From: Eubacteriales bacterium
Lineage (GTDB): Bacteria > Bacillota > Clostridia > Oscillospirales > CAG-272
Assembly (NCBI GenBank): GCA_045587665.1
Contig: JAZNCT010000088.1
Location: 13,621-77,620 of the forward strand
Reading direction: 5' to 3'
DNA: 64,000 nt
In this document: positions 1-64,000 of the stretch, in pieces
Layout: the number at the start of each line of letters is the position of its first letter
Position numbering within the stretch: the first letter of the stretch is position 1
Notes under the pieces: model-generated
Databases searched by the model: none
Told to the model about the DNA's origin: nothing
The model's input: only the letters and a program-made list of their open reading frames with translations
Position numbers and translations under genes: made by a program

Positions 1-579
1 CGCAACCTTTGTGTTGTCGCCTATTCGCATGGGGCCAAGGACCTTTGCACCGGCACCCACCATAACATTGTTGCCAAGAGTAGGATGACGCTTGCCCACA
101 TCTTTGCCTGTACCGCCAAGAGTAACTCCCTGATATATCGTACAGTCATCGCCTATCTCGGTAGTCTCACCGATAACGACAGCCGCTCCGTGGTCAATAA
201 AAAATCTTTTTCCTATCTTTGCACCCGGGTGTATCTCTATTCCCGTGACAAATTTAGCAAGCTGGCTCACCGCTCTTGCACTGAAATAATGTTCGGTGAG
301 ATAAAGCCTGTGTGAAACTCTGTAGGCAAGAATTGCGTGAAGACCGGAATACAGAAGCAGTACCTCAGCATCACTCTTTGCTGCAGGGTCACGTTCACGA
401 AAGGTTCTTATCTCCTCTTTTACGCCATCTGACGTGTTTTTTATATTAGAGGGAAGGGCGGCTATCCCTTCTGCCAATCTTATAGCTTTTTTAGAAGCTC
501 TCCTCGCTCCCTTTGAAAGTTTTTCCCCAAGGGCATCAACATCCCTCATAAAGGCCTTTGTGTCGATGATAAATCTCAT
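1..579 (-). CDS. cysE: Serine O-acetyltransferase; the C-terminus is cut by the window edge
   Basis: Not in the ORF track because it runs off the left edge. Minus-strand translation from the ATG (rc of 577-579) gives [20 protein letters not shown]...[33 protein letters not shown]...[70 protein letters not shown]. This shows the SAT N-terminal region followed by hexapeptide-repeat beta-helix. Confidence 0.85.
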
Positions 580-610
580 AAATCTCTCCATATCCAAAAT
601 CAAAGCGCCG

Positions 611-845
611 AAAAACAAAAGCCTCTGTACCCGGGGGGTACAGAGGCGCAAATTGCACGGTTCCACTCTGCTTGCCGCATTTTCGGCATCTCATAAGTCT
701 TTAACGCAACAATGCGACCGCAGCCTACTAAAGCTTTCAGCCCGGGGTCTCACGGAGGCACAACCCGACTCTGCCGCACTCCCGCTCTCAGCCCTTGGCG
801 GAAGCTCTCTTTACGGTGTTTTTTCGGTTTCTTTCCGTTCACAGA
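611..845 (-). promoter_or_regulatory. T-box leader (tRNA-sensing transcription attenuator) upstream of cysE
   Basis: Read on the minus strand: aaAGAGAGc GA-type motif, gagagcggg..gtgcgg distal-type motifs, AGTAGG, F-box-like tgcgttaa, and a T-box-like core agaGTGGaACCGtG (about 649-669). An intrinsic terminator follows: gcctctgtacc/ggtacagaggc (rc of 621-647) plus ttttgttttt (rc of 611-620). The specifier codon cannot be assigned by eye. Confidence 0.7.
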
Positions 846-859
846 CCGTGTTTGCTAAT

Positions 860-888
860 ATTATATACAACTTTCTCCCATTTGTAAA
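860..888 (-). promoter_or_regulatory. Sigma-A type promoter for the T-box/cysE transcript
   Basis: Minus strand reads TTTACA (rc of 883-888), a 17-nt spacer, then TATAAT (rc of 860-865 region). Confidence 0.5.
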
Positions 889-997
889 GGGTTTTTCAAA
901 ATTTTTTTATTTTCACCGCTCTTTGACAAAAAAATCCGCCTTTCTTAACCTTATCTTCTATAATAAGATAATGGAAGAATAAATATGTGAAAAACTC

Positions 998-1026
998 TTG
1001 ACATAACTTGATTTAAATGTTATAAT
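998..1026 (+). promoter_or_regulatory. Consensus sigma-A promoter for the LCP-sortase operon
   Basis: TTGACA at 998-1003, exactly 17 nt, TATAAT at 1021-1026. Confidence 0.6.
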
Positions 1027-1060
1027 GGCGTAGTAATATAATTGGGTGAGTTGTTTAAAA

Positions 1061-2212
1061 ATGGAAAACTATTCCAAATCTAAGAGAAAAAACGGCAGTT
1101 CGCTTTCTGTTTTAAAAAGAAGAGTTCTCATCGCCGCCGCCTGTTTTTTTGCTGTGCTTGTGATTCTTATCGGCGTTATGGTCGGTGTTTTTTTTGCTCT
1201 AAAAACTTCGGGCAGTCTTTCGATAGAGGAAAGGCGGAAAAACGAGCTCACCGCCATGCCCGATTATGTTTATGATCCAAATACGGTCAGCTACAACGGT
1301 AAAAAATACAAGTATAACGAGAATGTTACCACATTTCTCTTTATGGGCATAGACACCGGAAGGCTTGACGAAGAGGCTTGGCAAAGAGCAAAGGCCCTTG
1401 CAAAGAAAACCGGAAAAAGTGTTGAACAAATGTATCAGCGTGTGCTCCAGATATATGAAGACCTTGAATTGCACGAGCCAAAGGTAGGCCACTCGGATGT
1501 TCTTCTTCTGGTTGTTCTTGACGAAACAAAAAAGCACGCATCTATTATTTCGATAGACAGAAATTCTATGTCCTATTTCGAAGCATATGATGATGCAGGT
1601 AACCCAATGGGTTCTTCTGAGGGTCAGCTTGCTCTCTCCTATTCATATGGAGACGGAGCGCATGAGAGCTGTAAAATGACAGCCCGTGCAGTTTCTGATT
1701 TTCTATATGAAATACCCATTCATGCTTACTATTCCATGAAATATAAAGCGATCAAGGAGCTTAACGATGCCGTTGGCGGTGTAACGGTGACGATTTCAAC
1801 CGATATGACGGGGGTAAACGAAGCCTTCATAAAAGGGGAAACCGTAACGCTTGACGGCGAGATGGCAGCTATGTATCTTAGTGCCAGACGGGATGTTGGC
1901 GACGGCTCAAACGAGGGCAGACTGGAGAGGCAGAAGCAGTACATTTTTTCATTTATAGAAGCTGCTATAAGTGCCATAAAAAAGGACTGGGGCTTACCGG
2001 CAGATCTTTATGGGCGGCTTGCCGGAAACAGCTGCACAGATCTTAGTGCAGACGAGATCGTATATCTGGCTTCTCTTGCACCCGGGCTTGATATTTCTTA
2101 CCACAGCATAAAGGGCACGACCGACACCGGCGGTGCGTTTGCCGAATTCAGGCCGGATGAGGATGCTCTCTGGCAGCTTATTTTGGATATTTTCTATATT
2201 TGTGAGGATTGA
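1061..2212 (+). CDS. LytR-CpsA-Psr (LCP) family cell-wall polymer phosphotransferase, membrane anchored
   Basis: ORF 1046..2212; I prefer the ATG at 1061 (MENYSK). It has an N-terminal TM helix (VLIAAACFFAVLVILIGVMVGVFFAL). LCP-type core motifs are FLFMGIDTG ... SDVLLLVVLDETKKHASIISIDRNSM ... AMYLSARRDVGDGSNEGRLERQKQ. Confidence 0.8.
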   Translation: MENYSKSKRKNGSSLSVLKRRVLIAAACFFAVLVILIGVMVGVFFALKTSGSLSIEERRKNELTAMPDYVYDPNTVSYNGKKYKYNENVTTFLFMGIDTGRLDEEAWQRAKALAKKTGKSVEQMYQRVLQIYEDLELHEPKVGHSDVLLLVVLDETKKHASIISIDRNSMSYFEAYDDAGNPMGSSEGQLALSYSYGDGAHESCKMTARAVSDFLYEIPIHAYYSMKYKAIKELNDAVGGVTVTISTDMTGVNEAFIKGETVTLDGEMAAMYLSARRDVGDGSNEGRLERQKQYIFSFIEAAISAIKKDWGLPADLYGRLAGNSCTDLSADEIVYLASLAPGLDISYHSIKGTTDTGGAFAEFRPDEDALWQLILDIFYICED

Positions 2213-2219
2213 TATATAA

Positions 2220-3092
2220 ATGGAGAATAAAGACGTTAGCGCTAAAAGGAGCTCAAAAAAGCGTTTTATATTCTGGCTGATAGTCTTTATCATTTTTGTC
2301 ACTGTAGCAGCTGCTTGTCTTGGCGTTTGGGTCTATCACCTGGTGCTCAGAAAGGCTATGAGCGATCTTTATGAGGAGGCAAGGATCCTGTTGCCCGAAG
2401 CCTATGAATATGAAGAACAGATCGCTAATGGAAATCAGCATAATTCTGCCGATTTCCCGGCAGGAAACGAAAGCCAGAATCCGGAGGAGCAGGCACAGGC
2501 AAAGCCTCTTGTCAAGATAAATTTTGAAATTTTAAAACAAACCTCCGTCGATGTTTATTCCTGGATAGAGATTCCCGGAACGGCAATTGCCCTCCCCATA
2601 GTACAGCATCCTGAGAATAATGGATATTATCTCCGCAGAGCCATAAGCGGTGCCTATGACATAACCGGCTGTATCTATACTCAGAATTATAACAGCAAGG
2701 ATTTTTCCGATAAAAACACTCTCATATACGGTCATTATATGGATGACGGCACAAAATTCGGTCCTCTGCTTTCATATATGGACCAGGAATTTTTCAACAG
2801 TCATCGCCGAATAGATATCTATACAGAAAATGAATGGCTCACATATGAGGTCTTTGCGGCACTTCCTTTTGATACAAGACACGTTCTGCGTGCCTACAAG
2901 GCATCGGATGATCCTTATGCAGATTTTCTGAAAGATGTTTATTCTTCAAAAGATGCCCGAACTATAATAGCGAAAGACACACGCGTTGACCCGGAGACAG
3001 ATAAGATAATAACACTCTCTACCTGCCTCAAAACCGGCTCAAGAAGGTTTCTTGTGCTAGCTAAGCTTGTGAAATCACAATTATGTGAATAA
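2220..3092 (+). CDS. srtB: Class B sortase
   Basis: N-terminal TM anchor. SrtB-like motifs: VDVYSWIEIPGTAIALPIVQHPENNGYYLRR, NTLIYGHYMDDGTKFGPL, catalytic-Cys context IITLSTC, RFLVLAKL. Confidence 0.85.
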   Translation: MENKDVSAKRSSKKRFIFWLIVFIIFVTVAAACLGVWVYHLVLRKAMSDLYEEARILLPEAYEYEEQIANGNQHNSADFPAGNESQNPEEQAQAKPLVKINFEILKQTSVDVYSWIEIPGTAIALPIVQHPENNGYYLRRAISGAYDITGCIYTQNYNSKDFSDKNTLIYGHYMDDGTKFGPLLSYMDQEFFNSHRRIDIYTENEWLTYEVFAALPFDTRHVLRAYKASDDPYADFLKDVYSSKDARTIIAKDTRVDPETDKIITLSTCLKTGSRRFLVLAKLVKSQLCE

Positions 3093-3125
3093 TTAAAAAT
3101 ATAATTTCAAAAAGGAGACACAATC

Positions 3126-3839
3126 ATGAAAAAACTCTTATCTATCCTCGTTATGACAGCACTTGTTCTCTCTTCTCTCGCCCTTGCTATCTCCGCAACA
3201 GGCAGCCCCACAGGCGAGATCACCAAGGCAGATGAGGCTGAGCCCACTGTTGTTGACAAGGACGGCAACGCTGTTACAGAGATCGCTGACGGCGAAATGA
3301 TCAAGGTAACAGATGACGACGAAGCAGAGCACATCCCCGAATCTGATGAATTTGCAGAAACTTTTGGCGAAAAGTATGCTGACTATAAGGCATACGGCGC
3401 TTTCCACGTAACACTTACAGATCACGGTAAGGCAATCGTTAAAGACGGTAAGCTCACAGGCATCAAGATCACTATCACAGTTCCCGGTCTTTCTGCAGCA
3501 AACGCTCCCACAGTTTACTATCACGATGTTGCTCACAACAAGTACATCATCGTTGAAAGCACTGTTGAAGGCAACAAGATCACATTCACAGCTCTTCCCC
3601 TTACAGGTGAAGTTTCCACAGCAAGCGTTGCTAAGGCTGTAAATGCTCTCACAGCAACCGTTCTCTCTGCAACAGCTGATCATGTAATCAGCGATACAGA
3701 TATCGGTTACTACGGTATCATCTACACAGGTGCAGCTACATCTCCTTCCACCGGCGTTCCCACAGCAGCTTTCGTTATCGTTCTCGTAGTTGCTCTCGCA
3801 GGTGCTGCATTTGCAGGCAAGAAGATCTTTGCTAAGTGA
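3126..3839 (+). CDS. Secreted cell-wall-anchored surface protein (predicted SrtB substrate)
   Basis: Signal peptide MKKLLSILVMTALVLSSLALAISA. C-terminal sorting signal is SPSTG, then a hydrophobic stretch (VPTAAFVIVLVVALAGAAFA), then a basic tail (GKKIFAK). Strong AAG-over-AAA lysine codon bias (14:3), like rplL. Confidence 0.75.
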   Translation: MKKLLSILVMTALVLSSLALAISATGSPTGEITKADEAEPTVVDKDGNAVTEIADGEMIKVTDDDEAEHIPESDEFAETFGEKYADYKAYGAFHVTLTDHGKAIVKDGKLTGIKITITVPGLSAANAPTVYYHDVAHNKYIIVESTVEGNKITFTALPLTGEVSTASVAKAVNALTATVLSATADHVISDTDIGYYGIIYTGAATSPSTGVPTAAFVIVLVVALAGAAFAGKKIFAK

Positions 3840-3867
3840 TTTAATTAACATAAAATTGTGATTTAGA

Positions 3868-3905
3868 TAAAAAGCACCCGTGGCATAGCCACGGGGCTTT
3901 TTATC
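3868..3905 (+). terminator. Intrinsic terminator after the surface protein gene
   Basis: aaaaagcacccgtggcatagccacggggcttttt: a GC stem followed by a T-run. Confidence 0.7.
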
Positions 3906-4045
3906 TTTTATAAAAGTTTTTTCAGTATAAACTAATACTCAGAACCAAATGAAGGGCGAAAACACACCTGTTTGTGCAGCAACTAACTTTTTACAAACTT
4001 CAATCAGCTAAAACCCCTCAAAGCTAATAAGCCCTGAGGGGGAGG

Positions 4046-4783
4046 TTATTTTACTATTGCAAGCATTTTATTTAAAAATCCTTCGATTGCCGCCTTTACA
4101 GCCGCTTCGTTTGTCAAATACAATATAAGAACTGCCATGCAGAGAACAACTGCCAAAGCACAAATAAGTATCTTCTTTTTTGAAACCTCTAATTTCAGCG
4201 AAGGATCACAAAGCCCCAATCGGCAAAGGCTGGGAAGAAGAGCTCTTATGAACACAGTCATTATGAAGACCTCAAATGGGAACATAAGCAGATTTTTTAT
4301 GCCCGAAAGGGCAACATAATAAAGGTAAAAGTTCCCGCCTGCCAGTCTCCATACCGAACCGAGAAGCACGTTTACAAAAACGTTTATCACCAGCTTTGCA
4401 AGTGCAAGTCTTTCAAAAGAGAGCTTTGCCCTGTATAGAAAAAGTGCATATATAAGTGCGCTGAGAACAGCCGAAAGAGTATAACCCGGATGAAAGGGAT
4501 ATCCCGTTGGAAATATCATAGCACCGACAACGTCAACAATAATTCCGCAGGGGATAGCCAAAACAGGTCCTGTTATAAAGGAACACAGGGAAATAACGGT
4601 AAAAGAAAACGAAACCGTCAGTATTCCGGGAATGATCGGTATCTGAAATTTTTCCATAACTATGGCAACCGCACAAAGAATGGCACAGATAACAAGCGAT
4701 CTGATATTATGCAGCTCCTTCAGCGCATCTTTCCAATATCCCCCCGACACCGGGAACCGGTATGTATTAAACTGTTTTTTCAA
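4046..4783 (-). CDS. ECF transporter S component (folate-family-like substrate-capture subunit)
   Basis: 245-aa polytopic membrane protein. The N-terminal pattern (KELHNIRSLVICAILCAVAIVMEKFQIPIIPGILTVSFSFTVISLCSFITGPV) resembles folate-type ECF S components as I recall them. There are no ECF A/T genes adjacent. Confidence 0.55.
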   Translation of the reverse strand: MKKQFNTYRFPVSGGYWKDALKELHNIRSLVICAILCAVAIVMEKFQIPIIPGILTVSFSFTVISLCSFITGPVLAIPCGIIVDVVGAMIFPTGYPFHPGYTLSAVLSALIYALFLYRAKLSFERLALAKLVINVFVNVLLGSVWRLAGGNFYLYYVALSGIKNLLMFPFEVFIMTVFIRALLPSLCRLGLCDPSLKLEVSKKKILICALAVVLCMAVLILYLTNEAAVKAAIEGFLNKMLAIVK

Positions 4784-4805
4784 ATTGCATCACTCCAAGC
4801 AAAAA

Positions 4806-6494
4806 TCAATTAAAGCTGTCGATAGCCATATCGCAAACGAGCAGCGTTTCTTCTTCATTAACAAAAACCAAGGATAAAGTTCCTTCATAAAGCTTTTCAT
4901 TTCTGTAAAATCTAAGATGAACAGAAAAATCCACTTCACAGTAAAACAGATTATCAGAAAGAGGAACAAAATTTTTCGGCTCTATAAGGTCTATGCGATA
5001 TACGCCCTGGTTTACAAATTCAAAGCTGCTTTTTGAGCTTCTGATCTGCTTAAATCCGGGGCTCTGCGGCTTCATAAGGCTGATAAGGGCGTTGTAGTTT
5101 TCTTCAATTCCAACGGCACCGTTTGCCACATAGTGAAAATACGCTTTTGTAAAAGCTTCTGCCGCGGAAGTCGCCGTGCTCTGAAGCTCTGCACTTGAGG
5201 CACCGTAATAATAAGCAAAAAATGTCTGTTTTTCTCTCGACTGATAAGAAATATCAAGAGGCTCTCCCAAAAGAGAAGCACTGATATCAGGCTCACATAT
5301 AAGCCCCCTTATTTCATAATGAGCACCTGTTGGCTTTTTTGATGCGGCAAGATATTCAACACCAGAAAGTGAAGGGTAGGGGGTGATTCCCACAATGTAT
5401 TTTTCATCCGCCGCAACCCCGTTTATATATAGGACCGCCCCTTCCGGAACAATGGCACTGACCTTATATTTACTCTCGTCCGAATAAAGATAGACCAAAC
5501 GGTAAGCGCCGTCCTCTCCTTCAAACCAGTTGCCCTCCAGCATTTCTCCGTTTACCGAAACAGAAAAAGCCGATTTATCCCGCTCTCCGCTTAAAAGATA
5601 TGAAACCGTCTTTGGAAGAGCATCACCAAGTCCCTTTTCAAACTCACTCAGTGCATCCCCAAGCTCTCCTTCTACCGCAAGAGAACTGTCGGGCACTCTT
5701 CCTCCAATATGTATATCTGCAGCTGAGGGGGCAGTTAATATAAACGTTCTGTTTTTCTGAGAAAACCAATCGGCCTTATTTCCTATCACGTCAAGAGGCT
5801 CTGTATTAGTCATATACGAGGTCTCAAGGAGCGGCAATGTGCAAAGCTGATCAAATTTATAAATATCGCATTTTGTGTTTTCATCCAAAATCACACATGG
5901 GCCACTGTATTCGGCACTTTTTTCGATGATATGAGTCTCATCTGCCACTCTGCCGTTAACGCTCAGCTTTGCCCCGTGGGGAACACACACAGTTATTGAA
6001 AGCCTTTCAATTGCGCCCGAAACAGCCTCATCATAGATCCGGGCAGAATCTATCTCCCACCTTGCAATACCGAACAAAGCATCCTTTTCACTCCTTTTCA
6101 GAGTGATCTTGCCTATATCATTCTCTCCGCAGATAATGCGGAATACAGGTCTTTGGGATGTATATTCCTTTGCAAGCTTTGCAGTGCTTTTCTCACCAAG
6201 AAGATATTCACTGCGAGCAAGCACGAGAGGAGCATCCTCAAAAGGACTAATGGTGCCAAGTTTATCCTCTATCATCGCGGCAAGGCTTGCATCAGTAAGC
6301 GACATAACAAACCGGGCTGCTGTTTTTTCGGGCAGGTTTTCTTCATAAGTATAAAGAAAAGCCGCAAGAATTCCTAAGAGCACCGCTATAACCGCCAAAA
6401 GGATTGCCGCATAAATAGCAGAGGCACGACCAAAAAACGAAAGCCTATGCTCACGCGGTTTCCTTATGTTCTTTTTTTCGGAATTCTCAGCCAA
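4806..6494 (-). CDS. Hypothetical membrane-anchored extracytoplasmic protein (562 aa)
   Basis: Long ORF with a TTG start after gaaggg. A single N-terminal TM (AIYAAILLAVIAVLLGILAAFLY) precedes a ~500-aa ectodomain. I recognise no motif. It ends 23 nt upstream of the ECF S gene. Confidence 0.6.
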   Translation of the reverse strand: MAENSEKKNIRKPREHRLSFFGRASAIYAAILLAVIAVLLGILAAFLYTYEENLPEKTAARFVMSLTDASLAAMIEDKLGTISPFEDAPLVLARSEYLLGEKSTAKLAKEYTSQRPVFRIICGENDIGKITLKRSEKDALFGIARWEIDSARIYDEAVSGAIERLSITVCVPHGAKLSVNGRVADETHIIEKSAEYSGPCVILDENTKCDIYKFDQLCTLPLLETSYMTNTEPLDVIGNKADWFSQKNRTFILTAPSAADIHIGGRVPDSSLAVEGELGDALSEFEKGLGDALPKTVSYLLSGERDKSAFSVSVNGEMLEGNWFEGEDGAYRLVYLYSDESKYKVSAIVPEGAVLYINGVAADEKYIVGITPYPSLSGVEYLAASKKPTGAHYEIRGLICEPDISASLLGEPLDISYQSREKQTFFAYYYGASSAELQSTATSAAEAFTKAYFHYVANGAVGIEENYNALISLMKPQSPGFKQIRSSKSSFEFVNQGVYRIDLIEPKNFVPLSDNLFYCEVDFSVHLRFYRNEKLYEGTLSLVFVNEEETLLVCDMAIDSFN

Positions 6495-6533
6495 TTCTTT
6501 CAGCCCTTCTTCTTTTCTTTATCGCTCTTATAT

Positions 6534-6604
6534 ATTGTATCATGGTTTTCCTGTGCCGTCAATAATTTTTGCGCATAATTATTCAATAATTTTGCACAGG
6601 AAAA
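6534..6604 (-). promoter_or_regulatory. Sigma-A promoter with an embedded 11-bp inverted repeat (candidate operator)
   Basis: Minus strand: TTGACG (rc of 6557-6562), 17 nt, TACAAT (rc of 6534-6539). A perfect inverted repeat, ttttcctgtgc (6546-6556) / gcacaggaaaa (6594-6604), brackets the -35 element. An internal direct repeat caataatttt occurs twice. Confidence 0.45.
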
Positions 6605-6729
6605 TTGGATAAGTCTACACAAAATTTAACCGAGATAGGGCGGAAATGTAAAAAAATAATGTATACTATTGAAAAAAAACAGCTTATATGATATTATATA
6701 ATATGTATACTTGCAGATATGGAGGGGTT

Positions 6730-7062
6730 ATGGAAGAAAAACGTTTTCGCAAAAACGATAATTGTTTTGTCTGTGTAAATTGCGGCAAAAAGGTTGAAGC
6801 ACTGGGCTATAGCTCACGCAATCATTGCCCATTTTGCCTTTATTCTCTCCATGTAGATGTAAACCCCGGCGACAGGAGCAGCGATTGCGGCGGCCTGCTG
6901 CGCCCCATTAAAGTTGAGACAGATCCAAGAAAAGGATATATAATCATTCACAAATGTGAAAAATGCGGTGCCATAAGACGCAACCGCGCTGCTCACTTGG
7001 CAAAGACACAGCCGGATGATATTAAAAAGCTGATAAAGCTGACCGCAGGTCAATTGGAATAA
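6730..7062 (+). CDS. RNHCP domain-containing zinc-ribbon protein
   Basis: ORF 6688..7062; I prefer the ATG at 6730, which follows ggagg. It contains the literal RNHCP motif (SSRNHCPFCLYSLHVD) and Cys pairs CFVCVNCG / CEKCG. Confidence 0.7.
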   Translation: MEEKRFRKNDNCFVCVNCGKKVEALGYSSRNHCPFCLYSLHVDVNPGDRSSDCGGLLRPIKVETDPRKGYIIIHKCEKCGAIRRNRAAHLAKTQPDDIKKLIKLTAGQLE

Positions 7063-7090
7063 ACAAAATAAGATCTGAAAGGATTTAAAT

Positions 7091-8161
7091 ATGATAAAAA
7101 TAGAGCATTTGGTTAAAAACTATGGCAATTTTTGTGCCGTTGATGATGTGAGCTTCTCTATAGAAGAGGGCGAGATCGTCGGCTTTCTCGGTCCAAACGG
7201 TGCAGGTAAAAGCACGACCATGAATATGCTTACGGGATATCTGTCCTCAAGTGCCGGAAGCGTCAGTATTGCAGGTGTGGATATTCTCGAAGACCCTCTT
7301 AAAGCTAAAAAGATGATAGGTTATCTGCCTGAGCAACCGCCTCTTTATATGGATATGACGGTTGAAGAATACCTGAACTTTGCCTATGAGCTGAAGGACT
7401 GCAAATATAACCGGAAAAAGCATCTTGCAGAAATATGCGAGGTGACAAAAATAAGCGATGTGAGAAAAAAGCTTATTAAAAATCTTTCAAAGGGCTATAA
7501 ACAGAGGGTTGGAATAGCACAGGCTCTTATCAATAACCCGAAAGTTATTATTTTCGACGAACCAACTATCGGTCTTGACCCAAAGCAGATCATTGAGATA
7601 AGAAATCTAATCAGAAATCTGGGCAGAGATCACACTGTTATCCTCAGCACCCATATCCTGCAGGAAGTACAGGCGGTTTGCGACAGAATAATCATCATAA
7701 ACCGAGGCAAAGTCGTTGCCGACGAAAAAACAGAAAACATAAGCCGTGCGATGGAGCAGAGCAGACGCTTTAATGTTAAGATCTGCGGCCCTCAGAGAGA
7801 GGTGCTGGCAATGCTGAAGGATAAAAACGGTATTGTTTATGCCGAAGCACTTGCAGAGAGAGACGGAGACGCTTATACATATATGATAGAAAGCGACGTT
7901 GGCGTTGACATACGCAAAAATCTCTTTTACACGCTCTCTGAAAAGAACTGGCCGCTTATCGGCATGGAGGCTCTCGGTATGAGCCTTGAGGATATCTTTA
8001 TAAATATCGTCGACAAGAGCAACGAAAGAAAAACTCTGAAAAACACTAAAGAAAAGAGCTATAGGCCCGGCAAGAGCGGATTTGAAAAACAGCTTGCCGA
8101 CAATATTATGAAAAATACAAAAGAGGCTCAGAAAAGCGAAAACGATATTTTAGGTAAATAA
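7091..8161 (+). CDS. ABC transporter ATP-binding protein (GldA-like)
   Basis: Walker A GPNGAGKST, signature LSKGYKQR, Walker B VIIFDEPTIGLD, H-loop STHIL. It has a C-terminal extension. Confidence 0.9.
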   Translation: MIKIEHLVKNYGNFCAVDDVSFSIEEGEIVGFLGPNGAGKSTTMNMLTGYLSSSAGSVSIAGVDILEDPLKAKKMIGYLPEQPPLYMDMTVEEYLNFAYELKDCKYNRKKHLAEICEVTKISDVRKKLIKNLSKGYKQRVGIAQALINNPKVIIFDEPTIGLDPKQIIEIRNLIRNLGRDHTVILSTHILQEVQAVCDRIIIINRGKVVADEKTENISRAMEQSRRFNVKICGPQREVLAMLKDKNGIVYAEALAERDGDAYTYMIESDVGVDIRKNLFYTLSEKNWPLIGMEALGMSLEDIFINIVDKSNERKTLKNTKEKSYRPGKSGFEKQLADNIMKNTKEAQKSENDILGK

Positions 8162-8188
8162 CCCTATATAAAGAAAGGAATTGCGAAA

Positions 8189-8941
8189 ATGCTCGCCATA
8201 TATAAAAAAGAACTTAAGTCCTATTTTATCACCCCCGTGGGATATGTTTATATCGGAATATTCCTTGCGCTCAGTGCTCTGATATTCTGCTATACGACTC
8301 TTATGAGCAGAACATATGAAACGGCAAATTATTTTTCAATGCTCATAATGTCCTTTGTTGTACTTATCCCTCTGCTCACAATGAAGCTCTTTTCCGAAGA
8401 GAAGAAGCTTCGCACCGAGCAGATGCTCCTCACCGCCCCTGTTACAGTTACGGGAATGGTTATGGGCAAATATCTTGCGGCACTAACAATGTTTGTCGGC
8501 TCTCTCCTTACTTCCTGCATCAATTTTATTCCGCTTTATTCTGTTGCAATGCAGGAAAGAGCTGAAGCCGGCGAAAGCGCGTCTATCAAGCACATCGGCC
8601 CTGCCGGCGCTGAGATAATCGGTTCTCTTATCGGAGTAATTCTTATCGGCGCCGCCTTTGTTGCTGTTGGCATGCTGATATCAACTCTCACAGAAAATCA
8701 GCTTGCGGCGGCGGTTATCTCGGTGGCGGTCCTGCTCCTGATGCTTCTGCTCAGCATTGTTAATAATTTTATTCCAAACTATGCCATTCGCTTTATTATC
8801 GACTGGTTCTGCGTGCTCAGCAGATTTCTTCCCTTTGGTTATGGACGCTTTGATTTTTCCGCTTTGCTTTATTATATTTCGATTACGGCTGTGTTTATTT
8901 TCCTCACCATTCGCGTTTATGAAAAACGCCGTTGGGGTTGA
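8189..8941 (+). CDS. ABC-2 type transporter permease (GldF-like)
   Basis: 250-aa polytopic membrane protein immediately after the ATPase gene. N-terminus is MLAIYKKELKSYFITPVGYVYIGIFL. Confidence 0.75.
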   Translation: MLAIYKKELKSYFITPVGYVYIGIFLALSALIFCYTTLMSRTYETANYFSMLIMSFVVLIPLLTMKLFSEEKKLRTEQMLLTAPVTVTGMVMGKYLAALTMFVGSLLTSCINFIPLYSVAMQERAEAGESASIKHIGPAGAEIIGSLIGVILIGAAFVAVGMLISTLTENQLAAAVISVAVLLLMLLLSIVNNFIPNYAIRFIIDWFCVLSRFLPFGYGRFDFSALLYYISITAVFIFLTIRVYEKRRWG

Positions 8942-8961
8942 TGCTTTAGGAGGTAATAAAT

Positions 8962-10485
8962 ATGAACAGATTTCAGTTTGATAAAAAGCTGCGCTATGGC
9001 ACCGTTTCTTTTGCCTTTACAGCAGCGTTTATTGCATTTGTTATTATGGTAAATGTTCTTTTTTCGGCATTTGCCGCAAAGCACCTTTGGTATATAGACA
9101 TGACCCCAGAAACCCTTTATACACTCTCGGATGAATGTGTTGACCTGCTGAAGGATATAAAGAGTCCGGTAAAGATAATATTCTGCGATGACAAAGATGT
9201 TCTCGAAAAGACCGACAACACCCGTCTGGTTTATAACACAGCCCTTCAACTTGCTGAAAGGCTCGATTTTATTGAGGTTGAAAACGTAAATGTTGTGAGA
9301 GACCGCTCTGCTGTTACAAAATATCTCACAACTGCAACCTCTGAAATAAAGACCACCGATGTTATCATCGAAAGCGGCAGTGAATTCAGAAAGGTTTCTC
9401 TCAAGGCATTCTATACATTCAGCGAAATGAGTGCCACAGACCCCTGGGCATATAATGCCGAATCCCGCTTTGCCGCTACTATTATTGCGGTTACAAGAGC
9501 AGAATCTCCTATTTGCGCTCTGCTCACTGGACACGGAGAATCCTCAAAGGATTCTGCCCTCATCAGCCTTGTTTATGATGCCGGTTATGACGTTATCGCT
9601 CTTGATCTTTCAAAGGACGAGATACCCGAGGATTGCCGCCTGATAATATGCAACAACCCAACCTCTGATTTTCTTTCTTCATTTGACGGAGCAAAAGTCA
9701 GCGAGATAGAAAAGCTGGATAAATTTCTTGACGGAAGCAATTCATTTATGGTGTTTGTTTCTCCCCAGACCCCCACTCTTCCGAACCTTGAAGAATATCT
9801 CTATGAATGGGGCATAAAATTTGGAAGAAACGACGGCTATAACTGCATTGTAAATGACACAGCAAACTCTCTTGACACCGAGGGCTACAAGATCGTTGCC
9901 GACTATGTTAAAGAGGAGAACAGCCTCGGCCAGCAGGTCAATGCCGACCTTACTAACGCAGGCTCAGCTCCAAAGATAGTGTTTGAGGACGTTATGCCGA
10001 TCTATCATGCAGATAATTATGATTCATCAGGCCGTTATTCTTCAAACGGATATTCACGCCAGATAAACGACATTTTTGTTACAAGTGCAAATGCCAAGGT
10101 CTTTGCAAATTCAGCAACAGTAAACGCGGCAACAGAAGTGGACAGGATACCCCTTCTCACAATCACAACCGAGAGCACACAGCTGAGCAACACATTAACA
10201 GAACATTCCTATGTTATGGCCTGCGGCTCTATTAACTTTGCAGGAGAAAGTCAGCTTCAGTCAAACGTGCTCGGAAACAGCCGTTCACTCTATTCTATGC
10301 TTAGAATAATGCAAAAGGAGATCGTTTTCATTGATCTTGCCAAAAAGCCTTTTGCAACCGTTAACATCGAAAGCCTCACAAGCTCAGATGCAACCTCCTA
10401 TACCCTGGTTCTTTCTATTATCCCACCAGCTCTTGTTTTTGCCGCCGGCATTATAATAATGATAAAGAGAAAAACCGAACACTGA
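8962..10485 (+). CDS. GldG-like ABC transporter accessory protein
   Basis: 507 aa with N- and C-terminal TM helices flanking a large external domain. Its position after the ABC-2 permease matches the GldA/F/G arrangement. Confidence 0.6.
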   Translation: MNRFQFDKKLRYGTVSFAFTAAFIAFVIMVNVLFSAFAAKHLWYIDMTPETLYTLSDECVDLLKDIKSPVKIIFCDDKDVLEKTDNTRLVYNTALQLAERLDFIEVENVNVVRDRSAVTKYLTTATSEIKTTDVIIESGSEFRKVSLKAFYTFSEMSATDPWAYNAESRFAATIIAVTRAESPICALLTGHGESSKDSALISLVYDAGYDVIALDLSKDEIPEDCRLIICNNPTSDFLSSFDGAKVSEIEKLDKFLDGSNSFMVFVSPQTPTLPNLEEYLYEWGIKFGRNDGYNCIVNDTANSLDTEGYKIVADYVKEENSLGQQVNADLTNAGSAPKIVFEDVMPIYHADNYDSSGRYSSNGYSRQINDIFVTSANAKVFANSATVNAATEVDRIPLLTITTESTQLSNTLTEHSYVMACGSINFAGESQLQSNVLGNSRSLYSMLRIMQKEIVFIDLAKKPFATVNIESLTSSDATSYTLVLSIIPPALVFAAGIIIMIKRKTEH

Positions 10486-10538
10486 AAACAGACTTCTGCA
10501 TATTTCCGCAGATAACATATTAAAGGAAGCTAAGGTAA

Positions 10539-12149
10539 ATGCTTAAAAAACAGGAAAAAATAATAATTATACTTGCCTCGGCTGCGCTGCTGCTGCTTGT
10601 CATTTGGTTTGCAACACGCAATCTGCTGAGGATTGAAGATACCACCCCGGTTGTCACCGACGCCGAAACAAAATATAACGAAGTAAATGCTATCGGAATA
10701 AACGACAAGGTTCTAGTATACGAGGCAACCGAAAAAGATGATATCATAGATATCAAAGTTAAAAACGAACACGGCTCCTACAGAGTTTACCGAGACAAGG
10801 ATAACAACATACAGATCCATGGCTTTGAGGGAGTGCCCTTTCATAGTGAATCCATGTCTGCTCTTATGACAAGCCTGGGTAAGCCCACATCAATGTACAG
10901 AATTGAGAACCCTTCCGATGTTGAGCAGTATGGACTTACCACCCGCACTCTTGAAGACGGAACTGTGAAAGAACCCGCCACCTTTGAAATGACGGCAAAT
11001 AAGACAGTAACAAACGAAAAGGGCGAGCAGGAGACCGTTCAAAAAACCTTTTCAGGCATAGTTGGAGAGAAGATCGTTTCCGGCGGCGGATACTACTTTT
11101 ATTATAACGATACCCCGAATGTGATATATGTTGTTGACACAAGTATTGAAGAAACGGTGCTTGCTCCCGTTGAAACACTTGTTGCACCTATGATAGTTCC
11201 CCCAATGACGGATAATGATTATTTCATCGTTCACGACCTGAAGCTTATGAAGGGCGATGAAACGATTGTTCACATCGACTATATCGAAGAAGAAGACAGA
11301 TCCGGCACAGAAAATGTTACAAGAACATACGAAATGGTAAGCCATCCCGACCTTGTTCCCTCTGCGGAGGCGGTTTCTGGTGCAATGATCGGCTTTCACA
11401 CAGCGGCACAGAACGATGCGCTGTCAACAGTGAGCAATATGTTAACGGTTGTTCAGCTTGGAATTGACAAGGATACCGTTGAAAAATATAATCTGGTTTA
11501 CAAAGTTTCCTATACCTATAAAGATACCGAGACTACACTATATATCAGTCCCCGAAACACAGATGGCAGCTTTTATGCGGCGTCTCCTCTTTTCCAGCAG
11601 GTCGTAAAGGGCGATTCTGAAGTCTTTGATTTTATCACCTGGGATCTTTTTGATTGGGTCGAATCTCCATTCTTCCAGATGAAGATCAATTTTGTTACCG
11701 ATATATCCGTTGAGTCGGGAGACTATAGTGTGACCTTTGATATGGACCACACCGAGCAGCCCGTTGACGATAAGGGAAACAAGCCGGATCCAAAACTGAC
11801 AAAGGTGACCGACAAAAAAACAGGAAAAGAATTTGATGTGGAAAACTTCCGCCAATTCTTCAAGACCCTGCTTTATGCCAGCTATGAGGGCGAATCCGGT
11901 CTGATGAAAGAGGAGATCGAAAGATTTCAGAGCAGTCCCGACAGCGAGGCTCAGCTGATACTCACCATTCACACCGGGGAGGGCAGAGAGCTCAGATACA
12001 GATTCTTCAGATATTCAGAAAGAAGATCCTATGTTGAGCTTAACGGCGAGGGGCAGTTCTATTGCCTCAGCTCTATGGTAGAAAAAATAATAGCTGACGC
12101 CAAGCGAGTTCAAAGCGGTGAGCCTATCGGCAGTACCGATAAATATTAA
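10539..12149 (+). CDS. DUF4340-like membrane-anchored protein
   Basis: 536 aa with one N-terminal TM (IIILASAALLLLVIWFA). It is the fourth gene of the GldA/F/G-type module. The assignment rests on context and architecture. Confidence 0.5.
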   Translation: MLKKQEKIIIILASAALLLLVIWFATRNLLRIEDTTPVVTDAETKYNEVNAIGINDKVLVYEATEKDDIIDIKVKNEHGSYRVYRDKDNNIQIHGFEGVPFHSESMSALMTSLGKPTSMYRIENPSDVEQYGLTTRTLEDGTVKEPATFEMTANKTVTNEKGEQETVQKTFSGIVGEKIVSGGGYYFYYNDTPNVIYVVDTSIEETVLAPVETLVAPMIVPPMTDNDYFIVHDLKLMKGDETIVHIDYIEEEDRSGTENVTRTYEMVSHPDLVPSAEAVSGAMIGFHTAAQNDALSTVSNMLTVVQLGIDKDTVEKYNLVYKVSYTYKDTETTLYISPRNTDGSFYAASPLFQQVVKGDSEVFDFITWDLFDWVESPFFQMKINFVTDISVESGDYSVTFDMDHTEQPVDDKGNKPDPKLTKVTDKKTGKEFDVENFRQFFKTLLYASYEGESGLMKEEIERFQSSPDSEAQLILTIHTGEGRELRYRFFRYSERRSYVELNGEGQFYCLSSMVEKIIADAKRVQSGEPIGSTDKY

Positions 12150-12190
12150 AAAACAGAGCAAGTCAAATTATTAGACTTGCTCTGTTTTTT
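12148..12190 (+). terminator. Intrinsic terminator after the DUF4340-like gene
   Basis: aaaaaacagagcaagtc-aaattatt-agacttgctctgtttttt. Confidence 0.8.
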
Positions 12191-12194
12191 GAAA

Positions 12195-12226
12195 CAAAAA
12201 AGGCTGCCGCTTTTGCGACAGCCTTT
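12195..12226 (-). terminator. Intrinsic terminator of rplJL
   Basis: Minus strand: aggctgtcgc-aaaa-gcggcagcct followed by ttttttg. Confidence 0.7.
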
Positions 12227-12260
12227 GATGTACAGCAAGTTAAAATCGGTAATTTTATAA

Positions 12261-12641
12261 TTACTTGATTGTAACAGTTGCGCCTGCCTCTTCAAGAGAC
12301 TTCTTGAGAGACTCTGCTTCGTCCTTGGAAACGCCTTCCTTAAGAACCTTAGGAGCACCCTCAACGAGTTCCTTAGCTTCCTTAAGGCCAAGACCTGTAA
12401 CTTCACGAACAACCTTGATAACATCGAGCTTCTTAGCACCGAAAGATGTAAGCTCAACGTCAAACTCGGTCTTCTCCTCGCCGCCTGCAGCGGGAGCAGC
12501 ACCGCCTGCAACTGCAACAGCAGCTACGGGAGCAGCGGATACGCCGAATTCTTCTTCAAGAGCCTTTACGAGATCTGCAAGTTCAAGAATAGTAAGTTCC
12601 TTGATTTCGTCAAGGATTTTAGTTGTCTTTTCTGTAGCCAT
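12261..12641 (-). CDS. rplL: 50S ribosomal protein L7/L12
   Basis: [37 protein letters not shown]...Ala/Gly hinge...[56 protein letters not shown]. Confidence 0.97.
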
Positions 12642-12738
12642 TTTAATCTACCTCCGAAAATAATAATAATTTTTAATTTAAATTGCGCGCATATATTCTT
12701 TTATGCGCTTTTTGTTTGGCAGGTACAAGCCAGACCAA

Positions 12739-13254
12739 TTAAGCCTGTGCAGCCTCTCCGCCTTCTTCCTTGTCGATCTTTGCCTGGAGCACATAAGCCA
12801 GTCCGTAAAGAGGAGACTGGAGGCTTCCGAGCATCTTTGCGATAAGGGTCTCCTTTGAGGGGATATCTGCGAGAGAGATAATGGTGTTCTTATCAACAAC
12901 CGCACCGTCGAGATAACCTGCAAGGATCTCAAAGGACTCAACCTTTTCAGCATATTGCTTCATAACCTTGGCAGGAGCTACGGGATCATTTTCGCTGATC
13001 GCAATAGCTGTCATACCGGTCAGGAACTGCTTCATTTCGCCGAGACCTACCTCCTCACAAGCTCTGCCTGTGAGAGTGTTCTTCATAACCATGTACTTAA
13101 CGCCGGCTTTTCTGAGGGCCGCACGGAGCTTTGTATCGTCCTCAACGGTGATACCGCTGTAGTTAACGAGTACGCCCGCGGGAGAGTTCTTCAGAAGCTC
13201 TGCCAGATCGCTAACGGTTTGTTTCTTCTGTTCGAGTATTGCATTACTGGGCAT
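12739..13254 (-). CDS. rplJ: 50S ribosomal protein L10
   Basis: MPSNAILEQKKQTVSDLAELLKNSPAGVLVNYSGITVEDDTKLRAALRKAGVKYMVMKNTL... It lies directly upstream of rplL. Confidence 0.95.
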   Translation of the reverse strand: MPSNAILEQKKQTVSDLAELLKNSPAGVLVNYSGITVEDDTKLRAALRKAGVKYMVMKNTLTGRACEEVGLGEMKQFLTGMTAIAISENDPVAPAKVMKQYAEKVESFEILAGYLDGAVVDKNTIISLADIPSKETLIAKMLGSLQSPLYGLAYVLQAKIDKEEGGEAAQA

Positions 13255-13450
13255 TTCATTTCACCTCCCATTGTGAAAAATCAGACTTAGCAATAAATAT
13301 AAAAAATCTTTCTCCGAAAAGGCTTGCTCCAAAAAAGCGCGCACGAAGAAAGATTGCATAACAAAAAATATTAAAGTTATAAAATCGTTCCTCGGCAGGA
13401 GAGCTGCATAAATGCCGCCTTTACGGAAACCTGCTGTCTTTGGATAACAG
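13255..13450 (-). promoter_or_regulatory. Ribosomal protein L10 leader (autoregulatory 5' UTR)
   Basis: A ~200-nt 5' UTR on the minus strand contains ccaaagacagcaggt...cctgccgagg, the helix typical of Firmicute L10 leaders. It sits between the promoter and the rplJ RBS (gggaggtg). Confidence 0.6.
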
Positions 13451-13453
13451 GGG

Positions 13454-13483
13454 TATTATAGCACAACCTTTTCTGTTTGTCAA
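13454..13483 (-). promoter_or_regulatory. Consensus sigma-A promoter of rplJL
   Basis: Minus strand: TTGACA (rc of 13478-13483), 17 nt, TATAAT (rc of 13455-13460). Confidence 0.65.
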
Positions 13484-13510
13484 TAGTTTTTGAAAATTTT
13501 TTTCACTTTT

Positions 13511-13591
13511 AAAAACAAACGCAAGCCCACTGCGGTTTTCTCTCGCAACTATCTGTTTCCGAGAAAGAAAGCAGTGGGCTTTTGTTTGTTT
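13511..13591. repeat. Miniature palindromic element sharing its termini with the 35.3-36.05 kb element
   Basis: Sequence: aaaaacaaacgcaagcccactgcggttttctctcg...cgagaaagaaagcagtgggcttttgtttgttt. The right terminus gcagtgggcttttgtttg is identical to 36035-36052. The left terminus equals 35330-35347 apart from a 4-nt insertion. Both left termini continue with ttttctc. Confidence 0.7.
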
Positions 13592-13614
13592 AAAATCTTG
13601 CCGCCAAAAAGATC

Positions 13615-15426
13615 TTATTTATTCTTATTATATAGCTCTCGGAAGGCTTTGACCGTTTCGGCAAAATCGGAAATAGCGTCTCTTATGACCTCCGGTTTTG
13701 TAAGATCTATCTCAGCCACCTTTAAGCTGTCAAGAGGGCTTAGCCTGCCGCCGCATCCGAGAAAATCAAGATATTTCTTTATATAGGACTCGCCCTCATT
13801 TTCAATGCGGCGTACTATCGAAGAAGCCGCAGAAATACAGGTAGAATATTTATATACATAAAACCAACTGTAAAAATGAGGAATACGCATCCATTCAAGA
13901 GCTATTTCCTTGTCCGCAACAACATGGCCGCCAAAGTATTTTTCTATCAAAGAATAATACTTTTCACAAAGCAGCTCTTTAGTGAGAGTCTCCCCTTGCT
14001 CGCACAGACTGTGCATGGTCTTTTCAAATTCAGCAAACATCGTCTGCCTGTAGAGAGTTCCCTTATAGGTCTCCATTATCTGATTGAGGATAGAGAGCTT
14101 TTCTTCATCGCTATCAGATTCTCTCAGCTTTTTGTGGGCAAAAAGCAGCTCGTTTACAGTTGAGGCAACCTCGGCAACAAAAATTGTGTAAGAGGATCCC
14201 TGAGGGGTATTTGCCTTTGCCGAAAGATATGAGTGCATAGAATGTCCAGCCTCGTGGGCAAAGGTTGAAACATCATCCAGCTTGCCCGTATAGTTAAGGA
14301 GCATATAGGGGGCTGTGTCATAGCAGCCGGAGCTGTAAGCTCCGCCTCTCTTGCCCTTTGAAGGATAAACGTCAACCCAGTTTTCTTCCTTTATACCTTT
14401 TCTCAGCGTTTCCTGATATTCGCTGCCAAAGACGCCGACCGTGTTAAGAACCTCTTCAGTAGCTTCGTCAAAAGAATATTCCCTTGTACACGACGAGATG
14501 AGTGGTGTATACACATCATACATATGAAGCTTTGAAAGTCCCAAAACCTCTTTTTTAAGGTCATAATAATCAAAAAGCGGTTCAAGCCCATCAGACACAG
14601 TTTCTATAAGATTGTCATAGATATCCGGAGTGACCTCGTCTCTGAAGACAGACGCTGTCTGACTGTTTTCAAATCCCCTTATCTTGGAAAGAGTGACCCT
14701 CTCCTTTACATAAGAATCTATAAGGGCAGACAGCGTATTTCCAAAGCTATCATAGCTCTGATAGAGCTTTTTAAATGCCGACCTTCTCACTCTTCTGTCT
14801 TCGCTCATAAGACGAAGGACATATGTGGCCTCGGTAAGCTCAACAAGCTTTTTCTCTTCGTCTCTTATGCGGCCGAAGGAAAGCTCAGCATTGGCAAAAA
14901 CAGTCCTGATGTTGGAGTGTGAACCAAGGCTCATCTGCATATCGGCAAGGAGCTTTTCATTTTCATCCGAAAGGGTGTGGGGGCGATATCTCTGTTCTGT
15001 CTCTATCTCCCTTTTGTATTCGGCAAGCGGCGGAAAATCCTTCATCCATTTTTCGGTTGTTTCCTTGCTTATCTTAATAATTGTGGGAGAAACAAAGAAT
15101 GCCGCCGAGCCTGCGCTGCAAACAAGATTTCTCATTCTTCCCATAAGAGCCTGATAAAAATTATTTGAAAGATCCAGGTCTGCATTGAGATGAGCATAAA
15201 TATAAAGCTTATCTATAATTCTTTCAAGCCGGGTTTTGTCGCAGAACATCTCATAAAGCTCTTTTGCACCCTTTGCCATAGTGGAGGCGTGTGCGGGAAA
15301 AGCTTCTATAAGATCTTCAGCTTTTTTATAGTCCTTTTCAAAGGCATCCATGTTTTGGTATATGGCACTAAGATCCCATTTATATTTTGCCGGTATATCG
15401 GCTCTGTTCTCATTCATATCATTCAT
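13615..15426 (-). CDS. pepF: Oligoendopeptidase F (M3B family)
   Basis: 603 aa. Zinc motif HEAGHSMH, downstream EVAS/TVNE, N-terminus IPAKYKWDLSAIY typical of PepF. Confidence 0.9.
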   Translation of the reverse strand: MNDMNENRADIPAKYKWDLSAIYQNMDAFEKDYKKAEDLIEAFPAHASTMAKGAKELYEMFCDKTRLERIIDKLYIYAHLNADLDLSNNFYQALMGRMRNLVCSAGSAAFFVSPTIIKISKETTEKWMKDFPPLAEYKREIETEQRYRPHTLSDENEKLLADMQMSLGSHSNIRTVFANAELSFGRIRDEEKKLVELTEATYVLRLMSEDRRVRRSAFKKLYQSYDSFGNTLSALIDSYVKERVTLSKIRGFENSQTASVFRDEVTPDIYDNLIETVSDGLEPLFDYYDLKKEVLGLSKLHMYDVYTPLISSCTREYSFDEATEEVLNTVGVFGSEYQETLRKGIKEENWVDVYPSKGKRGGAYSSGCYDTAPYMLLNYTGKLDDVSTFAHEAGHSMHSYLSAKANTPQGSSYTIFVAEVASTVNELLFAHKKLRESDSDEEKLSILNQIMETYKGTLYRQTMFAEFEKTMHSLCEQGETLTKELLCEKYYSLIEKYFGGHVVADKEIALEWMRIPHFYSWFYVYKYSTCISAASSIVRRIENEGESYIKKYLDFLGCGGRLSPLDSLKVAEIDLTKPEVIRDAISDFAETVKAFRELYNKNK

Positions 15427-15434
15427 CCTTTTTA

Positions 15435-15833
15435 TTAAAATATTTCGCTTGTAGCAGAGGAAAAGGCAATATATTTCAGGTTTGATATAGCCTCAAGACA
15501 GCGTTTTTTCGTTCCGTAACCCTCGCCCGAAGCTATTACATTGCCGTTTTTTGCCCTGACATAAAAATTATATCCGCCATGCTCCCCATCATTTTTCAGC
15601 TCTATCTTTGGGCATTTCATCGGTGTGTTTCCGGGAGTAACACCAAGGTCTGTCTCAGTGGTATCATCAAGAGGAGCATCTGCATTAACTCTCAGACTTG
15701 CAATGCCCTTTTTGCAAACCGACAAGCTTTTATAGCTGCCGCTGTGTGCAAGGGCTATGCCTCCAACGGTCAAAAGTCTGAAGCTGTATTCACCTGCCTC
15801 ATTCTTTTTTATTTCATATCTGCCAACAGCCAT
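15435..15833 (-). CDS. YegP-family (tandem DUF1508) protein
   Basis: Two repeats of the YegP pattern: YEIKKNEAGEYSFRLLTVGGIALAHSGSYKSLSVCKKGIASLRVNA and IELKNDGEHGGYNFYVRAKNGNVIASGEGYGTKKRCLEAISNLK. Confidence 0.7.
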   Translation of the reverse strand: MAVGRYEIKKNEAGEYSFRLLTVGGIALAHSGSYKSLSVCKKGIASLRVNADAPLDDTTETDLGVTPGNTPMKCPKIELKNDGEHGGYNFYVRAKNGNVIASGEGYGTKKRCLEAISNLKYIAFSSATSEIF

Positions 15834-15844
15834 TTTCCCCTCCT

Positions 15845-17008
15845 TTATTCTCTGTCAATGGTTATAACGGCAAAATAACTGCTGTTATATCCATTTATTT
15901 TTTCTTTGATATTGCTATCTATTTCTACGTCACTCTGCTTGATCTCAAAGGGAACGACAACATCAAAGATCAGATTTGTGTGAGTTGTGCCCGGCACTAT
16001 TCTGAAATCATGAATGTTCATTCGCTCGTCAATATTTCTAACAAAATCAAGAACAAGAGCTCTCAGCTCATCTGTCATCGGATCTCCCACAGAAATGGGA
16101 TCAAGGTGGATAACACCCTGAATTCCAAGCTCCGTGTTAAGCTCCTTTTCGATATTGTCAATGGCATCGTGAGAAGAATATATATCCCTTGACCCATCAA
16201 CCTCAACGTGGCAGGATGCAAAGCATCTTCCCGGACCGTAATTATGCACCACAAGATCGTGAATACCAAGCGCCTCCGGGTGAGAAAAAATGATCTCTTT
16301 TATTCTGTCCACAGTATCATTTTCAGGAGCTGTTCCAAGAAGCGAATCGAGTGCCTCTCTCAGTATCCCGATTCCTGCGCGCAGTATAAGCAGAGAAACT
16401 ATTACGCCCATATAAGCATCAAGCTCAATATCAAAAATACGGTATATAACCGTTGCGGCAAGAACTGCGCCGGTTGAAAGGGCATCCGAAAGGCTGTCTG
16501 CAGCGGTCGCCTTCATAACCGACGAATCTATCTTCTTTCCAATTTTGCTGTTAAATACGAAAAGCCAAAGTTTTCCAAGAGCAGAAAGGGCAAGAACAAC
16601 TATTGCCGCAATGCTGGGGTCTGTTTTTTCACCGCCAAAAAATATTTTGACGACCGAATCCTTTGCAAGAGTTATTCCGATAAAAAGAATCAAAAAAGAA
16701 ACTATCATCGAGGCGATATATTCTATCCTTGCATGGCCAAAGGGATGCTCCCTGTCAGCAGGCTTTGAGGATATTCTGAAGCTTATAAGCGAAATTACCG
16801 ATGAGCCTGCATCGGAGAGATTGTTTATGGCATCGGCAGTGATAGCTATAGAGGCACTGAGCGTTCCGATGATGAACTTTCCCGCAAAAAGTATAAGATT
16901 AATTATTATGCCGACAATACCTGATAGCGAACCGTACTTTAGTCTGACGGTGCTGTCGGTATATTTATCGTAGTCCTTAATAAAAATTCGGCAAAGAAGA
17001 TCAGTCAT
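15845..17008 (-). CDS. Cation diffusion facilitator (CDF) family metal efflux transporter
   Basis: ORF 15845..17020; I prefer the ATG at 17008, which follows tggag. It has six TM helices with ADAINNLSDAGSS and ADSLSDALST motifs and a C-terminal cytoplasmic domain (HDLVVHNYGPGRCFASCHVEV). Confidence 0.85.
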   Translation of the reverse strand: MTDLLCRIFIKDYDKYTDSTVRLKYGSLSGIVGIIINLILFAGKFIIGTLSASIAITADAINNLSDAGSSVISLISFRISSKPADREHPFGHARIEYIASMIVSFLILFIGITLAKDSVVKIFFGGEKTDPSIAAIVVLALSALGKLWLFVFNSKIGKKIDSSVMKATAADSLSDALSTGAVLAATVIYRIFDIELDAYMGVIVSLLILRAGIGILREALDSLLGTAPENDTVDRIKEIIFSHPEALGIHDLVVHNYGPGRCFASCHVEVDGSRDIYSSHDAIDNIEKELNTELGIQGVIHLDPISVGDPMTDELRALVLDFVRNIDERMNIHDFRIVPGTTHTNLIFDVVVPFEIKQSDVEIDSNIKEKINGYNSSYFAVITIDRE

Positions 17009-17290
17009 AAAAAACTCCAATCAAAAATACTATTCAAAGTGTATTTTTTATCATATTATTTATCATTTGGCGAGTTTAGATTATATATTCTCCCTTTGTG
17101 GGATAGTTTTTAAATGTAATCTCTCCCTCTCTTTCGATCGCCTTGAGAACAGCTCAAAGAGGACGCTGTATCTGTCCGGCTTTTATTTACATTATATTTT
17201 ATCATCACCTAAATAAAATGTCAACAAAAAGGAAATTTTTTAAGAAAAATTCTGTTTTTTCTTCTCGGTATTTGGTCTTAAAGCGTAACA

Positions 17291-17319
17291 TTGACAAAGA
17301 AATATCTTTGTGCTACAAT
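17291..17319 (+). promoter_or_regulatory. Consensus extended -10 sigma-A promoter (distal, upstream of asnA)
   Basis: TTGACA at 17291-17296, 17 nt, TGcTACAAT ending at 17319. Confidence 0.55.
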
Positions 17320-17336
17320 TTAAAAGAACTTTAAAT

Positions 17337-17564
17337 ATGAAAAAATTCCGACTCATACAAGTCCTCAAGCCGGGTCATAAGCGAAAATTATACCCTTTAT
17401 CTTATTTCAAAGCAGAGATCAATGCCAAGGAAGCAGTGCCGAAGGCATCTTCAAAAGCGCCTGAAAAAACTGTTGTGGCTGAAAAAAAGAAGCGCGGTTC
17501 AAAATCCCCGGTTATCATTCTCCCCTTTCATAACACATTTCTATTGACAAAAATGTCAAAATGA
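17337..17564 (+). CDS. Hypothetical Lys-rich 75-aa ORF between the two asnA-proximal promoters
   Basis: The ATG at 17337 lies about 10 nt after the predicted TSS, with no SD sequence. Product: MKKFRLIQVLKPGHKRKLYPLSYFKAEINAKEAVPKASSKAPEKTVVAEKKKRGSKSPV... Coding status is uncertain. Confidence 0.25.
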   Translation: MKKFRLIQVLKPGHKRKLYPLSYFKAEINAKEAVPKASSKAPEKTVVAEKKKRGSKSPVIILPFHNTFLLTKMSK

Positions 17565-17572
17565 TGTAAAAT
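17544..17572 (+). promoter_or_regulatory. Consensus extended -10 sigma-A promoter (proximal) of asnA
   Basis: TTGACA at 17544-17549, 17 nt, TGtAAAAT ending at 17572. The RBS gaggtg precedes the ATG at 17604. Confidence 0.6.
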
Positions 17573-17603
17573 GTTATGGTATTTTTAAAACAGAGGTGAT
17601 TTC

Positions 17604-18608
17604 ATGTCTAAGCTTTATATACCCGAGGGCTATTCTTCTGAGCTGACTGTGCGCCAAACAGAGCTTGCCATAAAAAAAGTCAAGGACTTTTTTGAGCGCG
17701 ATCTTGCCATCGGTCTTAATTTAACGAGAGTTTCTGCTCCCATTTTTGTTGAAGCAACAAGCGGTCTCAACGATACTCTCAGCGGCATCGAACGCCCTGT
17801 TGATTTTTCGGTTTTTTCGGGTGAACGCTTTGAAATAGTTCAGTCTCTTGCAAAATGGAAGAGAATGGCACTAAAGCAATATGAATTTAAGGTTGGCGAG
17901 GGTCTTTATACCGATATGAACGCAATTCGCCGTGACGAGGAGACCGACAATATCCACTCTATCTTTGTTGACCAATGGGACTGGGAAAAGGTGATAACAA
18001 AAGAGCAGAGAACAATGGAAACCCTGAAAAAAGCGGTTACAAACATCTATGCGGCTATCCGCCACACAGAAAACTATATTGTTGATGATTATAATTTTAT
18101 CGAAAGCCTTTTGCCGGAAGATGTTACCTTTATCACAACGCAGGAGCTTGAAGATAAATATCCGGGTCTCACTCCAAAAGAGAGAGAATACCGTGCCGCA
18201 AAGGAATACGGAGCTATCTTTATTCTCCAGATAGGCGGAAAGCTACGCTCGGGAAGCATCCACGACGGCAGAGCTCCCGACTATGATGATTGGTCGCTTA
18301 ACGGAGACCTTATAGTTTATTATCCTGTGCTTGATATTGCTCTTGAGCTTTCTTCCATGGGCATCAGAGTTGACGAGGAAGCCCTTCGCAGACAGCTTAT
18401 AGAAAGAGGCTGCACAGAGAGAGAGTCGCTCCCATTTCACAGCGCACTTCTGCGTGGAGAGCTGCCGTATACCATTGGCGGCGGCATCGGTCAATCAAGG
18501 CTTTGTATGTTCTTTTTGCGCAAAGCCCATATCGGTGAGGTTCAATCCTCATTCTGGCCAAAGGATGTTGTGGACCAATGTGAAAAGCGCGGTGTAAAGC
18601 TGCTTTAA
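17604..18608 (+). CDS. asnA: Aspartate--ammonia ligase (asparagine synthetase A)
   Basis: MSKLYIPEGYSSELTVRQTELAIKKVKDFFERDLAIGLNLTRVSAPIFV...NAIRRDEE.DNIHSIFVDQWDWEKVI...GGGIGQSRLCMFFL: the class II aaRS-like AsnA signature. Confidence 0.92.
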   Translation: MSKLYIPEGYSSELTVRQTELAIKKVKDFFERDLAIGLNLTRVSAPIFVEATSGLNDTLSGIERPVDFSVFSGERFEIVQSLAKWKRMALKQYEFKVGEGLYTDMNAIRRDEETDNIHSIFVDQWDWEKVITKEQRTMETLKKAVTNIYAAIRHTENYIVDDYNFIESLLPEDVTFITTQELEDKYPGLTPKEREYRAAKEYGAIFILQIGGKLRSGSIHDGRAPDYDDWSLNGDLIVYYPVLDIALELSSMGIRVDEEALRRQLIERGCTERESLPFHSALLRGELPYTIGGGIGQSRLCMFFLRKAHIGEVQSSFWPKDVVDQCEKRGVKLL

Positions 18609-18631
18609 TAGAACGGTTGTTTAATCATAAC

Positions 18632-18674
18632 AAAAAAGACCTTTACAGAAAAAATCTGTGAAGGTCTTTTTTGT
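18632..18674. terminator. Bidirectional intrinsic terminator (asnA / comM-like)
   Basis: aaaaaagacctttacaga-aaaaa-tctgtgaaggtcttttttg, flanked by A- and T-runs. Confidence 0.8.
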
Positions 18675-18719
18675 TTTCATTTTCACATTGATATTTTTAG
18701 TAACTGCACCACCTAAAAG

Positions 18720-20261
18720 CTATCCCTTTCTCCAATATTTTCTGTCAAGACTGCGATATTGAATAGCCTCGGCAACGTGGGGCACCTCAACCTTTTCGCT
18801 TCCGTCAAGATCTGCAATGGTTCTGGCAACTCTTATGATGCGGTCATATGCCCTGGCAGAGAGGCCAATGGCAGAAAAGGATTTTCTCAGCAGCTCTATA
18901 GCCGCCTCGCTGATGTTTATTACCTCATTTGGCGCACCCGGTCTTATCTGAGCGTTGCAGTAGATGCCATCCATTCCCTCAAACCGCTTTGACGCCATTT
19001 TTCTTGCCCTTACGACCCTTTCTCTGATAGACGCAGAGTCCTCTCCTCTCTCATCGCTTGTCATCTCGTCTATGCTGAGCGAGGGCATTTCAACCTCAAT
19101 ATCAATTCTGTCAAGCAGTGGGCCGCTTACTCTTGAAATATACCTTGCAACAGCACCCTCACCGCAGGTGCATTTTTCTGTGGGATGTCCGAAATATCCG
19201 CATTTGCAAGGGTTCATGGCGCAAACGAGCATAAATGAGGAGGGATATGTAACCCTGCCGTTTACTCTGGTTATGGTCACCTTTCCGTCCTCAAGAGGCT
19301 GACGCAGAGAATCGGTAACATTTTTACTGTATTCGGGAAGCTCGTCCAAAAAAAGAACTCCGTTGTGAGCCAGCGAAACCTCCCCCGGCACAGGATTTGC
19401 TCCGCCGCCAACCATGCTGGCAGAGCTCATTGTGTGATGAGGCGATCTGAAGGGACGTGTGCGCAGAAGCGACACATTTTCGGGCAAGAGCCCTGCAACC
19501 GAATGTATTTTTGTTGTTTCAATAGATTCTTCAAATGTAAGTGGAGGCATAATTGAGGGCAGACGCTTTGCTATCATTGATTTTCCCGTGCCGGGAGGTC
19601 CTATCAGAAGAATATTGTGTCCTCCGGCGGCGGCGATCTCCATTGCTCTCTTCGCCATTCCCTGACCCTTTATGTCAGCAAAATCCATCTCCGGAACGCT
19701 TCCGTCCTTCTCAAAAATAGAGTGGGCAGCTTCTGTTGGCTTCAGCCGTTCCTTGCCGCAAAGATGCTGTATAAGTGTATGAACGTCATCAACGCCGTAA
19801 ACGGTAATCCCCTCAACCGATGCAGCCTCAGCAGCATTTGCGGCCGGAGCATAAAACTCCTTAAAGCCTGCATCTCTTGCAGCGGCGCACATACAAAGAA
19901 CGCCTCTCACGCCTCTGACCTCCCCCGAAAGAGAAAGCTCTCCAACAAAGCATTTTTTTTCAAAGCTCACAGAGCCGATATATCCGGCAGCGCCGATTAT
20001 TCCAAGTAAGATCGAAAGGTCAAAGCCTGAGCCCTCCTTTCTCCTGTCTGCAGGCGCAAGATTGACCGTTATCTCACTTTCAGGAAATCTGAATCCGCTG
20101 TTTATACAGGCAGTCCTTACCCTTTCCTTAGCCTCCTTAACGGCAAGGTCTGGCAGACCGACTATCTCAAATCTACCCAGCTTTACATCAGAGTTACATT
20201 CAACCGTAACTATATATCCATCAACGCCGCTGTTGCCGGCGCTCCAAACCGATGTCAGCAT
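18720..20261 (-). CDS. YifB/ComM family Mg-chelatase-like AAA+ ATPase
   Basis: 513 aa. An N-terminal Lon-protease-like domain is followed by Walker A LIGPPGTGKSM, Walker B GVLFLDELPE, and a C-terminal ARAYDRIIRVARTIADLDGSEKV. Confidence 0.9.
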   Translation of the reverse strand: MLTSVWSAGNSGVDGYIVTVECNSDVKLGRFEIVGLPDLAVKEAKERVRTACINSGFRFPESEITVNLAPADRRKEGSGFDLSILLGIIGAAGYIGSVSFEKKCFVGELSLSGEVRGVRGVLCMCAAARDAGFKEFYAPAANAAEAASVEGITVYGVDDVHTLIQHLCGKERLKPTEAAHSIFEKDGSVPEMDFADIKGQGMAKRAMEIAAAGGHNILLIGPPGTGKSMIAKRLPSIMPPLTFEESIETTKIHSVAGLLPENVSLLRTRPFRSPHHTMSSASMVGGGANPVPGEVSLAHNGVLFLDELPEYSKNVTDSLRQPLEDGKVTITRVNGRVTYPSSFMLVCAMNPCKCGYFGHPTEKCTCGEGAVARYISRVSGPLLDRIDIEVEMPSLSIDEMTSDERGEDSASIRERVVRARKMASKRFEGMDGIYCNAQIRPGAPNEVINISEAAIELLRKSFSAIGLSARAYDRIIRVARTIADLDGSEKVEVPHVAEAIQYRSLDRKYWRKG

Positions 20262-20282
20262 AAAACAATTCTCCTTTCGGCT

Positions 20283-21140
20283 TTACCCTTTAAACAAAAA
20301 GAAATATAAAAATACAAGCACGGCAAGAATTATGCGGTATATTCCAAAGGGTATAAAGGTGTGCTTTTTAACAAAGCCCATAAGAAACTTTATAGCTATC
20401 ACAGAAACAACATATGAAACTATACAGCCAACAATAAGAATAGCAATTTCGGTAATGCTTATCTCGGTTCCGCCGAGAGTAAATTTCAGTGCCTTCAGTG
20501 CAGAAGCCCCAAGCATTGTGGGGAGAGCAAGGAAAAAGGACATTTCTGCCGCCGCACTTCTGGAAAGCCCAAGTAAAAGTCCGCCAAGAATAGTTGAACC
20601 GCTTCTTGAAGTGCCGGGAATCAGCGCAAGCACCTGAAAGCATCCCATAAGAAATGCCTTTCCGTATGAGATATCATGAACCTCGCTTATCCCTTGTTTT
20701 TTGCCGCGCCTTACATATTCAACAATTATATAAAATATGCCGTAAAGAGCAAGAGTAAACGCCACGGTCTGAGCATTATAAAAATGCTCGTCAAACCAAT
20801 CGTCAAGGGCAAGACCTATCACAGCAGAAGGAATAACAGCAAATATCACCTTGCCCCAAAGAGAAAATGTCCTTTTGTTTTCACTGCAGTTAAAGAATCC
20901 GCCGCTTCCGCAATTCTTGAATTTTGGAAGGAGAGTTTTTATAAACAGACCAAGAACAGCAAGAGATGCACCAAGCTGTATAACCACCTCAAACATTTCA
21001 AAAAACTCTTCAGAAACCGCAAGGGGCAAAAGCTCTCTAAGTAAAATCAGATGCCCGGTTGAGCTTATGGGAAGCCACTCGGTTATTCCCTCAACTATTC
21101 CGTAAAGGACCGTTTTAAGTAGTTCAATAAATATGCTCAT
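20283..21140 (-). CDS. uppP: Undecaprenyl-diphosphate phosphatase
   Basis: ORF 20283..21167; I prefer the ATG at 21140 (MSIFIELLKT). Motifs: GIVEGITEWLPISSTGHL and PGTSRSGSTI. Confidence 0.9.
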   Translation of the reverse strand: MSIFIELLKTVLYGIVEGITEWLPISSTGHLILLRELLPLAVSEEFFEMFEVVIQLGASLAVLGLFIKTLLPKFKNCGSGGFFNCSENKRTFSLWGKVIFAVIPSAVIGLALDDWFDEHFYNAQTVAFTLALYGIFYIIVEYVRRGKKQGISEVHDISYGKAFLMGCFQVLALIPGTSRSGSTILGGLLLGLSRSAAAEMSFFLALPTMLGASALKALKFTLGGTEISITEIAILIVGCIVSYVVSVIAIKFLMGFVKKHTFIPFGIYRIILAVLVFLYFFLFKG

Positions 21141-21153
21141 AGTATTCCTTTCG

Positions 21154-22413
21154 TCATTCGCCTGCACGCATTATGTCGCCCTCTTTAACTTCAAAGGGGA
21201 CTCTGGCAAAAAATATCATAGAGGGATGTGGAGCAGATTCCAACCTTTCGCCCTTTTCCGAATATATCTCGGTCATCTTAAATGGTGCTCCCACCTTGTG
21301 AGGGGAAATCAGCTCGCAGTCATCTCCCACAGACACCTTGTTTCGCTGAATAAAGGGATAGAGCCTGCCGCCCTCGTTTTCAGCCTCCGTGCTGTTGGGA
21401 AGCTTTATGTTTCCAAGGGCCGTAGCAAAATATGCCTTGTCTCTTATATATCCGTTTTGTGTTCCAAGATTTGCATTTTCAAGGGGATGATCAAAATAAT
21501 AGCCTGTGCAGTATTCTCTGTGGCTAACGCATCCAAGCTCCTTTAAAAGAGCCTCATCAAATCTATAATTTTCGGGGTCGGCTTCATAAGAATCCATTGC
21601 CATTCTGTAGGCATTTGTAACCACTGCGGTGTAATATGCGCTCTTCATTCTGCCCTCTATCTTAAAGCTGTCGATCCCACTTTGCATAAGAGCCGGGATA
21701 TGCTCTATCATACACATATCCTTTGAGCCAAGGATAAATGTGCCGTTTTCGGTCTGCTCGATAGGCAGCGGAACGTCGGGTCTTTTTTCCTCAACCAAGG
21801 CAAAGTTCCAGCGGCAGGGCTGAGTGCAGGAGCCGCGGTTTGCATCTCTGCCGGTAAGATAATTTGAAAGGGTGCAACGACCGCTGTATGAAACGCACAT
21901 AGAACCGTGTATAAAGGCTTCAAGCTCAAGCTCCTTCGGTATATCCGCCTTTATTTCCGCTATCTCAGCAAGCGAAAGCTCTCTTGCGAGCACCACTCTC
22001 TTTGCCCCCAAATTATAGTAGGCACGGCAAACAGCGGCGCTGACAGCGCTGGCCTGAGTTGAAATGTGTATCTCCATATCGGGTATGATCTTTTTAACCG
22101 TGTCAAGAACTCCAAGATCTGCTATAATCATAGCGTCAATCCCGTAGTCGGCAACCGTTCTCAAATATCTTTCAAGGGCAGGATATTCATAGCCTCTTGG
22201 CATAGTATTTACAGTGAGATATATTCTTTTTCCTCTTGCGTGAACATATTCGGCAGCTCTTTTCAGCTCTTCCTCCGAAAAATTATCGGCGGCGCTTCTC
22301 ATTCCAAAAAGATTTCCGGCAAGATATACCGCATCTGCCCCGTAAAGCAAAGCGGCTTTCATTTTTTCAAAATTCCCGGCAGGGGAAAGAAGCTCTGGCA
22401 TAGATTTCTCCAT
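21154..22413 (-). CDS. Peptidase U32 family protein
   Basis: PELLSPAGNFEKMKAALLYGADAVYLAG ... ELEAFIHGSMCVSYSGRCTLSNYLTGRDANRGSCTQPCRW: U32 signature. Confidence 0.85.
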   Translation of the reverse strand: MEKSMPELLSPAGNFEKMKAALLYGADAVYLAGNLFGMRSAADNFSEEELKRAAEYVHARGKRIYLTVNTMPRGYEYPALERYLRTVADYGIDAMIIADLGVLDTVKKIIPDMEIHISTQASAVSAAVCRAYYNLGAKRVVLARELSLAEIAEIKADIPKELELEAFIHGSMCVSYSGRCTLSNYLTGRDANRGSCTQPCRWNFALVEEKRPDVPLPIEQTENGTFILGSKDMCMIEHIPALMQSGIDSFKIEGRMKSAYYTAVVTNAYRMAMDSYEADPENYRFDEALLKELGCVSHREYCTGYYFDHPLENANLGTQNGYIRDKAYFATALGNIKLPNSTEAENEGGRLYPFIQRNKVSVGDDCELISPHKVGAPFKMTEIYSEKGERLESAPHPSMIFFARVPFEVKEGDIMRAGE

Positions 22414-22499
22414 TCTTTATAATGTTTATGGCAGTTTTCTGCCAAACGCAGGTATTCTATATTATAATACGCTCATGTAATGTTGTCAAGAAAATTTGC

Positions 22500-23384
22500 T
22501 CAGCGTCTGAATCCACAAGTGTGGCAAAGAGGCTCTATAAATCGGTGATGCTCCATAGCCTCTTTCATTTTTTTAGCTCTTTGACCGGAGAGTATTTCAC
22601 CAAGTGAGCTTTCAAATATATTCCCCAGCGGAATATCTCCGTTTCTGTCAAGGCAGCAGGGAACGACCGTCCCGTCGCAGAGAATACCTATCTGAGTGAG
22701 AAGTGCCTGGCATTTATCACTGCCGTATTCCGAAGCGAAGGGTTCGACCTCAATTGGAGCTTCGGTTATATCAGGCCAATCAAAGCGTTCGCCCCATTCA
22801 ATAAAGATGTGTGTTGCAATGCGAACTCCTCTGTGGTTTTTGACCCATTCCTCTCTTGAAGGCGGAAAAGCTTTTTCAAGCTCCTTTAAAATAGCTCCAT
22901 TCAGCGAATTTTGTGCCTTTTCCTTGCTGTCGCCGTCAAGATTCCAAAGTCTGAACACAACAAATTTTCCGCTTTTTGCAAGCTTTTCGGCGGCAGTTAT
23001 ACATCCTTCGAGATATTTTTTCAGCTTCAGCATCACCATATTCCCCATAGAATTTCCCTCAAAAGAATGAAGGGAAATACAAACGGTTTTCAGATTTTTA
23101 CTGCTGCAGAGAATATCCAGATTATCCATAATAACAGTGCCGTTTGTAGTTAGTTTTACGTTGAAATTCATTTCATCGGCAGTTTCAAAAATTCTCTTTA
23201 GCTTTGGGTGAAGAAGAGGTTCACCCATAATATGAAGAAATAGATTTTCAACCTTTCCGCTCAGCTTTTTTGCTATAATATCAAATTCTTCAGGATCCAT
23301 ATGGCGATATGCCCGTTTGTGCCCCGGGCAGAATTCACAGTCAAGATTGCAGATATTGGTTATTTCAACATATGCATTTTTCAT
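22500..23384 (-). CDS. Radical SAM protein with a C-terminal SPASM/twitch-like Cys cluster
   Basis: CX3CX2C motif (ITNICNLDCEFCPG). C-terminal cysteines: DKCQ, LCDGTVVPCCLDRNGDIPLGNI, CHTCG. 294 aa. Confidence 0.8.
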   Translation of the reverse strand: MKNAYVEITNICNLDCEFCPGHKRAYRHMDPEEFDIIAKKLSGKVENLFLHIMGEPLLHPKLKRIFETADEMNFNVKLTTNGTVIMDNLDILCSSKNLKTVCISLHSFEGNSMGNMVMLKLKKYLEGCITAAEKLAKSGKFVVFRLWNLDGDSKEKAQNSLNGAILKELEKAFPPSREEWVKNHRGVRIATHIFIEWGERFDWPDITEAPIEVEPFASEYGSDKCQALLTQIGILCDGTVVPCCLDRNGDIPLGNIFESSLGEILSGQRAKKMKEAMEHHRFIEPLCHTCGFRR

Positions 23385-23396
23385 AGTCCACTTTCC

Positions 23397-23915
23397 TTAA
23401 AAAAGCTTTTTTTCAAACGCAAATCGTTCGTTTTTCATATCCTTTATGCCGCCCAGATATATGATCCCGCATTTTCTGAAACCGTTTTTTTCAAACATTC
23501 TCTGCATAGAAAGATTTAAGCGGTGAGTATCTCCCCTCACATATCCAAAGCCCTGACCGGCGGCAAGCGCAAATGCGTGTTCTGTCATTTTTCCTGCAAT
23601 CCCCTTGCCCTTTGCCTGTGGGGCAACTGCAACTCGGTGTATTGCAGCATAAGGCGCCGATGAGCTGAAGCTTCCCTCAAATATTTCATCATAGTTGGAA
23701 TCTCCACGGGTATCATAGCAGTAAACACCAAGGACAGAGCCGTTTTCCTCAGCAACATAAAGTCGGTCACCGGCGATATCCGCTTCAAATTCGCTATGGG
23801 AAGGATAACCGTCCTGCCACTGAGGTATTCCCGCACCTGCAAAATATTTTCTCGCCTCTTCCACTATCTCCATTATTCTGAAAAGATCCTTTTTTTCTGC
23901 TTTTCTTATTATCAT
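23397..23915 (-). CDS. GNAT family N-acetyltransferase
   Basis: 172 aa. Acetyl-CoA binding pattern RVAVAPQAKGKGIAGKM and C-terminal NLSMQRMFEKNGFRKCG. Confidence 0.8.
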   Translation of the reverse strand: MIIRKAEKKDLFRIMEIVEEARKYFAGAGIPQWQDGYPSHSEFEADIAGDRLYVAEENGSVLGVYCYDTRGDSNYDEIFEGSFSSSAPYAAIHRVAVAPQAKGKGIAGKMTEHAFALAAGQGFGYVRGDTHRLNLSMQRMFEKNGFRKCGIIYLGGIKDMKNERFAFEKKLF

Positions 23916-23925
23916 ATCTTTTCTC

Positions 23926-24759
23926 CTATCCTATCATCGAAACCGAGCGGATTATCTGAGGCGAACGGCGCCTGTATTCACTTGGCGACATTCCTGTCTG
24001 CCTCACAAAAGCACGGTTAAAGGTTCGCAGTGTGTTAAATCCCACACATTCGGATATCTCTGTTATAGTTTTATCCGTCTGCCTTAATTGCCTACAGGCA
24101 TCACTTATTCTAAGAGAATTGATGTAGTCATTAAATCTTACCTTCAGCTTCATACTGAAAAGATGCGAAATATAATATTTGCTTATGTGAAGCTCCTCTT
24201 CGAGGATACCGAGAGAAAGATCCCGTGAAAAATTTCTTGAGCAATAGTTTACAACAGTTTTCAGTGCATGGGAGCTTACCGATTTAACATCGGTAAGGCT
24301 CAGATGCCCCATAAGATCGCCCAAAAAAGTCAAAAGCACGCCTTTTAGAATTATATTTTTATATTCGTTTTTCTCTGCACCTATCTCTCCCATTTTTCTC
24401 ATCAGCTCTTTTGCGCCTTTTGGCAGGTTCTCCGATCTTATAAGGGAAGATTCCGGACATCTTCCTCCAAATTCTTCCGAGAGCTCCGGCAGCATATCGG
24501 GATTGAATATCACAAGAAAATATTTTTCCTTTTTGAGAGTTTTAAACTGATGTACCTGATTTGGAAACACAATGCAAAGGTCGCCCGCCTTCATCCTGTA
24601 TTCCACCGAATCTATATAAGCCAGAGTTTCTCCCTCAAGAAGGAGACACACCTCTATCTGATAGTGCATATGAGGCGAACATTCAAGCTTTATCCTGCTG
24701 TTTTCCCCCTCGGTTCTGAAATAGAATTCTTCTTTTTTTATTTCATAATTAGCTTCCAT
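23926..24759 (-). CDS. AraC family transcriptional regulator (cupin-type N-domain plus HTH)
   Basis: N-terminal cupin-like region (HMHYQIEVCLLLEGE...AGDLCIVFPNQVHQF). C-terminal AraC HTH (ISECVGFNTLRTFNRAFVRQTGMSPSEYRR). Its ATG overlaps the stop of the upstream gene by 1 nt. Confidence 0.85.
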   Translation of the reverse strand: MEANYEIKKEEFYFRTEGENSRIKLECSPHMHYQIEVCLLLEGETLAYIDSVEYRMKAGDLCIVFPNQVHQFKTLKKEKYFLVIFNPDMLPELSEEFGGRCPESSLIRSENLPKGAKELMRKMGEIGAEKNEYKNIILKGVLLTFLGDLMGHLSLTDVKSVSSHALKTVVNYCSRNFSRDLSLGILEEELHISKYYISHLFSMKLKVRFNDYINSLRISDACRQLRQTDKTITEISECVGFNTLRTFNRAFVRQTGMSPSEYRRRSPQIIRSVSMIG

Positions 24760-27344
24760 TAGGATCTCCTGTTCTTATATGGTGCATTGTTTTGATGACC
24801 TACTTTTCTCTGCGGTTGAATATTTCTCTGCCGCTCTCCGTTCTCTCTCGCTCTTCTTAAATCCCCACCGTTTCCGGCAAGAGGTCTTTGAGAGGGAGGA
24901 TAAAGTGGGCGTCCGCCTCCCGAAGAACCAACACCTCTGTTTATCGGCGGTCTTTGCCCCTGTAGCCCGGGTCTCCCCTGCCTGATTTGGGGTTCTCTGT
25001 TTCTCATATTGCCTCTCTGGGGCGGCATGGGTCTCTCCGGCAGTCTCCTTTTGCTCAAAATAAAGAGAAAACCAAAAACAAATAGGACGACAAGTGCAAG
25101 GATAACCGCAATTATTATAAAGACCGCGCCCTTGCCCTCTTGTTTTATTGTTGCCGAAATATTTTCTATATATAGAAGAAGATCCTGTGCCTCTGCCCCC
25201 TCATAATATGGAGAGCGTCCTATACGGGATTCCACCCAAATATACATAGTAACATCCCCGAGCTCCTTCCTCAGCCTCGCTTCGCTTATATCAAATGTCA
25301 CCTTTTGCCTGTTTGAGGACTGAATATTTACCTTTGAAGCATGAAAAACGCTTTTTTCTGCGCCGCTTTGGGTAAGAGCAAGGGTAAGGGTTGCTGTGTT
25401 TCCTTCACCGCTGTCAGCACTTATATATGTAGATATCTTCTCTGCAGAGCCAATAATATCAAAAGGTATGGGGGCGCTTCTCACACCCATATTTTCACCC
25501 TTATATTTTGGCAGCATACCGCTTTTAAGAACTCTGTCGCCCAGATATTCGCCTATCTCAATATATGAGGTACTGTCTGAGGGGAAGAAATCGAAGCTTT
25601 TTCCCTCACTGAAGTTGAAAATGATCTGTTCACTAAAAGAACTTTCATCCGGTCTTTTTTCGCCGGAGCCCCAAGAAGAGGTCATATCCAAACTTCTTAT
25701 ATCTTCACCGTATTTATCCCACAGCAAATTCCATTCTTTTCCTATCTTTGTCTCTACATATTTGGGCTGTGGCTCATCTATAACATCAATTTTTTGAAAA
25801 ACGTCGTAGATCTTTCTTTTTTCGGGTTCATTTTCTCCTTGCGGAGAAGTGAAAAGACCTGTTTTTCCGTTTCCTGTGGCAAAATCAAATTGACCGTTGT
25901 AAATAAATGCCGAAGCATTGCTTTCTACTGCTTTAAGGAAAGCATAGGCATAGGAAGCCGCCATAGATATCTCGTTTTCGGCACTTATTCCGAAATTATA
26001 TATTATCAGTTCCTTCTCTTCGCCAATCAGACTTCGCGCCTCTCCAAGATTTTTAATTGTGAGAAATTCGCTTTCTCCGCTTTCCTTTGCCCCCTTGTCA
26101 CGCCAGATCTCAGAGCTGTTCTCTGAGCAGTTTGGAATAAGCGCAACCCCATAATAGAGACCCGGGGCATTCTCTGTTTGTTTTTTCAGCGCATCAAGAA
26201 ATTCCGCACCCCCAAATTCTGTTCTCAGAGGAATTGGTGCCGCAGGATTTAATTCATCTTCATCCTTTTCCTCTTCTCTCTCGATATTCCATTTATTATC
26301 TATCGAAACAAATATCTTTCCGTTTGCATACTTTGACCTTAGTGCCGTTGAGGCTATGCTTAGAAGCTTTGAATAACGCTCGACGCTTTCGGAAAGTGTC
26401 CTGGCATCATCCTTCCATGCACTTGAGGGCGAGTTTACCCCCCTGCCTATTATGTATGCCGCCGCAAAGCCGTATTTACCGTCCTCTCTTGTATAGCGTT
26501 CGGCAAGAAATTCAAAAAAAGCAGCCAGCTGTCTGTAGCTGTCTCCGTTTGAAGCAGAAATGGCATAGCCTTCTGCCTCGTTCTCCTCTTCATATGTCCC
26601 TTGCATAGAGGCCAAAGGCAACATTTGGGAAGAAAGAAGACTCGGATGCGTATCAAGGGTAATTTCAAAATATATTTCAATTCCCGAACCGCTCAGGTTT
26701 TTAACCTTATAGTCAAGCTCTGCTATCTTTGCGCCGTCATAGTAATGAGAATTCCCGTCAAAAATATATGTCTGTGCCCCCTTTGTGCCCTCGTAAATAA
26801 TATAGTCCTCAATAGGCAAACGCAAAACGGTATGCTTTACTCCAAGAGAAAGGGCATCCGAAGAAGATGCTATGCTTAGTCCTTTAATTGAAGAATATGA
26901 AGGGTAATTTGACTTGTTTTTCGCAAGCGCATCCACGTTATCTATATAGGCCGCATCACTCAGAGCAATGTATCCGTTTGCATTATCAAAAGCGGCAAGA
27001 ACAAAGCTTGAATAGAGGCGGGTCCTTGCCCCGTCAATAAGGGGAATACTGAAGGTCATCTCAGCTCCTGCCTTTGCCTGAGAAACAGGTATAAGTGTCT
27101 TTATATCGGCAGCAGAGCTGTTTGCAGGAATTTCGATAAGATATATAGTCTCTCCCCTGAATTCTCTTATATCAGCAGATGAAAGAACAGAGCTGATCTC
27201 GATAAGACGGCTCTCGGTGTTATAGGAAGCAGATAGAATTCTGCTTCCCTCTTTTTCTTCCCTTTGTGAGCAGGATGACATCAGCGCAGACAATATAAAA
27301 AACGTAATTAGCAGGATACCGCTGATTTTTATTTTTTTCATCAT
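24759..27344 (-). CDS. Large surface lipoprotein-like protein with a C-terminal TM helix and an Arg/Pro/Gly/Gln-rich cytoplasmic tail
   Basis: ORF 24759..27359; I prefer the ATG at 27344, which follows gaggag. Lipobox-like signal ILLITFFILSALMSSC. A ~700-aa ectodomain has no motif I recognise. TM helix AVFIIIAVILALVVLFVFGFLFIL, then a ~110-aa low-complexity tail (RGNMRNREPQIRQGRPGLQGQRPPINRGVGSSGGGRPLYPPSQRPLAGNGG...). Confidence 0.65.
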   Translation of the reverse strand: MMKKIKISGILLITFFILSALMSSCSQREEKEGSRILSASYNTESRLIEISSVLSSADIREFRGETIYLIEIPANSSAADIKTLIPVSQAKAGAEMTFSIPLIDGARTRLYSSFVLAAFDNANGYIALSDAAYIDNVDALAKNKSNYPSYSSIKGLSIASSSDALSLGVKHTVLRLPIEDYIIYEGTKGAQTYIFDGNSHYYDGAKIAELDYKVKNLSGSGIEIYFEITLDTHPSLLSSQMLPLASMQGTYEEENEAEGYAISASNGDSYRQLAAFFEFLAERYTREDGKYGFAAAYIIGRGVNSPSSAWKDDARTLSESVERYSKLLSIASTALRSKYANGKIFVSIDNKWNIEREEEKDEDELNPAAPIPLRTEFGGAEFLDALKKQTENAPGLYYGVALIPNCSENSSEIWRDKGAKESGESEFLTIKNLGEARSLIGEEKELIIYNFGISAENEISMAASYAYAFLKAVESNASAFIYNGQFDFATGNGKTGLFTSPQGENEPEKRKIYDVFQKIDVIDEPQPKYVETKIGKEWNLLWDKYGEDIRSLDMTSSWGSGEKRPDESSFSEQIIFNFSEGKSFDFFPSDSTSYIEIGEYLGDRVLKSGMLPKYKGENMGVRSAPIPFDIIGSAEKISTYISADSGEGNTATLTLALTQSGAEKSVFHASKVNIQSSNRQKVTFDISEARLRKELGDVTMYIWVESRIGRSPYYEGAEAQDLLLYIENISATIKQEGKGAVFIIIAVILALVVLFVFGFLFILSKRRLPERPMPPQRGNMRNREPQIRQGRPGLQGQRPPINRGVGSSGGGRPLYPPSQRPLAGNGGDLRRARENGERQRNIQPQRKVGHQNNAPYKNRRS

Positions 27345-27618
27345 TTCCACTCCTCTCAAAAAAGAAAAAAATTGCTGTTTTAAGTTGGAAAAGTTTTATT
27401 TTTCCCTATTTTTCAGACAAATAATGCTTTTTTAGATTATAACATATATTTCTCTTCTTTTCAATAGTCTTCCGCTCTTTTAAATCGAATTTTGTTGTTT
27501 TTTATTTTAAAAAGCAAAAATACATAGGGGATTATAAAATTTAATACTATATTCATAATTATGTTGTATAATACTTTGACAGTTGTTTTTTCGTCAAAAT
27601 CCTTTTTGGAGTAGCTTT

Positions 27619-28458
27619 ATGAAAAGATCTTTTAAAAATTTATACATTATTTCTATTTTGTTTGCAGTTATTTCTGCTCTTGCCGCAGTCATTCGCATTG
27701 CCGCTCTCTCTGTTTCTTATGACAGCCTGATCGGTTATTATAAAACGGGCGCTGTTCTTCCTTTGAGTTTTCATTTGATTTCAGCGGCAGTCCCATTTGC
27801 GGCAATGCTGACAATGCTGTTCTTACCTAAAAAAAGTGAGTTTCAATATCAAAAACCGAAAACAGGTTCGGCCTATGTTTGTGCCGGAAGTGTTTTTTCG
27901 ATAGTTACTGTCTGTGCTTATCTCGGCTATATCTCTCTCGGAATCCTGGGGGACAGAAAAATTTACACTTCAAATACCACCGGAGTTGGTGAGATCGTTG
28001 AAAAGGTTGCACTTTTTCTTGGTATCGCCTCGGTGATATATTTTCTTTTGGTCTTTCTCAGGAAAACCGAAAAGGGAGAAAATCATACATTTTTCGGTTA
28101 TGGAGTTATACTTTTTGTTCTTATGGTGCTGGCAAAAACTTATTTTGATTTTTTCACAACAATGAACAGCCCAAACAAGCTCCTTCTCCAGATCACCTTT
28201 ATGTCTGTAATGATCTATATGCTCTTTGAGCTAAGATTTTCTCTGGGAAATGCGGCCCCCGGAGGCTATGCAGCAGCCGCACTAACTTCATTTTATTTCT
28301 GCTTGGTATGCTCTGTTCCCGGAATAGCTGCGTTTTTCTCAGGAATATTTACCAAAAACGAATATTTCGTTTGTCATTTTCTTTGCCTTGGCTTTGGCGT
28401 TTATATAGGAGCACGTTTCATCTCCTTTATTCTTTCGCAAAAAGCTTTAAACACCTGA
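27619..28458 (+). CDS. Hypothetical polytopic membrane protein
   Basis: ORF 27583..28458; I prefer the ATG at 27619, which follows tggag. About 8 hydrophobic helices. No motif recognised. Confidence 0.5.
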   Translation: MKRSFKNLYIISILFAVISALAAVIRIAALSVSYDSLIGYYKTGAVLPLSFHLISAAVPFAAMLTMLFLPKKSEFQYQKPKTGSAYVCAGSVFSIVTVCAYLGYISLGILGDRKIYTSNTTGVGEIVEKVALFLGIASVIYFLLVFLRKTEKGENHTFFGYGVILFVLMVLAKTYFDFFTTMNSPNKLLLQITFMSVMIYMLFELRFSLGNAAPGGYAAAALTSFYFCLVCSVPGIAAFFSGIFTKNEYFVCHFLCLGFGVYIGARFISFILSQKALNT

Positions 28459-28477
28459 ATTTTGAGAGGTTATTTAT

Positions 28478-29800
28478 ATGAAAATAGGATTTGTTTCTCT
28501 CGGTTGCCCAAAAAATCAGCTTGACACCGAGGTCATGCTCCATGAGATAATGGAGGCCGGCTATGAGATAACAGCTGAGGAGACCGAAGCTGATATTATA
28601 ATTATTAACACCTGCGCTTTTATTGAAAGTGCAAAAAAAGAAGCTATCGACAATATAATCGACATCGGTTGGCTAAAGGAAAACCGCTCTCTTAGGGGCA
28701 TAATCGTTACAGGCTGTCTCTCCGAAAGATACAGGGACAGCATTTTTGAGGAGCTGCCTGAGGTTGATGCAATTCTTGGTGTTGGAAGCATACACAACAT
28801 TGTGGAAGCTGTAAAGAGCGTTGAAAAAGGTATAAAATATTCTTCATACGAGCCAAACGACTGCGTTAAGCTGGGCGGCGATCGAATACTCACAACCCCT
28901 GATTACACCGCATATATAAAAATTGCCGAGGGCTGTGACAACCGCTGTACCTACTGCGCCATTCCCTCAATACGCGGCAGGTTCCGCTCAAGACCTATAG
29001 AGGATATCCTTGCCGAGGCAAAACAGCTTGAAGGCCTTGGAGTTAAAGAACTTACGGTGGTTGCACAGGACGTTACAAGATACGGTGCAGATCTCTGCGG
29101 CGAATATAAGCTTGCTGAGCTTCTTCACAGAATAGCAGAAGAAACAAACATCCCCTGGATACGCCTGCTCTACTGCTATCCCGATAAGATAACCGATGAG
29201 CTTATCGCAGAGATCAGAGATAACGACAGAATCGTTAAATACATAGATATGCCTCTCCAGCATATTTCGGACAAAATGCTGAAGAGCATGAACCGCCACG
29301 GCGACAGCCAAATGATAAAAAGCGTTATAAGCAAGCTAAGAAAAGAAATTCCGGATATTGTTATAAGAACGACCTTTATCGTCGGCTTCCCCGGTGAAAC
29401 AGAAGAGGATTTTGACCTGCTTTGCCATTTTGTGAGAGAAACAAAATTCGACCGCATGGGTGCCTTCACCTATTCCCGTGAGGAAGGAACTCCCGCATAT
29501 GATTTTGATGACCAGATAGATGAGCAGATAAAGCAAAACAGATGCGATATTCTTATGGGTCAGCAAATGGTGATAGACTCGGAGCGCAACGAAAAGCTTA
29601 TCCACAAAACCATAAAAGTCCTTTGCGAAGACTATGACGTGGTTTCTGAAGCATATTACGGTCGCTCATATATGGACGCCCCCGAAATTGACGGCAAAAT
29701 ATTCTTTACATCAAAAAAGAAGATAAAGCCCGGGGTTTTTGTAAATGTAAAAATTGATCAGGCCGAGGATTATGATCTTATCGGCCATGTTATTGAATGA
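28478..29800 (+). CDS. rimO: Ribosomal protein S12 methylthiotransferase
   Basis: MKIGFVSLGCPKNQLDTEVM (UPF0004 domain), radical SAM CDNRCTYCAIP, C-terminal TRAM domain. Confidence 0.9.
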   Translation: MKIGFVSLGCPKNQLDTEVMLHEIMEAGYEITAEETEADIIIINTCAFIESAKKEAIDNIIDIGWLKENRSLRGIIVTGCLSERYRDSIFEELPEVDAILGVGSIHNIVEAVKSVEKGIKYSSYEPNDCVKLGGDRILTTPDYTAYIKIAEGCDNRCTYCAIPSIRGRFRSRPIEDILAEAKQLEGLGVKELTVVAQDVTRYGADLCGEYKLAELLHRIAEETNIPWIRLLYCYPDKITDELIAEIRDNDRIVKYIDMPLQHISDKMLKSMNRHGDSQMIKSVISKLRKEIPDIVIRTTFIVGFPGETEEDFDLLCHFVRETKFDRMGAFTYSREEGTPAYDFDDQIDEQIKQNRCDILMGQQMVIDSERNEKLIHKTIKVLCEDYDVVSEAYYGRSYMDAPEIDGKIFFTSKKKIKPGVFVNVKIDQAEDYDLIGHVIE

Positions 29801-29814
29801 TTCGGAGGTAAAAA

Positions 29815-30411
29815 ATGAATCTTCCAAATAAACTCACAGTTCTTCGTCTTTTGCTTGTGCCGGTGATAGTTGCCGTTATGCTTATTCCGATGCCCACTAT
29901 TGCTTCAAATCTTTTGGCGGCGGCTATTTTTGGAGCAACAGCACTTACCGATATGCTTGACGGAAAGATAGCAAGAAAATATAATCTCATAACCGATTTT
30001 GGAAAATTTCTTGACCCTCTTGCCGACAAATTTATGGTCATCTCAACCCTCACGGTCCTGATCTACAAATTTGAAGGAGCACTTCGTCTCTTTTGTCTTA
30101 TCACAACACTCATCGTTATCATGCGTGAGCTTGCGGTCACCTCAATAAGACTGGTTGCATCAAATGCGGCAGGACTTGTGGTTGCGGCAAATATGCTTGG
30201 AAAGATCAAAACAGTTACACAGATAGTTTATATCCTGTGCGCTCTTCTTGAGCCGGTTCTGTTTGAGATTATAGAAATAATAGCATATCCCGGCTTTGCA
30301 AACTATCATATCCTCACATATGCCTCAATGCTTGCAATGACGGTCTTCACCCTCTGGTCTGGCATAAATTATCTGGCAAGCTACTGGAAATATCTTGATC
30401 CAAACAAATAA
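29815..30411 (+). CDS. pgsA: CDP-diacylglycerol--glycerol-3-phosphate 3-phosphatidyltransferase
   Basis: NLPNKLTVLRLLLVP...TDMLDGKIARKYNLITDFGKFLDPLADK: CDP-alcohol phosphatidyltransferase motif. Confidence 0.88.
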   Translation: MNLPNKLTVLRLLLVPVIVAVMLIPMPTIASNLLAAAIFGATALTDMLDGKIARKYNLITDFGKFLDPLADKFMVISTLTVLIYKFEGALRLFCLITTLIVIMRELAVTSIRLVASNAAGLVVAANMLGKIKTVTQIVYILCALLEPVLFEIIEIIAYPGFANYHILTYASMLAMTVFTLWSGINYLASYWKYLDPNK

Positions 30412-30447
30412 GAAAAGCCTTCTTCACGCTTGTGAAGAAGGCTTTTC
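30412..30447. terminator. Bidirectional terminator (pgsA / cotF-like)
   Basis: gaaaagccttcttcac-gct-tgtgaagaaggcttttc. Confidence 0.8.
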
Positions 30448-30906
30448 TTAATTATACATATTGTTATTCTTCATATAGCTGTATAGCTGTTCGCCGTGCT
30501 GCTGCTCCTCTGCCTGAATGTGATTCAGCGTGCGTCTGTTTTCGGGAGAAGAAAATTCAAAAACGCTCACATCATAAAGACTTGATGCGTGCTTTTCTGT
30601 TGTCAGCATATCAGTGCAAAGAAAAGCATCGTTTTTCCTGTCCTCCTCGCTTGCATAGGAATATGCCGCCGTGTTATCATTATTTGAATTTCCTATGCTT
30701 TGAGGCATGATCGGTGTTCCACCGGAAAGCATCTCATTTATAGTTTTGAGATGCTCTCTTTCGGTTTCTGCCATATTAGAAAAAAGCTTTGAAAGCTCGG
30801 AGCTCTTTGCCTCTGCAGCATATTTTGTATATTTGTCGATGCAGAGCTGCTCCTGCCCCTTAAGATCGTTCAGAAGTGCGTTCTCTTTTGAAGTAAGTGT
30901 ATTCAT
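30448..30906 (-). CDS. Coat F domain-containing spore coat protein
   Basis: LLNDLKGQEQLCIDKYTKYAAEAKSSELSKLFSNMAETEREHLKTINEML ... a second ferritin-like half with EEQQHGEQLYSYM. Confidence 0.7.
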   Translation of the reverse strand: MNTLTSKENALLNDLKGQEQLCIDKYTKYAAEAKSSELSKLFSNMAETEREHLKTINEMLSGGTPIMPQSIGNSNNDNTAAYSYASEEDRKNDAFLCTDMLTTEKHASSLYDVSVFEFSSPENRRTLNHIQAEEQQHGEQLYSYMKNNNMYN

Positions 30907-31104
30907 TTCAATTCTCCTTTTATTTTGTTTTTATTTATTATTTTGCCGTTTTCTTCTCTTTATTCATAAAAAAATTATAAAATTCTATTGAACTTTTCTT
31001 AACATTATGTTATAATTTAGGTATCTGTGCGCAGATAGTTTTTTTTACTTGTTTTTCGCATTTTTTTCATAAATTTACCCGTTTTAAACGGAGGAGGATA
31101 TATT

Positions 31105-32193
31105 TTGGAAGAAACACTGAAGCTGAGATCGGGCGCTACTATTCCGCTCCTTAAAAAAAGCGACCCTGATTTCCGCAAATATCTGACCAGAACAACACTT
31201 TCCCAGCTCCACCTGCTCCCGGGGGGAGATCCTGTGGCATTTTCATATTCGCCCGATAGCGAAGATGTTGTGTTTTATTTTGATCCGCTTTTTGTAAAAG
31301 AAGCCCCGGCTGAGGCTTGGTACGGTCATAATCACGGTGAAAATATGACACTTCCCAGCGGAAATGTTATCGAAAAAATGAGCACAAGAAGAGCTGCCGA
31401 AAACGGCTTTTATTCAAAAGAACGCCTTTCTCAAATGTTCTATCGCCCAATAGAAGAACCGGTTGCGTATACTGTTAAAGCAAGCGGAGAAACCGTTTGG
31501 TTCTATGATAAAAAGACCGCACTTCGCTTGCCGATGCTGTGCACAAAATGCGGTAAAAATGTAAGATTCAAGCATAAGCTTTGCCAAGAATGTTATGAGG
31601 AAGAAATGGCTATCCGCCGTGCCGAGGGCGAAATTTACCGCAACGCTTTTTACGGTATGGACCCAAAAAAGGTTCTCTTTTTCGACCTTGAGCTGACAGG
31701 CTTTTACGCCCGAGACGAAATAATTTCCATAAGCATTGTGAACGGCGCAGGTGACCTCATAATGGACACACTCGTTAAGCCGGACCACACAAAAAAATGG
31801 AAGAAAACCGAGAAAATTCACGGTATAACCCCCGAAATGGTTGAGGATGCCCCTCTTCTGGCGGATCTCATACCAAAGATCAAAGAAATATTTGAGGACT
31901 GTGACCGCCTTATCGCATACGGTGTTTCCACCGACTACAGCCATATAAAATATATCTATGAGACCGAGGAAGAACAGGAGGCACTGCACGAAAAGGTGCG
32001 CTGCTGTGCAAACGAATTTGTTCGCTATGCTCACGAAAACCGCCCGGATGTTCTTCACGCCAGCCTTATTGACGCAATGGAATGTTTTTCTATCGAATGG
32101 CAGGGAGTTCCTCACAGCTCACTTGCAGATACATATGCCTGCGCCGCTGTTTGGAACAGGCTCTTCCCAAATTATTATAAAAACGAGGAATGA
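31105..32193 (+). CDS. Fusion protein: unknown N-domain, Cys4 zinc ribbon, and DEDDh 3'-5' exonuclease
   Basis: TTG start after ggaggagg. Zinc ribbon CTKCGKNVRFKHKLCQEC. Exonuclease motifs: Exo I FFDLELTG, Exo II AYGVSTDYSHI, Exo III HSSLADTYACAAVW. Confidence 0.7.
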   Translation: MEETLKLRSGATIPLLKKSDPDFRKYLTRTTLSQLHLLPGGDPVAFSYSPDSEDVVFYFDPLFVKEAPAEAWYGHNHGENMTLPSGNVIEKMSTRRAAENGFYSKERLSQMFYRPIEEPVAYTVKASGETVWFYDKKTALRLPMLCTKCGKNVRFKHKLCQECYEEEMAIRRAEGEIYRNAFYGMDPKKVLFFDLELTGFYARDEIISISIVNGAGDLIMDTLVKPDHTKKWKKTEKIHGITPEMVEDAPLLADLIPKIKEIFEDCDRLIAYGVSTDYSHIKYIYETEEEQEALHEKVRCCANEFVRYAHENRPDVLHASLIDAMECFSIEWQGVPHSSLADTYACAAVWNRLFPNYYKNEE

Positions 32194-32196
32194 TAT

Positions 32197-32493
32197 ATGT
32201 TTTTTGATAAGCTTTTCGGCTCTGATAAGCCTATGCCTCCGGGAACAGACAAAGTAAAACTTCTTTGCACCGTTAATTCTCCCGAGGAAAAAGCAGTTAT
32301 AGAAAGTATTCTCCGCAGCGAGCAGATCCCATATCTTATAAGAGAAAGAGGATCCGGAGAGGCGGTTCGCATTATCATGGGAGCAAACTCCATAATGGGC
32401 TGTGATATCTATGTTGATGAAGAAAAATATGATGATGCCTTTGCCCTTATTTCTCCCGATGAGGAACCGGAACAAGGCTCCGAAGAACTTTGA
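32197..32493 (+). CDS. DUF2007-like small protein
   Basis: 98 aa, starting 4 nt after the exonuclease stop. The pattern LLCTVNSPEEKAVIESILRSEQIPYLIRERGSG resembles the putative signal-transducing DUF2007 fold. Confidence 0.45.
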   Translation: MFFDKLFGSDKPMPPGTDKVKLLCTVNSPEEKAVIESILRSEQIPYLIRERGSGEAVRIIMGANSIMGCDIYVDEEKYDDAFALISPDEEPEQGSEEL

Positions 32494-32511
32494 TTTGAAA
32501 AGGATTAAAAA

Positions 32512-33690
32512 ATGAAAGAACTTTTTCTTTGCAAATGCGGCGAGATCGTGCTGAAGGGTGCAAACCACAGCTTTTTTGAAAATGCTCTAATTAAAGAACT
32601 TAAATTTCGCCTGCGTTCATACGGTAAATTCAGCATAACCCATTCCCAGAGCACAGTTTATGTTGAACCGCAAAGCGAGCATGTTGATCTTGACGCTGTT
32701 TTTGATGCGCTTAGCCGTGTTTTCGGTATAGTTACTATCGAGCGTGCCGCTGTGTGCGAAAAGGATATTGATAAGATAAAAGAGGCAATAAAAGAATATA
32801 TTCCTCGCTTCATGAGAGATAAAAAGACCTTTAAGGTTGAGGCGAAGAGAGCTGATAAACGCTTTCCGCTTCAGTCTCCTGCCATTGCCGCAGAATGTGG
32901 CGGTGCAGTTCTCTCTGCCTTAAATTATCTGAGAGTAAACGTAAAAAATCCTGATATTGTTGTTCGCGTTGAGGTTAGAGAAAACGCAGCATACATCAGT
33001 GCCGGCTCCTTTAAGGGGGCAGGTGGTATGCCTGTTGGAACAAACGGAAAGGGTCTGCTTCTCCTTTCGGGGGGAATAGATTCTCCCGTTGCAGGATATA
33101 TGATGGCAAAAAGAGGCGTTAAAATTGATGCCGTTCATTTTGAAAGCTTCCCCTACACAAGTGAAAGAGCTAAAGAAAAGGTGCTTTCTCTTGCAAAGTT
33201 GGTCACAAGATATTCGGGAAGTATGCTTGTTCATGTGGTCTCACTTACAAAGGTTCAGGAGGAGCTTGCAAAAAACTGTGACGAAGAATATTTCACCCTC
33301 CTTCTGCGCAGATATATGATGGCTATCGCCGAAAAAATTGCTCTTAAAAACGATTGCCTTGCTCTTATAACAGGTGAAAGCGTCGGTCAGGTGGCTTCAC
33401 AGACAATGCAGGCTATCGCGGTTACAAACGCTTCGGTCAATATGCCGGTTTTCCGCCCGTGTATCGGTATGGATAAAGAGGAGATCGTTCAGATAGCTCG
33501 CAAAATAGACACTTTTGAAACCTCTATTCTGCCTTATGAAGACTGCTGCACGGTGTTCACTCCCCGTCATCCAAAAACAAAGCCGGAGCTCTCTAAGGTT
33601 CTGGAGCAGGAAAATAAGCTTGATTTCGATGCTCTTGTTGAAGAAGCTGTCAACAGTGCCGAACAGGTCTATATCCCTGCCGAGGTTTAA
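32512..33690 (+). CDS. thiI: tRNA 4-thiouridine(8) synthase
   Basis: GEIVLKGANHSFFE N-terminus, THUMP region, PP-loop LLLLSGGIDSPVAGYMMAKRG. Confidence 0.9.
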   Translation: MKELFLCKCGEIVLKGANHSFFENALIKELKFRLRSYGKFSITHSQSTVYVEPQSEHVDLDAVFDALSRVFGIVTIERAAVCEKDIDKIKEAIKEYIPRFMRDKKTFKVEAKRADKRFPLQSPAIAAECGGAVLSALNYLRVNVKNPDIVVRVEVRENAAYISAGSFKGAGGMPVGTNGKGLLLLSGGIDSPVAGYMMAKRGVKIDAVHFESFPYTSERAKEKVLSLAKLVTRYSGSMLVHVVSLTKVQEELAKNCDEEYFTLLLRRYMMAIAEKIALKNDCLALITGESVGQVASQTMQAIAVTNASVNMPVFRPCIGMDKEEIVQIARKIDTFETSILPYEDCCTVFTPRHPKTKPELSKVLEQENKLDFDALVEEAVNSAEQVYIPAEV

Positions 33691-33696
33691 AAAACG

Positions 33697-34326
33697 GTGC
33701 TTGATATGGCTGACACAGAAAAGCTGAATATTCCTTATCCCATTATAGTTGAAGGTAAATATGACCGTCTCCGCCTTTTGAGCGTTATAAATGCAAAAAT
33801 ATATACCACAGAGGGATTTGGTGTTTTTTCAAAAAATGAGCTGATCAAGCTGATGAGGGCTCTCTCCGAAAAAACTCCTATCATTGTCCTCACCGACAGC
33901 GACGGTGCGGGAGCTCTCATTCGTTCTCATATAACATCCTCTCTCCCAAAAGAGAAGCTCATCCAGCTTTATATACCCCAGATAAAGGGCAAGGAAAAGA
34001 GAAAAAAAGAGCCTTCAAAGGCAGGCACTCTTGGAGTTGAAGGAATGGAAAGAGAACTTCTCACATCAATTTTTCTTCCTTATGCCGCCGAAAGCGCAAG
34101 CCAGGAAAACTGCTCCGATGCTTATACGAGATCTCTTGAAAATCCTCTCTCAAAAGCGGATTTTTACAGAGACGGTCTTTCGGGCAGAGAAGACAGCTCC
34201 GCAAAAAGAGATGCACTTGCAAAAAAGCTGGATCTCCCTTGCGGTATGACTGCAAATGCTCTTCTTGCGGCTCTTAAGCTTCTCGTTTCATATGAAGAAT
34301 ATCTTCATTTGGTATCAAGAGAATAA
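33697..34326 (+). CDS. Toprim domain protein (DUF4093 / RNase M5-like)
   Basis: IIVEGKYDRLRL ... IIVLTDSDGAGALIRSHI toprim acidic motifs. The start is ambiguous (GTG 33697 or ATG 33706). Confidence 0.6.
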   Translation: MLDMADTEKLNIPYPIIVEGKYDRLRLLSVINAKIYTTEGFGVFSKNELIKLMRALSEKTPIIVLTDSDGAGALIRSHITSSLPKEKLIQLYIPQIKGKEKRKKEPSKAGTLGVEGMERELLTSIFLPYAAESASQENCSDAYTRSLENPLSKADFYRDGLSGREDSSAKRDALAKKLDLPCGMTANALLAALKLLVSYEEYLHLVSRE

Positions 34327-34348
34327 TATCTAAAAACGGAGGGTATAA

Positions 34349-34765
34349 ATGCCGGAAAATATTGACTCTAAAAACGTCACCACGGCTGCTCTTGCTTATC
34401 TTGGTGACTGCGTTGTGGAAATATGCGTCCGCTCTCTGCTTGTAAAAGAAGGGCTTTCAAGCTCACGTCATCTGAATTCCGAAGCACTTAATTTTGTAAG
34501 AGCTCCGGAGCAGGCCGAAGCTCTACATAGAATTTTGGATGTTCTCACAGAAGAAGAAAACGCTGCATACCGAAGAGGAAGAAATATCGGCCACACAAAC
34601 ACCCCAAAAAACTGTACTGTTTCCCAGTATAGGCACGCAACAGGCTTTGAGGCTCTTTTCGGTTATCTTCATCTTGAAGGAAAAAACGAAAGGATCAATG
34701 AGCTTTTCTGCTTGGCATATGCGGATAAAATAGAAGATCTCAGAAATAAAAAATCAAAATTATAA
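34349..34765 (+). CDS. mrnC: Mini-ribonuclease 3
   Basis: ALAYLGDCVVEICVR ... NAAYRRGRN ... YRHATGFEALFGYLHLEG: RNase III-like catalytic signature without a dsRBD. Confidence 0.8.
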   Translation: MPENIDSKNVTTAALAYLGDCVVEICVRSLLVKEGLSSSRHLNSEALNFVRAPEQAEALHRILDVLTEEENAAYRRGRNIGHTNTPKNCTVSQYRHATGFEALFGYLHLEGKNERINELFCLAYADKIEDLRNKKSKL

Positions 34766-34784
34766 ATTAAAGGAGAATTTTATT

Positions 34785-35270
34785 ATGGAAAACATAAATG
34801 TTAAAATCACCGTTCAAAATTACGGTGAGATCGAGCTTGAGCTTTATCCCGATAAAGCTCCCATAACTGTTGAAAACTTTGTTCGCCTTGTTAAATCAAA
34901 TTTCTATGAAAATCTCATTTTCCACCGTGTTATCGAGGGCTTTATGATTCAGGGCGGCGGCTATGACTACCTTATGAACGATACAAATGCTGCTACGATA
35001 AAGGGCGAATTTGCTTCAAACGGCTTCACCCAGAATGATATAAAGCATACTCGCGGTGTTATCAGCATGGCAAGAACAATGATACCAAACTCTGCTTCCT
35101 CTCAGTTCTTTATAATGCACAAGGATGCTCCTCATCTTGACGGTCAGTATGCCGCATTTGGTAAAGTTACAAAAGGCATTGAGGTTGTTGACAAAATTGC
35201 TTCTGTTCCAACAAACTTCAGCGATTGCCCTGTAACCCCCGTTATGATCGAAAAGATTGAAATGATCTAA
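34785..35270 (+). CDS. ppiB: Peptidyl-prolyl cis-trans isomerase (cyclophilin type)
   Basis: FHRVIEGFMIQGGG ... GVISMARTMIPNSASSQFFIM ... LDGQYAAFGKV. Confidence 0.92.
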   Translation: MENINVKITVQNYGEIELELYPDKAPITVENFVRLVKSNFYENLIFHRVIEGFMIQGGGYDYLMNDTNAATIKGEFASNGFTQNDIKHTRGVISMARTMIPNSASSQFFIMHKDAPHLDGQYAAFGKVTKGIEVVDKIASVPTNFSDCPVTPVMIEKIEMI

Positions 35271-35277
35271 AATAAAC

Positions 35278-35306
35278 TAAAATCCGTCCAAAAGGACGGA
35301 TTTTTC
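35278..35306 (+). terminator. Intrinsic terminator of ppiB
   Basis: aaaatccgtcc-aaaa-ggacggatttttc. Confidence 0.85.
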
Positions 35307-35328
35307 TTTTATAAACAAACTTCGAAAA

Positions 35329-36052
35329 CAAACAAAAGCCCACTGCGTTTTCTCAACCCTAACAAACGATTTCCGATACCGAGAGCATTGAGGCGGCTTG
35401 CCTTCCCCTTTTTGCGCCGGTGATTTTGGGCGCAAAAAGGAACGGCGTGAGTTTCACGGAGCGACTTTGAAAATCGCAGACTTGCGATTTTCGGGAGCGT
35501 GGGTCCGCCGAAAGGGTGTTCTTAGAGGGAAACGCCTTTCCCTCTAAGCGCGTTTTCGTCTATTTGGGGCGTACCAAATAGACTGCCCGCGCGGCATGAG
35601 CGCAGAAAAGGTTAGAAGTTAGTTTATCACCGAGAAAAGTTATCACATATGATTTTTCAGCGACAGAGGTTTTCTGCAGTAAGTTTTTTTATATAGAGTT
35701 TCTTGCTGCACAGAATTTTAGCCTATAGATAAACGCATAGGATAAAGTTTGGCTGAAATGTTTCTATCTTCTTGCGCTCATGCCGCGCGGGCCCCTCCTT
35801 TGGCATTTCCCAAAGGAGGCAAAAGAAACATCAGAGGGGAACGCAGTTCCCCTCTGAGCACTCCCCTCCTATGAGGCCCTCGCTCCTGAAAATTGCAATT
35901 CTGCAATTTTCAAAGTCGCTCCGTAAACAGCATCGACATTCCCAAATTGCGCCATAAAGCACCGGCGCAATTTGGGTACAGCGAACCGCCAACTGCTGTC
36001 GTTCTCCGAAACCGATCGTTCGGAGTGAAAAATCGCAGTGGGCTTTTGTTTG
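35329..36052. repeat. 724-bp non-coding nested palindrome: two ~280-nt inverted arms, three conserved boxes, four covarying hairpins per arm, and a 168-nt core
   Basis: Box A is 35329-35347 and rc 36034-36052. Box B is 35456-35474 and rc 35906-35924. Box C is 35585-35604 and rc 35773-35792. All three are identical between arms. Hairpin pairs: H1 35407-35440 / 35941-35976, H2 35469-35492 / 35888-35911, H3 35521-35548 / 35831-35857, H4 35558-35583 / 35794-35819. There is no credible ORF. Confidence 0.85.
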
Positions 36053-36074
36053 GCTTGATAGATAGTTTTCTCCG

Positions 36075-36470
36075 CTATTTGAGTATCATATATATCCCCG
36101 ACCAAACCACTATAATTGCAAAAATACCCTTCAGCCAAGCTGTACTGATCTTTGAAAGCAAAAATGCCCCCAAAAGCCCGCCGAGCACTGCCGGGATCAC
36201 ATACACCCCAAACCGACTGAAATCTATATTGCCCCGAAGGGCATATATTGCCGCTGAAAGAAAGGATATGGGCAGTGTTGCCGCTATAACATTTGCAAAT
36301 ATATCTCTCCTTGCCATTTCCTCTTCCGAAAGCAGCTTTTCAAGCGCAAAGGTCATTATTATACCGCCTCCTGCTCCAAGCAGACCATTTGCAAGTCCGC
36401 CGAAAAAACCGGCAAAACAAAACAGAATCGTTCTTTCATTTGTTTTTAACTTTTCTTTTCTCATTTTCAA
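36075..36470 (-). CDS. Half-size TSUP (TauE/SafE, DUF81) family membrane transporter subunit
   Basis: 131 aa with 4 TM helices. Gly-rich motif FAGFFGGLANGLLGAGGGIIM, as in TauE/SafE proteins, which I recall as usually about twice this length. Confidence 0.6.
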   Translation of the reverse strand: MKMRKEKLKTNERTILFCFAGFFGGLANGLLGAGGGIIMTFALEKLLSEEEMARRDIFANVIAATLPISFLSAAIYALRGNIDFSRFGVYVIPAVLGGLLGAFLLSKISTAWLKGIFAIIVVWSGIYMILK

Positions 36471-36621
36471 GACCTAAAATTTTTGATCATATTACTATTG
36501 TAATTTTTTTCAATTGGTGTTATAATATAAGATAGATTTTTATACTATTTTTTCTTGATCACCGCAATAATATGCGCGATAAAGAAAAAAACGTGAAAAT
36601 ATACGAAAGGATAATCCGATA

Positions 36622-39225
36622 ATGAAATCAAACGATTCAAAAAGATCCTCTTCTAAAAAGCCTTCGCTAAAGGTAAAAAAAGTAAACGATAAAAATAATC
36701 AAAAGAAAAAGGAAGCCGCGCCTCCAAGCTCAAAACAGCTGCTGCATCAGATAATCCCTTACATTTTGGGAGTGGTAGCTTTTTTTCTCGCTCTCTGCTT
36801 CCTTCTCGTTAACGTTATGAGCAAACCGGATTCAATGGGCTTTATCGGAAAGCTCATCACAAATATTCTCCTCGGTTTTCTCGGCTTTGGCGCCTTTCTC
36901 ATTCCAATTATTCTCTCATATCTGGCTTTTATCTGGAGAAAGAGCATTGATGCAGGGCAAACAGGATATAAGATATTCTTTTCATGTGCCTGTGTTTTGC
37001 TTGTTTCCTCTCTTATCCATGTTTTTGTGCTTCAGGGTGACCCAACCTATATTTGGAATCCCATAAGGCTTTGGCAAAACGGCTGTGCTCTTTCCGGCGG
37101 AGGTATTGTTGGCGGATATATCGGAAATCTGTTTTTCCTTGGTCTCCGCTTTATCGGTTCTCTCATCGTTATAATCGCGGTTTTGGCAATAACAATTATG
37201 TTCCTTTTCGGAATGACCCCGGACAATATTATCCTCTACATTAAATACCGCGCAAAGCTACGCGCAGAAAAAAAAGAGCTTGCCGCAAGAAACGGCGAAG
37301 ATCCCGTCTTTATCGACAAGCCCCGCTTTACCCCAAAAGAAGTTGAGACAGAAGAAGTGGTAAAGCCCACAGCCAACTCTCGCCGCAGAAAGCGTACCTT
37401 TGATGTTGAGATAGACCCCGACACAGAAACAGAGGCTACACCCGAGGATCTTGGTCTTGAGTTTATGGACAACCCCGAAAGCAAGGAGCTTTCGGTTGAA
37501 CCTACTGCTCCTGCAGACACCGGTATTGAAAACGGTATTCTTGCAAAGATAGACGAAAAAGAGCTTGACGATAGTCTTGATGCCCTGTTTGGCAATGCTG
37601 AAGGAGCACCGGCAAAGGAAACTGCCGCTATAACAGAGGAACTCCCCAAAAAGGCAGAATCCGATGATGATTTTCTTACGGTAACAACCGAAACTATCAC
37701 TGATATAAAGCCCGAAAAGCCCTTTTACGGTGAACAGCTCCGCGCAGAGATATATCCACCTATCTCGCTGCTTACCGAGGACAAAAGCGTGAAAAGTGAA
37801 AACTTTACCGCAGAGCTTCGTTCAACAGCCGAGAAGCTGCAGGAAACACTGCTCAGCTTTAACGTGCGAACAAAGATCGTTGGCTATTCAAGAGGACCAA
37901 CTGTAACTCGCTATGAGCTCCAGCCCGAAGCAGGAACGAGGGTGCGCAGTATATCAAACCTTGTTGATGATATAGCTCTCAACCTTGCGGCATCCGGGGG
38001 GGTCCGAATAGAAGCTCCGATCCCCGGTAAAAGTGCAGTTGGCATAGAGGTTCCAAACAAATCTCCCAGCACTGTTTATCTCAGAACAATTCTTGAAAGC
38101 CCCAAATTTTCCGAGAGCAAGAGCAAGGTTACAGCATGCCTTGGAGCAGACGTTGCGGGAAATCCGATAATTTTTGACATTTCAAAAATGCCTCACCTGC
38201 TTATCGCAGGTGCAACCGGAATGGGTAAATCTGTTTGTATCAACTGTCTTATCATAAGCCTGCTTTATAAGGCTCTGCCAAAGGATGTTAAGCTTTTGCT
38301 CATCGACCCGAAAACAGTTGAATTCAAAATATACAAGGATATCCCACATCTTATCGCCCCTATCGTTACCGAGCCTAAGAAGGCAGCCGGAGCTCTTATA
38401 AAAATGGTTGAAGAAATGGAACGCCGTTTTGCACTTATCGAAGAGGTTGGAGTGAGAGACCTCAAATCCTATAACGAGGTTACGGCAAACGACCCCGAAC
38501 GTGAGCATCTGCCCCAGATAGTTATCATCATCGACGAGCTTGCAGACCTTATGATGACAACACCGGATGATGTTGAAAACTCCATATGCCGTCTTGCTCA
38601 AAAGGCAAGAGCTGCGGGAATGCACATCATTATCGGTACCCAGAGACCCTCTGTTGATGTTATCACAGGTCTTATCAAGGCAAACGTACCTTCAAGAATC
38701 GCTTGCACAGTTGCCTCCCAGGTGGACTCACGAACAATTATTGATATTGCAGGTGCAGAAAAGCTTATGGGACGAGGCGATATGCTCTATGCTCCCGTTG
38801 GTGCTTCAAAGCCTCTGCGTGTTCAGGGTGCATTTGTAAGCGATAGCGAGGTTGAAGCTGTTTGCGAATACATCAAGACCAACACGGGCAAGGCAGAATA
38901 TGACAGCAGTATCGTTGACGGCATTGAAGAAGCGGCCGCAAAGCTTGATTCTCCGAAGAAGGGCTCATCTTCTGCCGACATCGGAAGTGATGACGGCTCA
39001 GACCCAATGCTCCGTCCTGCCATAGAGCTTGCTATCGACTGCGGAAAAATATCCACCTCTCTCATTCAGCGCAGGCTTTCTCTCGGCTACGGAAGAGCCG
39101 CAAAGCTGATCGACAAAATGGAACAGCTCGGTTACGTAGGCCCCCCGGAGGGTCAAAAGCCACGAGAAGTGCTCATAACAAAACAGATGTATATGGAAAT
39201 GGTCGTTAACAACGATATTCAATAA
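36622..39225 (+). CDS. ftsK: DNA translocase FtsK/SpoIIIE
   Basis: 867 aa. N-terminal TM helices and an acidic linker are followed by the motor domain with Walker A GATGMGKSV and Walker B IIIDELADLM, then the C-terminal gamma wHTH (ISTSLIQRRLSLGYGRAAKLIDKMEQLGYVGP). Confidence 0.93.
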   Translation: MKSNDSKRSSSKKPSLKVKKVNDKNNQKKKEAAPPSSKQLLHQIIPYILGVVAFFLALCFLLVNVMSKPDSMGFIGKLITNILLGFLGFGAFLIPIILSYLAFIWRKSIDAGQTGYKIFFSCACVLLVSSLIHVFVLQGDPTYIWNPIRLWQNGCALSGGGIVGGYIGNLFFLGLRFIGSLIVIIAVLAITIMFLFGMTPDNIILYIKYRAKLRAEKKELAARNGEDPVFIDKPRFTPKEVETEEVVKPTANSRRRKRTFDVEIDPDTETEATPEDLGLEFMDNPESKELSVEPTAPADTGIENGILAKIDEKELDDSLDALFGNAEGAPAKETAAITEELPKKAESDDDFLTVTTETITDIKPEKPFYGEQLRAEIYPPISLLTEDKSVKSENFTAELRSTAEKLQETLLSFNVRTKIVGYSRGPTVTRYELQPEAGTRVRSISNLVDDIALNLAASGGVRIEAPIPGKSAVGIEVPNKSPSTVYLRTILESPKFSESKSKVTACLGADVAGNPIIFDISKMPHLLIAGATGMGKSVCINCLIISLLYKALPKDVKLLLIDPKTVEFKIYKDIPHLIAPIVTEPKKAAGALIKMVEEMERRFALIEEVGVRDLKSYNEVTANDPEREHLPQIVIIIDELADLMMTTPDDVENSICRLAQKARAAGMHIIIGTQRPSVDVITGLIKANVPSRIACTVASQVDSRTIIDIAGAEKLMGRGDMLYAPVGASKPLRVQGAFVSDSEVEAVCEYIKTNTGKAEYDSSIVDGIEEAAAKLDSPKKGSSSADIGSDDGSDPMLRPAIELAIDCGKISTSLIQRRLSLGYGRAAKLIDKMEQLGYVGPPEGQKPREVLITKQMYMEMVVNNDIQ

Positions 39226-39242
39226 TTTTTTGAGGAATATTT

Positions 39243-39920
39243 ATGGGAAAGTTTATTGTTATAGACGGTCTTGACGGATCAGGGAAGGGAACACAATCTG
39301 AAATATTAAAGTCAGCTCTTGAGAAAAAAGGCTACAAGGTCAGGCTTCTTTCCTTTCCGATGTATGAATGTGAAAGCAGCAGTCTTGTTCGTCTTTATCT
39401 TGGCGGTGCGCTTGGATCCGATCCTTCCGAAACAAATGCCTATGCGGCATCATCATTTTTTGCGGCAGACAGATATGTGAGCTACCGCACAGATTGGAAA
39501 AAGGATATAAATGACCCTGAAACAATAGTTATTGCCAACCGATTTACAACGGCAAATGCTGTTCATCAGCTTTCAAAAATGCCAAGGGAGGAATGGGATG
39601 CCTTTCTTGATTGGCTTTGGGATTATGAATATAACAAGCTGGGTGTTCCTTCTCCCGACCTTGTATTATATCTTGAAATGACTCCCGAAATATCTATGGC
39701 ACTGGTAAGCCGCCGTTCAGAGCAGACAGGCCGACAAAAGGATATTCACGAGCTTGACCCGGATCATCTTAAAAACAGCTATGCGGCGGCAATATATTCC
39801 TCAGAGAAGCTGGGCTGGCAGCGCATTTGCTGCTATGAGAACAGCGAGCCTCTCTCCATAGATAATATATCAAAAATGATAGCCGAAAAAGTGCATAATA
39901 TTCTCGGCATTGATTTATAA
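39243..39920 (+). CDS. Thymidylate kinase-like / deoxynucleoside kinase family protein
   Basis: P-loop FIVIDGLDGSGKGTQ and a LID-like region. It diverges from canonical Tmk. Confidence 0.65.
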   Translation: MGKFIVIDGLDGSGKGTQSEILKSALEKKGYKVRLLSFPMYECESSSLVRLYLGGALGSDPSETNAYAASSFFAADRYVSYRTDWKKDINDPETIVIANRFTTANAVHQLSKMPREEWDAFLDWLWDYEYNKLGVPSPDLVLYLEMTPEISMALVSRRSEQTGRQKDIHELDPDHLKNSYAAAIYSSEKLGWQRICCYENSEPLSIDNISKMIAEKVHNILGIDL

Positions 39921-39943
39921 TATTTCAAGAGGAGTGAACGCAA

Positions 39944-40837
39944 ATGACCAAAAAAATTTTTTGTGTGCTTCTTGCCGCACTTTTATCTCTTTGCGCCTTT
40001 GTTTCATGTGAAACATCTGAGGGTGATAGCCAGGACTCAAATGGCGAAAATACCTCAGGGATCGGAGACCAGGCGCAGCTGCCGCTTATTTCAGAGCTTG
40101 ATATAACCTTTTCGGGTAATAAAATATCCGCAAGCCAAAGCAGCTCCGCTATTGAGATAAATGAAAACGTGCTGACAATAAAGTCCGGCGGAAAATATAC
40201 CCTCACCGGAGATCTTGATGGCGGAAGGATCATAGTAAATGCCCCAAAAACAGAAAAGGTGGAGCTTATTCTTTTCGGAATAAACATCAGCTGCTCTGAT
40301 AATGCTCCTATATATGTGAAAAGCTGTGACAAGGTAAAGATCATTCTTGAAAAAGGCACGGTAAACACTCTCACTGACGGAGTCAAATATGATCTCCCCT
40401 CAGGTGAGGATAAGCCGAATGCCTGCTTATACAGCTCCGAGGATATTGATATTGAAGGAGAAGGCACACTCATAGTAAATGCAAACTACAACAACGGCAT
40501 AGCTTCTAAAAACGATATTGATATTGAGAGCGGAAGAATTGAAATAAGTGCCAAAAACAACGCTATAAAGGGAAGGGACAGCGTAAGCATCCTGGGAGGG
40601 GAGGTCATAATAACCGCCTCCGACGACGGTATTAAATCCGACAACGAAGAGGATACTTCAAAGGGCTATATAAGCATAGAAGGCGGAAAAATTGAGATAA
40701 GTGCCGCTGACGACGCCATACAAGCCTGCAGTTCTGTCAGCCTGACAGGAGGCACTGTGATAACAACCGCTGAGGGAAAGGCAATAAACTGCGACGGAAA
40801 TATAACCCTTTCTGAAGGCGTTTTAACAGAAAACTAA
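39944..40837 (+). CDS. Lipoprotein, carbohydrate-binding-domain / beta-helix repeat protein
   Basis: Lipobox LLSLCAFVSC. Pattern ITFSGNKISAS...VLTIKSGGKYTLTGDLDGGRIIVNAPKTEKVELILFGINISCSDNAPIYVKSCDKV, followed by repeated I-x-G-G-x-I-x-I-x-A-x-DD-x-I units. Confidence 0.6.
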   Translation: MTKKIFCVLLAALLSLCAFVSCETSEGDSQDSNGENTSGIGDQAQLPLISELDITFSGNKISASQSSSAIEINENVLTIKSGGKYTLTGDLDGGRIIVNAPKTEKVELILFGINISCSDNAPIYVKSCDKVKIILEKGTVNTLTDGVKYDLPSGEDKPNACLYSSEDIDIEGEGTLIVNANYNNGIASKNDIDIESGRIEISAKNNAIKGRDSVSILGGEVIITASDDGIKSDNEEDTSKGYISIEGGKIEISAADDAIQACSSVSLTGGTVITTAEGKAINCDGNITLSEGVLTEN

Positions 40838-40853
40838 AAGAAAAGGAGCTCTT

Positions 40854-41099
40854 ATGATAAAGGATCCTATTATAAAAATATTTGTCGTTTCAAGGCGGCT
40901 CTGGCGTGAAATCAAAAAACCCGTTATCAGAACCAGACTGGCTGGTAAATTTTCGATTCTTCAGAGCAGAGAAGCCTCGGAAAGCAACGAAAAAAAAGCG
41001 GTTTTCCACACGACCTTTGACCTTTCTATTGCAAAAATTCTCGTTTTTTTCATTGCTTTTAAGATGATCTATCGCTTTCTTAAACTGATCTTTGATTAA
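40854..41099 (+). CDS. Hypothetical small protein (81 aa) with a C-terminal hydrophobic helix
   Basis: Good RBS (aaaaggag, 7 nt before the ATG). Basic N-terminal half. The ORF ends at the terminator. Confidence 0.4.
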   Translation: MIKDPIIKIFVVSRRLWREIKKPVIRTRLAGKFSILQSREASESNEKKAVFHTTFDLSIAKILVFFIAFKMIYRFLKLIFD

Positions 41100-41139
41100 A
41101 AAAACGTCCTTTAGCTTCATAGCTAAAGGACGTTTTTTA
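41098..41139. terminator. Bidirectional terminator (small ORF / ygiQ)
   Basis: aaaaaaacgtcctttagct-tcat-agctaaaggacgtttttt. Confidence 0.85.
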
Positions 41140-43062
41140 TCTTTTCTTTTTTTGTTTTGTTTTTTTACCTTTTGTGCCGCCCGGGCTTGCCGTTTTTTGC
41201 TTTCCCTTATAATTCCTTTGGGTCAGATCCTTTTTCGGCGGCTTTATCAAACACTCCTGTCCAAAGCCAATAAGTTCCTCCCGGCCTGCTTTTTTAAGTG
41301 CCTCTGCAACAAGAGCCGCATTTTCCGGCCTTGAATACTGAAGCAGAGCCCTTTGAAGCTGTTTTTCGTGATAATCGGTGGTTACATAAACCTTTTTGCC
41401 GTCAAGAGGATTTATGCCGGTATAGTACATTACTGTTGAAGCAGTTCCCGGTGTTGGATAGTAGTCTTGCACCTGTTCGGGAGAATAACCGTCTTTCTTT
41501 AAACAGCGCGCAAGAGAAATAGCATCTTCAAGACGTGAGCCTGGATGACTTGACATAAGATAGGGCACGATATACTGCTCTTTGCCAAAACTCTTTGTAA
41601 GCTCAAAATATCTCTTTTTAAACCTTTCATATACCTCAAAATCAGGCTTGCCCATTTGCCGAAGAACCGCCGAGGAGCAATGCTCCGGGGCAACCTTCAA
41701 CTGACCGCTGACGTTGTCTCGCACCAGTTTTTTGAAAAAGCTCTCGTCCTTATCTGCCATAACATAGTCAAACCTTATACCCGATCTTATAAACACCTTT
41801 TTAATTCCGGGCACAGCCTCAACCTGCTCGATAAGACTGATATACTCGGAGTGATCTACCTTCAGATTTTTGCATGGGGTTGGTGCCAGGCATTTTCTCT
41901 CGGCACAAACACCGCTCTGAAGCTGTTTATCGCAAGCAGGATAGCGGAAATTTGCCGTTGGACCGCCAATATCATGTATATATCCTTTAAAATCCGGCAG
42001 TCTCGTTATGATCTCGGCTTCTCTCACAACGCTCTCGATACTGCGGGAGCGGAGTGTTCTGCCCTGATGAAAGGCAAGTGCACAAAAATTACAGGCACCA
42101 AAGCAGCCTCTGTTGTGAGTTATCGAAAATTTAACCTCGGCTATTGCCGGAACTCCGCCGTCCTTTTCATATGAAGGATGATATCCCCTCATATAGGGCA
42201 GGGCATAGATTCTGTCAAGCTCCTCACGTTCAAGGGGCGGCATTGGCGGATTCTGCACCAGCATCTTGCCGTCATATATCTCGCAGATAGCCTTTCCGTT
42301 TATCGAATCCTGATTTTTATACTGCACGCCAAATGCCTTTGCATATTTCTGCTTGTCTTCCTTCAGTTCATTATAATCAAATGTTGCCGCCACGGGAAAG
42401 TGTATCTTTTCATCCTTTTTGCAAAGATACACCGTTCCTCTAACGTCTCTTATTTTTTTTACAGGCACACCCTTTGAAAGCAATGCGGAGATGCGAAGCA
42501 ATATATTTTCTCCCATTCCGTAAGTGAGAATATCAGCACGGGAATCTACGAGAATAGATCTGCGCACCTTGTTATCCCAATAATCGTAATGGGCAAAGCG
42601 GCGAAGCGACGCTTCAAGACCGCCGATGATTATCGGTATATCTCCGTATGCTTCCCTTATCCTGTTGCAATATACTATAGTTGCTCTATCGGGTCGTGCA
42701 CCCATTTTGCCGCCTGCCGAATAATAGTCGTATGAACGCTTTTTCTTTGCGGCGGTATAGTGGGCAACCATAGAGTCTATATTTCCTGCCGTTACAAGAA
42801 AGCCAAGGCGGGGTCTGCCATATATCTTAAAGCCCTCACAGCTTTTATAATCGGGCTGAGAAAGAATTGCCACTCTGTAGCCTGCATCCTCAAGAACTCT
42901 CGATATTATCGAAACGCCAAATGAAGGGTGGTCTACATAAGCGTCTCCCGTCACATAAACAAAATCGGGTGCATCCCAGCCTCTTTCGTCCATTTCCTTC
43001 CTGCTAAGGGGAAGAAAACTCATTCCTTCCTCGGGGAAAGGCTTTTTTTCTTTATTCTTCAT
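41137..43062 (-). CDS. YgiQ family radical SAM protein (UPF0313)
   Basis: FLPLSRKEMDERGWDAPDFVYVTGDAYVDHPSFG N-terminus, radical SAM cluster HNRGCFGACNFCA, Lys-rich C-terminal tail. Confidence 0.9.
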   Translation of the reverse strand: MKNKEKKPFPEEGMSFLPLSRKEMDERGWDAPDFVYVTGDAYVDHPSFGVSIISRVLEDAGYRVAILSQPDYKSCEGFKIYGRPRLGFLVTAGNIDSMVAHYTAAKKKRSYDYYSAGGKMGARPDRATIVYCNRIREAYGDIPIIIGGLEASLRRFAHYDYWDNKVRRSILVDSRADILTYGMGENILLRISALLSKGVPVKKIRDVRGTVYLCKKDEKIHFPVAATFDYNELKEDKQKYAKAFGVQYKNQDSINGKAICEIYDGKMLVQNPPMPPLEREELDRIYALPYMRGYHPSYEKDGGVPAIAEVKFSITHNRGCFGACNFCALAFHQGRTLRSRSIESVVREAEIITRLPDFKGYIHDIGGPTANFRYPACDKQLQSGVCAERKCLAPTPCKNLKVDHSEYISLIEQVEAVPGIKKVFIRSGIRFDYVMADKDESFFKKLVRDNVSGQLKVAPEHCSSAVLRQMGKPDFEVYERFKKRYFELTKSFGKEQYIVPYLMSSHPGSRLEDAISLARCLKKDGYSPEQVQDYYPTPGTASTVMYYTGINPLDGKKVYVTTDYHEKQLQRALLQYSRPENAALVAEALKKAGREELIGFGQECLIKPPKKDLTQRNYKGKQKTASPGGTKGKKTKQKKKR

Positions 43063-43087
43063 TTTATTTCCTTAAATTTTTTTGCTT

Positions 43088-44872
43088 TTATATACTTTCA
43101 AACTGGCTGTTATAAAGCTGAGCATAAAAGCCGTTTTTTGCCAGAAGCGACCTATGGTCTCCCTTTTCAATAACATTTCCGTCCTTCATAACAAGGATCA
43201 TATCAGCCTCTCTTATAGTTGAAAGACGATGGGCAACTATAAAGCTGGTCCTGCCCCTCATCATCTTTAAAAATGCCTTTTGTATCCTCGTTTCGGTTCT
43301 GGTGTCAATAGAGGAGGTTGCCTCGTCAAGAATAAGCATTGGCGGCAGACAAAGCATAACTCTCGCAATGCACAAAAGCTGCTTCTGCCCTTGTGAAAGG
43401 CCTCCTCCGTCCTCTCCGAGAACAGTACTATATCCATCGGGCAGTCTGCGTATAAAGCTATGAGCATGGGCAGCCTTTGCCGCCTCTACCATTTCTTCAT
43501 CCGAAGCATCAGGCTTTCCCATTTTTATATTTTCCGCAACCGTTCCACAGGCAAGCCAGGTGTCCTGAAGTACCATTCCAAAGGAGGAGCGCAGATCAGC
43601 CCGTGTAACGTCTCTTATGTCCACTCCGTCTATCTTTATAGAGCCTTTTTTAACATCATAAAAACGCATAAGAAGATTGATGAGCGTCGTTTTTCCGCAG
43701 CCTGTCGGACCAACTATGGCAACTCTTTGTCCGCGCTCAACAGAAAGGCTAAGATCCTCTATAAGCTTTTGGCTCTCTGAATATGAAAAACTCACTCCGC
43801 TAAAGGATACATCCCCTCGGGGTGACCTCATCTCTACAGCATCCGCGCTGTCCTGAGTTTGAGCCTCTTCTTCTATAAATTCAAAAATTCTTCCTGCGCA
43901 GGCAAGGGAATTCTGAAGCTCACTGATAACTCCCGATATTTCATTAAAGGGCTTTGTATACTGATTTGCATAGCTTAAAAACACAGAAAGAGTTCCAACA
44001 CTCATTCCCCCAAATCCGGGTATCACTCCAATTACAGAAAGTGCGCCAAAGCATCCAACTGCGGCATAGACCATGCTGTTTACAAATCTTGTGCATGGAT
44101 TTACAAGCGAAGAAAAAAATGTTGCTTTAAGAGAGCAGTCTATAAGCTTGTCGTCTATCTCATTATAGCTCCGCATCAGCTCATCCTCTCTTCCAAAGGC
44201 CTTTACGACCTTTGCCGAGCCTATTGCCTCGTCTATGAGAGCTGTCTGCTCTCCACGTTTTTCTGATTGAAGCTTAAACATATCCCTTGTATGCTCTGCC
44301 ACAAATTTTGCAACAAAAAGAGATAGGGGGGTGAGCACCACAACTATCAGCGCAATTATAGGGCTCAGCGCAAACATAAATACCAGCGTTCCCAGAATAG
44401 TAAGCAGACCTGTGAAGAACTGTGTAAAGCCCATAAGCAGTCCGTCTGCAAAAATATCAACATCATTTATTATGCGGCTCACTATCTCACCCGTGGGCCT
44501 GCTGTCGAGATATGAAAGAGGGAGCTTTTGCAGCTTTTCAAAAGCCGCTCTCCTTACATCTCTGATAACCTCAAAAGTTATCTTATTGTTTATTGTGCTT
44601 ATTATCCAAGTAAGCACCGCACCCAAAACAACGCAAATTCCACCTCTGAAAAGCAGGGGAATAATTGCATCAAAATCAACTCTGCCGGCAGAAATTATAC
44701 AGTCGACAGCCTCTCCTATAACTATCGGCAGATAAAGCGTCAAAACAACGCTAAGCGCCGAAAGTGCTATAGAAACAAGGGTGAGAAAAGCATAGGGCTT
44801 TAGAAATTTTATAACAAGAGGAAGAACAGCTCTTTTCTCTTGTGGCTTCAGATCGCCTTTTCTCATCATCAC
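43088..44872 (-). CDS. ABC transporter ATP-binding/permease protein (type I exporter half-transporter)
   Basis: 6-TM N-terminal domain. Walker A GPTGCGKTT, signature LSQGQKQ, Walker B LILDEATS. Confidence 0.9.
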   Translation of the reverse strand: MMMRKGDLKPQEKRAVLPLVIKFLKPYAFLTLVSIALSALSVVLTLYLPIVIGEAVDCIISAGRVDFDAIIPLLFRGGICVVLGAVLTWIISTINNKITFEVIRDVRRAAFEKLQKLPLSYLDSRPTGEIVSRIINDVDIFADGLLMGFTQFFTGLLTILGTLVFMFALSPIIALIVVVLTPLSLFVAKFVAEHTRDMFKLQSEKRGEQTALIDEAIGSAKVVKAFGREDELMRSYNEIDDKLIDCSLKATFFSSLVNPCTRFVNSMVYAAVGCFGALSVIGVIPGFGGMSVGTLSVFLSYANQYTKPFNEISGVISELQNSLACAGRIFEFIEEEAQTQDSADAVEMRSPRGDVSFSGVSFSYSESQKLIEDLSLSVERGQRVAIVGPTGCGKTTLINLLMRFYDVKKGSIKIDGVDIRDVTRADLRSSFGMVLQDTWLACGTVAENIKMGKPDASDEEMVEAAKAAHAHSFIRRLPDGYSTVLGEDGGGLSQGQKQLLCIARVMLCLPPMLILDEATSSIDTRTETRIQKAFLKMMRGRTSFIVAHRLSTIREADMILVMKDGNVIEKGDHRSLLAKNGFYAQLYNSQFESI

Positions 44873-46584
44873 TCACCCTCCTTTTTAAACTGCGATTCGT
44901 GTATCTCGGCATAAACAGGGCAAGTTTTCATCAGCTCATCATGCTTTCCGAGTCCAACCTGCTTTCCGTCGTCAAGAACCACTATCCTGTCTGCATTTCT
45001 AAGGGATGAGGTTCGCTGAGAAACAATAAATACAGTTGGGTCATAGTCAAGGGACGCTATGGCACGCCTGAGAGAAGCGTCTGTTGAAAAATCAAGTGCG
45101 CTTGAGCTGTCGTCGAGAATGAGAACATCAGGGCGACGAACAAGCGCTCTTGCTATTGTCAGCCTCTGCCGCTGTCCTCCCGAAAAGTTTCTTCCCCCAT
45201 TTTCGGCAGGGGCATCAAGCCCGCCTTCCTTTTCCATTACAAAATCAAAAGACTGCGAAGCCTCAAGAGCCTCGTTTATCTCTTTCTCTGTGGCATTTTC
45301 ATTGCCCCAAAGCAGATTTTCTTTTATAGTACCTCTGAAAAGGACGGCCTTCTGCGGCACGATTCCAATTCTTCCTCGCAAATTTTCTGTGTCCAGTTCC
45401 TTTATATCAGTGCCATCAATTTTAATAATGCCGCCATCTGCATCATAGAATCTTGGAATAAGGTTCACAAGTGAGCTTTTACCGGAGCCTGTTCCACCGA
45501 TTATCCCGATAGTTTCTCCCTTTTTCGCTTCAAAGCTGATATTCTCAAGAGTTGGCTCAGATGCTCCCGCATATGTGAGAGAAACGTTTTCAAAGCTTAT
45601 TTCACCTATATGGGATATCTTCTTTTCTCCGTTTTTCATAGAGCTTTGCAGCAAGAATATATTCTCCATTCTGTGCTCTGAGGCAACGCTCTTTGTTATG
45701 GTAATTATAAGATTTGCAAACTTAACAAGCTCTATAAGTATCTGAGACATATAGTTATAAAGCGCAATTACCTCTCCCTGAGTGAGAACTCCGCTATCTA
45801 CTTTTATTGCCCCTATATAGATAAGAATGAGGATAGCAAAGTTTATCAGCACATATGTGAGAGGGTTCATAAGCGCAGATATCCTGCCAACTCTCTCCTG
45901 CTCAAAGGAAAGTGCCTCTGTGCCCAGAGAAAATCTCTCCTTTTCGCTCTCCTCTCGTCTGAAAGCCCTGATAACTCTCACACCTGTAAGATTTTCTCTC
46001 ACCTGCAAGAGAACACCCTCAAGCTTTTGCTGAACCTTTTTATAAAGAGGTATGCAAAAAAGCATTATTCCAAAAACAACCACACTCAGCGCAGGAATAA
46101 CCGCTGCAAAGGCCAGTGCACTCTCGGTGTTGATTGTAAAGGCCATTATCATTGCGCCCAGAACTATAAATGGAGAGCGCATAAAAAGTCGTAGGGTCAG
46201 GTTTATACCGTTCTGAACCTGGTTTGCATCGCCTGTTATTCTTGTAATAAGAGTGGATGTGCCGGCGCTGTCAAGCTCGCTGAAGGAAAGCGACTGGATA
46301 TGGGAAAGGAGATCTCTTTTCATACCGGAGGTTATTCTGACAGCAGCCTTTGCAGAAAAATATTGTGCTATCACAGTGCTTGTAAGACCAAGAACACCAA
46401 GAAGAACAAGCACAAAGGACATTTTTATTATATATCCGCTGTTGCCATTGGCAATGCCCGTGTCTATTATCTGCTTCATTACAAGAGGTACGCCAAGCTC
46501 GAAGGAAGCTTCAAAAAGCTTAAAAAGCGGGCCGCAGGCAACCTCTTTCTTATATTTTTTTGCGTGTTTTATAAGATGCTTCAA
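44869..46584 (-). CDS. ABC transporter ATP-binding/permease protein (partner half-transporter)
   Basis: Walker A GGTGSGKSS, signature FSGGQRQR, Walker B LILDDSSS. A 4-nt ATGA overlap with the downstream partner indicates a heterodimeric pair. Confidence 0.9.
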   Translation of the reverse strand: MKHLIKHAKKYKKEVACGPLFKLFEASFELGVPLVMKQIIDTGIANGNSGYIIKMSFVLVLLGVLGLTSTVIAQYFSAKAAVRITSGMKRDLLSHIQSLSFSELDSAGTSTLITRITGDANQVQNGINLTLRLFMRSPFIVLGAMIMAFTINTESALAFAAVIPALSVVVFGIMLFCIPLYKKVQQKLEGVLLQVRENLTGVRVIRAFRREESEKERFSLGTEALSFEQERVGRISALMNPLTYVLINFAILILIYIGAIKVDSGVLTQGEVIALYNYMSQILIELVKFANLIITITKSVASEHRMENIFLLQSSMKNGEKKISHIGEISFENVSLTYAGASEPTLENISFEAKKGETIGIIGGTGSGKSSLVNLIPRFYDADGGIIKIDGTDIKELDTENLRGRIGIVPQKAVLFRGTIKENLLWGNENATEKEINEALEASQSFDFVMEKEGGLDAPAENGGRNFSGGQRQRLTIARALVRRPDVLILDDSSSALDFSTDASLRRAIASLDYDPTVFIVSQRTSSLRNADRIVVLDDGKQVGLGKHDELMKTCPVYAEIHESQFKKEGE

Positions 46585-46736
46585 CCTTATGTCGTCCTTT
46601 CAGAAGTAAAAAATATTATTATTATTTTAACACAAAAATCCTGCTTTGTACAGAGATTTTTTATTTTTATCTCATATATGTTGCTTTTTCTGTGAATTCT
46701 GTGTATAATTGTAAAAAAAATCATAGGAGAATTAAA

Positions 46737-46877
46737 TTGTCAGAAATTCTTGAAATAATCATGATAGTCAGCTTTGGTGCTTCCTGGCCATTTAACGTTA
46801 TCAAATCTATAAAAACACGGTCAACAAAGGGGAAAAGCCTGTTGTTCCTCTGCCTTAAGTTTTTCTCTGTGTTATAA
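46737..46877 (+). CDS. Small membrane protein, possibly a truncated PQ-loop-like gene
   Basis: Promoter TTGCTT-17-TATAAT with an extended TG (46681-46709). RBS aggaga, then TTG at 46737. The 46-aa product is LSEILEIIMIVSFGASWPFNVIKSIKTRSTKGKSLLF... It ends just before the terminator. I recall similar proteins as roughly twice this length, but this is unverified. Confidence 0.35.
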   Translation: MSEILEIIMIVSFGASWPFNVIKSIKTRSTKGKSLLFLCLKFFSVL

Positions 46878-46881
46878 TAAG

Positions 46882-46914
46882 AAAAAAAGCTGAGAACAAT
46901 TCTCAGCTTTTTTT
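46882..46914. terminator. Bidirectional terminator (small ORF / recG)
   Basis: aaaaaaagctgagaa-caat-tctcagcttttttt. Confidence 0.85.
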
Positions 46915-46934
46915 GTGAAGCGCAATATTTGATA

Positions 46935-49097
46935 TCAGTATTTGTTACCCATATCAAAAACCGTTTCGATCTCGTTTTTTATTGCCGGATACATAGAAAG
47001 ATCGGGCGATGCTTTTATAAGCTCTCTTGCGGCACTGAAAGCACCCTCAAGCAGCTCACCGTCATTACACATATCAGCAAGTCGAAAGCTCAGCTCTCCG
47101 CTCTGTCTTATTCCGCCTGCGTTTTCAACAAAATCACCCGGGCCTCTCATTGCAAGATCCTTTTCTGCAATAACAAAGCCGTCATAGGTATTCTTCATTA
47201 TAGAAAGCCGCTCTGCAGCTTTCTCTCCGCGGCTATCGGATACAAGGATACAGTAGCTCTTTCTTGTTCCTCTGCCAACTCTTCCTCTGAGCTGGTGAAG
47301 CTGTGAAAGGCCAAATCTTTCAGCGTTTTCAACTATCATAAGGCAGGCATTGGGAACATTTACCCCAACCTCAATTACGGTTGTTGAAACAAGAATATCC
47401 ACTTCGCCAATGGCAAAGCGCCTCATGACATCGTCTTTTTCTGCCGCCTTCATCTTTCCGTGAACAAACGCAACCGTCTTTTTGGGAAAACGAAGGCTCA
47501 GCTCCTCTGAATATTTAACCGCACTTTTAAGCGGGGGGGCTTCCTTTTTTTCAAAAGTCTTATCCCGGATATCACCGCTCAAGGGGATATCCAGGAAGCG
47601 AATGTCTCCCTCATCATCCTCTTTCTTTTCCTCAACAGCAGGGCAAACAACATAGACCTGACCGCCCTCGCCCGTTAGCTTTTCTATAAATGCGTTTATA
47701 CGCTCTCTATAGCCTTCGTCCACAGCAAAGGTATCTACCTTTTGCCTGCCCGGAGGCATCTCTTTTATCATAGATAGCTCCAGATCTCCGTAAAGGGTCA
47801 GCGCAAGGGAACGGGGAATGGGAGTTGCACTCATAACAAGCATATGTACACCTCTTCCTTTATCTCCGAGAGCCGCCCTTTGCTTTACTCCAAAGCGATG
47901 CTGTTCATCAGTAATAACAAGTCCAAGGTTATCAAAGCTGACGCCCTCGCTTATCAGCGCATGGGTGCCGATAACAACATCTGTTCGTTCTTCCCCTTTC
48001 GAAACAAGAGATTCATATATTTTTCTCTTTCTTAGAGGGGAAAGAGAACCCGTGAGTAACCTTGTCTTTATTCCAAGCTCACTGAAAAGCGGCTCAAGAT
48101 CCTTATAATGCTGTGTGGCAAGTATCTCTGTTGGTGCCATGAGGGCAGCCTGCATACCGTTTTTAACCGCTATATACATAGCCGCCGCCGCACAAACTGT
48201 CTTTCCGCAGCCAACGTCTCCAACCAGGAGACGCCCCATTGGAGCTTCCTTTGCCATATCGGCACTTATTTCTTCTATAACAGACTGCTGAGCCGCCGTC
48301 AGTGAATATGGTAAAAGGGAAAGCAGAGGGGAAATTTCTCTGTCGTTGCATACCCTTGCTTTTTTATTTACCGTTCTCTTTTTGCCGTGAACAGCAATTC
48401 CAAGAGCAAAATAGAAGAATTCTTCAAATATAAGTCTCTTTTTTGCTGCCGCAAGGTCTGAGAAGGTTTCGGGAGAATGGATATTTCTCAGCGCAAAGCT
48501 CCTGCCGCAAAGCTTATTTCTTATCTGTATCTCCGAAGGCAGAGGGTCCTCTTCACCTGATGCCGATATAATGGAAAGTGCCTCACCTACCAGCTTGCCA
48601 ATTATGTTCTGAGAAAGCCCCTTTGTAAGCGGATATATGGGAATAAGCGGTCTAAGCTCACTCACGCTCTCCTTTATCTGTTCTGCCGCAGGAGATGAAA
48701 GGGAAAAGGAATCCTTGCCTGAGGCTTTTTTTATTCTTTCTATCCTGCCGTAAAATCTATAGCTTTCACCAAGAACAAATTTTTCTGCAAGGTAATCCTG
48801 ATTAAAATATGTTACCTCTGCAACGGCACTTTCGTCATATGCTCTGAATTTTAAGAGGGACATTCCTCTTTTGATAAGAGCCCTTTTCGGTGCTGTTGCA
48901 ACCGTGAGACAAAGCGCGCTTTTTTCCCCGTTTTCCGTTTGATCAAGCCGCTTAACATCCCCTCGGTTTTCGTATGAGCGGGGATAAAGACGAAGAAGGC
49001 TCAAAACACTTTCGGCTCCCATTTTTTTTAAAGCCGCTTCTCTTGCAGGCCCAACATTTTTAAGTGCTTTTATTGGCATATTCAAATCTCTTTTCAA
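46935..49097 (-). CDS. recG: ATP-dependent DNA helicase RecG
   Basis: TTG start after gaggagga. Wedge domain, helicase motif I GDVGCGKT, DEAH-type ITDEQHRFG, motif VI QLHQLRGRVGRG. Confidence 0.93.
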   Translation of the reverse strand: MKRDLNMPIKALKNVGPAREAALKKMGAESVLSLLRLYPRSYENRGDVKRLDQTENGEKSALCLTVATAPKRALIKRGMSLLKFRAYDESAVAEVTYFNQDYLAEKFVLGESYRFYGRIERIKKASGKDSFSLSSPAAEQIKESVSELRPLIPIYPLTKGLSQNIIGKLVGEALSIISASGEEDPLPSEIQIRNKLCGRSFALRNIHSPETFSDLAAAKKRLIFEEFFYFALGIAVHGKKRTVNKKARVCNDREISPLLSLLPYSLTAAQQSVIEEISADMAKEAPMGRLLVGDVGCGKTVCAAAAMYIAVKNGMQAALMAPTEILATQHYKDLEPLFSELGIKTRLLTGSLSPLRKRKIYESLVSKGEERTDVVIGTHALISEGVSFDNLGLVITDEQHRFGVKQRAALGDKGRGVHMLVMSATPIPRSLALTLYGDLELSMIKEMPPGRQKVDTFAVDEGYRERINAFIEKLTGEGGQVYVVCPAVEEKKEDDEGDIRFLDIPLSGDIRDKTFEKKEAPPLKSAVKYSEELSLRFPKKTVAFVHGKMKAAEKDDVMRRFAIGEVDILVSTTVIEVGVNVPNACLMIVENAERFGLSQLHQLRGRVGRGTRKSYCILVSDSRGEKAAERLSIMKNTYDGFVIAEKDLAMRGPGDFVENAGGIRQSGELSFRLADMCNDGELLEGAFSAARELIKASPDLSMYPAIKNEIETVFDMGNKY

Positions 49098-49112
49098 GCC
49101 TGCTTCCTCCTC

Positions 49113-49883
49113 TTATAATAAATTTTTAAGAGCCTTTACTGTTTTTACACCGATTGGCGGGTAATCACTGAAACATTTGTTATAAAGAAGCGCAATTTCA
49201 TTGCAATCGACCGCAGGATTCTGCTTTGCAAATGCTTTGATATTTTCGGCAAAAAACGCACTTTCTCTTACAAATCTCTCAACATTATCTTTTCCAAATG
49301 CTATACTGCCAAGGGGATAATATTCATGGGAGGCAACAAGATTTTCAACATCCATTGAAATGATCTTTTGCAGAGTTTTTCTGTATTTTTCGCCGTTTTC
49401 AACACCTGTTCCGTATCTGCCCACACCGCCAAGCTGAATACTGTCTCCGCTGAGAAGAGTTTTTGTGTTCACATCCAAAAGCCCTATAGAATCCTCAGAG
49501 TGACCGGGAAGAGAAATTATCTCTATTGAGCTGAATATTTTGTCACCGTTATTAGGTATTATTATTCTATTGCCCCATTGAGAGTGTTTTCTAAAAGCGT
49601 CTCTGCTGCAAAACATCGCTGTAACATCTTTAAAATAAGACATCATAAATGGAAGACCACCCATATGATCACCGTGAGAATGAGTGCATATTAAATATTT
49701 CGGCAAAGACCCTATATCCCTTAACGCAGGAATAATAATATTTTCCACATCATGTTTATTTGTGGCACAATCAAGCAAAATATCTCCTTCTTTTGTCCTC
49801 AGGAGAAAAACTGCCGTATAAATATTATCAAACGGCACTTCAAGGCGGTAAATATCGCCAATCACCTTTTCAAACCTTTGCAT
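49113..49883 (-). CDS. MBL-fold metallo-hydrolase
   Basis: ORF 49113..49904; I prefer the ATG at 49883, which follows gggag. Motif CTHSHGDHMGG (HxHxDH) and downstream PGHSEDS. It overlaps the upstream ATPase gene by 14 nt. Confidence 0.8.
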   Translation of the reverse strand: MQRFEKVIGDIYRLEVPFDNIYTAVFLLRTKEGDILLDCATNKHDVENIIIPALRDIGSLPKYLICTHSHGDHMGGLPFMMSYFKDVTAMFCSRDAFRKHSQWGNRIIIPNNGDKIFSSIEIISLPGHSEDSIGLLDVNTKTLLSGDSIQLGGVGRYGTGVENGEKYRKTLQKIISMDVENLVASHEYYPLGSIAFGKDNVERFVRESAFFAENIKAFAKQNPAVDCNEIALLYNKCFSDYPPIGVKTVKALKNLL

Positions 49884-52239
49884 TTTGATCTCCCATTCTA
49901 ACAACGTTTGCTTCCGCCATAGCGGCCTCTCTTGTGTGGCAGGTAAAAAGCAGGCACTGAGTTCCTTCTCCGCAATATTCTCTCAGCATCGAAAGCACCG
50001 ATAACGCTCTGCTGTCATCTATCTGAGAGAGCACCTCATCAAGCAGAAGCGGAGGCTGTTCTTTTCGGTAAAGAACCGAAATGAGCGCAAGCCGCAGAGA
50101 AAGATATGCCGCATCTCTCGTGCCGGCACTAAGAGCCTCTATGGGTCTTCTCACCCCTTCGGTTTCAACAGTTATAGAAAATTCAGGCGTTATGCCAAGT
50201 GCCCTGTATTTTCCTTTTGTCAGTATTCCCATTATTTCTCCGGCTCTGGCTCTGACACGGGGAGTTACATTTTTTCTCATTGATTCTGCCGCTTCTCTTA
50301 TTGCATCCGAAGCCAGAGAAAGAGCATCGTGAAGCTCCTTTTCTTCAGCCAGCTTTGCCTCTGTCTCTCTGAGAAGAGCTTCTCCCTTAAAGGGATCCTC
50401 AGCTGTTGCCCTAAGACCTATCAGCTCACGGTCATAAAAATATTTTTTCTGCTCTGCAGATTCGGTTTTTGATTTTAAAAATTCATATTCTCTGCGAAGC
50501 ATAGTTATATTCACACTGCCAAGCTTTTCTATAATTTCCCCCGAAAGAGATGATCTTATTTCATTTTCGTCAAGTCCCTCTATCTCACGGCTTCTCTCTT
50601 CATAGAGCGCCCTATATTTTGCCAGATCTCTCTCAAGCTCAGAAAGCTCCCTGCATACTTCCTCTGAGGATGCAAGAAGTGAAGCAACAGAAGCCGAAAT
50701 TTCAGTTGAGGTACTGTTTTCATCGGCTTCGATTCCCGCCCTTCCAAGAAGGATAAACAGATCTTCTTCTGCTTTTTTAAGCTTTAGCTGTGCATTTCCC
50801 TTTTCATTTAATGCTCTCTGATGATCTTCTTTTCTGTTTTCACACAGATCTCTTGATGAAATACACCTTTCAAAATATGAAAGCATCTGGTCCTCTGTGA
50901 TTTTTTCATCCAAATCAAATTCTGCACATATCAGTTTTGCTTTTTTCTTCTTTTTTCTCGAAGCATCAAGAAAAACTAAAGCAAAAGCTAAAAGCAAGAC
51001 CGTTAAAGAACAGAATGTAAGAGCCACTGTAGGCTTTTCAAGTATCTCTAAAAACGAAGGAAAATTGGGGGGCAAAAGCGTAAAACTACACCACAGCGCA
51101 CCTGCGCCAAATGCCGCAGGCAATAAGCATAAAATTGATAAAGCAAGAAATACTATGCCAAACGTTTTTGTCTTTTTTGCTCCTTTTATTATTTTTCCAA
51201 ATCCCTCAGAAGCAAGTTTTGCTCCGCCTCTTTCTTCAATTTTGGCTATATGCTCAGGGTTATAATCCTCTGCTATCAGCTTGCTTTCTGCCCGGTCAAA
51301 GCTTTCTTTTTTTATCTTATAATCCTCTGCAGCACTTAAATAATCCTTTTCGGCAAGAGCCACTGCTCTCTGATATTCTCCGTCCGGCACAAAGCCATAA
51401 TGACATTTTTCCGCCTTCAGTGCCGCAATATCGGTTTCAATGCTTTCTATCCTTGCTTTTGCGCTGTTAAGGCTTTCAAATCTGATAAGCTGCTGCCTGT
51501 TTTCATATGCCCGGCAAAGCTCTCTGTTTTTTTCAAGCTCTGCCCTGTATTCGTTGCATTTTGCCCCAAGACTCTCATAAGAAGCCTCATAATCCATTAT
51601 CTGAACAGCCTTTTTCTTTGCCTCTTCAAGTCTTGTGCGCAAATTATCTCTCTTTAACGTCAGCTCATATATTGAACCCGCGTTTTTTGATTTATGAAGA
51701 AGCTTGCGGCGAGAGGCCTCTATTTTTGATATTGCTCTTTCAGTGTCAAGAGTCTCGTCGGCGGAAAGTAAAAGATTTTCAAGTGCGTTTCCCAGCTCAC
51801 CGCCATCAAGGCTTGTACAGCTGAGCTGCTTTACACAGGCAGAGCTTTCAAAAACAGCAAGTGGTACTCCCAAAAAAAGCTCTCCCGGTATCTCTCCCTT
51901 GTGCACAAAAGAACCATCCGAAAGATCAACTATAACCAGCTTCTCTCCCCTTGTTCCTTCTCTTGCACTGCGCTCTATGCGATATTCTCCCTCTGCAGTC
52001 TTTATCGTCATCGTTCCGGCAGCAACACCGTTTTTCCATGAAAAGCTTTTTTCCTTTTCGCTGACCACTTCTCCCGAAGACCTTCTCGGCAAGCCGTACA
52101 GCATAAATTTTATAAAAGAAAGCAGCGTACTCTTGCCCGATTCGTTTTCGCCCTCTATGATATTTAAAGAATCGGAGAAATCTATCACTCTGTTTGTGAT
52201 AGAAGCATATTCTATAATGTTTATGCTTATTATCTTCAT
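49870..52239 (-). CDS. SMC/Rad50-like AAA ATPase with an internal TM hairpin (YhaN/SbcE-like)
   Basis: Walker A GENESGKST, long coiled-coil regions, signature LSAGTRD, Walker B PLLLDEVLSQID. Two hydrophobic helices sit mid-protein (FGIVFLALSILCLLPAAFGAGALW; VALTFCSLTVLLLAFALVFL), followed by KKKKK. Confidence 0.7.
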   Translation of the reverse strand: MKIISINIIEYASITNRVIDFSDSLNIIEGENESGKSTLLSFIKFMLYGLPRRSSGEVVSEKEKSFSWKNGVAAGTMTIKTAEGEYRIERSAREGTRGEKLVIVDLSDGSFVHKGEIPGELFLGVPLAVFESSACVKQLSCTSLDGGELGNALENLLLSADETLDTERAISKIEASRRKLLHKSKNAGSIYELTLKRDNLRTRLEEAKKKAVQIMDYEASYESLGAKCNEYRAELEKNRELCRAYENRQQLIRFESLNSAKARIESIETDIAALKAEKCHYGFVPDGEYQRAVALAEKDYLSAAEDYKIKKESFDRAESKLIAEDYNPEHIAKIEERGGAKLASEGFGKIIKGAKKTKTFGIVFLALSILCLLPAAFGAGALWCSFTLLPPNFPSFLEILEKPTVALTFCSLTVLLLAFALVFLDASRKKKKKAKLICAEFDLDEKITEDQMLSYFERCISSRDLCENRKEDHQRALNEKGNAQLKLKKAEEDLFILLGRAGIEADENSTSTEISASVASLLASSEEVCRELSELERDLAKYRALYEERSREIEGLDENEIRSSLSGEIIEKLGSVNITMLRREYEFLKSKTESAEQKKYFYDRELIGLRATAEDPFKGEALLRETEAKLAEEKELHDALSLASDAIREAAESMRKNVTPRVRARAGEIMGILTKGKYRALGITPEFSITVETEGVRRPIEALSAGTRDAAYLSLRLALISVLYRKEQPPLLLDEVLSQIDDSRALSVLSMLREYCGEGTQCLLFTCHTREAAMAEANVVRMGDQNAKV

Positions 52240-52242
52240 TTA

Positions 52243-53412
52243 TTACGCCCCTCCTTCCTCTTTTGCATCTTTTACGCTTCCTTCAAAAAATGAAGAAATA
52301 TCTCTGCCCTCAAGAGCGGCAAGACCTATGCGAAGAGCTTTTCCCGCAAGTCTTCTTTCATCTTCATTTCCACTCAGCATCCTCTGTTCAAGCGTTCTGT
52401 AAAGCTCTCCTCTTATGGTTGAATCTTTCCTCAGAGCCTCTCCGCTTGCTATAGGCAGTGTGTTATCCCTTACCTCTGCATAGTCAACAAAAGCCGAGAG
52501 TCTGCGCTCAACAAGGGCGGTGTTTGGAGCAAAATCCATATCTATCTGACCCTCAAGAATAACTCTGAGCGCCGTATTTACCCCATATCCCCTTTGGCTT
52601 ATACTGCTTTGAACCGCCTCTGCTATCTCTTCCTGACTCCTCATATATGACACATTTTGACGGAGTATCTCAAATGAATATCCCGAAAACGAGAGCTTTT
52701 CAATTTTAATTTCAGGTCTTGCCCCCGTTTCAAAAATAGAAACAGAAAGTGCACCGCCTTTTCCTATTTCGTCAAATGCTCTTCCCTCTGCAAAGCCGCT
52801 GTAGGCAACGGCAAAGCCCTCCTCGTTTCGGGGCTGTGGAGCTTTGTGTATATGACCGAGTGCTGCATATGTAAAGCCTGCCTGCTCTATATCTCCCTCA
52901 CTCATTGGAGCATAAGGAGAAAGTGGAGAATTAAGCTCGGTATGAGCGCATAGCAGGTTTATTCTGCTGCTGTCGGTTACAAGCCCGCCAAGAGGATTTG
53001 AGCGGTAAATAGAATCTGTAAAGGCATAGCCGTAAACGCTCACGCCAAGATTATCAAAATCTATCTTTTCTATGTTTTCGGAAGAAAAAATGTGAACGTT
53101 ACCGGAAAAATCGCAGCTGCTGTAAAGACTTCCCCTTATATAAGGATCGTGATTTCCGGGAGAAATAACAACGGGGCATGGCAAAAGCTCAAATTCGCTT
53201 TTTATGAGCGCCGCCGTTTCCTCTGTTATAAACCCGTTTTCATAAAGATCTCCTGCTATGAGAACCATATCGTATTTTTCATTGCGAACATGGCGCATCA
53301 TTCTGCGAAAAACCTCGCAAAGACGTCCTCTTCCCTGTTCACTGCGTCTTATTTCTCCAAGAGAAAAGGGACTGTCAAGATGCAGATCGGCGATGTGAAA
53401 AATTTTTATCAT
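52243..53412 (-). CDS. Metallophosphoesterase DNA repair exonuclease (Mre11/SbcD-like, YhaO/SbcF-like)
   Basis: ORF 52243..53439; I prefer the ATG at 53412, which follows aagagg. Motifs: IFHIADLHLD, IAGDLYE, GNHD, GHIH. Confidence 0.8.
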   Translation of the reverse strand: MIKIFHIADLHLDSPFSLGEIRRSEQGRGRLCEVFRRMMRHVRNEKYDMVLIAGDLYENGFITEETAALIKSEFELLPCPVVISPGNHDPYIRGSLYSSCDFSGNVHIFSSENIEKIDFDNLGVSVYGYAFTDSIYRSNPLGGLVTDSSRINLLCAHTELNSPLSPYAPMSEGDIEQAGFTYAALGHIHKAPQPRNEEGFAVAYSGFAEGRAFDEIGKGGALSVSIFETGARPEIKIEKLSFSGYSFEILRQNVSYMRSQEEIAEAVQSSISQRGYGVNTALRVILEGQIDMDFAPNTALVERRLSAFVDYAEVRDNTLPIASGEALRKDSTIRGELYRTLEQRMLSGNEDERRLAGKALRIGLAALEGRDISSFFEGSVKDAKEEGGA

Positions 53413-53584
53413 ACATACCTCTTTTTGATATCGGATCACTCCGAACTTCTTCCATTATTCTTTTAATTATATCATTTTAAGCTGACCTATTCAAGGCTTT
53501 TTTTGAAAATTAAATGCAAACTGACTCAATCAAACACTTTTTCTCCTCTGTTTGCATAGAATAGAATAAAAAGGAGGGCTGCCG

Positions 53585-54136
53585 ATGCTAATTATTAAAC
53601 CTTATGACAGAGAAAGGGCTGTAGCTTATGCAAGAAAATGGGCTCTTGAACGAAATCCTCTTTTCACCGATTTTACAGGTCAAGGAGGAAACTGCACAAA
53701 TTTTGTTTCTCAAAGCGTTCTTGCAGGAAGCTGTGCCATGAACTATACGCCAACCTTTGGCTGGTATTACATTTCTTCTACCGACAGAGCCCCTGCCTGG
53801 ACAGGTGTAGAGTTCTTTTATGATTTTATGACAACAAACGAGGGCGTTGGCCCTTTTATGATCGAGGTCAGACGGCGGGATGTTATAACCGGCGACGTTA
53901 TACAGCTTGCAAATGACACAGGGGATTATTATCACACTCTTATTGTTACAGGTTTTGACGGGCAGGCTATCCTTGTTTCCGCTCAGTCCGACGATGCTCT
54001 TGACAGAAGGCTCAGCTCTTATAACTACGCCTCGCTTCGATATCTTCACGTTTTGGGAGTTAGATTTGAATATCCCGAAACCCCTTGCTTTGAGGGACTT
54101 TTCAACGGTACATCTCTCCCCTTGCCTCAGACATAA
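53585..54136 (+). CDS. Putative amidase-domain protein (Amidase_6-like)
   Basis: AVAYARKWALERNPLFTDFTGQGGNCTNFVSQSVLAG ... GDVIQL...YHTLIV: a papain-like Cys/His arrangement. Confidence 0.6.
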   Translation: MLIIKPYDRERAVAYARKWALERNPLFTDFTGQGGNCTNFVSQSVLAGSCAMNYTPTFGWYYISSTDRAPAWTGVEFFYDFMTTNEGVGPFMIEVRRRDVITGDVIQLANDTGDYYHTLIVTGFDGQAILVSAQSDDALDRRLSSYNYASLRYLHVLGVRFEYPETPCFEGLFNGTSLPLPQT

Positions 54137-54179
54137 AAAAGAACAAGGCTGATCTTTTTAAAATCAGCCTTGTTTTTTT
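54135..54179. terminator. Bidirectional terminator (amidase-domain gene / MORN gene)
   Basis: aaaaaagaacaaggctgat-ctttttaaa-atcagccttgttttttt. Confidence 0.85.
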
Positions 54180-55032
54180 ACTTTGGTGTGGATATATCTT
54201 CTTCTACTCCCACCATTTTTCCGTCTCTGAATTCTCCGGTGTAGCATCTTCCCGATGCCCATGTGTAGGTTCCGTTTCCATTGAGAGTGTTATCTTTAAA
54301 TTCTCCGGTATAGCTCTCTCCATTTGCCCAGCTATAGGTTCCCTCCCCGTTTCTCTGGTCATTTTCATATTCTCCGGTATATATGTCACCGTTTGCAAAG
54401 GTAAATGTTCCGCTTCCGCTCTTCACTCCGTTTACATAGGTACCGTCATAGCTGGAGCCATCTGCCCACTTAGAAAAGCCTGCTCCGTTCCTCTGATCGT
54501 CTCTAAAAAGTCCACTGTAGGTGGAACCGTCTGCCCACGTATATGTGCCGTAGCCGTTTTTGAGACCGTTTTCAAGCTCTCCCACATAGCTGTCGCCGTT
54601 TGAAAAGGTAAATGTTCCGCTTCCGTTTATAATGTCTCTGTCAAAGCTTCCGCTGTAAACATCTCCGTTTGCATATTTCATTTCTCCTTTTCCGTGACGA
54701 AGCAGACCCTTTATCTCTCCTGTATAAACAGATCCGTCAGAATAGGTCAGGGTATTTTCAGCCTTGTTAAGCTTAGCCGTAAGACCGTTTGAATAATATA
54801 CCGTGCCGTCAAAGGGTTCATTTTCCTTTGTTCTGCCAAAAAAGTTGACCTGGCCGCCATCCATATCCTCTGTCTTTATAAGTCTTATTCCGCTAAAAAA
54901 CAGCGCACCAATAATAACTGCCGCAAAAGCAAGAGCTATGAAAAATATTATTAGAATCGTTGAAAAAGCACTTCTGCGCCTCTGCGGTCTACGCCTTGAG
55001 CCATATCTTGTTTGCTCTTCTCGGTTCATCAT
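54178..55032 (-). CDS. Membrane-anchored MORN repeat protein
   Basis: N-terminal TM helix, then about 8 tandem MORN units (Y.G....G..(N/H)G.G..T...G..Y.G.F). Confidence 0.8.
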   Translation of the reverse strand: MMNREEQTRYGSRRRPQRRRSAFSTILIIFFIALAFAAVIIGALFFSGIRLIKTEDMDGGQVNFFGRTKENEPFDGTVYYSNGLTAKLNKAENTLTYSDGSVYTGEIKGLLRHGKGEMKYANGDVYSGSFDRDIINGSGTFTFSNGDSYVGELENGLKNGYGTYTWADGSTYSGLFRDDQRNGAGFSKWADGSSYDGTYVNGVKSGSGTFTFANGDIYTGEYENDQRNGEGTYSWANGESYTGEFKDNTLNGNGTYTWASGRCYTGEFRDGKMVGVEEDISTPK

Positions 55033-55053
55033 TCTCCTCCAATTTTTTTCTTA

Positions 55054-55704
55054 TCAAAGTGCAGAATCAAGCAGCTTTATCATCCACGGCACAAGAACAA
55101 ACAGCAGTGCCGCCGCAAGAATACAGAAAACCACCGTCAGTATAAAACCAACTATTCCGCTGCCCTTTTCAGAAAACAGCGCAAGCATCTCTTTTTCCTT
55201 TTCTGCCGGCAGATAATATCTGTCATCTGCGGGACACGGAACAAAGTCGCCTATTATCTGCGCTTTATTTTTATCCTTCTTCTCGGCGTTTTCTTCTAAA
55301 ATGCTGCGCACTTTCTCTTCATATTTATCTCTCTCTGTGCTTCTTATCATTCTTTTTAATGTTCCGTTTTTAAGAGACATTCTTATTGATCTTGAATTTG
55401 AAAGCCCCAGCTCCCCAAGAGTTTTTGCGCTTTCCGGCTCTAATGCTCCTGCCATTGAAAGCGCTCTGACAAGAGACCCGAGATATTTACGCTTATAAAC
55501 CATTACTGCTGATGCTATTATGATTCCTATTGCAACAGCAATAATTATCATTCGATATGTTACAAGCTGATTTCCAAAGGAGAAATTTTCATATCTCTCG
55601 CCTGAACCGCCATAAAGCAGCTCTGTGAAAAATTCCTTTAACGAGCTTGTGAAAGAGTTATCTGACGCTGCAGTATCTGCCGACAAAAAACGATTTGTGA
55701 TCAA
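55054..55704 (-). CDS. Hypothetical membrane protein
   Basis: TTG start after aaggag. Two TM helices flank a charged cytoplasmic segment. No motif recognised. Confidence 0.5.
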   Translation of the reverse strand: MITNRFLSADTAASDNSFTSSLKEFFTELLYGGSGERYENFSFGNQLVTYRMIIIAVAIGIIIASAVMVYKRKYLGSLVRALSMAGALEPESAKTLGELGLSNSRSIRMSLKNGTLKRMIRSTERDKYEEKVRSILEENAEKKDKNKAQIIGDFVPCPADDRYYLPAEKEKEMLALFSEKGSGIVGFILTVVFCILAAALLFVLVPWMIKLLDSAL

Positions 55705-55727
55705 GTTTTGATTTCTCCTTTGACCGT

Positions 55728-56999
55728 TTATCTTATTACGTCAACGCCCATGTAGCGGCGGAGTGCCTCCGGAACTGTTACAGAGCCGTCTTCATTCTGG
55801 TAGTTCTCTATTATTGCCGCAACTGTGCGTCCCACAGCAACGCCTGAGCCATTGAGAGTGTGAACCAAACGAGGCTTTTCACCGGGAGCGGGTCTGTATT
55901 TTATATTTGCTCTGCGAGCCTGATAATCTTCAAAATCTGAGCAGGAGCTGATCTCAACATATCTGTCATATGAAGGCATATAAACCTCTATATCATATGT
56001 TTTTGCGCTGGAGAAGCCAAGGTCTCCTGTAGAAAGGCAAACAACTCTGTAAGGCAGTCCAAGCCCGGACAGAACGCGCTCCGCATCGTTGGTGAGTTTT
56101 TCCAATTCTTCATAAGAAGTTTCGGGTGTAGTGAATTTAACAAGCTCTACCTTATTAAACTGATGCTGACGAATGAGTCCTCTTGTATCACGTCCTGCGC
56201 TTCCTGCCTCTGCACGGAAGCAAGCTGAATATGCGCAGTAGCAGATAGGAAGAGATTCTGCATCAAGTATTTCGTCACGGTGCATATTTGTAACAGGCAC
56301 CTCAGCGGTTGGAATAAGGAAGCAATCGTTGTTTGCAACTCTGAAGGCATCCTCTTCAAACTTAGGAAGCTGACCTGTTCCTCTCATAGAATCACGGTTT
56401 ACCATAAATGGGGGGAATATCTCTGTATATCCGTGCTCTGTGTGTGTGTCAAGATAATAGGAAATAACAGCTCTTTCAAGTTTTGCGCCAAGTCCGCGGT
56501 AGAAGTGGAATCTTGGACCTGTTACCTTTGCCGCAGTTTCGGGGTCAAGAATTCCAAGCTCCTTGCCAAGATCCCAATGAGCCTTAGGCTCAAAATCAAA
56601 ACTTCTTACCTCTCCAACTCTGCGAATTTCAACATTATCGCTGTCGTCTGCACCTGTCTGAACGCTTGCGTTTGGAACATTTGGTATCGAGAGCAGAAGA
56701 TCCTTTATACGGGCGTCGATTGCGTCGATCCTGTCGGTATCCTCTTTAACCTTCTCAGAAAGTGCCTTCATCTCCGCAAAAATTGGGGCAACATCCTTTC
56801 CTTCCTTCTTCATAAGAGGAACCTGCTTTGATATCTTGTTCTGCTCAGCCTTTTTTGACTCTGTATCTGCTATAAGAGCTCTGCGTTCTCCGTCAAGAAC
56901 TATAAGCTCATCTATCTCTGCACTGTAGTCCTTTTGTCTTGTTTTAAGTCTTTCTTTAACATATTCTGTGTTTTCTTTAATAAATCTAGTGTCAAGCAT
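55728..56999 (-). CDS. serS: Serine--tRNA ligase
   Basis: [21 protein letters not shown] coiled-coil arm. Class II motifs [25 protein letters not shown] and [18 protein letters not shown]. Confidence 0.96.
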
Positions 57000-57027
57000 T
57001 GTTTTTACCTCTCGTTATTTTATATTT

Positions 57028-57933
57028 TTAATTTTCGTCAAAAATTTCGTTTCCGCAGAGCTTTCTGAGTATCTCTTCAAGATCTTCGTTGTCTATATAA
57101 GCAAGCTCAACGGTCTTTTTCTTTGCTTCGCTGTGTATCTTAACTCTTCTTCCGAGAAAGGACATACTTTTTCTCTCAAGCTCTTTAAGATATATGCCCT
57201 TTTGCTCATTTTCTTTTGTGTTTTTTTCTTTTTCGGGTCTTTGGGTTTTATCACTTTCGGCATTGAGACGCTTTACCGAAGCCTCTATTTCTCTAACCGA
57301 AAGTCCCCTCATATATATCTTGTTTGCAAGAGGAATTATATCTCCCGAATTTTTCAGTGAAAGCAGGGTTCTTGCGTGGCCTGTGCTTATCTTTCCGTCT
57401 TTAAGCATTTCCAGTACCTCGTCCGGAAGCTCCAGCAATCGCATCATATTTGTGATCGTCGGTCTGCTCTTTCCAACCTGGGAAGCAACCTGCTCCTGCG
57501 TAAGGTCAAATCTTTCGATAAGATCTCTGTAGGAAAGAGCTTCTTCAAGCGGATTAAGATCCTGCCTTTGAACATTCTCTATTATTGCAACCTGAGCGGC
57601 CCTCAGATCGTTTCCGTCAAAAATAACAACCGGAATTTCATTTAATCCTGCCATTTTGGAAGCTCTCCAGCGTCTTTCGCCGGCAATTATCTCATAAAGC
57701 CCGGGAGCAGCGCTGCTCTCTCTTACAATGATAGGCTGAAGGACTCCGTGCTCTGCAATAGACTGCGCCAAAAGCGCAAGTCCTTCTTCTTCAAAGCTTT
57801 TTCTCGGCTGATTTTTTCTCGGCTCGATCTCTGAAAGGCGGAGAGTTGTTACACTTCCCTTTTTTGTTTCGGTTATGTTATCGTCCAGCAGATCCATAAA
57901 CCCTCTGCCAAGACCCATATTTTTTCTTGCCAT
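57028..57933 (-). CDS. parB: ParB/Spo0J chromosome partitioning protein
   Basis: LRLSEIEPRKNQPRKSF, ParB box II IIAGERRWRASKMAG, HTH LTQEQVASQVGKSRPTITNMMRLL. Confidence 0.92.
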   Translation of the reverse strand: MARKNMGLGRGFMDLLDDNITETKKGSVTTLRLSEIEPRKNQPRKSFEEEGLALLAQSIAEHGVLQPIIVRESSAAPGLYEIIAGERRWRASKMAGLNEIPVVIFDGNDLRAAQVAIIENVQRQDLNPLEEALSYRDLIERFDLTQEQVASQVGKSRPTITNMMRLLELPDEVLEMLKDGKISTGHARTLLSLKNSGDIIPLANKIYMRGLSVREIEASVKRLNAESDKTQRPEKEKNTKENEQKGIYLKELERKSMSFLGRRVKIHSEAKKKTVELAYIDNEDLEEILRKLCGNEIFDEN

Positions 57934-57951
57934 ATAAACACCTTCAAAAAT

Positions 57952-58713
57952 TTATATTCTTTCCATCAGTTCTTTTGCAACCTCAAGATATTCTCCCGCG
58001 CCCTTTGAGACCCTGTCGTGATAATACACGGGCATACCAAAGCCGGGTGCCTCGGAAAGACGGACATTTCTTGATATCGTTGTTTTAAAAAGCTTGTCTG
58101 CATAATGCTTTTTCAGCTCGGAGATCACCTGCATAGAAAGCACCAGTCGTCCGTTATACATGGTTACAAGTATTCCGCAAACAAAAAGCTCGCTGTTATA
58201 TTTTTGTTTTATCTTGCTAATGGTTATCATGAGCTGAGAAAGACCTTCAAGTGCATAAAATTCGCACTGCATCGGAACTATGACACCGTCTGATGCCACA
58301 AGAGCATTGAGAGTCAACATACCAAGAGACGGTGGACAATCTATTATTATGTAGTCATATTCATCCCTCACACAGGAAAGAGCTTCTTTCATGCTTTTTT
58401 CGCCGTTTTCAATCTGAAAAAGGTCGAGCTCACAACCTGCAAGACTGATGTTTGCCGGTATTACAGAAAGATTTTGAAATTTGGTTTTTATAATTGCTTC
58501 TTTTACGTCAACTCCGTCAAGCAATATTTCGGCAGTTGTATTTTTTAGCGATTTTTTCGCTACGCCAACACCGCTTGTGGTGTTTCCCTGAGGGTCAAGA
58601 TCCACAAGCAATACATTTTTTCCAAGTATTCCAAGGGAAGCGGCAACATTGACCGCAGAGGTCGTTTTTCCAACGCCTCCCTTTTGATTTGCAAATGTTA
58701 TTATTTTTCCCAT
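57952..58713 (-). CDS. parA: ParA/Soj chromosome partitioning ATPase
   Basis: Deviant Walker A NQKGGVGKTT, DLDPQGN, IIIDCPPSLG. Confidence 0.93.
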   Translation of the reverse strand: MGKIITFANQKGGVGKTTSAVNVAASLGILGKNVLLVDLDPQGNTTSGVGVAKKSLKNTTAEILLDGVDVKEAIIKTKFQNLSVIPANISLAGCELDLFQIENGEKSMKEALSCVRDEYDYIIIDCPPSLGMLTLNALVASDGVIVPMQCEFYALEGLSQLMITISKIKQKYNSELFVCGILVTMYNGRLVLSMQVISELKKHYADKLFKTTISRNVRLSEAPGFGMPVYYHDRVSKGAGEYLEVAKELMERI

Positions 58714-59019
58714 ATCATTCCTCTATCATAAGAAATAGATCAAAAATTGCTCTTTATATTATATCACTTAATATTTGTTTTTTCAAGGAGTATTTATAAT
58801 TATTAAATATTTATTTTTATTTAAATGAGGTTTTATGAAAAACTTTTCTTCTTTTTTCGTCTAAAGCAAACTTTTAGACTTTATTTTTTTAATATTTTCC
58901 TGAAAATTTCTTTATTCCCCAACAAAGCCAAACATTTATATTTCACTTTTGTCATTTAAAAACAAAAAAATCTCACACAAAAAACGAGCATATCGGCAGA
59001 AAAAATATGTTATGATTAT

Positions 59020-60072
59020 GTGGCAATAAAAAAAGAAAGGAATTCATATAAAATGACGAAAAATTTTGAAGATGTAAAGCCCAAAAATTCTCCATTTTGC
59101 AATAACCAAAACGAAAACGAACTGTTTAAAGATAACGATGTGTGGAGGCCCGATGCAAGATATTTTACAAGAAGGGAGGTAAACAGGCGAAAGGCTGAGG
59201 ATATGCAGCTTGCGGCAAGCTCAAACATTGTAAATATAGATATTTTCCGCATCAGACCAAACCGTTCTCAGCCAAGAGTATATTTCGAATCAAATGCAAC
59301 CATACGGCTAGCCGATTCGATAAGAAGATACGGTATACTTCAGCCTCTGACGGTTCGCATAATCTGCACAGAAAATCCCGTCAGTGAGGAAATTATCTAT
59401 GAAAACAACACATTTTTTGAAATAATCGCAGGCGAAAGAAGATTCAGAGCTGCAAAAATATTGGGGATGAAGAGTGTTCCCTGCATTATTATTTCAGCAG
59501 ATGATAAAAAATCTGCCGAGCTTGCTCTTATTGAAAATCTTCTTAGAGAAGATCTCAATATTTTTGAAACCGCGAGAGCGATAAAAAAGCTTGTTGATGA
59601 TTTTAAGCTTACTCAAGAAGAGGTCGCAAAAAAGCTATCAATGAGCCAATCGGCTGTTGCAAACAAACTGAGACTTTTAAAATATACAGAAAAAGAAGAG
59701 GAAATTATATTAAAAAATCATCTGACAGAAAGGCACGCACGTGCACTGCTAAAGATATCCGATCCAAACGAAAGAATTGATATACTTAAAATAATAATTT
59801 CAGCACATATGAATGTAAGTGCCACCGAAAGCTATGTTGAAAAAATTTTAAATTCAGTTAATACCGAAGAAATCCCCTTACATAGCCGAAAACTTCCTAT
59901 TATAAAGGATATAAGGATTTTTTATAACAGTATCGACAAGGCACTTGATATTGTTAAATCTGCCGGTGTGGAGATTTTTTCAAAAAGAAGAGAAGACGAT
60001 AACGGTGTAACAATAGAAATAAACATTCCAAACCCAAGAAAACAGCACAATGTTTCACGTGAAACTTTCTAA
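59020..60072 (+). CDS. ParB-like / Noc-like nucleoid-associated protein, divergent from parA
   Basis: ParB box II IIAGERRFRAAKILG, HTH LTQEEVAKKLSMSQSAVANKLRLL. The N-terminal ~70 aa are unique. The start is ambiguous (GTG 59020 or ATG 59053, which follows gaaagga). Confidence 0.75.
   Translation: MAIKKERNSYKMTKNFEDVKPKNSPFCNNQNENELFKDNDVWRPDARYFTRREVNRRKAEDMQLAASSNIVNIDIFRIRPNRSQPRVYFESNATIRLADSIRRYGILQPLTVRIICTENPVSEEIIYENNTFFEIIAGERRFRAAKILGMKSVPCIIISADDKKSAELALIENLLREDLNIFETARAIKKLVDDFKLTQEEVAKKLSMSQSAVANKLRLLKYTEKEEEIILKNHLTERHARALLKISDPNERIDILKIIISAHMNVSATESYVEKILNSVNTEEIPLHSRKLPIIKDIRIFYNSIDKALDIVKSAGVEIFSKRREDDNGVTIEINIPNPRKQHNVSRETF
60051..60066. promoter_or_regulatory. parS centromere-like site (15/16 match to TGTTNCACGTGAAACA)
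   Basis: tgtttcacgtgaaact lies within the last codons of the noc-like gene. Confidence 0.75.
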
Positions 60073-60088
60073 AATGTTTTAGAATAAA

Positions 60089-60116
60089 GAAAAACCGCCT
60101 CAAAGCGGTTTTTTCT
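60089..60116. terminator. Bidirectional terminator (noc-like / rsmG) overlapping the rsmG stop codon
   Basis: gaaaaaccgc-ctcaaa-gcggttttttc. Confidence 0.75.
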
Positions 60117-60864
60117 TTATTTGTGAATACTGTCTCGGATACTTTTGCACAGTTTTTTTCACTTTCTTGATTTCTATCAGCGTTCTTTCTGCAATTTTTT
60201 CTTCAGCCGTCTCGTCTTTCAGGTTTAGTTTAATTATATTTTCTGTCTTGCCGCCCAACACTGATATTGCATTTTCAGAAGCCTTTATCTCTTCGTCTGC
60301 CGTTTTTGCTTTTAATGATATAAAACTGCCGCCGACCTTTACAAATGGTAAACACAGTTCACAGAGAACAGGGAGAGATGCAACAGCTCTTGCAGTTGCT
60401 ATATCAAATTTTTCTCTGAGACAAACTTCCTTGTTTTTTTCGCTTACAAAACAGAATTCCTCTGCCCTGCCGCTGATTGCATTTATATTTGAAAGTCCTA
60501 ATTTTTTTGCAGTCTCATTTACATACGCAATTTTTTTTGCAGTGCTGTCTATTGATGTTATTTTAATATCAGGGCGAGCTATAGCAATCGGAAAAGTAGG
60601 AAAACCTCCACCGCATCCTATATCGCAAATGCTTGCGCCTTCCTTTATATCAATGTTTAAAAGAAGGAGTGAATCGGCATAATGACGGGCAATAACCGAA
60701 TCTATATCGGTTATTGCCGTTATATTCATTTTTTCGTTTGTTTCAAGCATTATGCTTGTCAGCAGGTAAAACTTTTCTAAAATATCTTCTTTTAAATATG
60801 CAAAAAGCGAATTTTCACTGAAAATACGCTCGACTTTGCTAAAAAAAATGTCTTTTTCCTTCAT
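60100..60864 (-). CDS. rsmG: 16S rRNA (guanine527-N7)-methyltransferase
   Basis: NITAITDIDSVIARHYADSL, SAM motif ICDIGCGGGFPTFPIAI, ATARAVASL. Confidence 0.9.
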   Translation of the reverse strand: MKEKDIFFSKVERIFSENSLFAYLKEDILEKFYLLTSIMLETNEKMNITAITDIDSVIARHYADSLLLLNIDIKEGASICDIGCGGGFPTFPIAIARPDIKITSIDSTAKKIAYVNETAKKLGLSNINAISGRAEEFCFVSEKNKEVCLREKFDIATARAVASLPVLCELCLPFVKVGGSFISLKAKTADEEIKASENAISVLGGKTENIIKLNLKDETAEEKIAERTLIEIKKVKKTVQKYPRQYSQIKKKPL

Positions 60865-60966
60865 ATTATTATATACCCGTATTTTTATTATACTTTTGTT
60901 TCAAATAGAATTCAATAAATCAATCGAATGTACTTTAAGTGAATTTTTATTTGAAAATAAACAGGC

Positions 60967-62892
60967 TTATTTCAGACCGAGATAAATAAGCAAAACAGAA
61001 ATATCTGCAGGGCTGACCCCACTTATTCTCGATGCCTGACCAATAGTCAGCGGTTTATATTTATCAAGCTTTTGATATGCCTCGATTCTGAGTCCTTTAA
61101 TTTTTGAATAGTCAATGTCTTTTGGAAGTTTTTTTTCTTCAAGAGCCTCGTGTCTTTTTATTTCGGCAAGCTGCTTTTTTATATATCCCTCATATTTTAT
61201 AGAAACCTCAACAGTAGTTTTAACCGCCCTGCTTAGTTCTGTTCTTTTTTCATCAATTATGGAAAGAGACTCATATGTTATGGGCGGACGGCGAATCAGA
61301 TCCGCAAGAGAAACACCTCCGCTCACCGGTGTTTCACCTATTTCTGCAAGAAATTTATTTGCTTTACCGGGAGAAATATGTGTTTTTTCAAGTCTTATGA
61401 TTTCATGTTCGATAATTGACTTTTTCTCCATGAATTTTTCATATTTTTCTTTACTGACAAGGCCTGCTTCAAATCCTATTTCAGTTAGTCTCAGATCTGC
61501 ATTATCCTGCCTCAGGAGAAGTCTGTATTCTGAGCGAGAGGTCATCATTCTATATGGCTCGTTTGTCCCTTTTGTCACCAGGTCATCAACAAGAGTACCA
61601 ATATAAGAGCCGCTTCTCTTTAATATAAGAGGTTCTTTATTTCTGATAGAAAGCGAGGCATTAAGACCTGCAAGAAGTCCCTGTGCGGCAGCCTCCTCAT
61701 ATCCGGAAGTTCCATTGAACTGACCTGCTCCGTAGAGGCCTTTTATATTTTTAAATTCAAGGGTGGGATATAGTTCAAGAGGATCACAGCAATCATATTC
61801 TATTGCATAGGCATATCTCATGACCTGAGCATTTTCAAAGCCCGGAAGAGAGCGCAGCATCTTGATCTGAATATCGGTGGGCATAGAGGTTGAAAATCCC
61901 TGAAGGTACATTTCCTCAGTGTTTTCTCCCATTGGCTCAACAAAAAGCTGGTGTCTTTCTTTATCGGCAAATCTCACAATTTTATCCTCTATTGAAGGAC
62001 AGTATCTTGGACCTGTTCCATGTATCTGACCCGAATACATCGCACTTTTGTTTATATTTTCTTTTATTATTTCGTGTGTTTTATTTGATGTATAAACAAT
62101 ATGACAGGGAATTTGATCTATAACGTCAAGTTCATTTTCTCCCGTTTCGGATGAATAAGGAATTATGGGAGTTTCACCATTTTGTTTTTCAAGCTGAGAA
62201 AAATCTATTGTTGATTTTTTGATCCTTGCAGGGGTTCCGGTTTTAAACCTCATCAGCTTTATTCCGTGTTCGGCAAGAGAAGATGAAAGACCCTTTGCCG
62301 GCAAAAGACCGTCAGGACCGGCTTCATAATTTGTGTGTCCAACAAAGATCCTGCTTTCAAGATATGTGCCCGAACATATTATAACCTTTTCGCACGACCA
62401 AACGTCACCAAGTCTTGTTTTAACACCAATTATCTTTTTCTTATAACTGTCGTCTTTAAAATTGACATTTTCTGTTATGATTTCGGTTATTTCTTCCTGT
62501 ATAAGTCTGAGATTTTCGGTTTTTTCAAGGGTCTGTTTCATAATAGACTGATACTTTTTTCTGTCAGCCTGAATACGTTTTGAATGAACAGCAGCACCCT
62601 TTCCCAAATTAAGTGTTCGGCTCTGGAGAGTTACAAGATCTGCCGCTCTTCCCATTTCTCCGCCAAGAGCATCAATCTCATAAACAAGATGTCCCTTCCC
62701 CGTTCCGCCTATAGAAGGGTTGCAGGGCATATTTCCGATAGAATCAAGAGACATGGTAAAAAGAACGGTATCAACACCCGTTCTTGCGCAGGCAAGAGCC
62801 GCTTCTATTCCTGCGTGACCTGCCCCTATAACAACGGCAGATGCACTCTTCTCATTTATCTCAACTGTAGCAGAAAAGTTTTCTTTTTGCAT
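60967..62892 (-). CDS. mnmG: tRNA uridine 5-carboxymethylaminomethyl modification enzyme
   Basis: FAD motif VVIGAGHAGIEAALACAR, PCNPSIGGTGKGHLVYEIDALGG, GTGPRYCPSIEDK. Confidence 0.96.
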   Translation of the reverse strand: MQKENFSATVEINEKSASAVVIGAGHAGIEAALACARTGVDTVLFTMSLDSIGNMPCNPSIGGTGKGHLVYEIDALGGEMGRAADLVTLQSRTLNLGKGAAVHSKRIQADRKKYQSIMKQTLEKTENLRLIQEEITEIITENVNFKDDSYKKKIIGVKTRLGDVWSCEKVIICSGTYLESRIFVGHTNYEAGPDGLLPAKGLSSSLAEHGIKLMRFKTGTPARIKKSTIDFSQLEKQNGETPIIPYSSETGENELDVIDQIPCHIVYTSNKTHEIIKENINKSAMYSGQIHGTGPRYCPSIEDKIVRFADKERHQLFVEPMGENTEEMYLQGFSTSMPTDIQIKMLRSLPGFENAQVMRYAYAIEYDCCDPLELYPTLEFKNIKGLYGAGQFNGTSGYEEAAAQGLLAGLNASLSIRNKEPLILKRSGSYIGTLVDDLVTKGTNEPYRMMTSRSEYRLLLRQDNADLRLTEIGFEAGLVSKEKYEKFMEKKSIIEHEIIRLEKTHISPGKANKFLAEIGETPVSGGVSLADLIRRPPITYESLSIIDEKRTELSRAVKTTVEVSIKYEGYIKKQLAEIKRHEALEEKKLPKDIDYSKIKGLRIEAYQKLDKYKPLTIGQASRISGVSPADISVLLIYLGLK

Positions 62893-62940
62893 TTTAATAT
62901 TTTTTCACTTTCACTTTTTTTAAAAGACAAATATTGCGCT

Positions 62941-64000
62941 TTATTCTTTATATTTTGAGCTTCCTATATTATCGGCATATGCCTTTGCCGCCTGTTCTGT
63001 TTTATTATCACCAAAACGATAATATATGTTATTTTTTATATCAGAAGGAAGATATTGTTGCTCTACATAATGATTTTTATATTCATGAGGATATTTATAT
63101 CCTTTAAAAACCGGACTCTGCAGATGAGGTGGACATTCTACACCAAAACCTGCATCTATATCTGCCTCTGCCGCCGCCAGAGCCATATATGCAGAATTTG
63201 ATTTTGGTGCTGTTGCAAGCATAAGTGCTGCGTTGATAAGAGGTATTCTCGCCTCAGGAAAACCAAGCTCCATAGCGGATTCACAGCAAGACCTTGTTAC
63301 AACCGCCGCCATAGGATATGCAAGACCTATATCCTCGCTTGCAATGACCTGAAGTCTTCTGCAAAGAGACATAAGCTCACCTGCCTTTACGAGCTTTGCA
63401 ACATAAAAAGCAGTTGCATCAGGGTCGGATCCTCTTATGGATTTTTGGAGACAGGAAAGCAGGTCATAGTGAGTGTCATCATTAAAGCTTCCATTTTTTG
63501 AACAAAAGGAATCAACGGTTTCCCTATCAATATTTTTCTCTGCTGCATAGTATGAATTTTCAAGGACAACTATTGCGTGTCTTACGTCTCCCTGAGTTAT
63601 TTTTGCAATATGTATAAGTGTTTCATCATCGGCAGTTTTGTTTTCATTTTCTGTTTTATTAAGATGCTCCAAAGCTCTTTTAAGAGCAGAAATACATTCT
63701 TCAGCCGAAACAGGCTTAAATTCAAAAAGAGAGGATCTTGAAAGAATAGCGTTATATATGTAAAAATAAGGATTTTCTGTTGTTGAAGCAATGAGAGTTA
63801 TTCTTCCGTCCTCAATATATTCAAGCAAAGACTGCTGCTGTTTTCTGTTAAAATACTGTATTTCATCGAGATAAAGAAGTATACCGCCGCTGCCGAAAAT
63901 ATTGTTTGTCTGTCCTGCAATATCCTTTATATCCTGAAGAGATGCCGTTGTTGCGTTAAGGCGGTGAAACACCATTCCGCTTTTTTCTGCAATAATTGAA
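62941..64000 (-). CDS. rarA: Replication-associated recombination protein A (RarA/MgsA); the N-terminus is cut by the window edge
   Basis: The reading frame stays open to position 64000 (..IIAEKSGMVFHRLNATTASLQDIKDI). Walker B LYLDEIQYFNRKQQQSLL, sensor ITLIASTTENPYF, C-terminal MgsA domain (HYDLLSCLQKSIRGSDPDATAFYVAKL...EDIGLAYP). Confidence 0.85.
   Translation of the reverse strand, partial: SIIAEKSGMVFHRLNATTASLQDIKDIAGQTNNIFGSGGILLYLDEIQYFNRKQQQSLLEYIEDGRITLIASTTENPYFYIYNAILSRSSLFEFKPVSAEECISALKRALEHLNKTENENKTADDETLIHIAKITQGDVRHAIVVLENSYYAAEKNIDRETVDSFCSKNGSFNDDTHYDLLSCLQKSIRGSDPDATAFYVAKLVKAGELMSLCRRLQVIASEDIGLAYPMAAVVTRSCCESAMELGFPEARIPLINAALMLATAPKSNSAYMALAAAEADIDAGFGVECPPHLQSPVFKGYKYPHEYKNHYVEQQYLPSDIKNNIYYRFGDNKTEQAAKAYADNIGSSKYKE

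Follow-up and report, generated by a model that had tools for sequence, protein, structure and literature searches.

The closest analogues of the DNA described here would be REPINs or MITE-like repeats. REPINs are doublets of REP sequences that form hairpins and are mobilised by RAYT tyrosine transposases (Bertels & Rainey; PMC3337134, PMC3116915). Both doublet polarities occur, the A- and T-runs flanking them suggest that they have been co-opted as terminators, and "long palindromic singlets" arise from them by excision of the doublet centre (PMC3337134).

In a 64-kb stretch of DNA (the window, by which we mean the whole stretch analysed) from a metagenome-assembled genome (MAG) of an uncultured, Oscillospiraceae-like Clostridia lineage, for which the sample names suggest a rumen origin, an 81-nt hairpin follows the pepF gene and a 756-bp foldback element lies at 35 kb. 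We propose that the hairpin is probably the stump of such a non-coding foldback repeat, itself one of a widespread REPIN- or MITE-like family of gut Clostridia. Strains of one species have the small or the full form at one and the same site, copies of the element are found at unrelated sites, and the hairpin structure is kept by compensated change.

Like a REPIN, the element is non-coding, intergenic and without a target-site duplication, and it consists of two inverted terminal palindromes around a spacer that keeps its hairpin while the sequence drifts. Both polarities occur in its family, A- and T-runs flank it, and the solo palindrome with complementary flanks has its counterpart in the 81-nt hairpin, at whose site sister strains hold a full element. 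It differs from REPINs in size (756 bp compared with ~90–110 bp), in that its "spacer" contains a conserved multi-hairpin unit that carries the invariant 20-mer, and in its host, which belongs to the Clostridia and is not a Proteobacterium. Because the element is ~8 times larger and built of multi-hairpin units, and because the search for an IS200-like transposase of the RAYT kind covered ~600 kb of loci and the window, we do not claim membership of the REPINs.

Bacterial MITEs (ERIC/IRU, Correia (CREE), RUP; reviewed in PMC3184786) share with the element terminal inverted repeats, a long hairpin, the lack of coding capacity, the location at 3′ ends of genes and presence/absence differences between strains. 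The element departs from them in that it shows no target-site duplication and in that its 756 bp exceed their usual upper size of ~400 bp; an insertion sequence with matching ends was not seen among ~45 loci. Its conserved 20-mer occupies the inner ends of the arms, whereas in other hosts the 20-mer stands at or near the outer end. Size variants of ERIC produced by internal deletion or insertion are known.

Results

A solo hairpin between pepF and rplJ

The arms of the small hairpin (21 nt each, 13513–13533 and 13571–13591) are 90% complementary and stand 37 nt apart, and as RNA of the pepF strand it folds with −38.4 kcal/mol (z = −6.9 against shuffles). It is placed between the pepF stop codon and the rplJ promoter (Table 1), beginning 24 nt after the former on the minus strand and ending 28 nt upstream of the −35 box of the latter. 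With a GC-rich stem-loop and the tail UUGCGUUUGUUUUU directly after pepF, it conforms to the sequence definition of an intrinsic terminator and, judged by sequence, probably serves as the present terminator of pepF, shielding the strong rplJ promoter. The TTTTAAA found on either side belongs to the palindrome itself, so that there is no target-site duplication at this site.

Table 1. Positions of the small hairpin, the foldback element and their neighbouring features in the window.
Feature	Position	Strand	Remarks
81-nt hairpin	13511..13591	.	solo terminal module (H0) of the foldback element
81-nt hairpin, A-rich run	13511-13524
81-nt hairpin, S0	13525-13533		GCCCACTGC
81-nt hairpin, loop			37 nt, between S0 and S0′, carries its own inner stem
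81-nt hairpin, S0′	13571-13579		GCAGTGGGC
81-nt hairpin, T-rich run	13580-13591
pepF	13615..15426	minus
rplJ	12739..13254	minus
rplJ promoter	13455-13483	minus	perfect consensus: TTGACA, 17 nt, TG-TATAAT
L10 leader	13292-13461		Rfam RF00557, 49.8 bits; behind the rplJ promoter
19-mer CAAACAAAAGCCCACTGCG, first match	13516	plus	2 mismatches
19-mer, second match	13570	minus	1 mismatch
19-mer, third match	35329	plus	0 mismatches
19-mer, fourth match	36034	minus	0 mismatches
Cyclophilin (PPIase) gene	34785..35270	plus
PPIase terminator hairpin	35274..35309	plus	the gene's own, just outside the element
Full-length foldback element	35313..36068	.	long imperfect palindrome, 756 bp; nested inverted repeats
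Element core	35329-36052		between the perfect 19-mer termini
Left arm	35329..35604	plus	one polar unit, outer to inner
Left-arm perfect hairpins	35407-35440, 35469-35492, 35521-35548, 35558-35583		followed by the 20-mer
Invariant 20-mer GCCCGCGCGGCATGAGCGCA	35585..35604	plus	inner end of left arm
A+T-rich centre	35605..35772	.	168 bp, non-palindromic
Invariant 20-mer	35773..35792	minus	inner end of right arm
Right arm	35773..36052	minus	second unit, convergent orientation
Right-arm hairpins	35794-35819, 35831-35857, 35887-35912, 35941-35976		followed by the intact H0
Right-arm H0	35988..36043	.	GCCAACTGC, 38 nt, GCAGTGGGC; part collinear with the 81-nt hairpin
Membrane-protein ORF	36075..36470	minus	131 aa

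A foldback element of two polar units

The large element lies between convergent genes, the cyclophilin gene on the plus strand and the membrane-protein ORF on the minus strand, and folds with −372 and −386 kcal/mol on its two strands (z −25 and −18). Its building block is a polar unit of ~280 nt comprising an A-rich run, a terminal hairpin module (H0), four further hairpins and the 20-mer GCCCGCGCGGCATGAGCGCA; in the left arm H0 is degenerate. The two arms are 74% identical (212/286 aligned columns), and their stems stay perfect because the differences inside them are compensated. The element contains short ORFs only and no transposase gene; a concatenate of its ORFs in six frames found no match among 5.8 billion proteins, and exact-protein look-ups of six proteins encoded in the window, one of them taken at wrong coordinates, returned no record. 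There is no convincing promoter in the A+T-rich centre (35605–35772), which holds the only occurrence of GAAGTTAGTT in the window (35615–35624), and a related centre also follows the 20-mer in the sister-strain copy described below.

No further copies of the element were found elsewhere in the 64-kb window. A hairpin with 27-nt arms at 18623–18681 (89% complementary, 5-nt loop, flanked by A- and T-runs), located between convergent genes, is an ordinary bidirectional terminator and has no sequence relation to the element. Towards the end of the window, the ORF order in 55700–63975 resembles an origin-proximal region, with parB- and parA-like ORFs and a 641-aa mnmG-like ORF (recognised by eye, from N-termini only).

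Kinship of the small and the large form

The 19-mer CAAACAAAAGCCCACTGCG has four matches in the window at up to three mismatches, at both ends of both loci, compared with 0.01 expected. The 81-bp sequence singled out at 13511–13591 by the sequence-only reading is present and forms a hairpin, and the comparison bears out the identity of its right terminus with 36035–36052; at the left terminus, where that reading had assumed a 4-nt insertion, the difference from 35329–35347 is in fact a pair of substitutions (GC for AA). The shared terminal repeat of ~19 bp that it described stands by virtue of the four matches, but drew the kinship too narrowly: the interior is homologous too, and the whole H0 module is shared. 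Read on the minus strand (13579..13516), the small hairpin is 80% identical over 65 nt to the right-terminal 65 nt of the large element, and a four-way alignment places it collinear with the terminal module, loop included. In the well-preserved arms (the right arm in the window and the sister copy), H0 is made up of S0 (GCCNACTGC), ~38 nt with an inner stem, and S0′ (GCAGTNGGC), and the 81-nt hairpin amounts to one H0 between the A-rich run of one element end and the T-rich run of the other. The H0 stems differ by a compensated change, reading GCCAACTGC/GCAGTTGGC in the sister copy compared with GCCCACTGC/GCAGTGGGC in the 81-nt hairpin.

Full and solo forms at the same site in one species

Three contigs from independent assemblies belong to the same species (L061, L062 from GCA_017468165.1, and L063; pepF 99% identical, DNA 96.8%, or ~96–97%). 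Their match to the window extends across pepF and the flank GGCGGCAAGATTTTAAACAAACAAAAGCC as far as position 13563; they then enter a full-length copy of the element, which in all three assemblies begins at the exact junction where the window has the 81-nt hairpin. All three contigs end inside this copy, and continuity with the rplJ leader beyond it is assumed. The pepF-proximal arm of the sister copy (L061) is ~92–93% identical to the right arm in the window (91.7% over 290 nt by BLAST) and ~70% identical to the left arm.

Four relatives whose pepF is 81, 78, 77 and 75% identical carry four different, ordinary pepF terminators unrelated to the hairpin. As these terminators all differ, the 81-nt hairpin is not a conserved pepF terminator; neither the small nor the full state is present at the pepF site of these relatives, which leaves the event unpolarised by an outgroup. 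In the 77% relative (L064), a contig starts inside another copy of the element at a third locus, which lies upstream of an RNase T gene; compensated changes have preserved the hairpins of this copy. Within the species itself, two loci are demonstrated, across strains.

The 35-kb locus lies at a break in synteny with sister strains. Sister contigs (L146–L149) are collinear with the window only to 35282, inside the PPIase terminator, beyond which they continue with a different terminator, a 209-aa ORF, gyrA and gyrB and have no element; the whole region downstream of the PPIase gene differs between the window and these contigs. The position of the 35-kb copy might be owed to rearrangement rather than to transposition. 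The preceding block (30925–35282; RNase T, a 98-aa ORF, ThiI, DUF4093, Mini-RNase III and PPIase) is 96% identical to the sister contigs, where different DNA adjoins it on both flanks.

The relatives offer some further observations. In L064, pepF directly follows the PPIase gene, so that the two loci which bear the element in the window adjoin each other there. The same contig has ~7 tandem units at 200–480, each a variable 4–5-bp hairpin followed by TGAAGTTAGTT, just after the element arm and a duplicated 20-mer. In the 81% relative (L150, 5980–6123), the pepF terminator is followed by a different array of perfect hairpins, within which the contig ends; this array possibly represents another hairpin-rich repeat family.

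A wider family in gut metagenomes

A metagenome scan for the 20-mer, with Y and R allowed at two positions, yielded 74 loci, ~45 of which, with 40–60% G+C, have the same architecture as one another: a first hairpin, a GCGG/YCTTT linker, a second hairpin whose stem varies, a single base and the invariant 20-mer GCCCGCGCGGCATGAGCGCA. By record name some of these loci come from human gut, others apparently from termite gut and rumen. Of 37 non-redundant units, 29 have a perfect stem of at least 10 bp in the hairpin adjoining the 20-mer, 24 distinct stems being represented, and 0.55% of shuffles pass the same test; stems were counted directly, a MAFFT alignment of the units being structurally out of register.

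The units come in several arrangements. Besides single units, there are palindromes of 640–740 bp with the 20-mers outermost, the polarity opposite to that in the window (L087/L103, L088, L111), and a pair of divergent units (128-nt arms, 83% complementary) around 1.19 kb with two small ORFs, one DUF1273/SLOG-like and the other of the XRE-type HTH class (L112, 1300–2742). The same DUF1273/XRE ORF pair adjoins a unit in L108 (4520–5650), on the 199-kb contig of another organism to which L112 also belongs and which carries at least three units. A mini form of 69 nt in another organism (L143, 9–77) is reduced to the reverse-complement 20-mer, one hairpin and the 20-mer. In a subgroup apparently from termite-gut metagenome (L074, L075, L113, L124, L128, L133, L134, L135), conserved sequence continues past the 20-mer, in the order 20-mer, agcNaa, ~20 variable nt and a conserved hairpin CYYTGCGCGCAGCGCAA, often 10–40 nt ahead of a start codon; in L075 there are two copies at a distance of 333 nt, and the two hairpins are missing from L113. 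Widespread among gut Clostridia, the family appears to be undescribed.

The possibility that the 20-mers are transposon termini (TG...CA ends) was dropped, as they face inward in the window and conservation passes beyond them in some subgroups.

Searches for a mobilising agent and for known relatives

The terminal inverted repeats of a MITE are present as perfect 19-nt termini at 35329 and 36034. A target-site duplication of fixed length was found neither at the two window loci nor in six two-ended relatives. Across the ~45 loci (~600 kb), no transposase or recurrent neighbour gene is linked to the units, the DUF1273-like and XRE ORFs recurring beside units at just a few of the loci. Neither tnpA nor tnpB adjoins any of the ~45 units, and tblastn with an IS200 TnpA (an approximate query) gave no match in the ~600 kb of loci or in the window.

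Rfam has no gathering-score match to the element in the window or in 16 related loci, and a search over 35100–36300 at E up to 10 gave nothing relevant. BLAST against phage and plasmid collections returned no match, viral contigs gave coding-sequence coincidences only or nothing, and the 20-mer string had no relevant hit in the literature. A scan of genome collections for CAAACRMAAGCCCACTGC produced 60 single matches at chance level, the pattern being too strict in that sister strains have GCCAACTGC. Among the matches of that scan, ~12 from Novosphingobium and related genomes (L002, L003, L009, L012, L016, L024, L028, L033, L036, L044, L049, L057) share conserved flanks CAAATTnnnnCAAACGAAAGCCCACTGCnnnnAATTCGCAGAA; this site is unrelated to the element.

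Discussion

Sister strains hold a full copy at the very site of the 81-nt hairpin, which supports the proposal, first made from the sequence of the window, that the hairpin is a deletion derivative of a full-length foldback element. We infer that the full form collapsed to the solo form through its terminal H0 modules. In the full element, two convergent ~280-nt units flank the 168-bp A+T-rich centre and, because each terminal H0 is itself a hairpin, the pair forms near-direct as well as inverted repeats. Everything in between could be deleted by recombination, by slippage during replication or by enzymatic excision between the two, and the product would be one H0 joining the A-rich run of one end to the T-rich run of the other, the form that follows pepF here. 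Such a reduction of a repeat element to a solo hairpin is in itself an ordinary type of event.

The further idea of the sequence-only reading, a MITE-like dispersed family, holds with regard to dispersal, given the copies at other loci and the ~45 metagenome loci, but not with regard to the target-site duplication expected of a classical MITE; direct repeats are absent at both window copies, as that reading had noted. The contrary outcome it had named beforehand, only two occurrences together with a conserved pepF terminator, did not arise.

Other known systems resemble parts of this picture. The 81-nt form looks like an intrinsic terminator in having an A-run, a GC-rich stem and a T-run right after a stop codon, but differs from one as the remnant of a much larger element whose stem carries an extra inner hairpin. 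Solo LTRs provide a parallel in process only, one terminal module being left after recombination between terminal repeats; unlike LTRs, the repeats of the element are inverted and act as direct repeats only because each is a hairpin. IS200/IS605 ends, PATEs and TnpB guide-RNA scaffolds likewise have stacked hairpins and no target-site duplication, and the single units recall them in that the conserved end directly meets unrelated flank. Those systems have asymmetric ends, however, whereas the element here is a long palindrome, conservation extends beyond the 20-mer in some subgroups, and neither tnpA nor tnpB occurs near the ~45 units.

An alternative that we consider possible, if rather doubtful, regards the units as functional RNAs of 3′ untranslated regions (stabilisers, terminators or protein-binding sites) that are not mobile and are spread by ordinary recombination, the small hairpin being the terminator part. 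The strong covariation of the stems and the invariance of the 20-mer and linkers in hosts of 40–60% G+C would fit such a role, and so would orientation: units mostly follow a gene in the same direction (~21 compared with 10, by crude ORF calls), and all arms in this species point the same way as the gene reading into them. Against this stand the missing match to any Rfam family and the composition of the stems, which are almost entirely Watson–Crick and agree no less well with a constraint that acts on DNA or on both strands. In 33 of 37 units, folding is better for the unit strand than for its complement, but we rejected this bias as a sign of RNA because composition-matched shuffles reproduce it fully. 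Moreover, presence or absence between strains, contig breaks at the element and unrelated flanks point to mobility or instability. A functional RNA would also be compatible with our main explanation, the stump of a foldback repeat.

The direction of the change could also be the reverse, an older 81-nt hairpin, either terminator-like or a small mobile sequence, having grown into the large element by a palindromic insert or duplication; this we regard as improbable. Growth would be in keeping with the lack of an outgroup to polarise the event, with the complete and well-formed terminator that the solo hairpin makes, and with the small forms found elsewhere in the family, such as the 69-nt hairpin of L143. 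However, the same terminal sequences occur at the second, unrelated locus at 35 kb, so the terminal hairpins belong to the repeated DNA and not to the pepF locus, and the full form is present in three sister assemblies. Growth would also call for a precisely placed insertion together with inverted duplication of H0, whereas collapse takes a single event between near-direct repeats; a terminator hairpin that received a symmetric insertion, the alternative offered by the sequence-only reading, is less parsimonious.

That the palindrome or its junctions are chimeric fold-backs of assembly is very improbable. The element does stand at a synteny break with sister strains, and four contigs end inside copies, but fold-back artefacts give perfect palindromes, whereas the identity of the arms here is no more than 74%, with differences that compensate each other; in addition, the synteny break at 35282 falls outside the element, the same arm sequence recurs in independent assemblies, and the small hairpin sits inside otherwise collinear sequence. 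A chance or convergent likeness of two unrelated terminators, to which the generic layout of A-run, GC stem and T-run in both might lend some colour, is scarcely credible in view of the four matches where 0.01 are expected, the loop-wide homology and the full element that sister strains carry at the pepF site.

A more tentative extension, which we put forward as a possibility on the less likely side, is that the GCCCGCGCGGCATGAGCGCA-ended unit is the substrate of an enzyme acting in trans, perhaps a single-copy HUH or RAYT-like transposase or another recombinase, which would read it as folded single-stranded DNA or RNA. The family might then be a Clostridia counterpart of the REPIN–RAYT system, with far larger modular elements across several gut genera, and the 81-nt hairpin might be an excision footprint.

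For the hairpin itself the result is modest, a documented deletion derivative that, from its sequence features, now probably acts as a terminator. The elements as a group break metagenome assemblies, four contigs ending inside copies, and copies are found at synteny breakpoints between strains. Copies also make up the 3′ ends of housekeeping genes, so that genome reconstruction as well as gene expression may be affected in abundant uncultured gut Clostridia. The 20-mer, conserved over hosts of 40–60% G+C and flanked by covarying hairpins, provides a handle for finding the whole family and for seeking a protein that recognises the 20-mer.

Follow-up and report, generated by a model that had tools for sequence, protein, structure and literature searches.

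The window, the whole 64,000-nt stretch of DNA that was analyzed, contains a gene-free doublet of two inverted units between ppiB and a convergent tauE gene (Table 1). The ppiB terminator that a sequence-only reading of this DNA had reported was confirmed, at 35279-35304. The tauE stop codon is at 36075-36077, and the right unit starts ~7-22 nt beyond it. The ORF next to the doublet, labeled 'TSUP' earlier, is a genuine half-size TauE of ~129 aa. A truncated pseudogene was ruled out, because ~129-aa half-size TauE proteins form a large family whose genes normally occur as a tauE-1/tauE-2 pair. Exact protein look-ups of the window PpiB and TauE returned zero matches. Within 10 kb on either side in the window we observed housekeeping genes only, with no transposase, reverse transcriptase, or recombinase, and there was no credible ORF within the element, in line with the sequence-only reading. 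The window has neither a tRNA nor a tmRNA. An origin, terminus, or dif site was ruled out, as the GC skew does not switch at the element.

Arm homology reached outward to 35313 and 36068 in an inverted-repeat scan. Boxes A, B, and C each occur exactly twice, in inverted orientation (shuffle expectation, 0-0.02 matches per box), confirming that all three are identical between the window arms. The sequence between the boxes had been judged ~60% identical by eye; the arms do align end to end, at a somewhat higher identity of ~70-73% (72.6% by blastn; 0.70 in an alignment of the two window arms with two arms from a second genome, L068). The central spacer holds AGAAGTTAGTT at 35614-35624 and is hardly palindromic (self-palindrome score 4.0 vs. 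a shuffle mean of −3.9, sd 3.4).

Table 1. Coordinates of the two units, their boxes and helices, and the related module elsewhere in the window
Feature	Position	Strand	Description or basis
Left unit	35313-35604	+	ppiB side; box A to box C on + strand; complete element copy; arm alignments
Box A, left	35329-35347	+	A-rich tract and 5' arm of hairpin H0
H0, left arm	35338-35346 paired with 35385-35394	+	Degenerate here
H1, left	35406-35441	+	12-15 bp stem
Box B and H2, left	35456-35498	+	Box B, 35456-35474
H2 stem, left	35469-35478 paired with 35483-35492	+	Extendable to 35461-35498
P1, left	GGGU 35501-35504 paired with GCCC 35585-35588	+	R2 consensus aligned to window
P3 and H3, left	35510-35557	+	P3 encloses H3
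P3, left	35510-35517 paired with 35550-35557	+	G-U-rich
H3, left	35522-35532 paired with 35537-35547	+	Inverted-repeat scan, family helices, fold
H4, left	35558-35583	+	10 bp stem, 6 nt loop
Box C, left	35585-35604	+	P1 3' strand GCCC and hairpin H5
H5, left	GCGC 35589-35592, loop GGCAUGA, GCGC 35600-35603	+	4-bp stem, 7-nt loop
Central spacer	35605-35772	.	168 nt, AT-rich; separates the two box C ends
Box C, right	35773-35792	-	H5 at 35788-35785 paired with 35777-35774
H4, right	35794-35819	-	Counterpart of left H4
P3 and H3, right	35821-35869	-	Counterpart of left copy
P1, right	GGGCC 35879-35875 paired with GGCCC 35793-35789	-	R2 consensus aligned to window
Box B and H2, right	35882-35924	-	Counterpart of left copy
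H1, right	35941-35976	-	Counterpart of left H1
H0, right arm	36043-36035 paired with 35996-35988	-	Inner hairpin 36015-35999
Box A, right	36034-36052	-	Sequence scan, fold
Right unit	35773-36068	-	tauE side; box A to box C on - strand; complete element copy; arm alignments
Stand-alone H0-type module	13510-13595	.	A-tract, box A hairpin, T-tract; between pepF and L10 leader
pepF	13615-15426	-	Neighbor of stand-alone H0 module

Each unit of ~290 nt runs from an A-rich tract through H0 (box A), H1, and H2 (box B) to a core shared by a wider family. In the core, P1 closes a junction bearing P3/H3 and H4, and the terminal H5 follows inside box C. P1 is a short helix between a GGG and the CCC of box C; its pairs hardly vary across the family (GC in 39-43 of 43). 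The H4 stem changes in sequence in nearly every homologue, always keeps its pairing, and has a conserved UUUC/GAAA core. In several subfamilies, box C is the final conserved block of the element. The four hairpins noted earlier (H1-H4) occupy equivalent positions and are perfect in both window arms, and all three base pairs that differ between the arms in H1 are compensated. The description of H3 as a 10-bp stem with a 7-8-nt loop and one compensated change did not hold: its stem is 11-12 bp, its loop is 3-4 nt, and there are two compensated changes plus a register shift. Three helices per arm had also been overlooked, namely H0 in box A, P3 enclosing H3, and H5 in box C, as had the short P1. 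Compared to shuffled sequences, fold z-scores on the box A-to-C strand were −6.0 for the left arm and −6.35 for the right arm, and −4.4 for the opposite strand.

We observed the whole doublet again in L068, the nearest relative sampled, between tauE-1 and tauE-2. The same tauE-1/tauE-2 site is empty in four outgroup genomes. Identity between window and L068 arms (0.655-0.70) equals that between the two window arms (0.70), with all stems kept, which largely answers the earlier caveat that gene conversion within the palindrome could mimic covariation. Between the genomes, the arms align with z = 17-18 and the center with z = 2.5, so that the window spacer is barely alignable with that of the L068 doublet. 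In L068, as in the window, boxes A and C do not differ between the two arms. Box B, which had been taken as an invariant box, differs between the two L068 arms. The simplest reading of the filled and empty sites is that a single old insertion probably occurred in the common ancestor and has been kept since. Since insertion, the stems in both arms have been kept by compensatory change while the central spacer drifted freely. In a strain ~96% identical in the DNA upstream of the break, homology ends 12 nt past the ppiB stop and other genes follow; this ppiB-side comparison gave no clean empty site.

An exact scan of metagenomes with box C recovered 56 loci, ~40 of them with a variable-sequence hairpin directly 5' of box C; in metagenomes, uncultured Clostridia carry the core at ~40 loci. 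Retrieving homologues by an exact box C search inflates the conservation of box C, and divergent variants do exist; the variant in L065 carries one compensatory change (C6-G18 to U-A). A 137-nt covariance model, R2, matched the left window arm at 35511-35607 (52.1 bits) and the right at 35770-35882 (49.5 bits), and also detected the core in both L068 arms. Most family members are single copies, so the palindrome is not the basic unit that the sequence-only reading had made it. Nor do the three boxes play the same part: box C, which forms P1 and H5, is the 3' end that stays invariant across the family, and box A is the 5' arm of a terminator-like module. In the other metagenomic copies, a search near box C that allowed up to 5 substitutions did not find box B, and a box B scan of GTDB genomes gave four single matches in unrelated phyla, a chance level, with box C in none of the four.

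A single unit has GGG(G)... at its start and ...GAGCGCA(AT) at its end. These ends are not complementary to each other, and no terminal inverted repeats were found on the single unit; inverted arms occur only in the doublet as a whole. L053 and L054 carry 209-nt copies (5'-GGGG...GCGCAAT-3') that are 93% identical, lie in unrelated flanks, and show no target-site duplication. The 132-nt element is all that L009 and L027 have in common. L015 and L038 have flanks that are 99% identical around elements that are just 81% identical. Tandem, truncated, and chimeric copies are present as well (e.g., L007, L036, L039, L058), and many box C matches lie at contig ends. The 5' flanks vary (...AAA, ...GTA, ...AAC, ...ATC, ...GAC, ...GAT), and the exact 5' boundary is uncertain. 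The L068 doublet flanks, GCAGTTTAT and GGAGTTAAT, are identical at 7/9 positions, which could reflect chance or a decayed duplication.

Some copies begin a few nt past the stop codon of the upstream ORF, and the upstream gene was co-oriented in 21 cases vs. 10, a bias that rests on crude ORF calls. These flanks suggest a tendency for copies to follow a gene of the same orientation. When 112 ORFs neighboring family members were scanned with Pfam, 145 families were returned, none of them in more than three ORFs, and no transposase was among the 25 families listed. Neither the window element, nor the minimal element, nor box C matched anything in phage, plasmid, or IMG/VR collections. A literature search with the box C sequence returned an unrelated primer-like match only. 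The element is common in uncultured gut- and rumen-type Clostridia.

For H4 and H5, 99.1% of alignment cells were paired and 10 of 15 pairs showed two-sided change, values reached by none of 500 shuffles. Across the full core (47 distinct copies), 93.9% of cells were paired with two-sided change in 34 of 41 pairs; again none of 500 shuffles reached the observed values, and slid controls gave 36-60%. In the four orthologous arms, 21 of the 77 pairs predicted by RNAalifold changed on both sides. Covariation thus supports a conserved fold, as expected of a structured ncRNA. The selection on secondary structure proposed earlier is real, being evident in family-wide and orthologous covariation beyond what a single locus could show. 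In the family core alignment, G-U/U-G pairs outnumbered A-C/C-A pairs (65 vs. 18), and therefore the box A-to-box C strand is the folding strand; these counts and the pair counts overstate independence, as the alignments were fitted by a covariance model built on the same strand and the copies are phylogenetically related.

The window also contains a stand-alone H0-type module (Table 1). Here, box A (13516-13534) and its complement (13570-13588) form a 73-bp inverted pair (13516-13588) with 1-2 mismatches, and the module shares 80% identity with the right arm across the initial 65 nt of that arm. At 13523-13595, a stem, GCCCACTGC...GCAGTGGGC, is followed by TTTTGTTTGTTT, the GC-rich hairpin plus U-tract of a predicted terminator. 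From its sequence, the module at 13510-13595 looks like a bidirectional intrinsic terminator. Read on the + strand, right-arm H0 followed by TTTTGTTTGG likewise resembles an intrinsic terminator. The same hairpin and U-tract form is found at the outer doublet ends, on the strand antisense to each arm. A promoter/terminator scan, which overlooks H0 modules because their loop exceeds 8 nt, identified no conserved promoter or terminator for the arms. Like bidirectional intrinsic terminators, the H0 module lies between an A-tract and a T-tract, and it occurs downstream of pepF and at the outer doublet ends. However, such terminators cover only the outermost ~65 nt of each arm, leaving H1-H5 and the family-wide core unexplained, and H0 inside the arms has no U-tract on the sense strand.

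We compared the element with known families. Rfam 15 (including HEARO, IS605-orfB motifs, ROOL, raiA, and ribozymes) gave no match at gathering score over the element or in 20 homologue loci, which upholds the earlier statement that no ncRNA family was recognizable. Matches within the window element were mir-3613 over H1 (35407-35440), at chance level, and the tail of rnk_pseudo, whose terminator stem is the ppiB hairpin; the remaining matches fell on the ppiB terminator or unrelated regions. The only resemblance, a weak one, was to RF02937 (Clostridiales-2, a candidate sRNA also from Clostridia), whose consensus runs from GGGG through a hairpin and a UUaAGGAGGGU linker to a second hairpin, and which the 5' half of minimal homologues resembles. 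RF02937 matched four QZLN01 metagenome copies (L009, L032, and both in L035) at the same relative position, at 16.6-22.6 bits and thus below its gathering score of 58.6. It did not match the window copies at E <= 10, and its 82-position model lacks H4, the P1 closure, and box C/H5, the most conserved part of the element. A literature search on Clostridiales-2 returned nothing relevant.

The pneumococcal BOX (boxA-boxB-boxC), enterobacterial ERIC, REP/BIME, and REPIN repeats are multi-copy non-coding repeats built of hairpin modules, in intergenic regions or 3'-UTRs. They are often co-transcribed with the upstream gene and can insert within operons, and inverted doublets occur in REPINs and BIMEs. 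By this general comparison, the element is likewise multi-copy, non-coding, composed of hairpin modules, and able to form an inverted doublet, but it has no sequence relationship to these repeats. Its units are far larger than REPs (130-300 nt) with several distinct hairpins, it lacks the REP GTAG head, and it adds a covarying multi-helix junction and an invariant 20-nt 3' block. We observed no RAYT-like gene in the 64 kb window or the fragments examined. In general terms, the element resembles IS200/IS605 PATEs and TnpB/IscB omega-RNAs in its asymmetric ends without terminal inverted repeats or obvious target duplication, its subterminal hairpins, its sharp conserved end followed by locus-specific sequence, and its strand-specific structure. 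In contrast to those systems, no tnpA, tnpB, or iscB was listed next to any of the ~40 element copies, Rfam HEARO and IS605-orfB matches are absent, the hairpins at the element ends (H2, H4) are unlike each other, and no constant 5' target motif was found. A group II intron, retron, integron attC, or CRISPR was ruled out, with no Rfam match and with misfitting sizes and ends; no reverse transcriptase, integrase, or cas gene was found near the element.

Our preferred reading, to which we give even chances, is that the region would represent two convergent, long-diverged copies of a dispersed, non-autonomous structured-RNA repeat, each acting at the RNA level. On the best reading, this structured repeat is new to databases and has no Rfam family match. 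Each arm would be transcribed toward the center, either by read-through from the flanking gene or by use of a promoter located at its 3' end. The arm would then fold and act as a stable RNA, either processed or embedded in a 3'-UTR, or as a scaffold for protein or RNA docking. H0 and its U-tract, on the opposite strand, could terminate a transcript that has crossed the partner arm, and antisense transcription would thereby be kept out of the flanking genes. The head-to-head arrangement would be a historical inverted duplication, or arrival as a doublet, and not a functional unit. Counting against this reading, a canonical ppiB terminator precedes the left arm, so that little read-through would be expected at that side. 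Divergent promoters in the AT-rich center, with outward RNAs ending at H0, were ruled out, as the center is not conserved and the G-U pattern favors the opposite strand; a promoter scan of the centers gave one weak promoter-like site in the window and two in L068.

A DNA-level process could also keep stems paired, which counts against an RNA-level reading; candidate processes are the need for ssDNA hairpins in mobilization and mismatch correction in extruded hairpins. We regard as somewhat unlikely a selfish DNA repeat of the MITE, REPIN, or foldback kind, mobilized as ssDNA by a trans-acting enzyme, its stems kept for mobility and not for RNA function. The hairpins and invariant end would be enzyme recognition features, and the doublet would be the mobilizable form, analogous to REP doublets (REPINs). 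The dispersal of copies in unrelated contexts, with sharp L053/L054 boundaries, fits this account, as do presence/absence variation inside an operon, the frequent contig-end positions that multi-copy repeats predict, the rearranged copies, the divergence of the L015/L038 elements within near-identical flanks, and the asymmetric ends lacking terminal inverted repeats. IS200/IS605 elements transpose via the lagging-strand template and carry similar hairpins at their left and right ends. Strand-specific folding and gene co-orientation would also be expected under such transposition, but H2 and H4, at the ends of the minimal element, are dissimilar. No transposase, RAYT, TnpA, or TnpB was found among the Pfam families listed for the 112 neighboring ORFs or, in the window, out to 10 kb on each side; the phage, plasmid, and IMG/VR collections lack the element, and we observed neither a conserved 5' target motif nor a clear target-site duplication. 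Furthermore, resident orthologous copies kept their structure long after insertion while the spacer decayed, which selection on the mobility of a master copy does not predict. A further reading, in our view quite unlikely, is that the core (~137 nt, a P1-closed junction with H2, P3/H3, H4, and invariant H5) would be an undescribed complex RNA class in gut Clostridia that itself delimits a mobile unit (5'-GGG...GCGCA-3'). Such a unit would lack inverted repeats, a target duplication, and a linked transposase. Its spread would depend on RNA templating, on ribozyme assistance, or on an enzyme acting in trans that has so far not been associated with elements of this kind, and the host would retain it for a function at the RNA level.

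Function of the entire 724 bp as a single palindrome, transcribed into one RNA or extruded as a DNA cruciform, with A:A', B:B', and C:C' paired in a long imperfect hairpin that H3 and H4 decorate, seems very unlikely to us. Between the convergent genes, it might serve as an RNase III substrate or provide a giant terminator or insulator working in both directions. The full + strand does fold at −371 kcal/mol with the three box pairs formed and H3 and H4 local, yet high stability is trivial for any inverted repeat, and the arms are just 70% identical. A-tracts outside box A on both sides would place a U-tract after the closing stem on either strand, and the short stand-alone A:A' hairpin at 13.5 kb resembles a terminator. 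L068 conserves the doublet arrangement and not one arm alone, with boxes A and C identical between arms in both genomes, but box B is not identical between the L068 arms and most family members are single units. Changes in H1, H2, and H4 keep the local stems perfect while adding mismatches to the inter-arm pairing, and with a G-U-rich P3 on each arm's own sense strand, one arm would be misfolded in any single transcript. The three-segment stem offered by the sequence-only reading is thus thermodynamically possible and neither required nor favored by the substitutions, which preserve the local hairpins H1-H4 at the cost of inter-arm complementarity. Extremely improbable is a translation-start mimic, in which the H4 3' arm (AGAAAGGAGG) would be a sequestered Shine-Dalgarno sequence and the H5-loop AUG a start codon, in a regulated leader or a ribosome decoy whose H4 5' arm resembles the 16S rRNA 3' tail. 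Its appeal lies in the strong asymmetry of H4, with a pyrimidine 5' arm and a purine 3' arm (CG 238 and UA 179 vs. GC 115 and AU 22), and in some copies that read CCUCCUUU.../...AAAGGAGG with an AUG 12-13 nt downstream. However, ORFs from the box C AUG span 3-80 codons and are mutually unrelated, and the next gene downstream frequently lies on the opposite strand. In the window, the two copies point toward one another across a spacer devoid of genes, and the L068 copies have the loop GGCGGGA without an AUG. The unrelated short ORFs and the missing AUG in L068 largely refute this mimic.

Sophisticated functions, such as those of ribozymes, protein scaffolds, or regulators, are often found for RNAs this large and complex. 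Should the RNA reading hold, the element would be a well-supported orphan structured RNA, with ~40 base pairs that covary extensively, an invariant 20-nt 3' block, and lineage-specific add-on hairpins. It would have no Rfam entry despite being common among uncultured Clostridia of the gut and rumen type. Experiments and a database entry could start from the filled and empty tauE-1/tauE-2 sites and the 137-nt covariance model. The element acts as a dispersed repeat that inserts within operons and marks synteny breakpoints and contig ends, which gives it relevance for the assembly of MAGs and for genome rearrangement in its host organisms.

The two arms of the 724-bp inverted pair at the ppiB–tauE junction (the doublet) aligned end to end at 72.6% identity (blastn). 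We observed that boxes A, B and C, the blocks identical between the arms, each occur exactly twice in the element, inverted and where the sequence-only reading had placed them (chance expectation from shuffles, 0–0.02 matches per box). The four hairpins it described showed no stem flaw in either arm (inverted-repeat pairs I8/I6, I15/I12, I9/I10 and I16/I17), and the stem differences between arms were all matched on the partner strand, as it had held. Its geometry for H3 required correction to a stem of 11–12 bp with a loop of 3–4 nt. We also found helices beyond its list: H0, P3, H5 and a short P1. Fold z-scores against shuffled sequence were −6.0 and −6.35 for the arms on the box A-to-C strand and −4.4 on the other strand, and G+C was ~53% in the arms vs. 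~40% in the surroundings. The ppiB terminator it named is present, and an Rfam search of the region and the window gave no match except the L10 leader elsewhere in the window. The observation is genuine, and its scope is wider than that reading could see. As a separate detail, each arm has GGAGCG directly repeated to the left and right of H2 (acGGAGCGacttt-H2-GGAGCG); the repeat could belong to an extended helix or be the trace of a hairpin insertion.

Scanning metagenome contigs with box C recovered 56 loci, from human-gut and other metagenomes. At ~40 of them a T and a 10–12 bp hairpin (H4) lie directly 5′ of box C; the stem sequence varies from locus to locus and pairing is always kept. Past box C, the sequence becomes locus-specific at once in several subfamilies, and a further 14–45 nt are common in others. 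Multiple copies occur on several contigs, and many matches fall at contig ends, as expected of a repeat; single units outnumber doublets. Annotation places the relatives of the window's genome among uncultured Clostridia or Ruminococcaceae/Oscillospiraceae MAGs.

The three boxes have separate roles. Box C is the 3′ block common to the whole family and makes P1 and H5. Box B is the 5′ flank and start of H2; it had no match within 5 substitutions near box C in other metagenomic copies, a scan of GTDB genomes gave four chance-level single matches and nothing more, and the equivalent stretch differs between the arms of the doublet in a second genome, L068. Box A joins an A-rich tract to the 5′ strand of hairpin H0. 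Just downstream of pepF, between its 3′ end and the L10 leader, lies a separate inverted pair that matches the right arm's first 65 nt at 80% identity, and the module around this pair looks, by its sequence, like a bidirectional intrinsic terminator in form.

We built two covariance models from homologues, R1 (H4 plus box C) and R2 (137 positions, from the simplest homologues), which describe the core helices (Table). In alignments fitted by these models to related copies, so that the covariation and G-U figures are supportive rather than formal probabilities, 99.1% of H4/H5 cells were paired with two-sided change in 10 of 15 pairs (39 distinct sequences), 93.9% of full-core cells were paired with two-sided change in 34 of 41 pairs (47 distinct sequences), and core pair counts were 65 for G-U/U-G vs. 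18 for A-C/C-A. None of 500 shuffles equalled the full-core values, and slid controls gave 36–60% pairing. The G-U/U-G excess indicates that the folded strand runs from box A to box C. H5 is nearly constant, and the variant GCCCGTGCGGCATGAGCACA in L065 alters both partners of one pair. The strands of H4 are strongly asymmetric in all copies, with pyrimidines in the 5′ arm and purines in the 3′ arm, and a UUUC/GAAA core within its stem is almost invariant. R2 scored the window arms at 52.1 and 49.5 bits and had no further match elsewhere in the 64-kb window. In the window copies, lineage-specific modules (H0/box A, H1, box B/H2) add ~170 nt 5′ of the core; other lineages carry different add-on hairpins.

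Table. Core helices of the unit and locations of features in the window and at other loci
Feature	Location (strand)	Description
P1		Core helix (R1/R2), 5′ GGG paired with CCC of box C
H2		Core hairpin (R1/R2)
P3		Purine-rich strand with YCUUU strand, many G-U pairs, encloses H3 (R1/R2)
H4		Core hairpin (R1/R2)
H5		GCGC-GGCAUGA-GCGC, inside box C (R1/R2)
Left arm	35313-35604 (+)	Read box A to box C
Right arm	35773-36068 (-)	Read box A to box C
H4, window example	35794-35819 (-)	Pyrimidine/purine arms
GGAGCG repeats	35456-35498; 35882-35924	Around H2
RAGTTAGTT(T)	35614-35624	After left box C
ppiB terminator	35279-35304
TauE ORF	36075-36470 (-)	Half-size
RNase III-domain gene	34349-34765 (+)	138-aa protein
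Synteny comparison	35271-36621	Against L061-L064, L068-L074
L10 leader	13292-13461 (-)
Stand-alone H0 module	13510-13595	A-tract, 9-bp GC-rich stem with inner stem, T-tract
Stand-alone inverted pair	13516-13588	73 bp
pepF	13615-15426 (-)
RAGTTAGTT(T)	L068, 5425 (-); 6140 (+)	Both outer ends of doublet
Tandem array	L065, 225-480	38-nt tandem array, RAGTTAGTT(T) five times
Doubled box C	L039, 7944-8039; L065, 84-166	63-76 nt apart, no second H4
Tandem elements	L007, 5120-5472	Whole elements, 333 nt apart
Mini-palindrome	L058, 7-80	Box C reverse complement, H4, box C directly in series
Compared copies	L015, 818-1036; L038, 2087-2280

The neighbour that had been read as a TSUP gene is a genuine TauE, of half size. 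Relatives have ftsK followed by the divergent run tauE-1, tauE-2, rpsO and pnp. The tauE-1/tauE-2 gap of L068 spans ~820 nt and holds two convergent R2 matches with the window's module order, and the two genes overlap or lie 13–16 nt apart in L069–71, L072, L073 and L074, which are empty sites. FtsK identity between the window and L068 is 88% vs. 77–82% to the others, marking these two as nearest relatives and a single insertion in their common ancestor as the simplest history. Both junctions of the window doublet are synteny breakpoints. The tauE side lacks tauE-2, rpsO and pnp, and the order is tauE-1, doublet, convergent ppiB. On the ppiB side, a strain that matches the window at ~96% DNA identity up to the break carries other genes from 12 nt past the ppiB stop (a different terminator, a 209-aa ORF, gyrA, gyrB, two ORFs, dnaN and dnaA). 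TauE-1 of the window is more diverged than expected (identity 0.71 vs. 0.88 for FtsK) and may be decaying after the loss of its partner tauE-2. Just upstream of ppiB lies a gene for a Mini-III-like protein made up of one Ribonuclease III domain; its synteny with ppiB also holds in doublet-free relatives, so its nearness to the doublet is probably coincidental.

In a four-way alignment, identity was 0.70 between the window arms, 0.70 between the right window arm and the L068 left arm, 0.655–0.673 for other cross-genome pairs and 0.845 between the L068 arms; the window arms are by these values old paralogues without recent homogenisation. RNAalifold on the four arms recovered H0, H1, H2, P3, H3, H4 and H5, with two-sided change in 21 of 77 pairs. 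H0 is one example (GCCCACUGC:GCAGUGGGC in the stand-alone window copy, GCAGUUGGC in the right arm, GCGAACUGC:GCAGUUCGC in L068). Between window and L068 the arms aligned with z = 17–18 and the central spacer with z = 2.5, so constraint falls on the arms but not on the centre. The earlier caveat that gene conversion could mimic covariation is thereby largely answered, and the unconstrained centre counts against a functional promoter pair there. The window instance is an anciently inserted, conserved inverted doublet.

The element is dispersed. The 209-nt copies of L053 and L054 share 93% identity, lie in unrelated flanks and have sharp ends (5′-GGGG...GCGCAAT-3′), with neither terminal inverted repeats nor a target duplication; L009 and L027 have a 132-nt element alone in common. 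L015 and L038 have flanks 99% identical around an element 81% identical with indels, and L038 has ~700 extra nt beside it, which suggests that copies within a species were replaced, or that paralogous elements recombined. The chimeric palindrome of L058 points to an event at H4, either hairpin-mediated strand switching or inverted duplication; other loci hold doubled box C or tandem elements. The array adjoining the L065 element combines a small GC hairpin with TGAAGTTAGTT. About 8 of 11 RAGTTAGTT(T) occurrences in 165 kb are element-associated, with ~2.5 expected in total.

The family prefers the 3′ side of co-oriented genes. Crude ORF calls gave 21 co-oriented upstream genes vs. 10 not, a count nearer 22 vs. 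9 because a spurious ORF mis-scored the window's right arm. The left arm lies downstream of ppiB (+) and the right arm downstream of tauE (−), both co-oriented with their gene, and some copies start a few nt past the stop codon of the upstream ORF (flanks inspected by eye). Family copies have unrelated housekeeping genes as neighbours (at most 3 of 112 ORFs belong to any one family), and the 10 kb on each side of the element in the window also consist of housekeeping genes.

The family is dispersed with a covarying, strand-specific fold, and resident copies kept their structure long after insertion. We give about an even chance to a reading in which the element acts at the RNA level. Transcription of each arm would run toward the centre, and each arm would act as a folded RNA, lying within a 3′ UTR or released from it by processing, or would serve as a docking scaffold. 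The hairpin-plus-U-tract form of H0 exists only antisense to its own arm and would thus stop transcripts once they had crossed the partner arm. The head-to-head layout would be historical, since singletons dominate and the local stems H1, H2 and H4 stayed perfect while inter-arm complementarity fell. That the doublet instead works as a single long hairpin or cruciform seems improbable; its stability of −371 kcal/mol is thermodynamically trivial.

That the element is instead purely selfish DNA, a repeat mobilised in single-stranded form with hairpins, is possible though on balance unlikely. The element resembles IS200/IS605-derived elements in end structure and BOX, ERIC and REP/REPIN in behaviour, as modular intergenic repeats; none of the testable defining features of these groups was shown to hold here. 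No transposase occurs among the 25 neighbour families listed (112 ORFs), and searches of phage, plasmid and IMG/VR contigs found no copy. In some copies the H4 arms read CCUCCUUU (5′), resembling the 16S rRNA 3′ tail, and AAAGGAGG (3′), resembling a Shine-Dalgarno sequence. A translation-start mimic is very improbable and was rejected, as ORFs from the box C AUG are random and the L068 loop has no AUG; coding use was likewise rejected.

No Rfam family reached threshold for the window element or the homologues examined. The sole recurring weak similarity was to Clostridiales-2 (RF02937; 16.6–22.6 bits vs. a gathering score of 58.6): four minimal homologues matched it in their 5′ half, each time at an equivalent position, and the window copies never did. 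This is a pointer to distant kinship and falls short of membership. Since orphan structured RNAs are a known kind, as are structured intergenic repeats, the element is not categorically new. It represents a family of structured repeats that is new and well supported, and a good candidate for follow-up.
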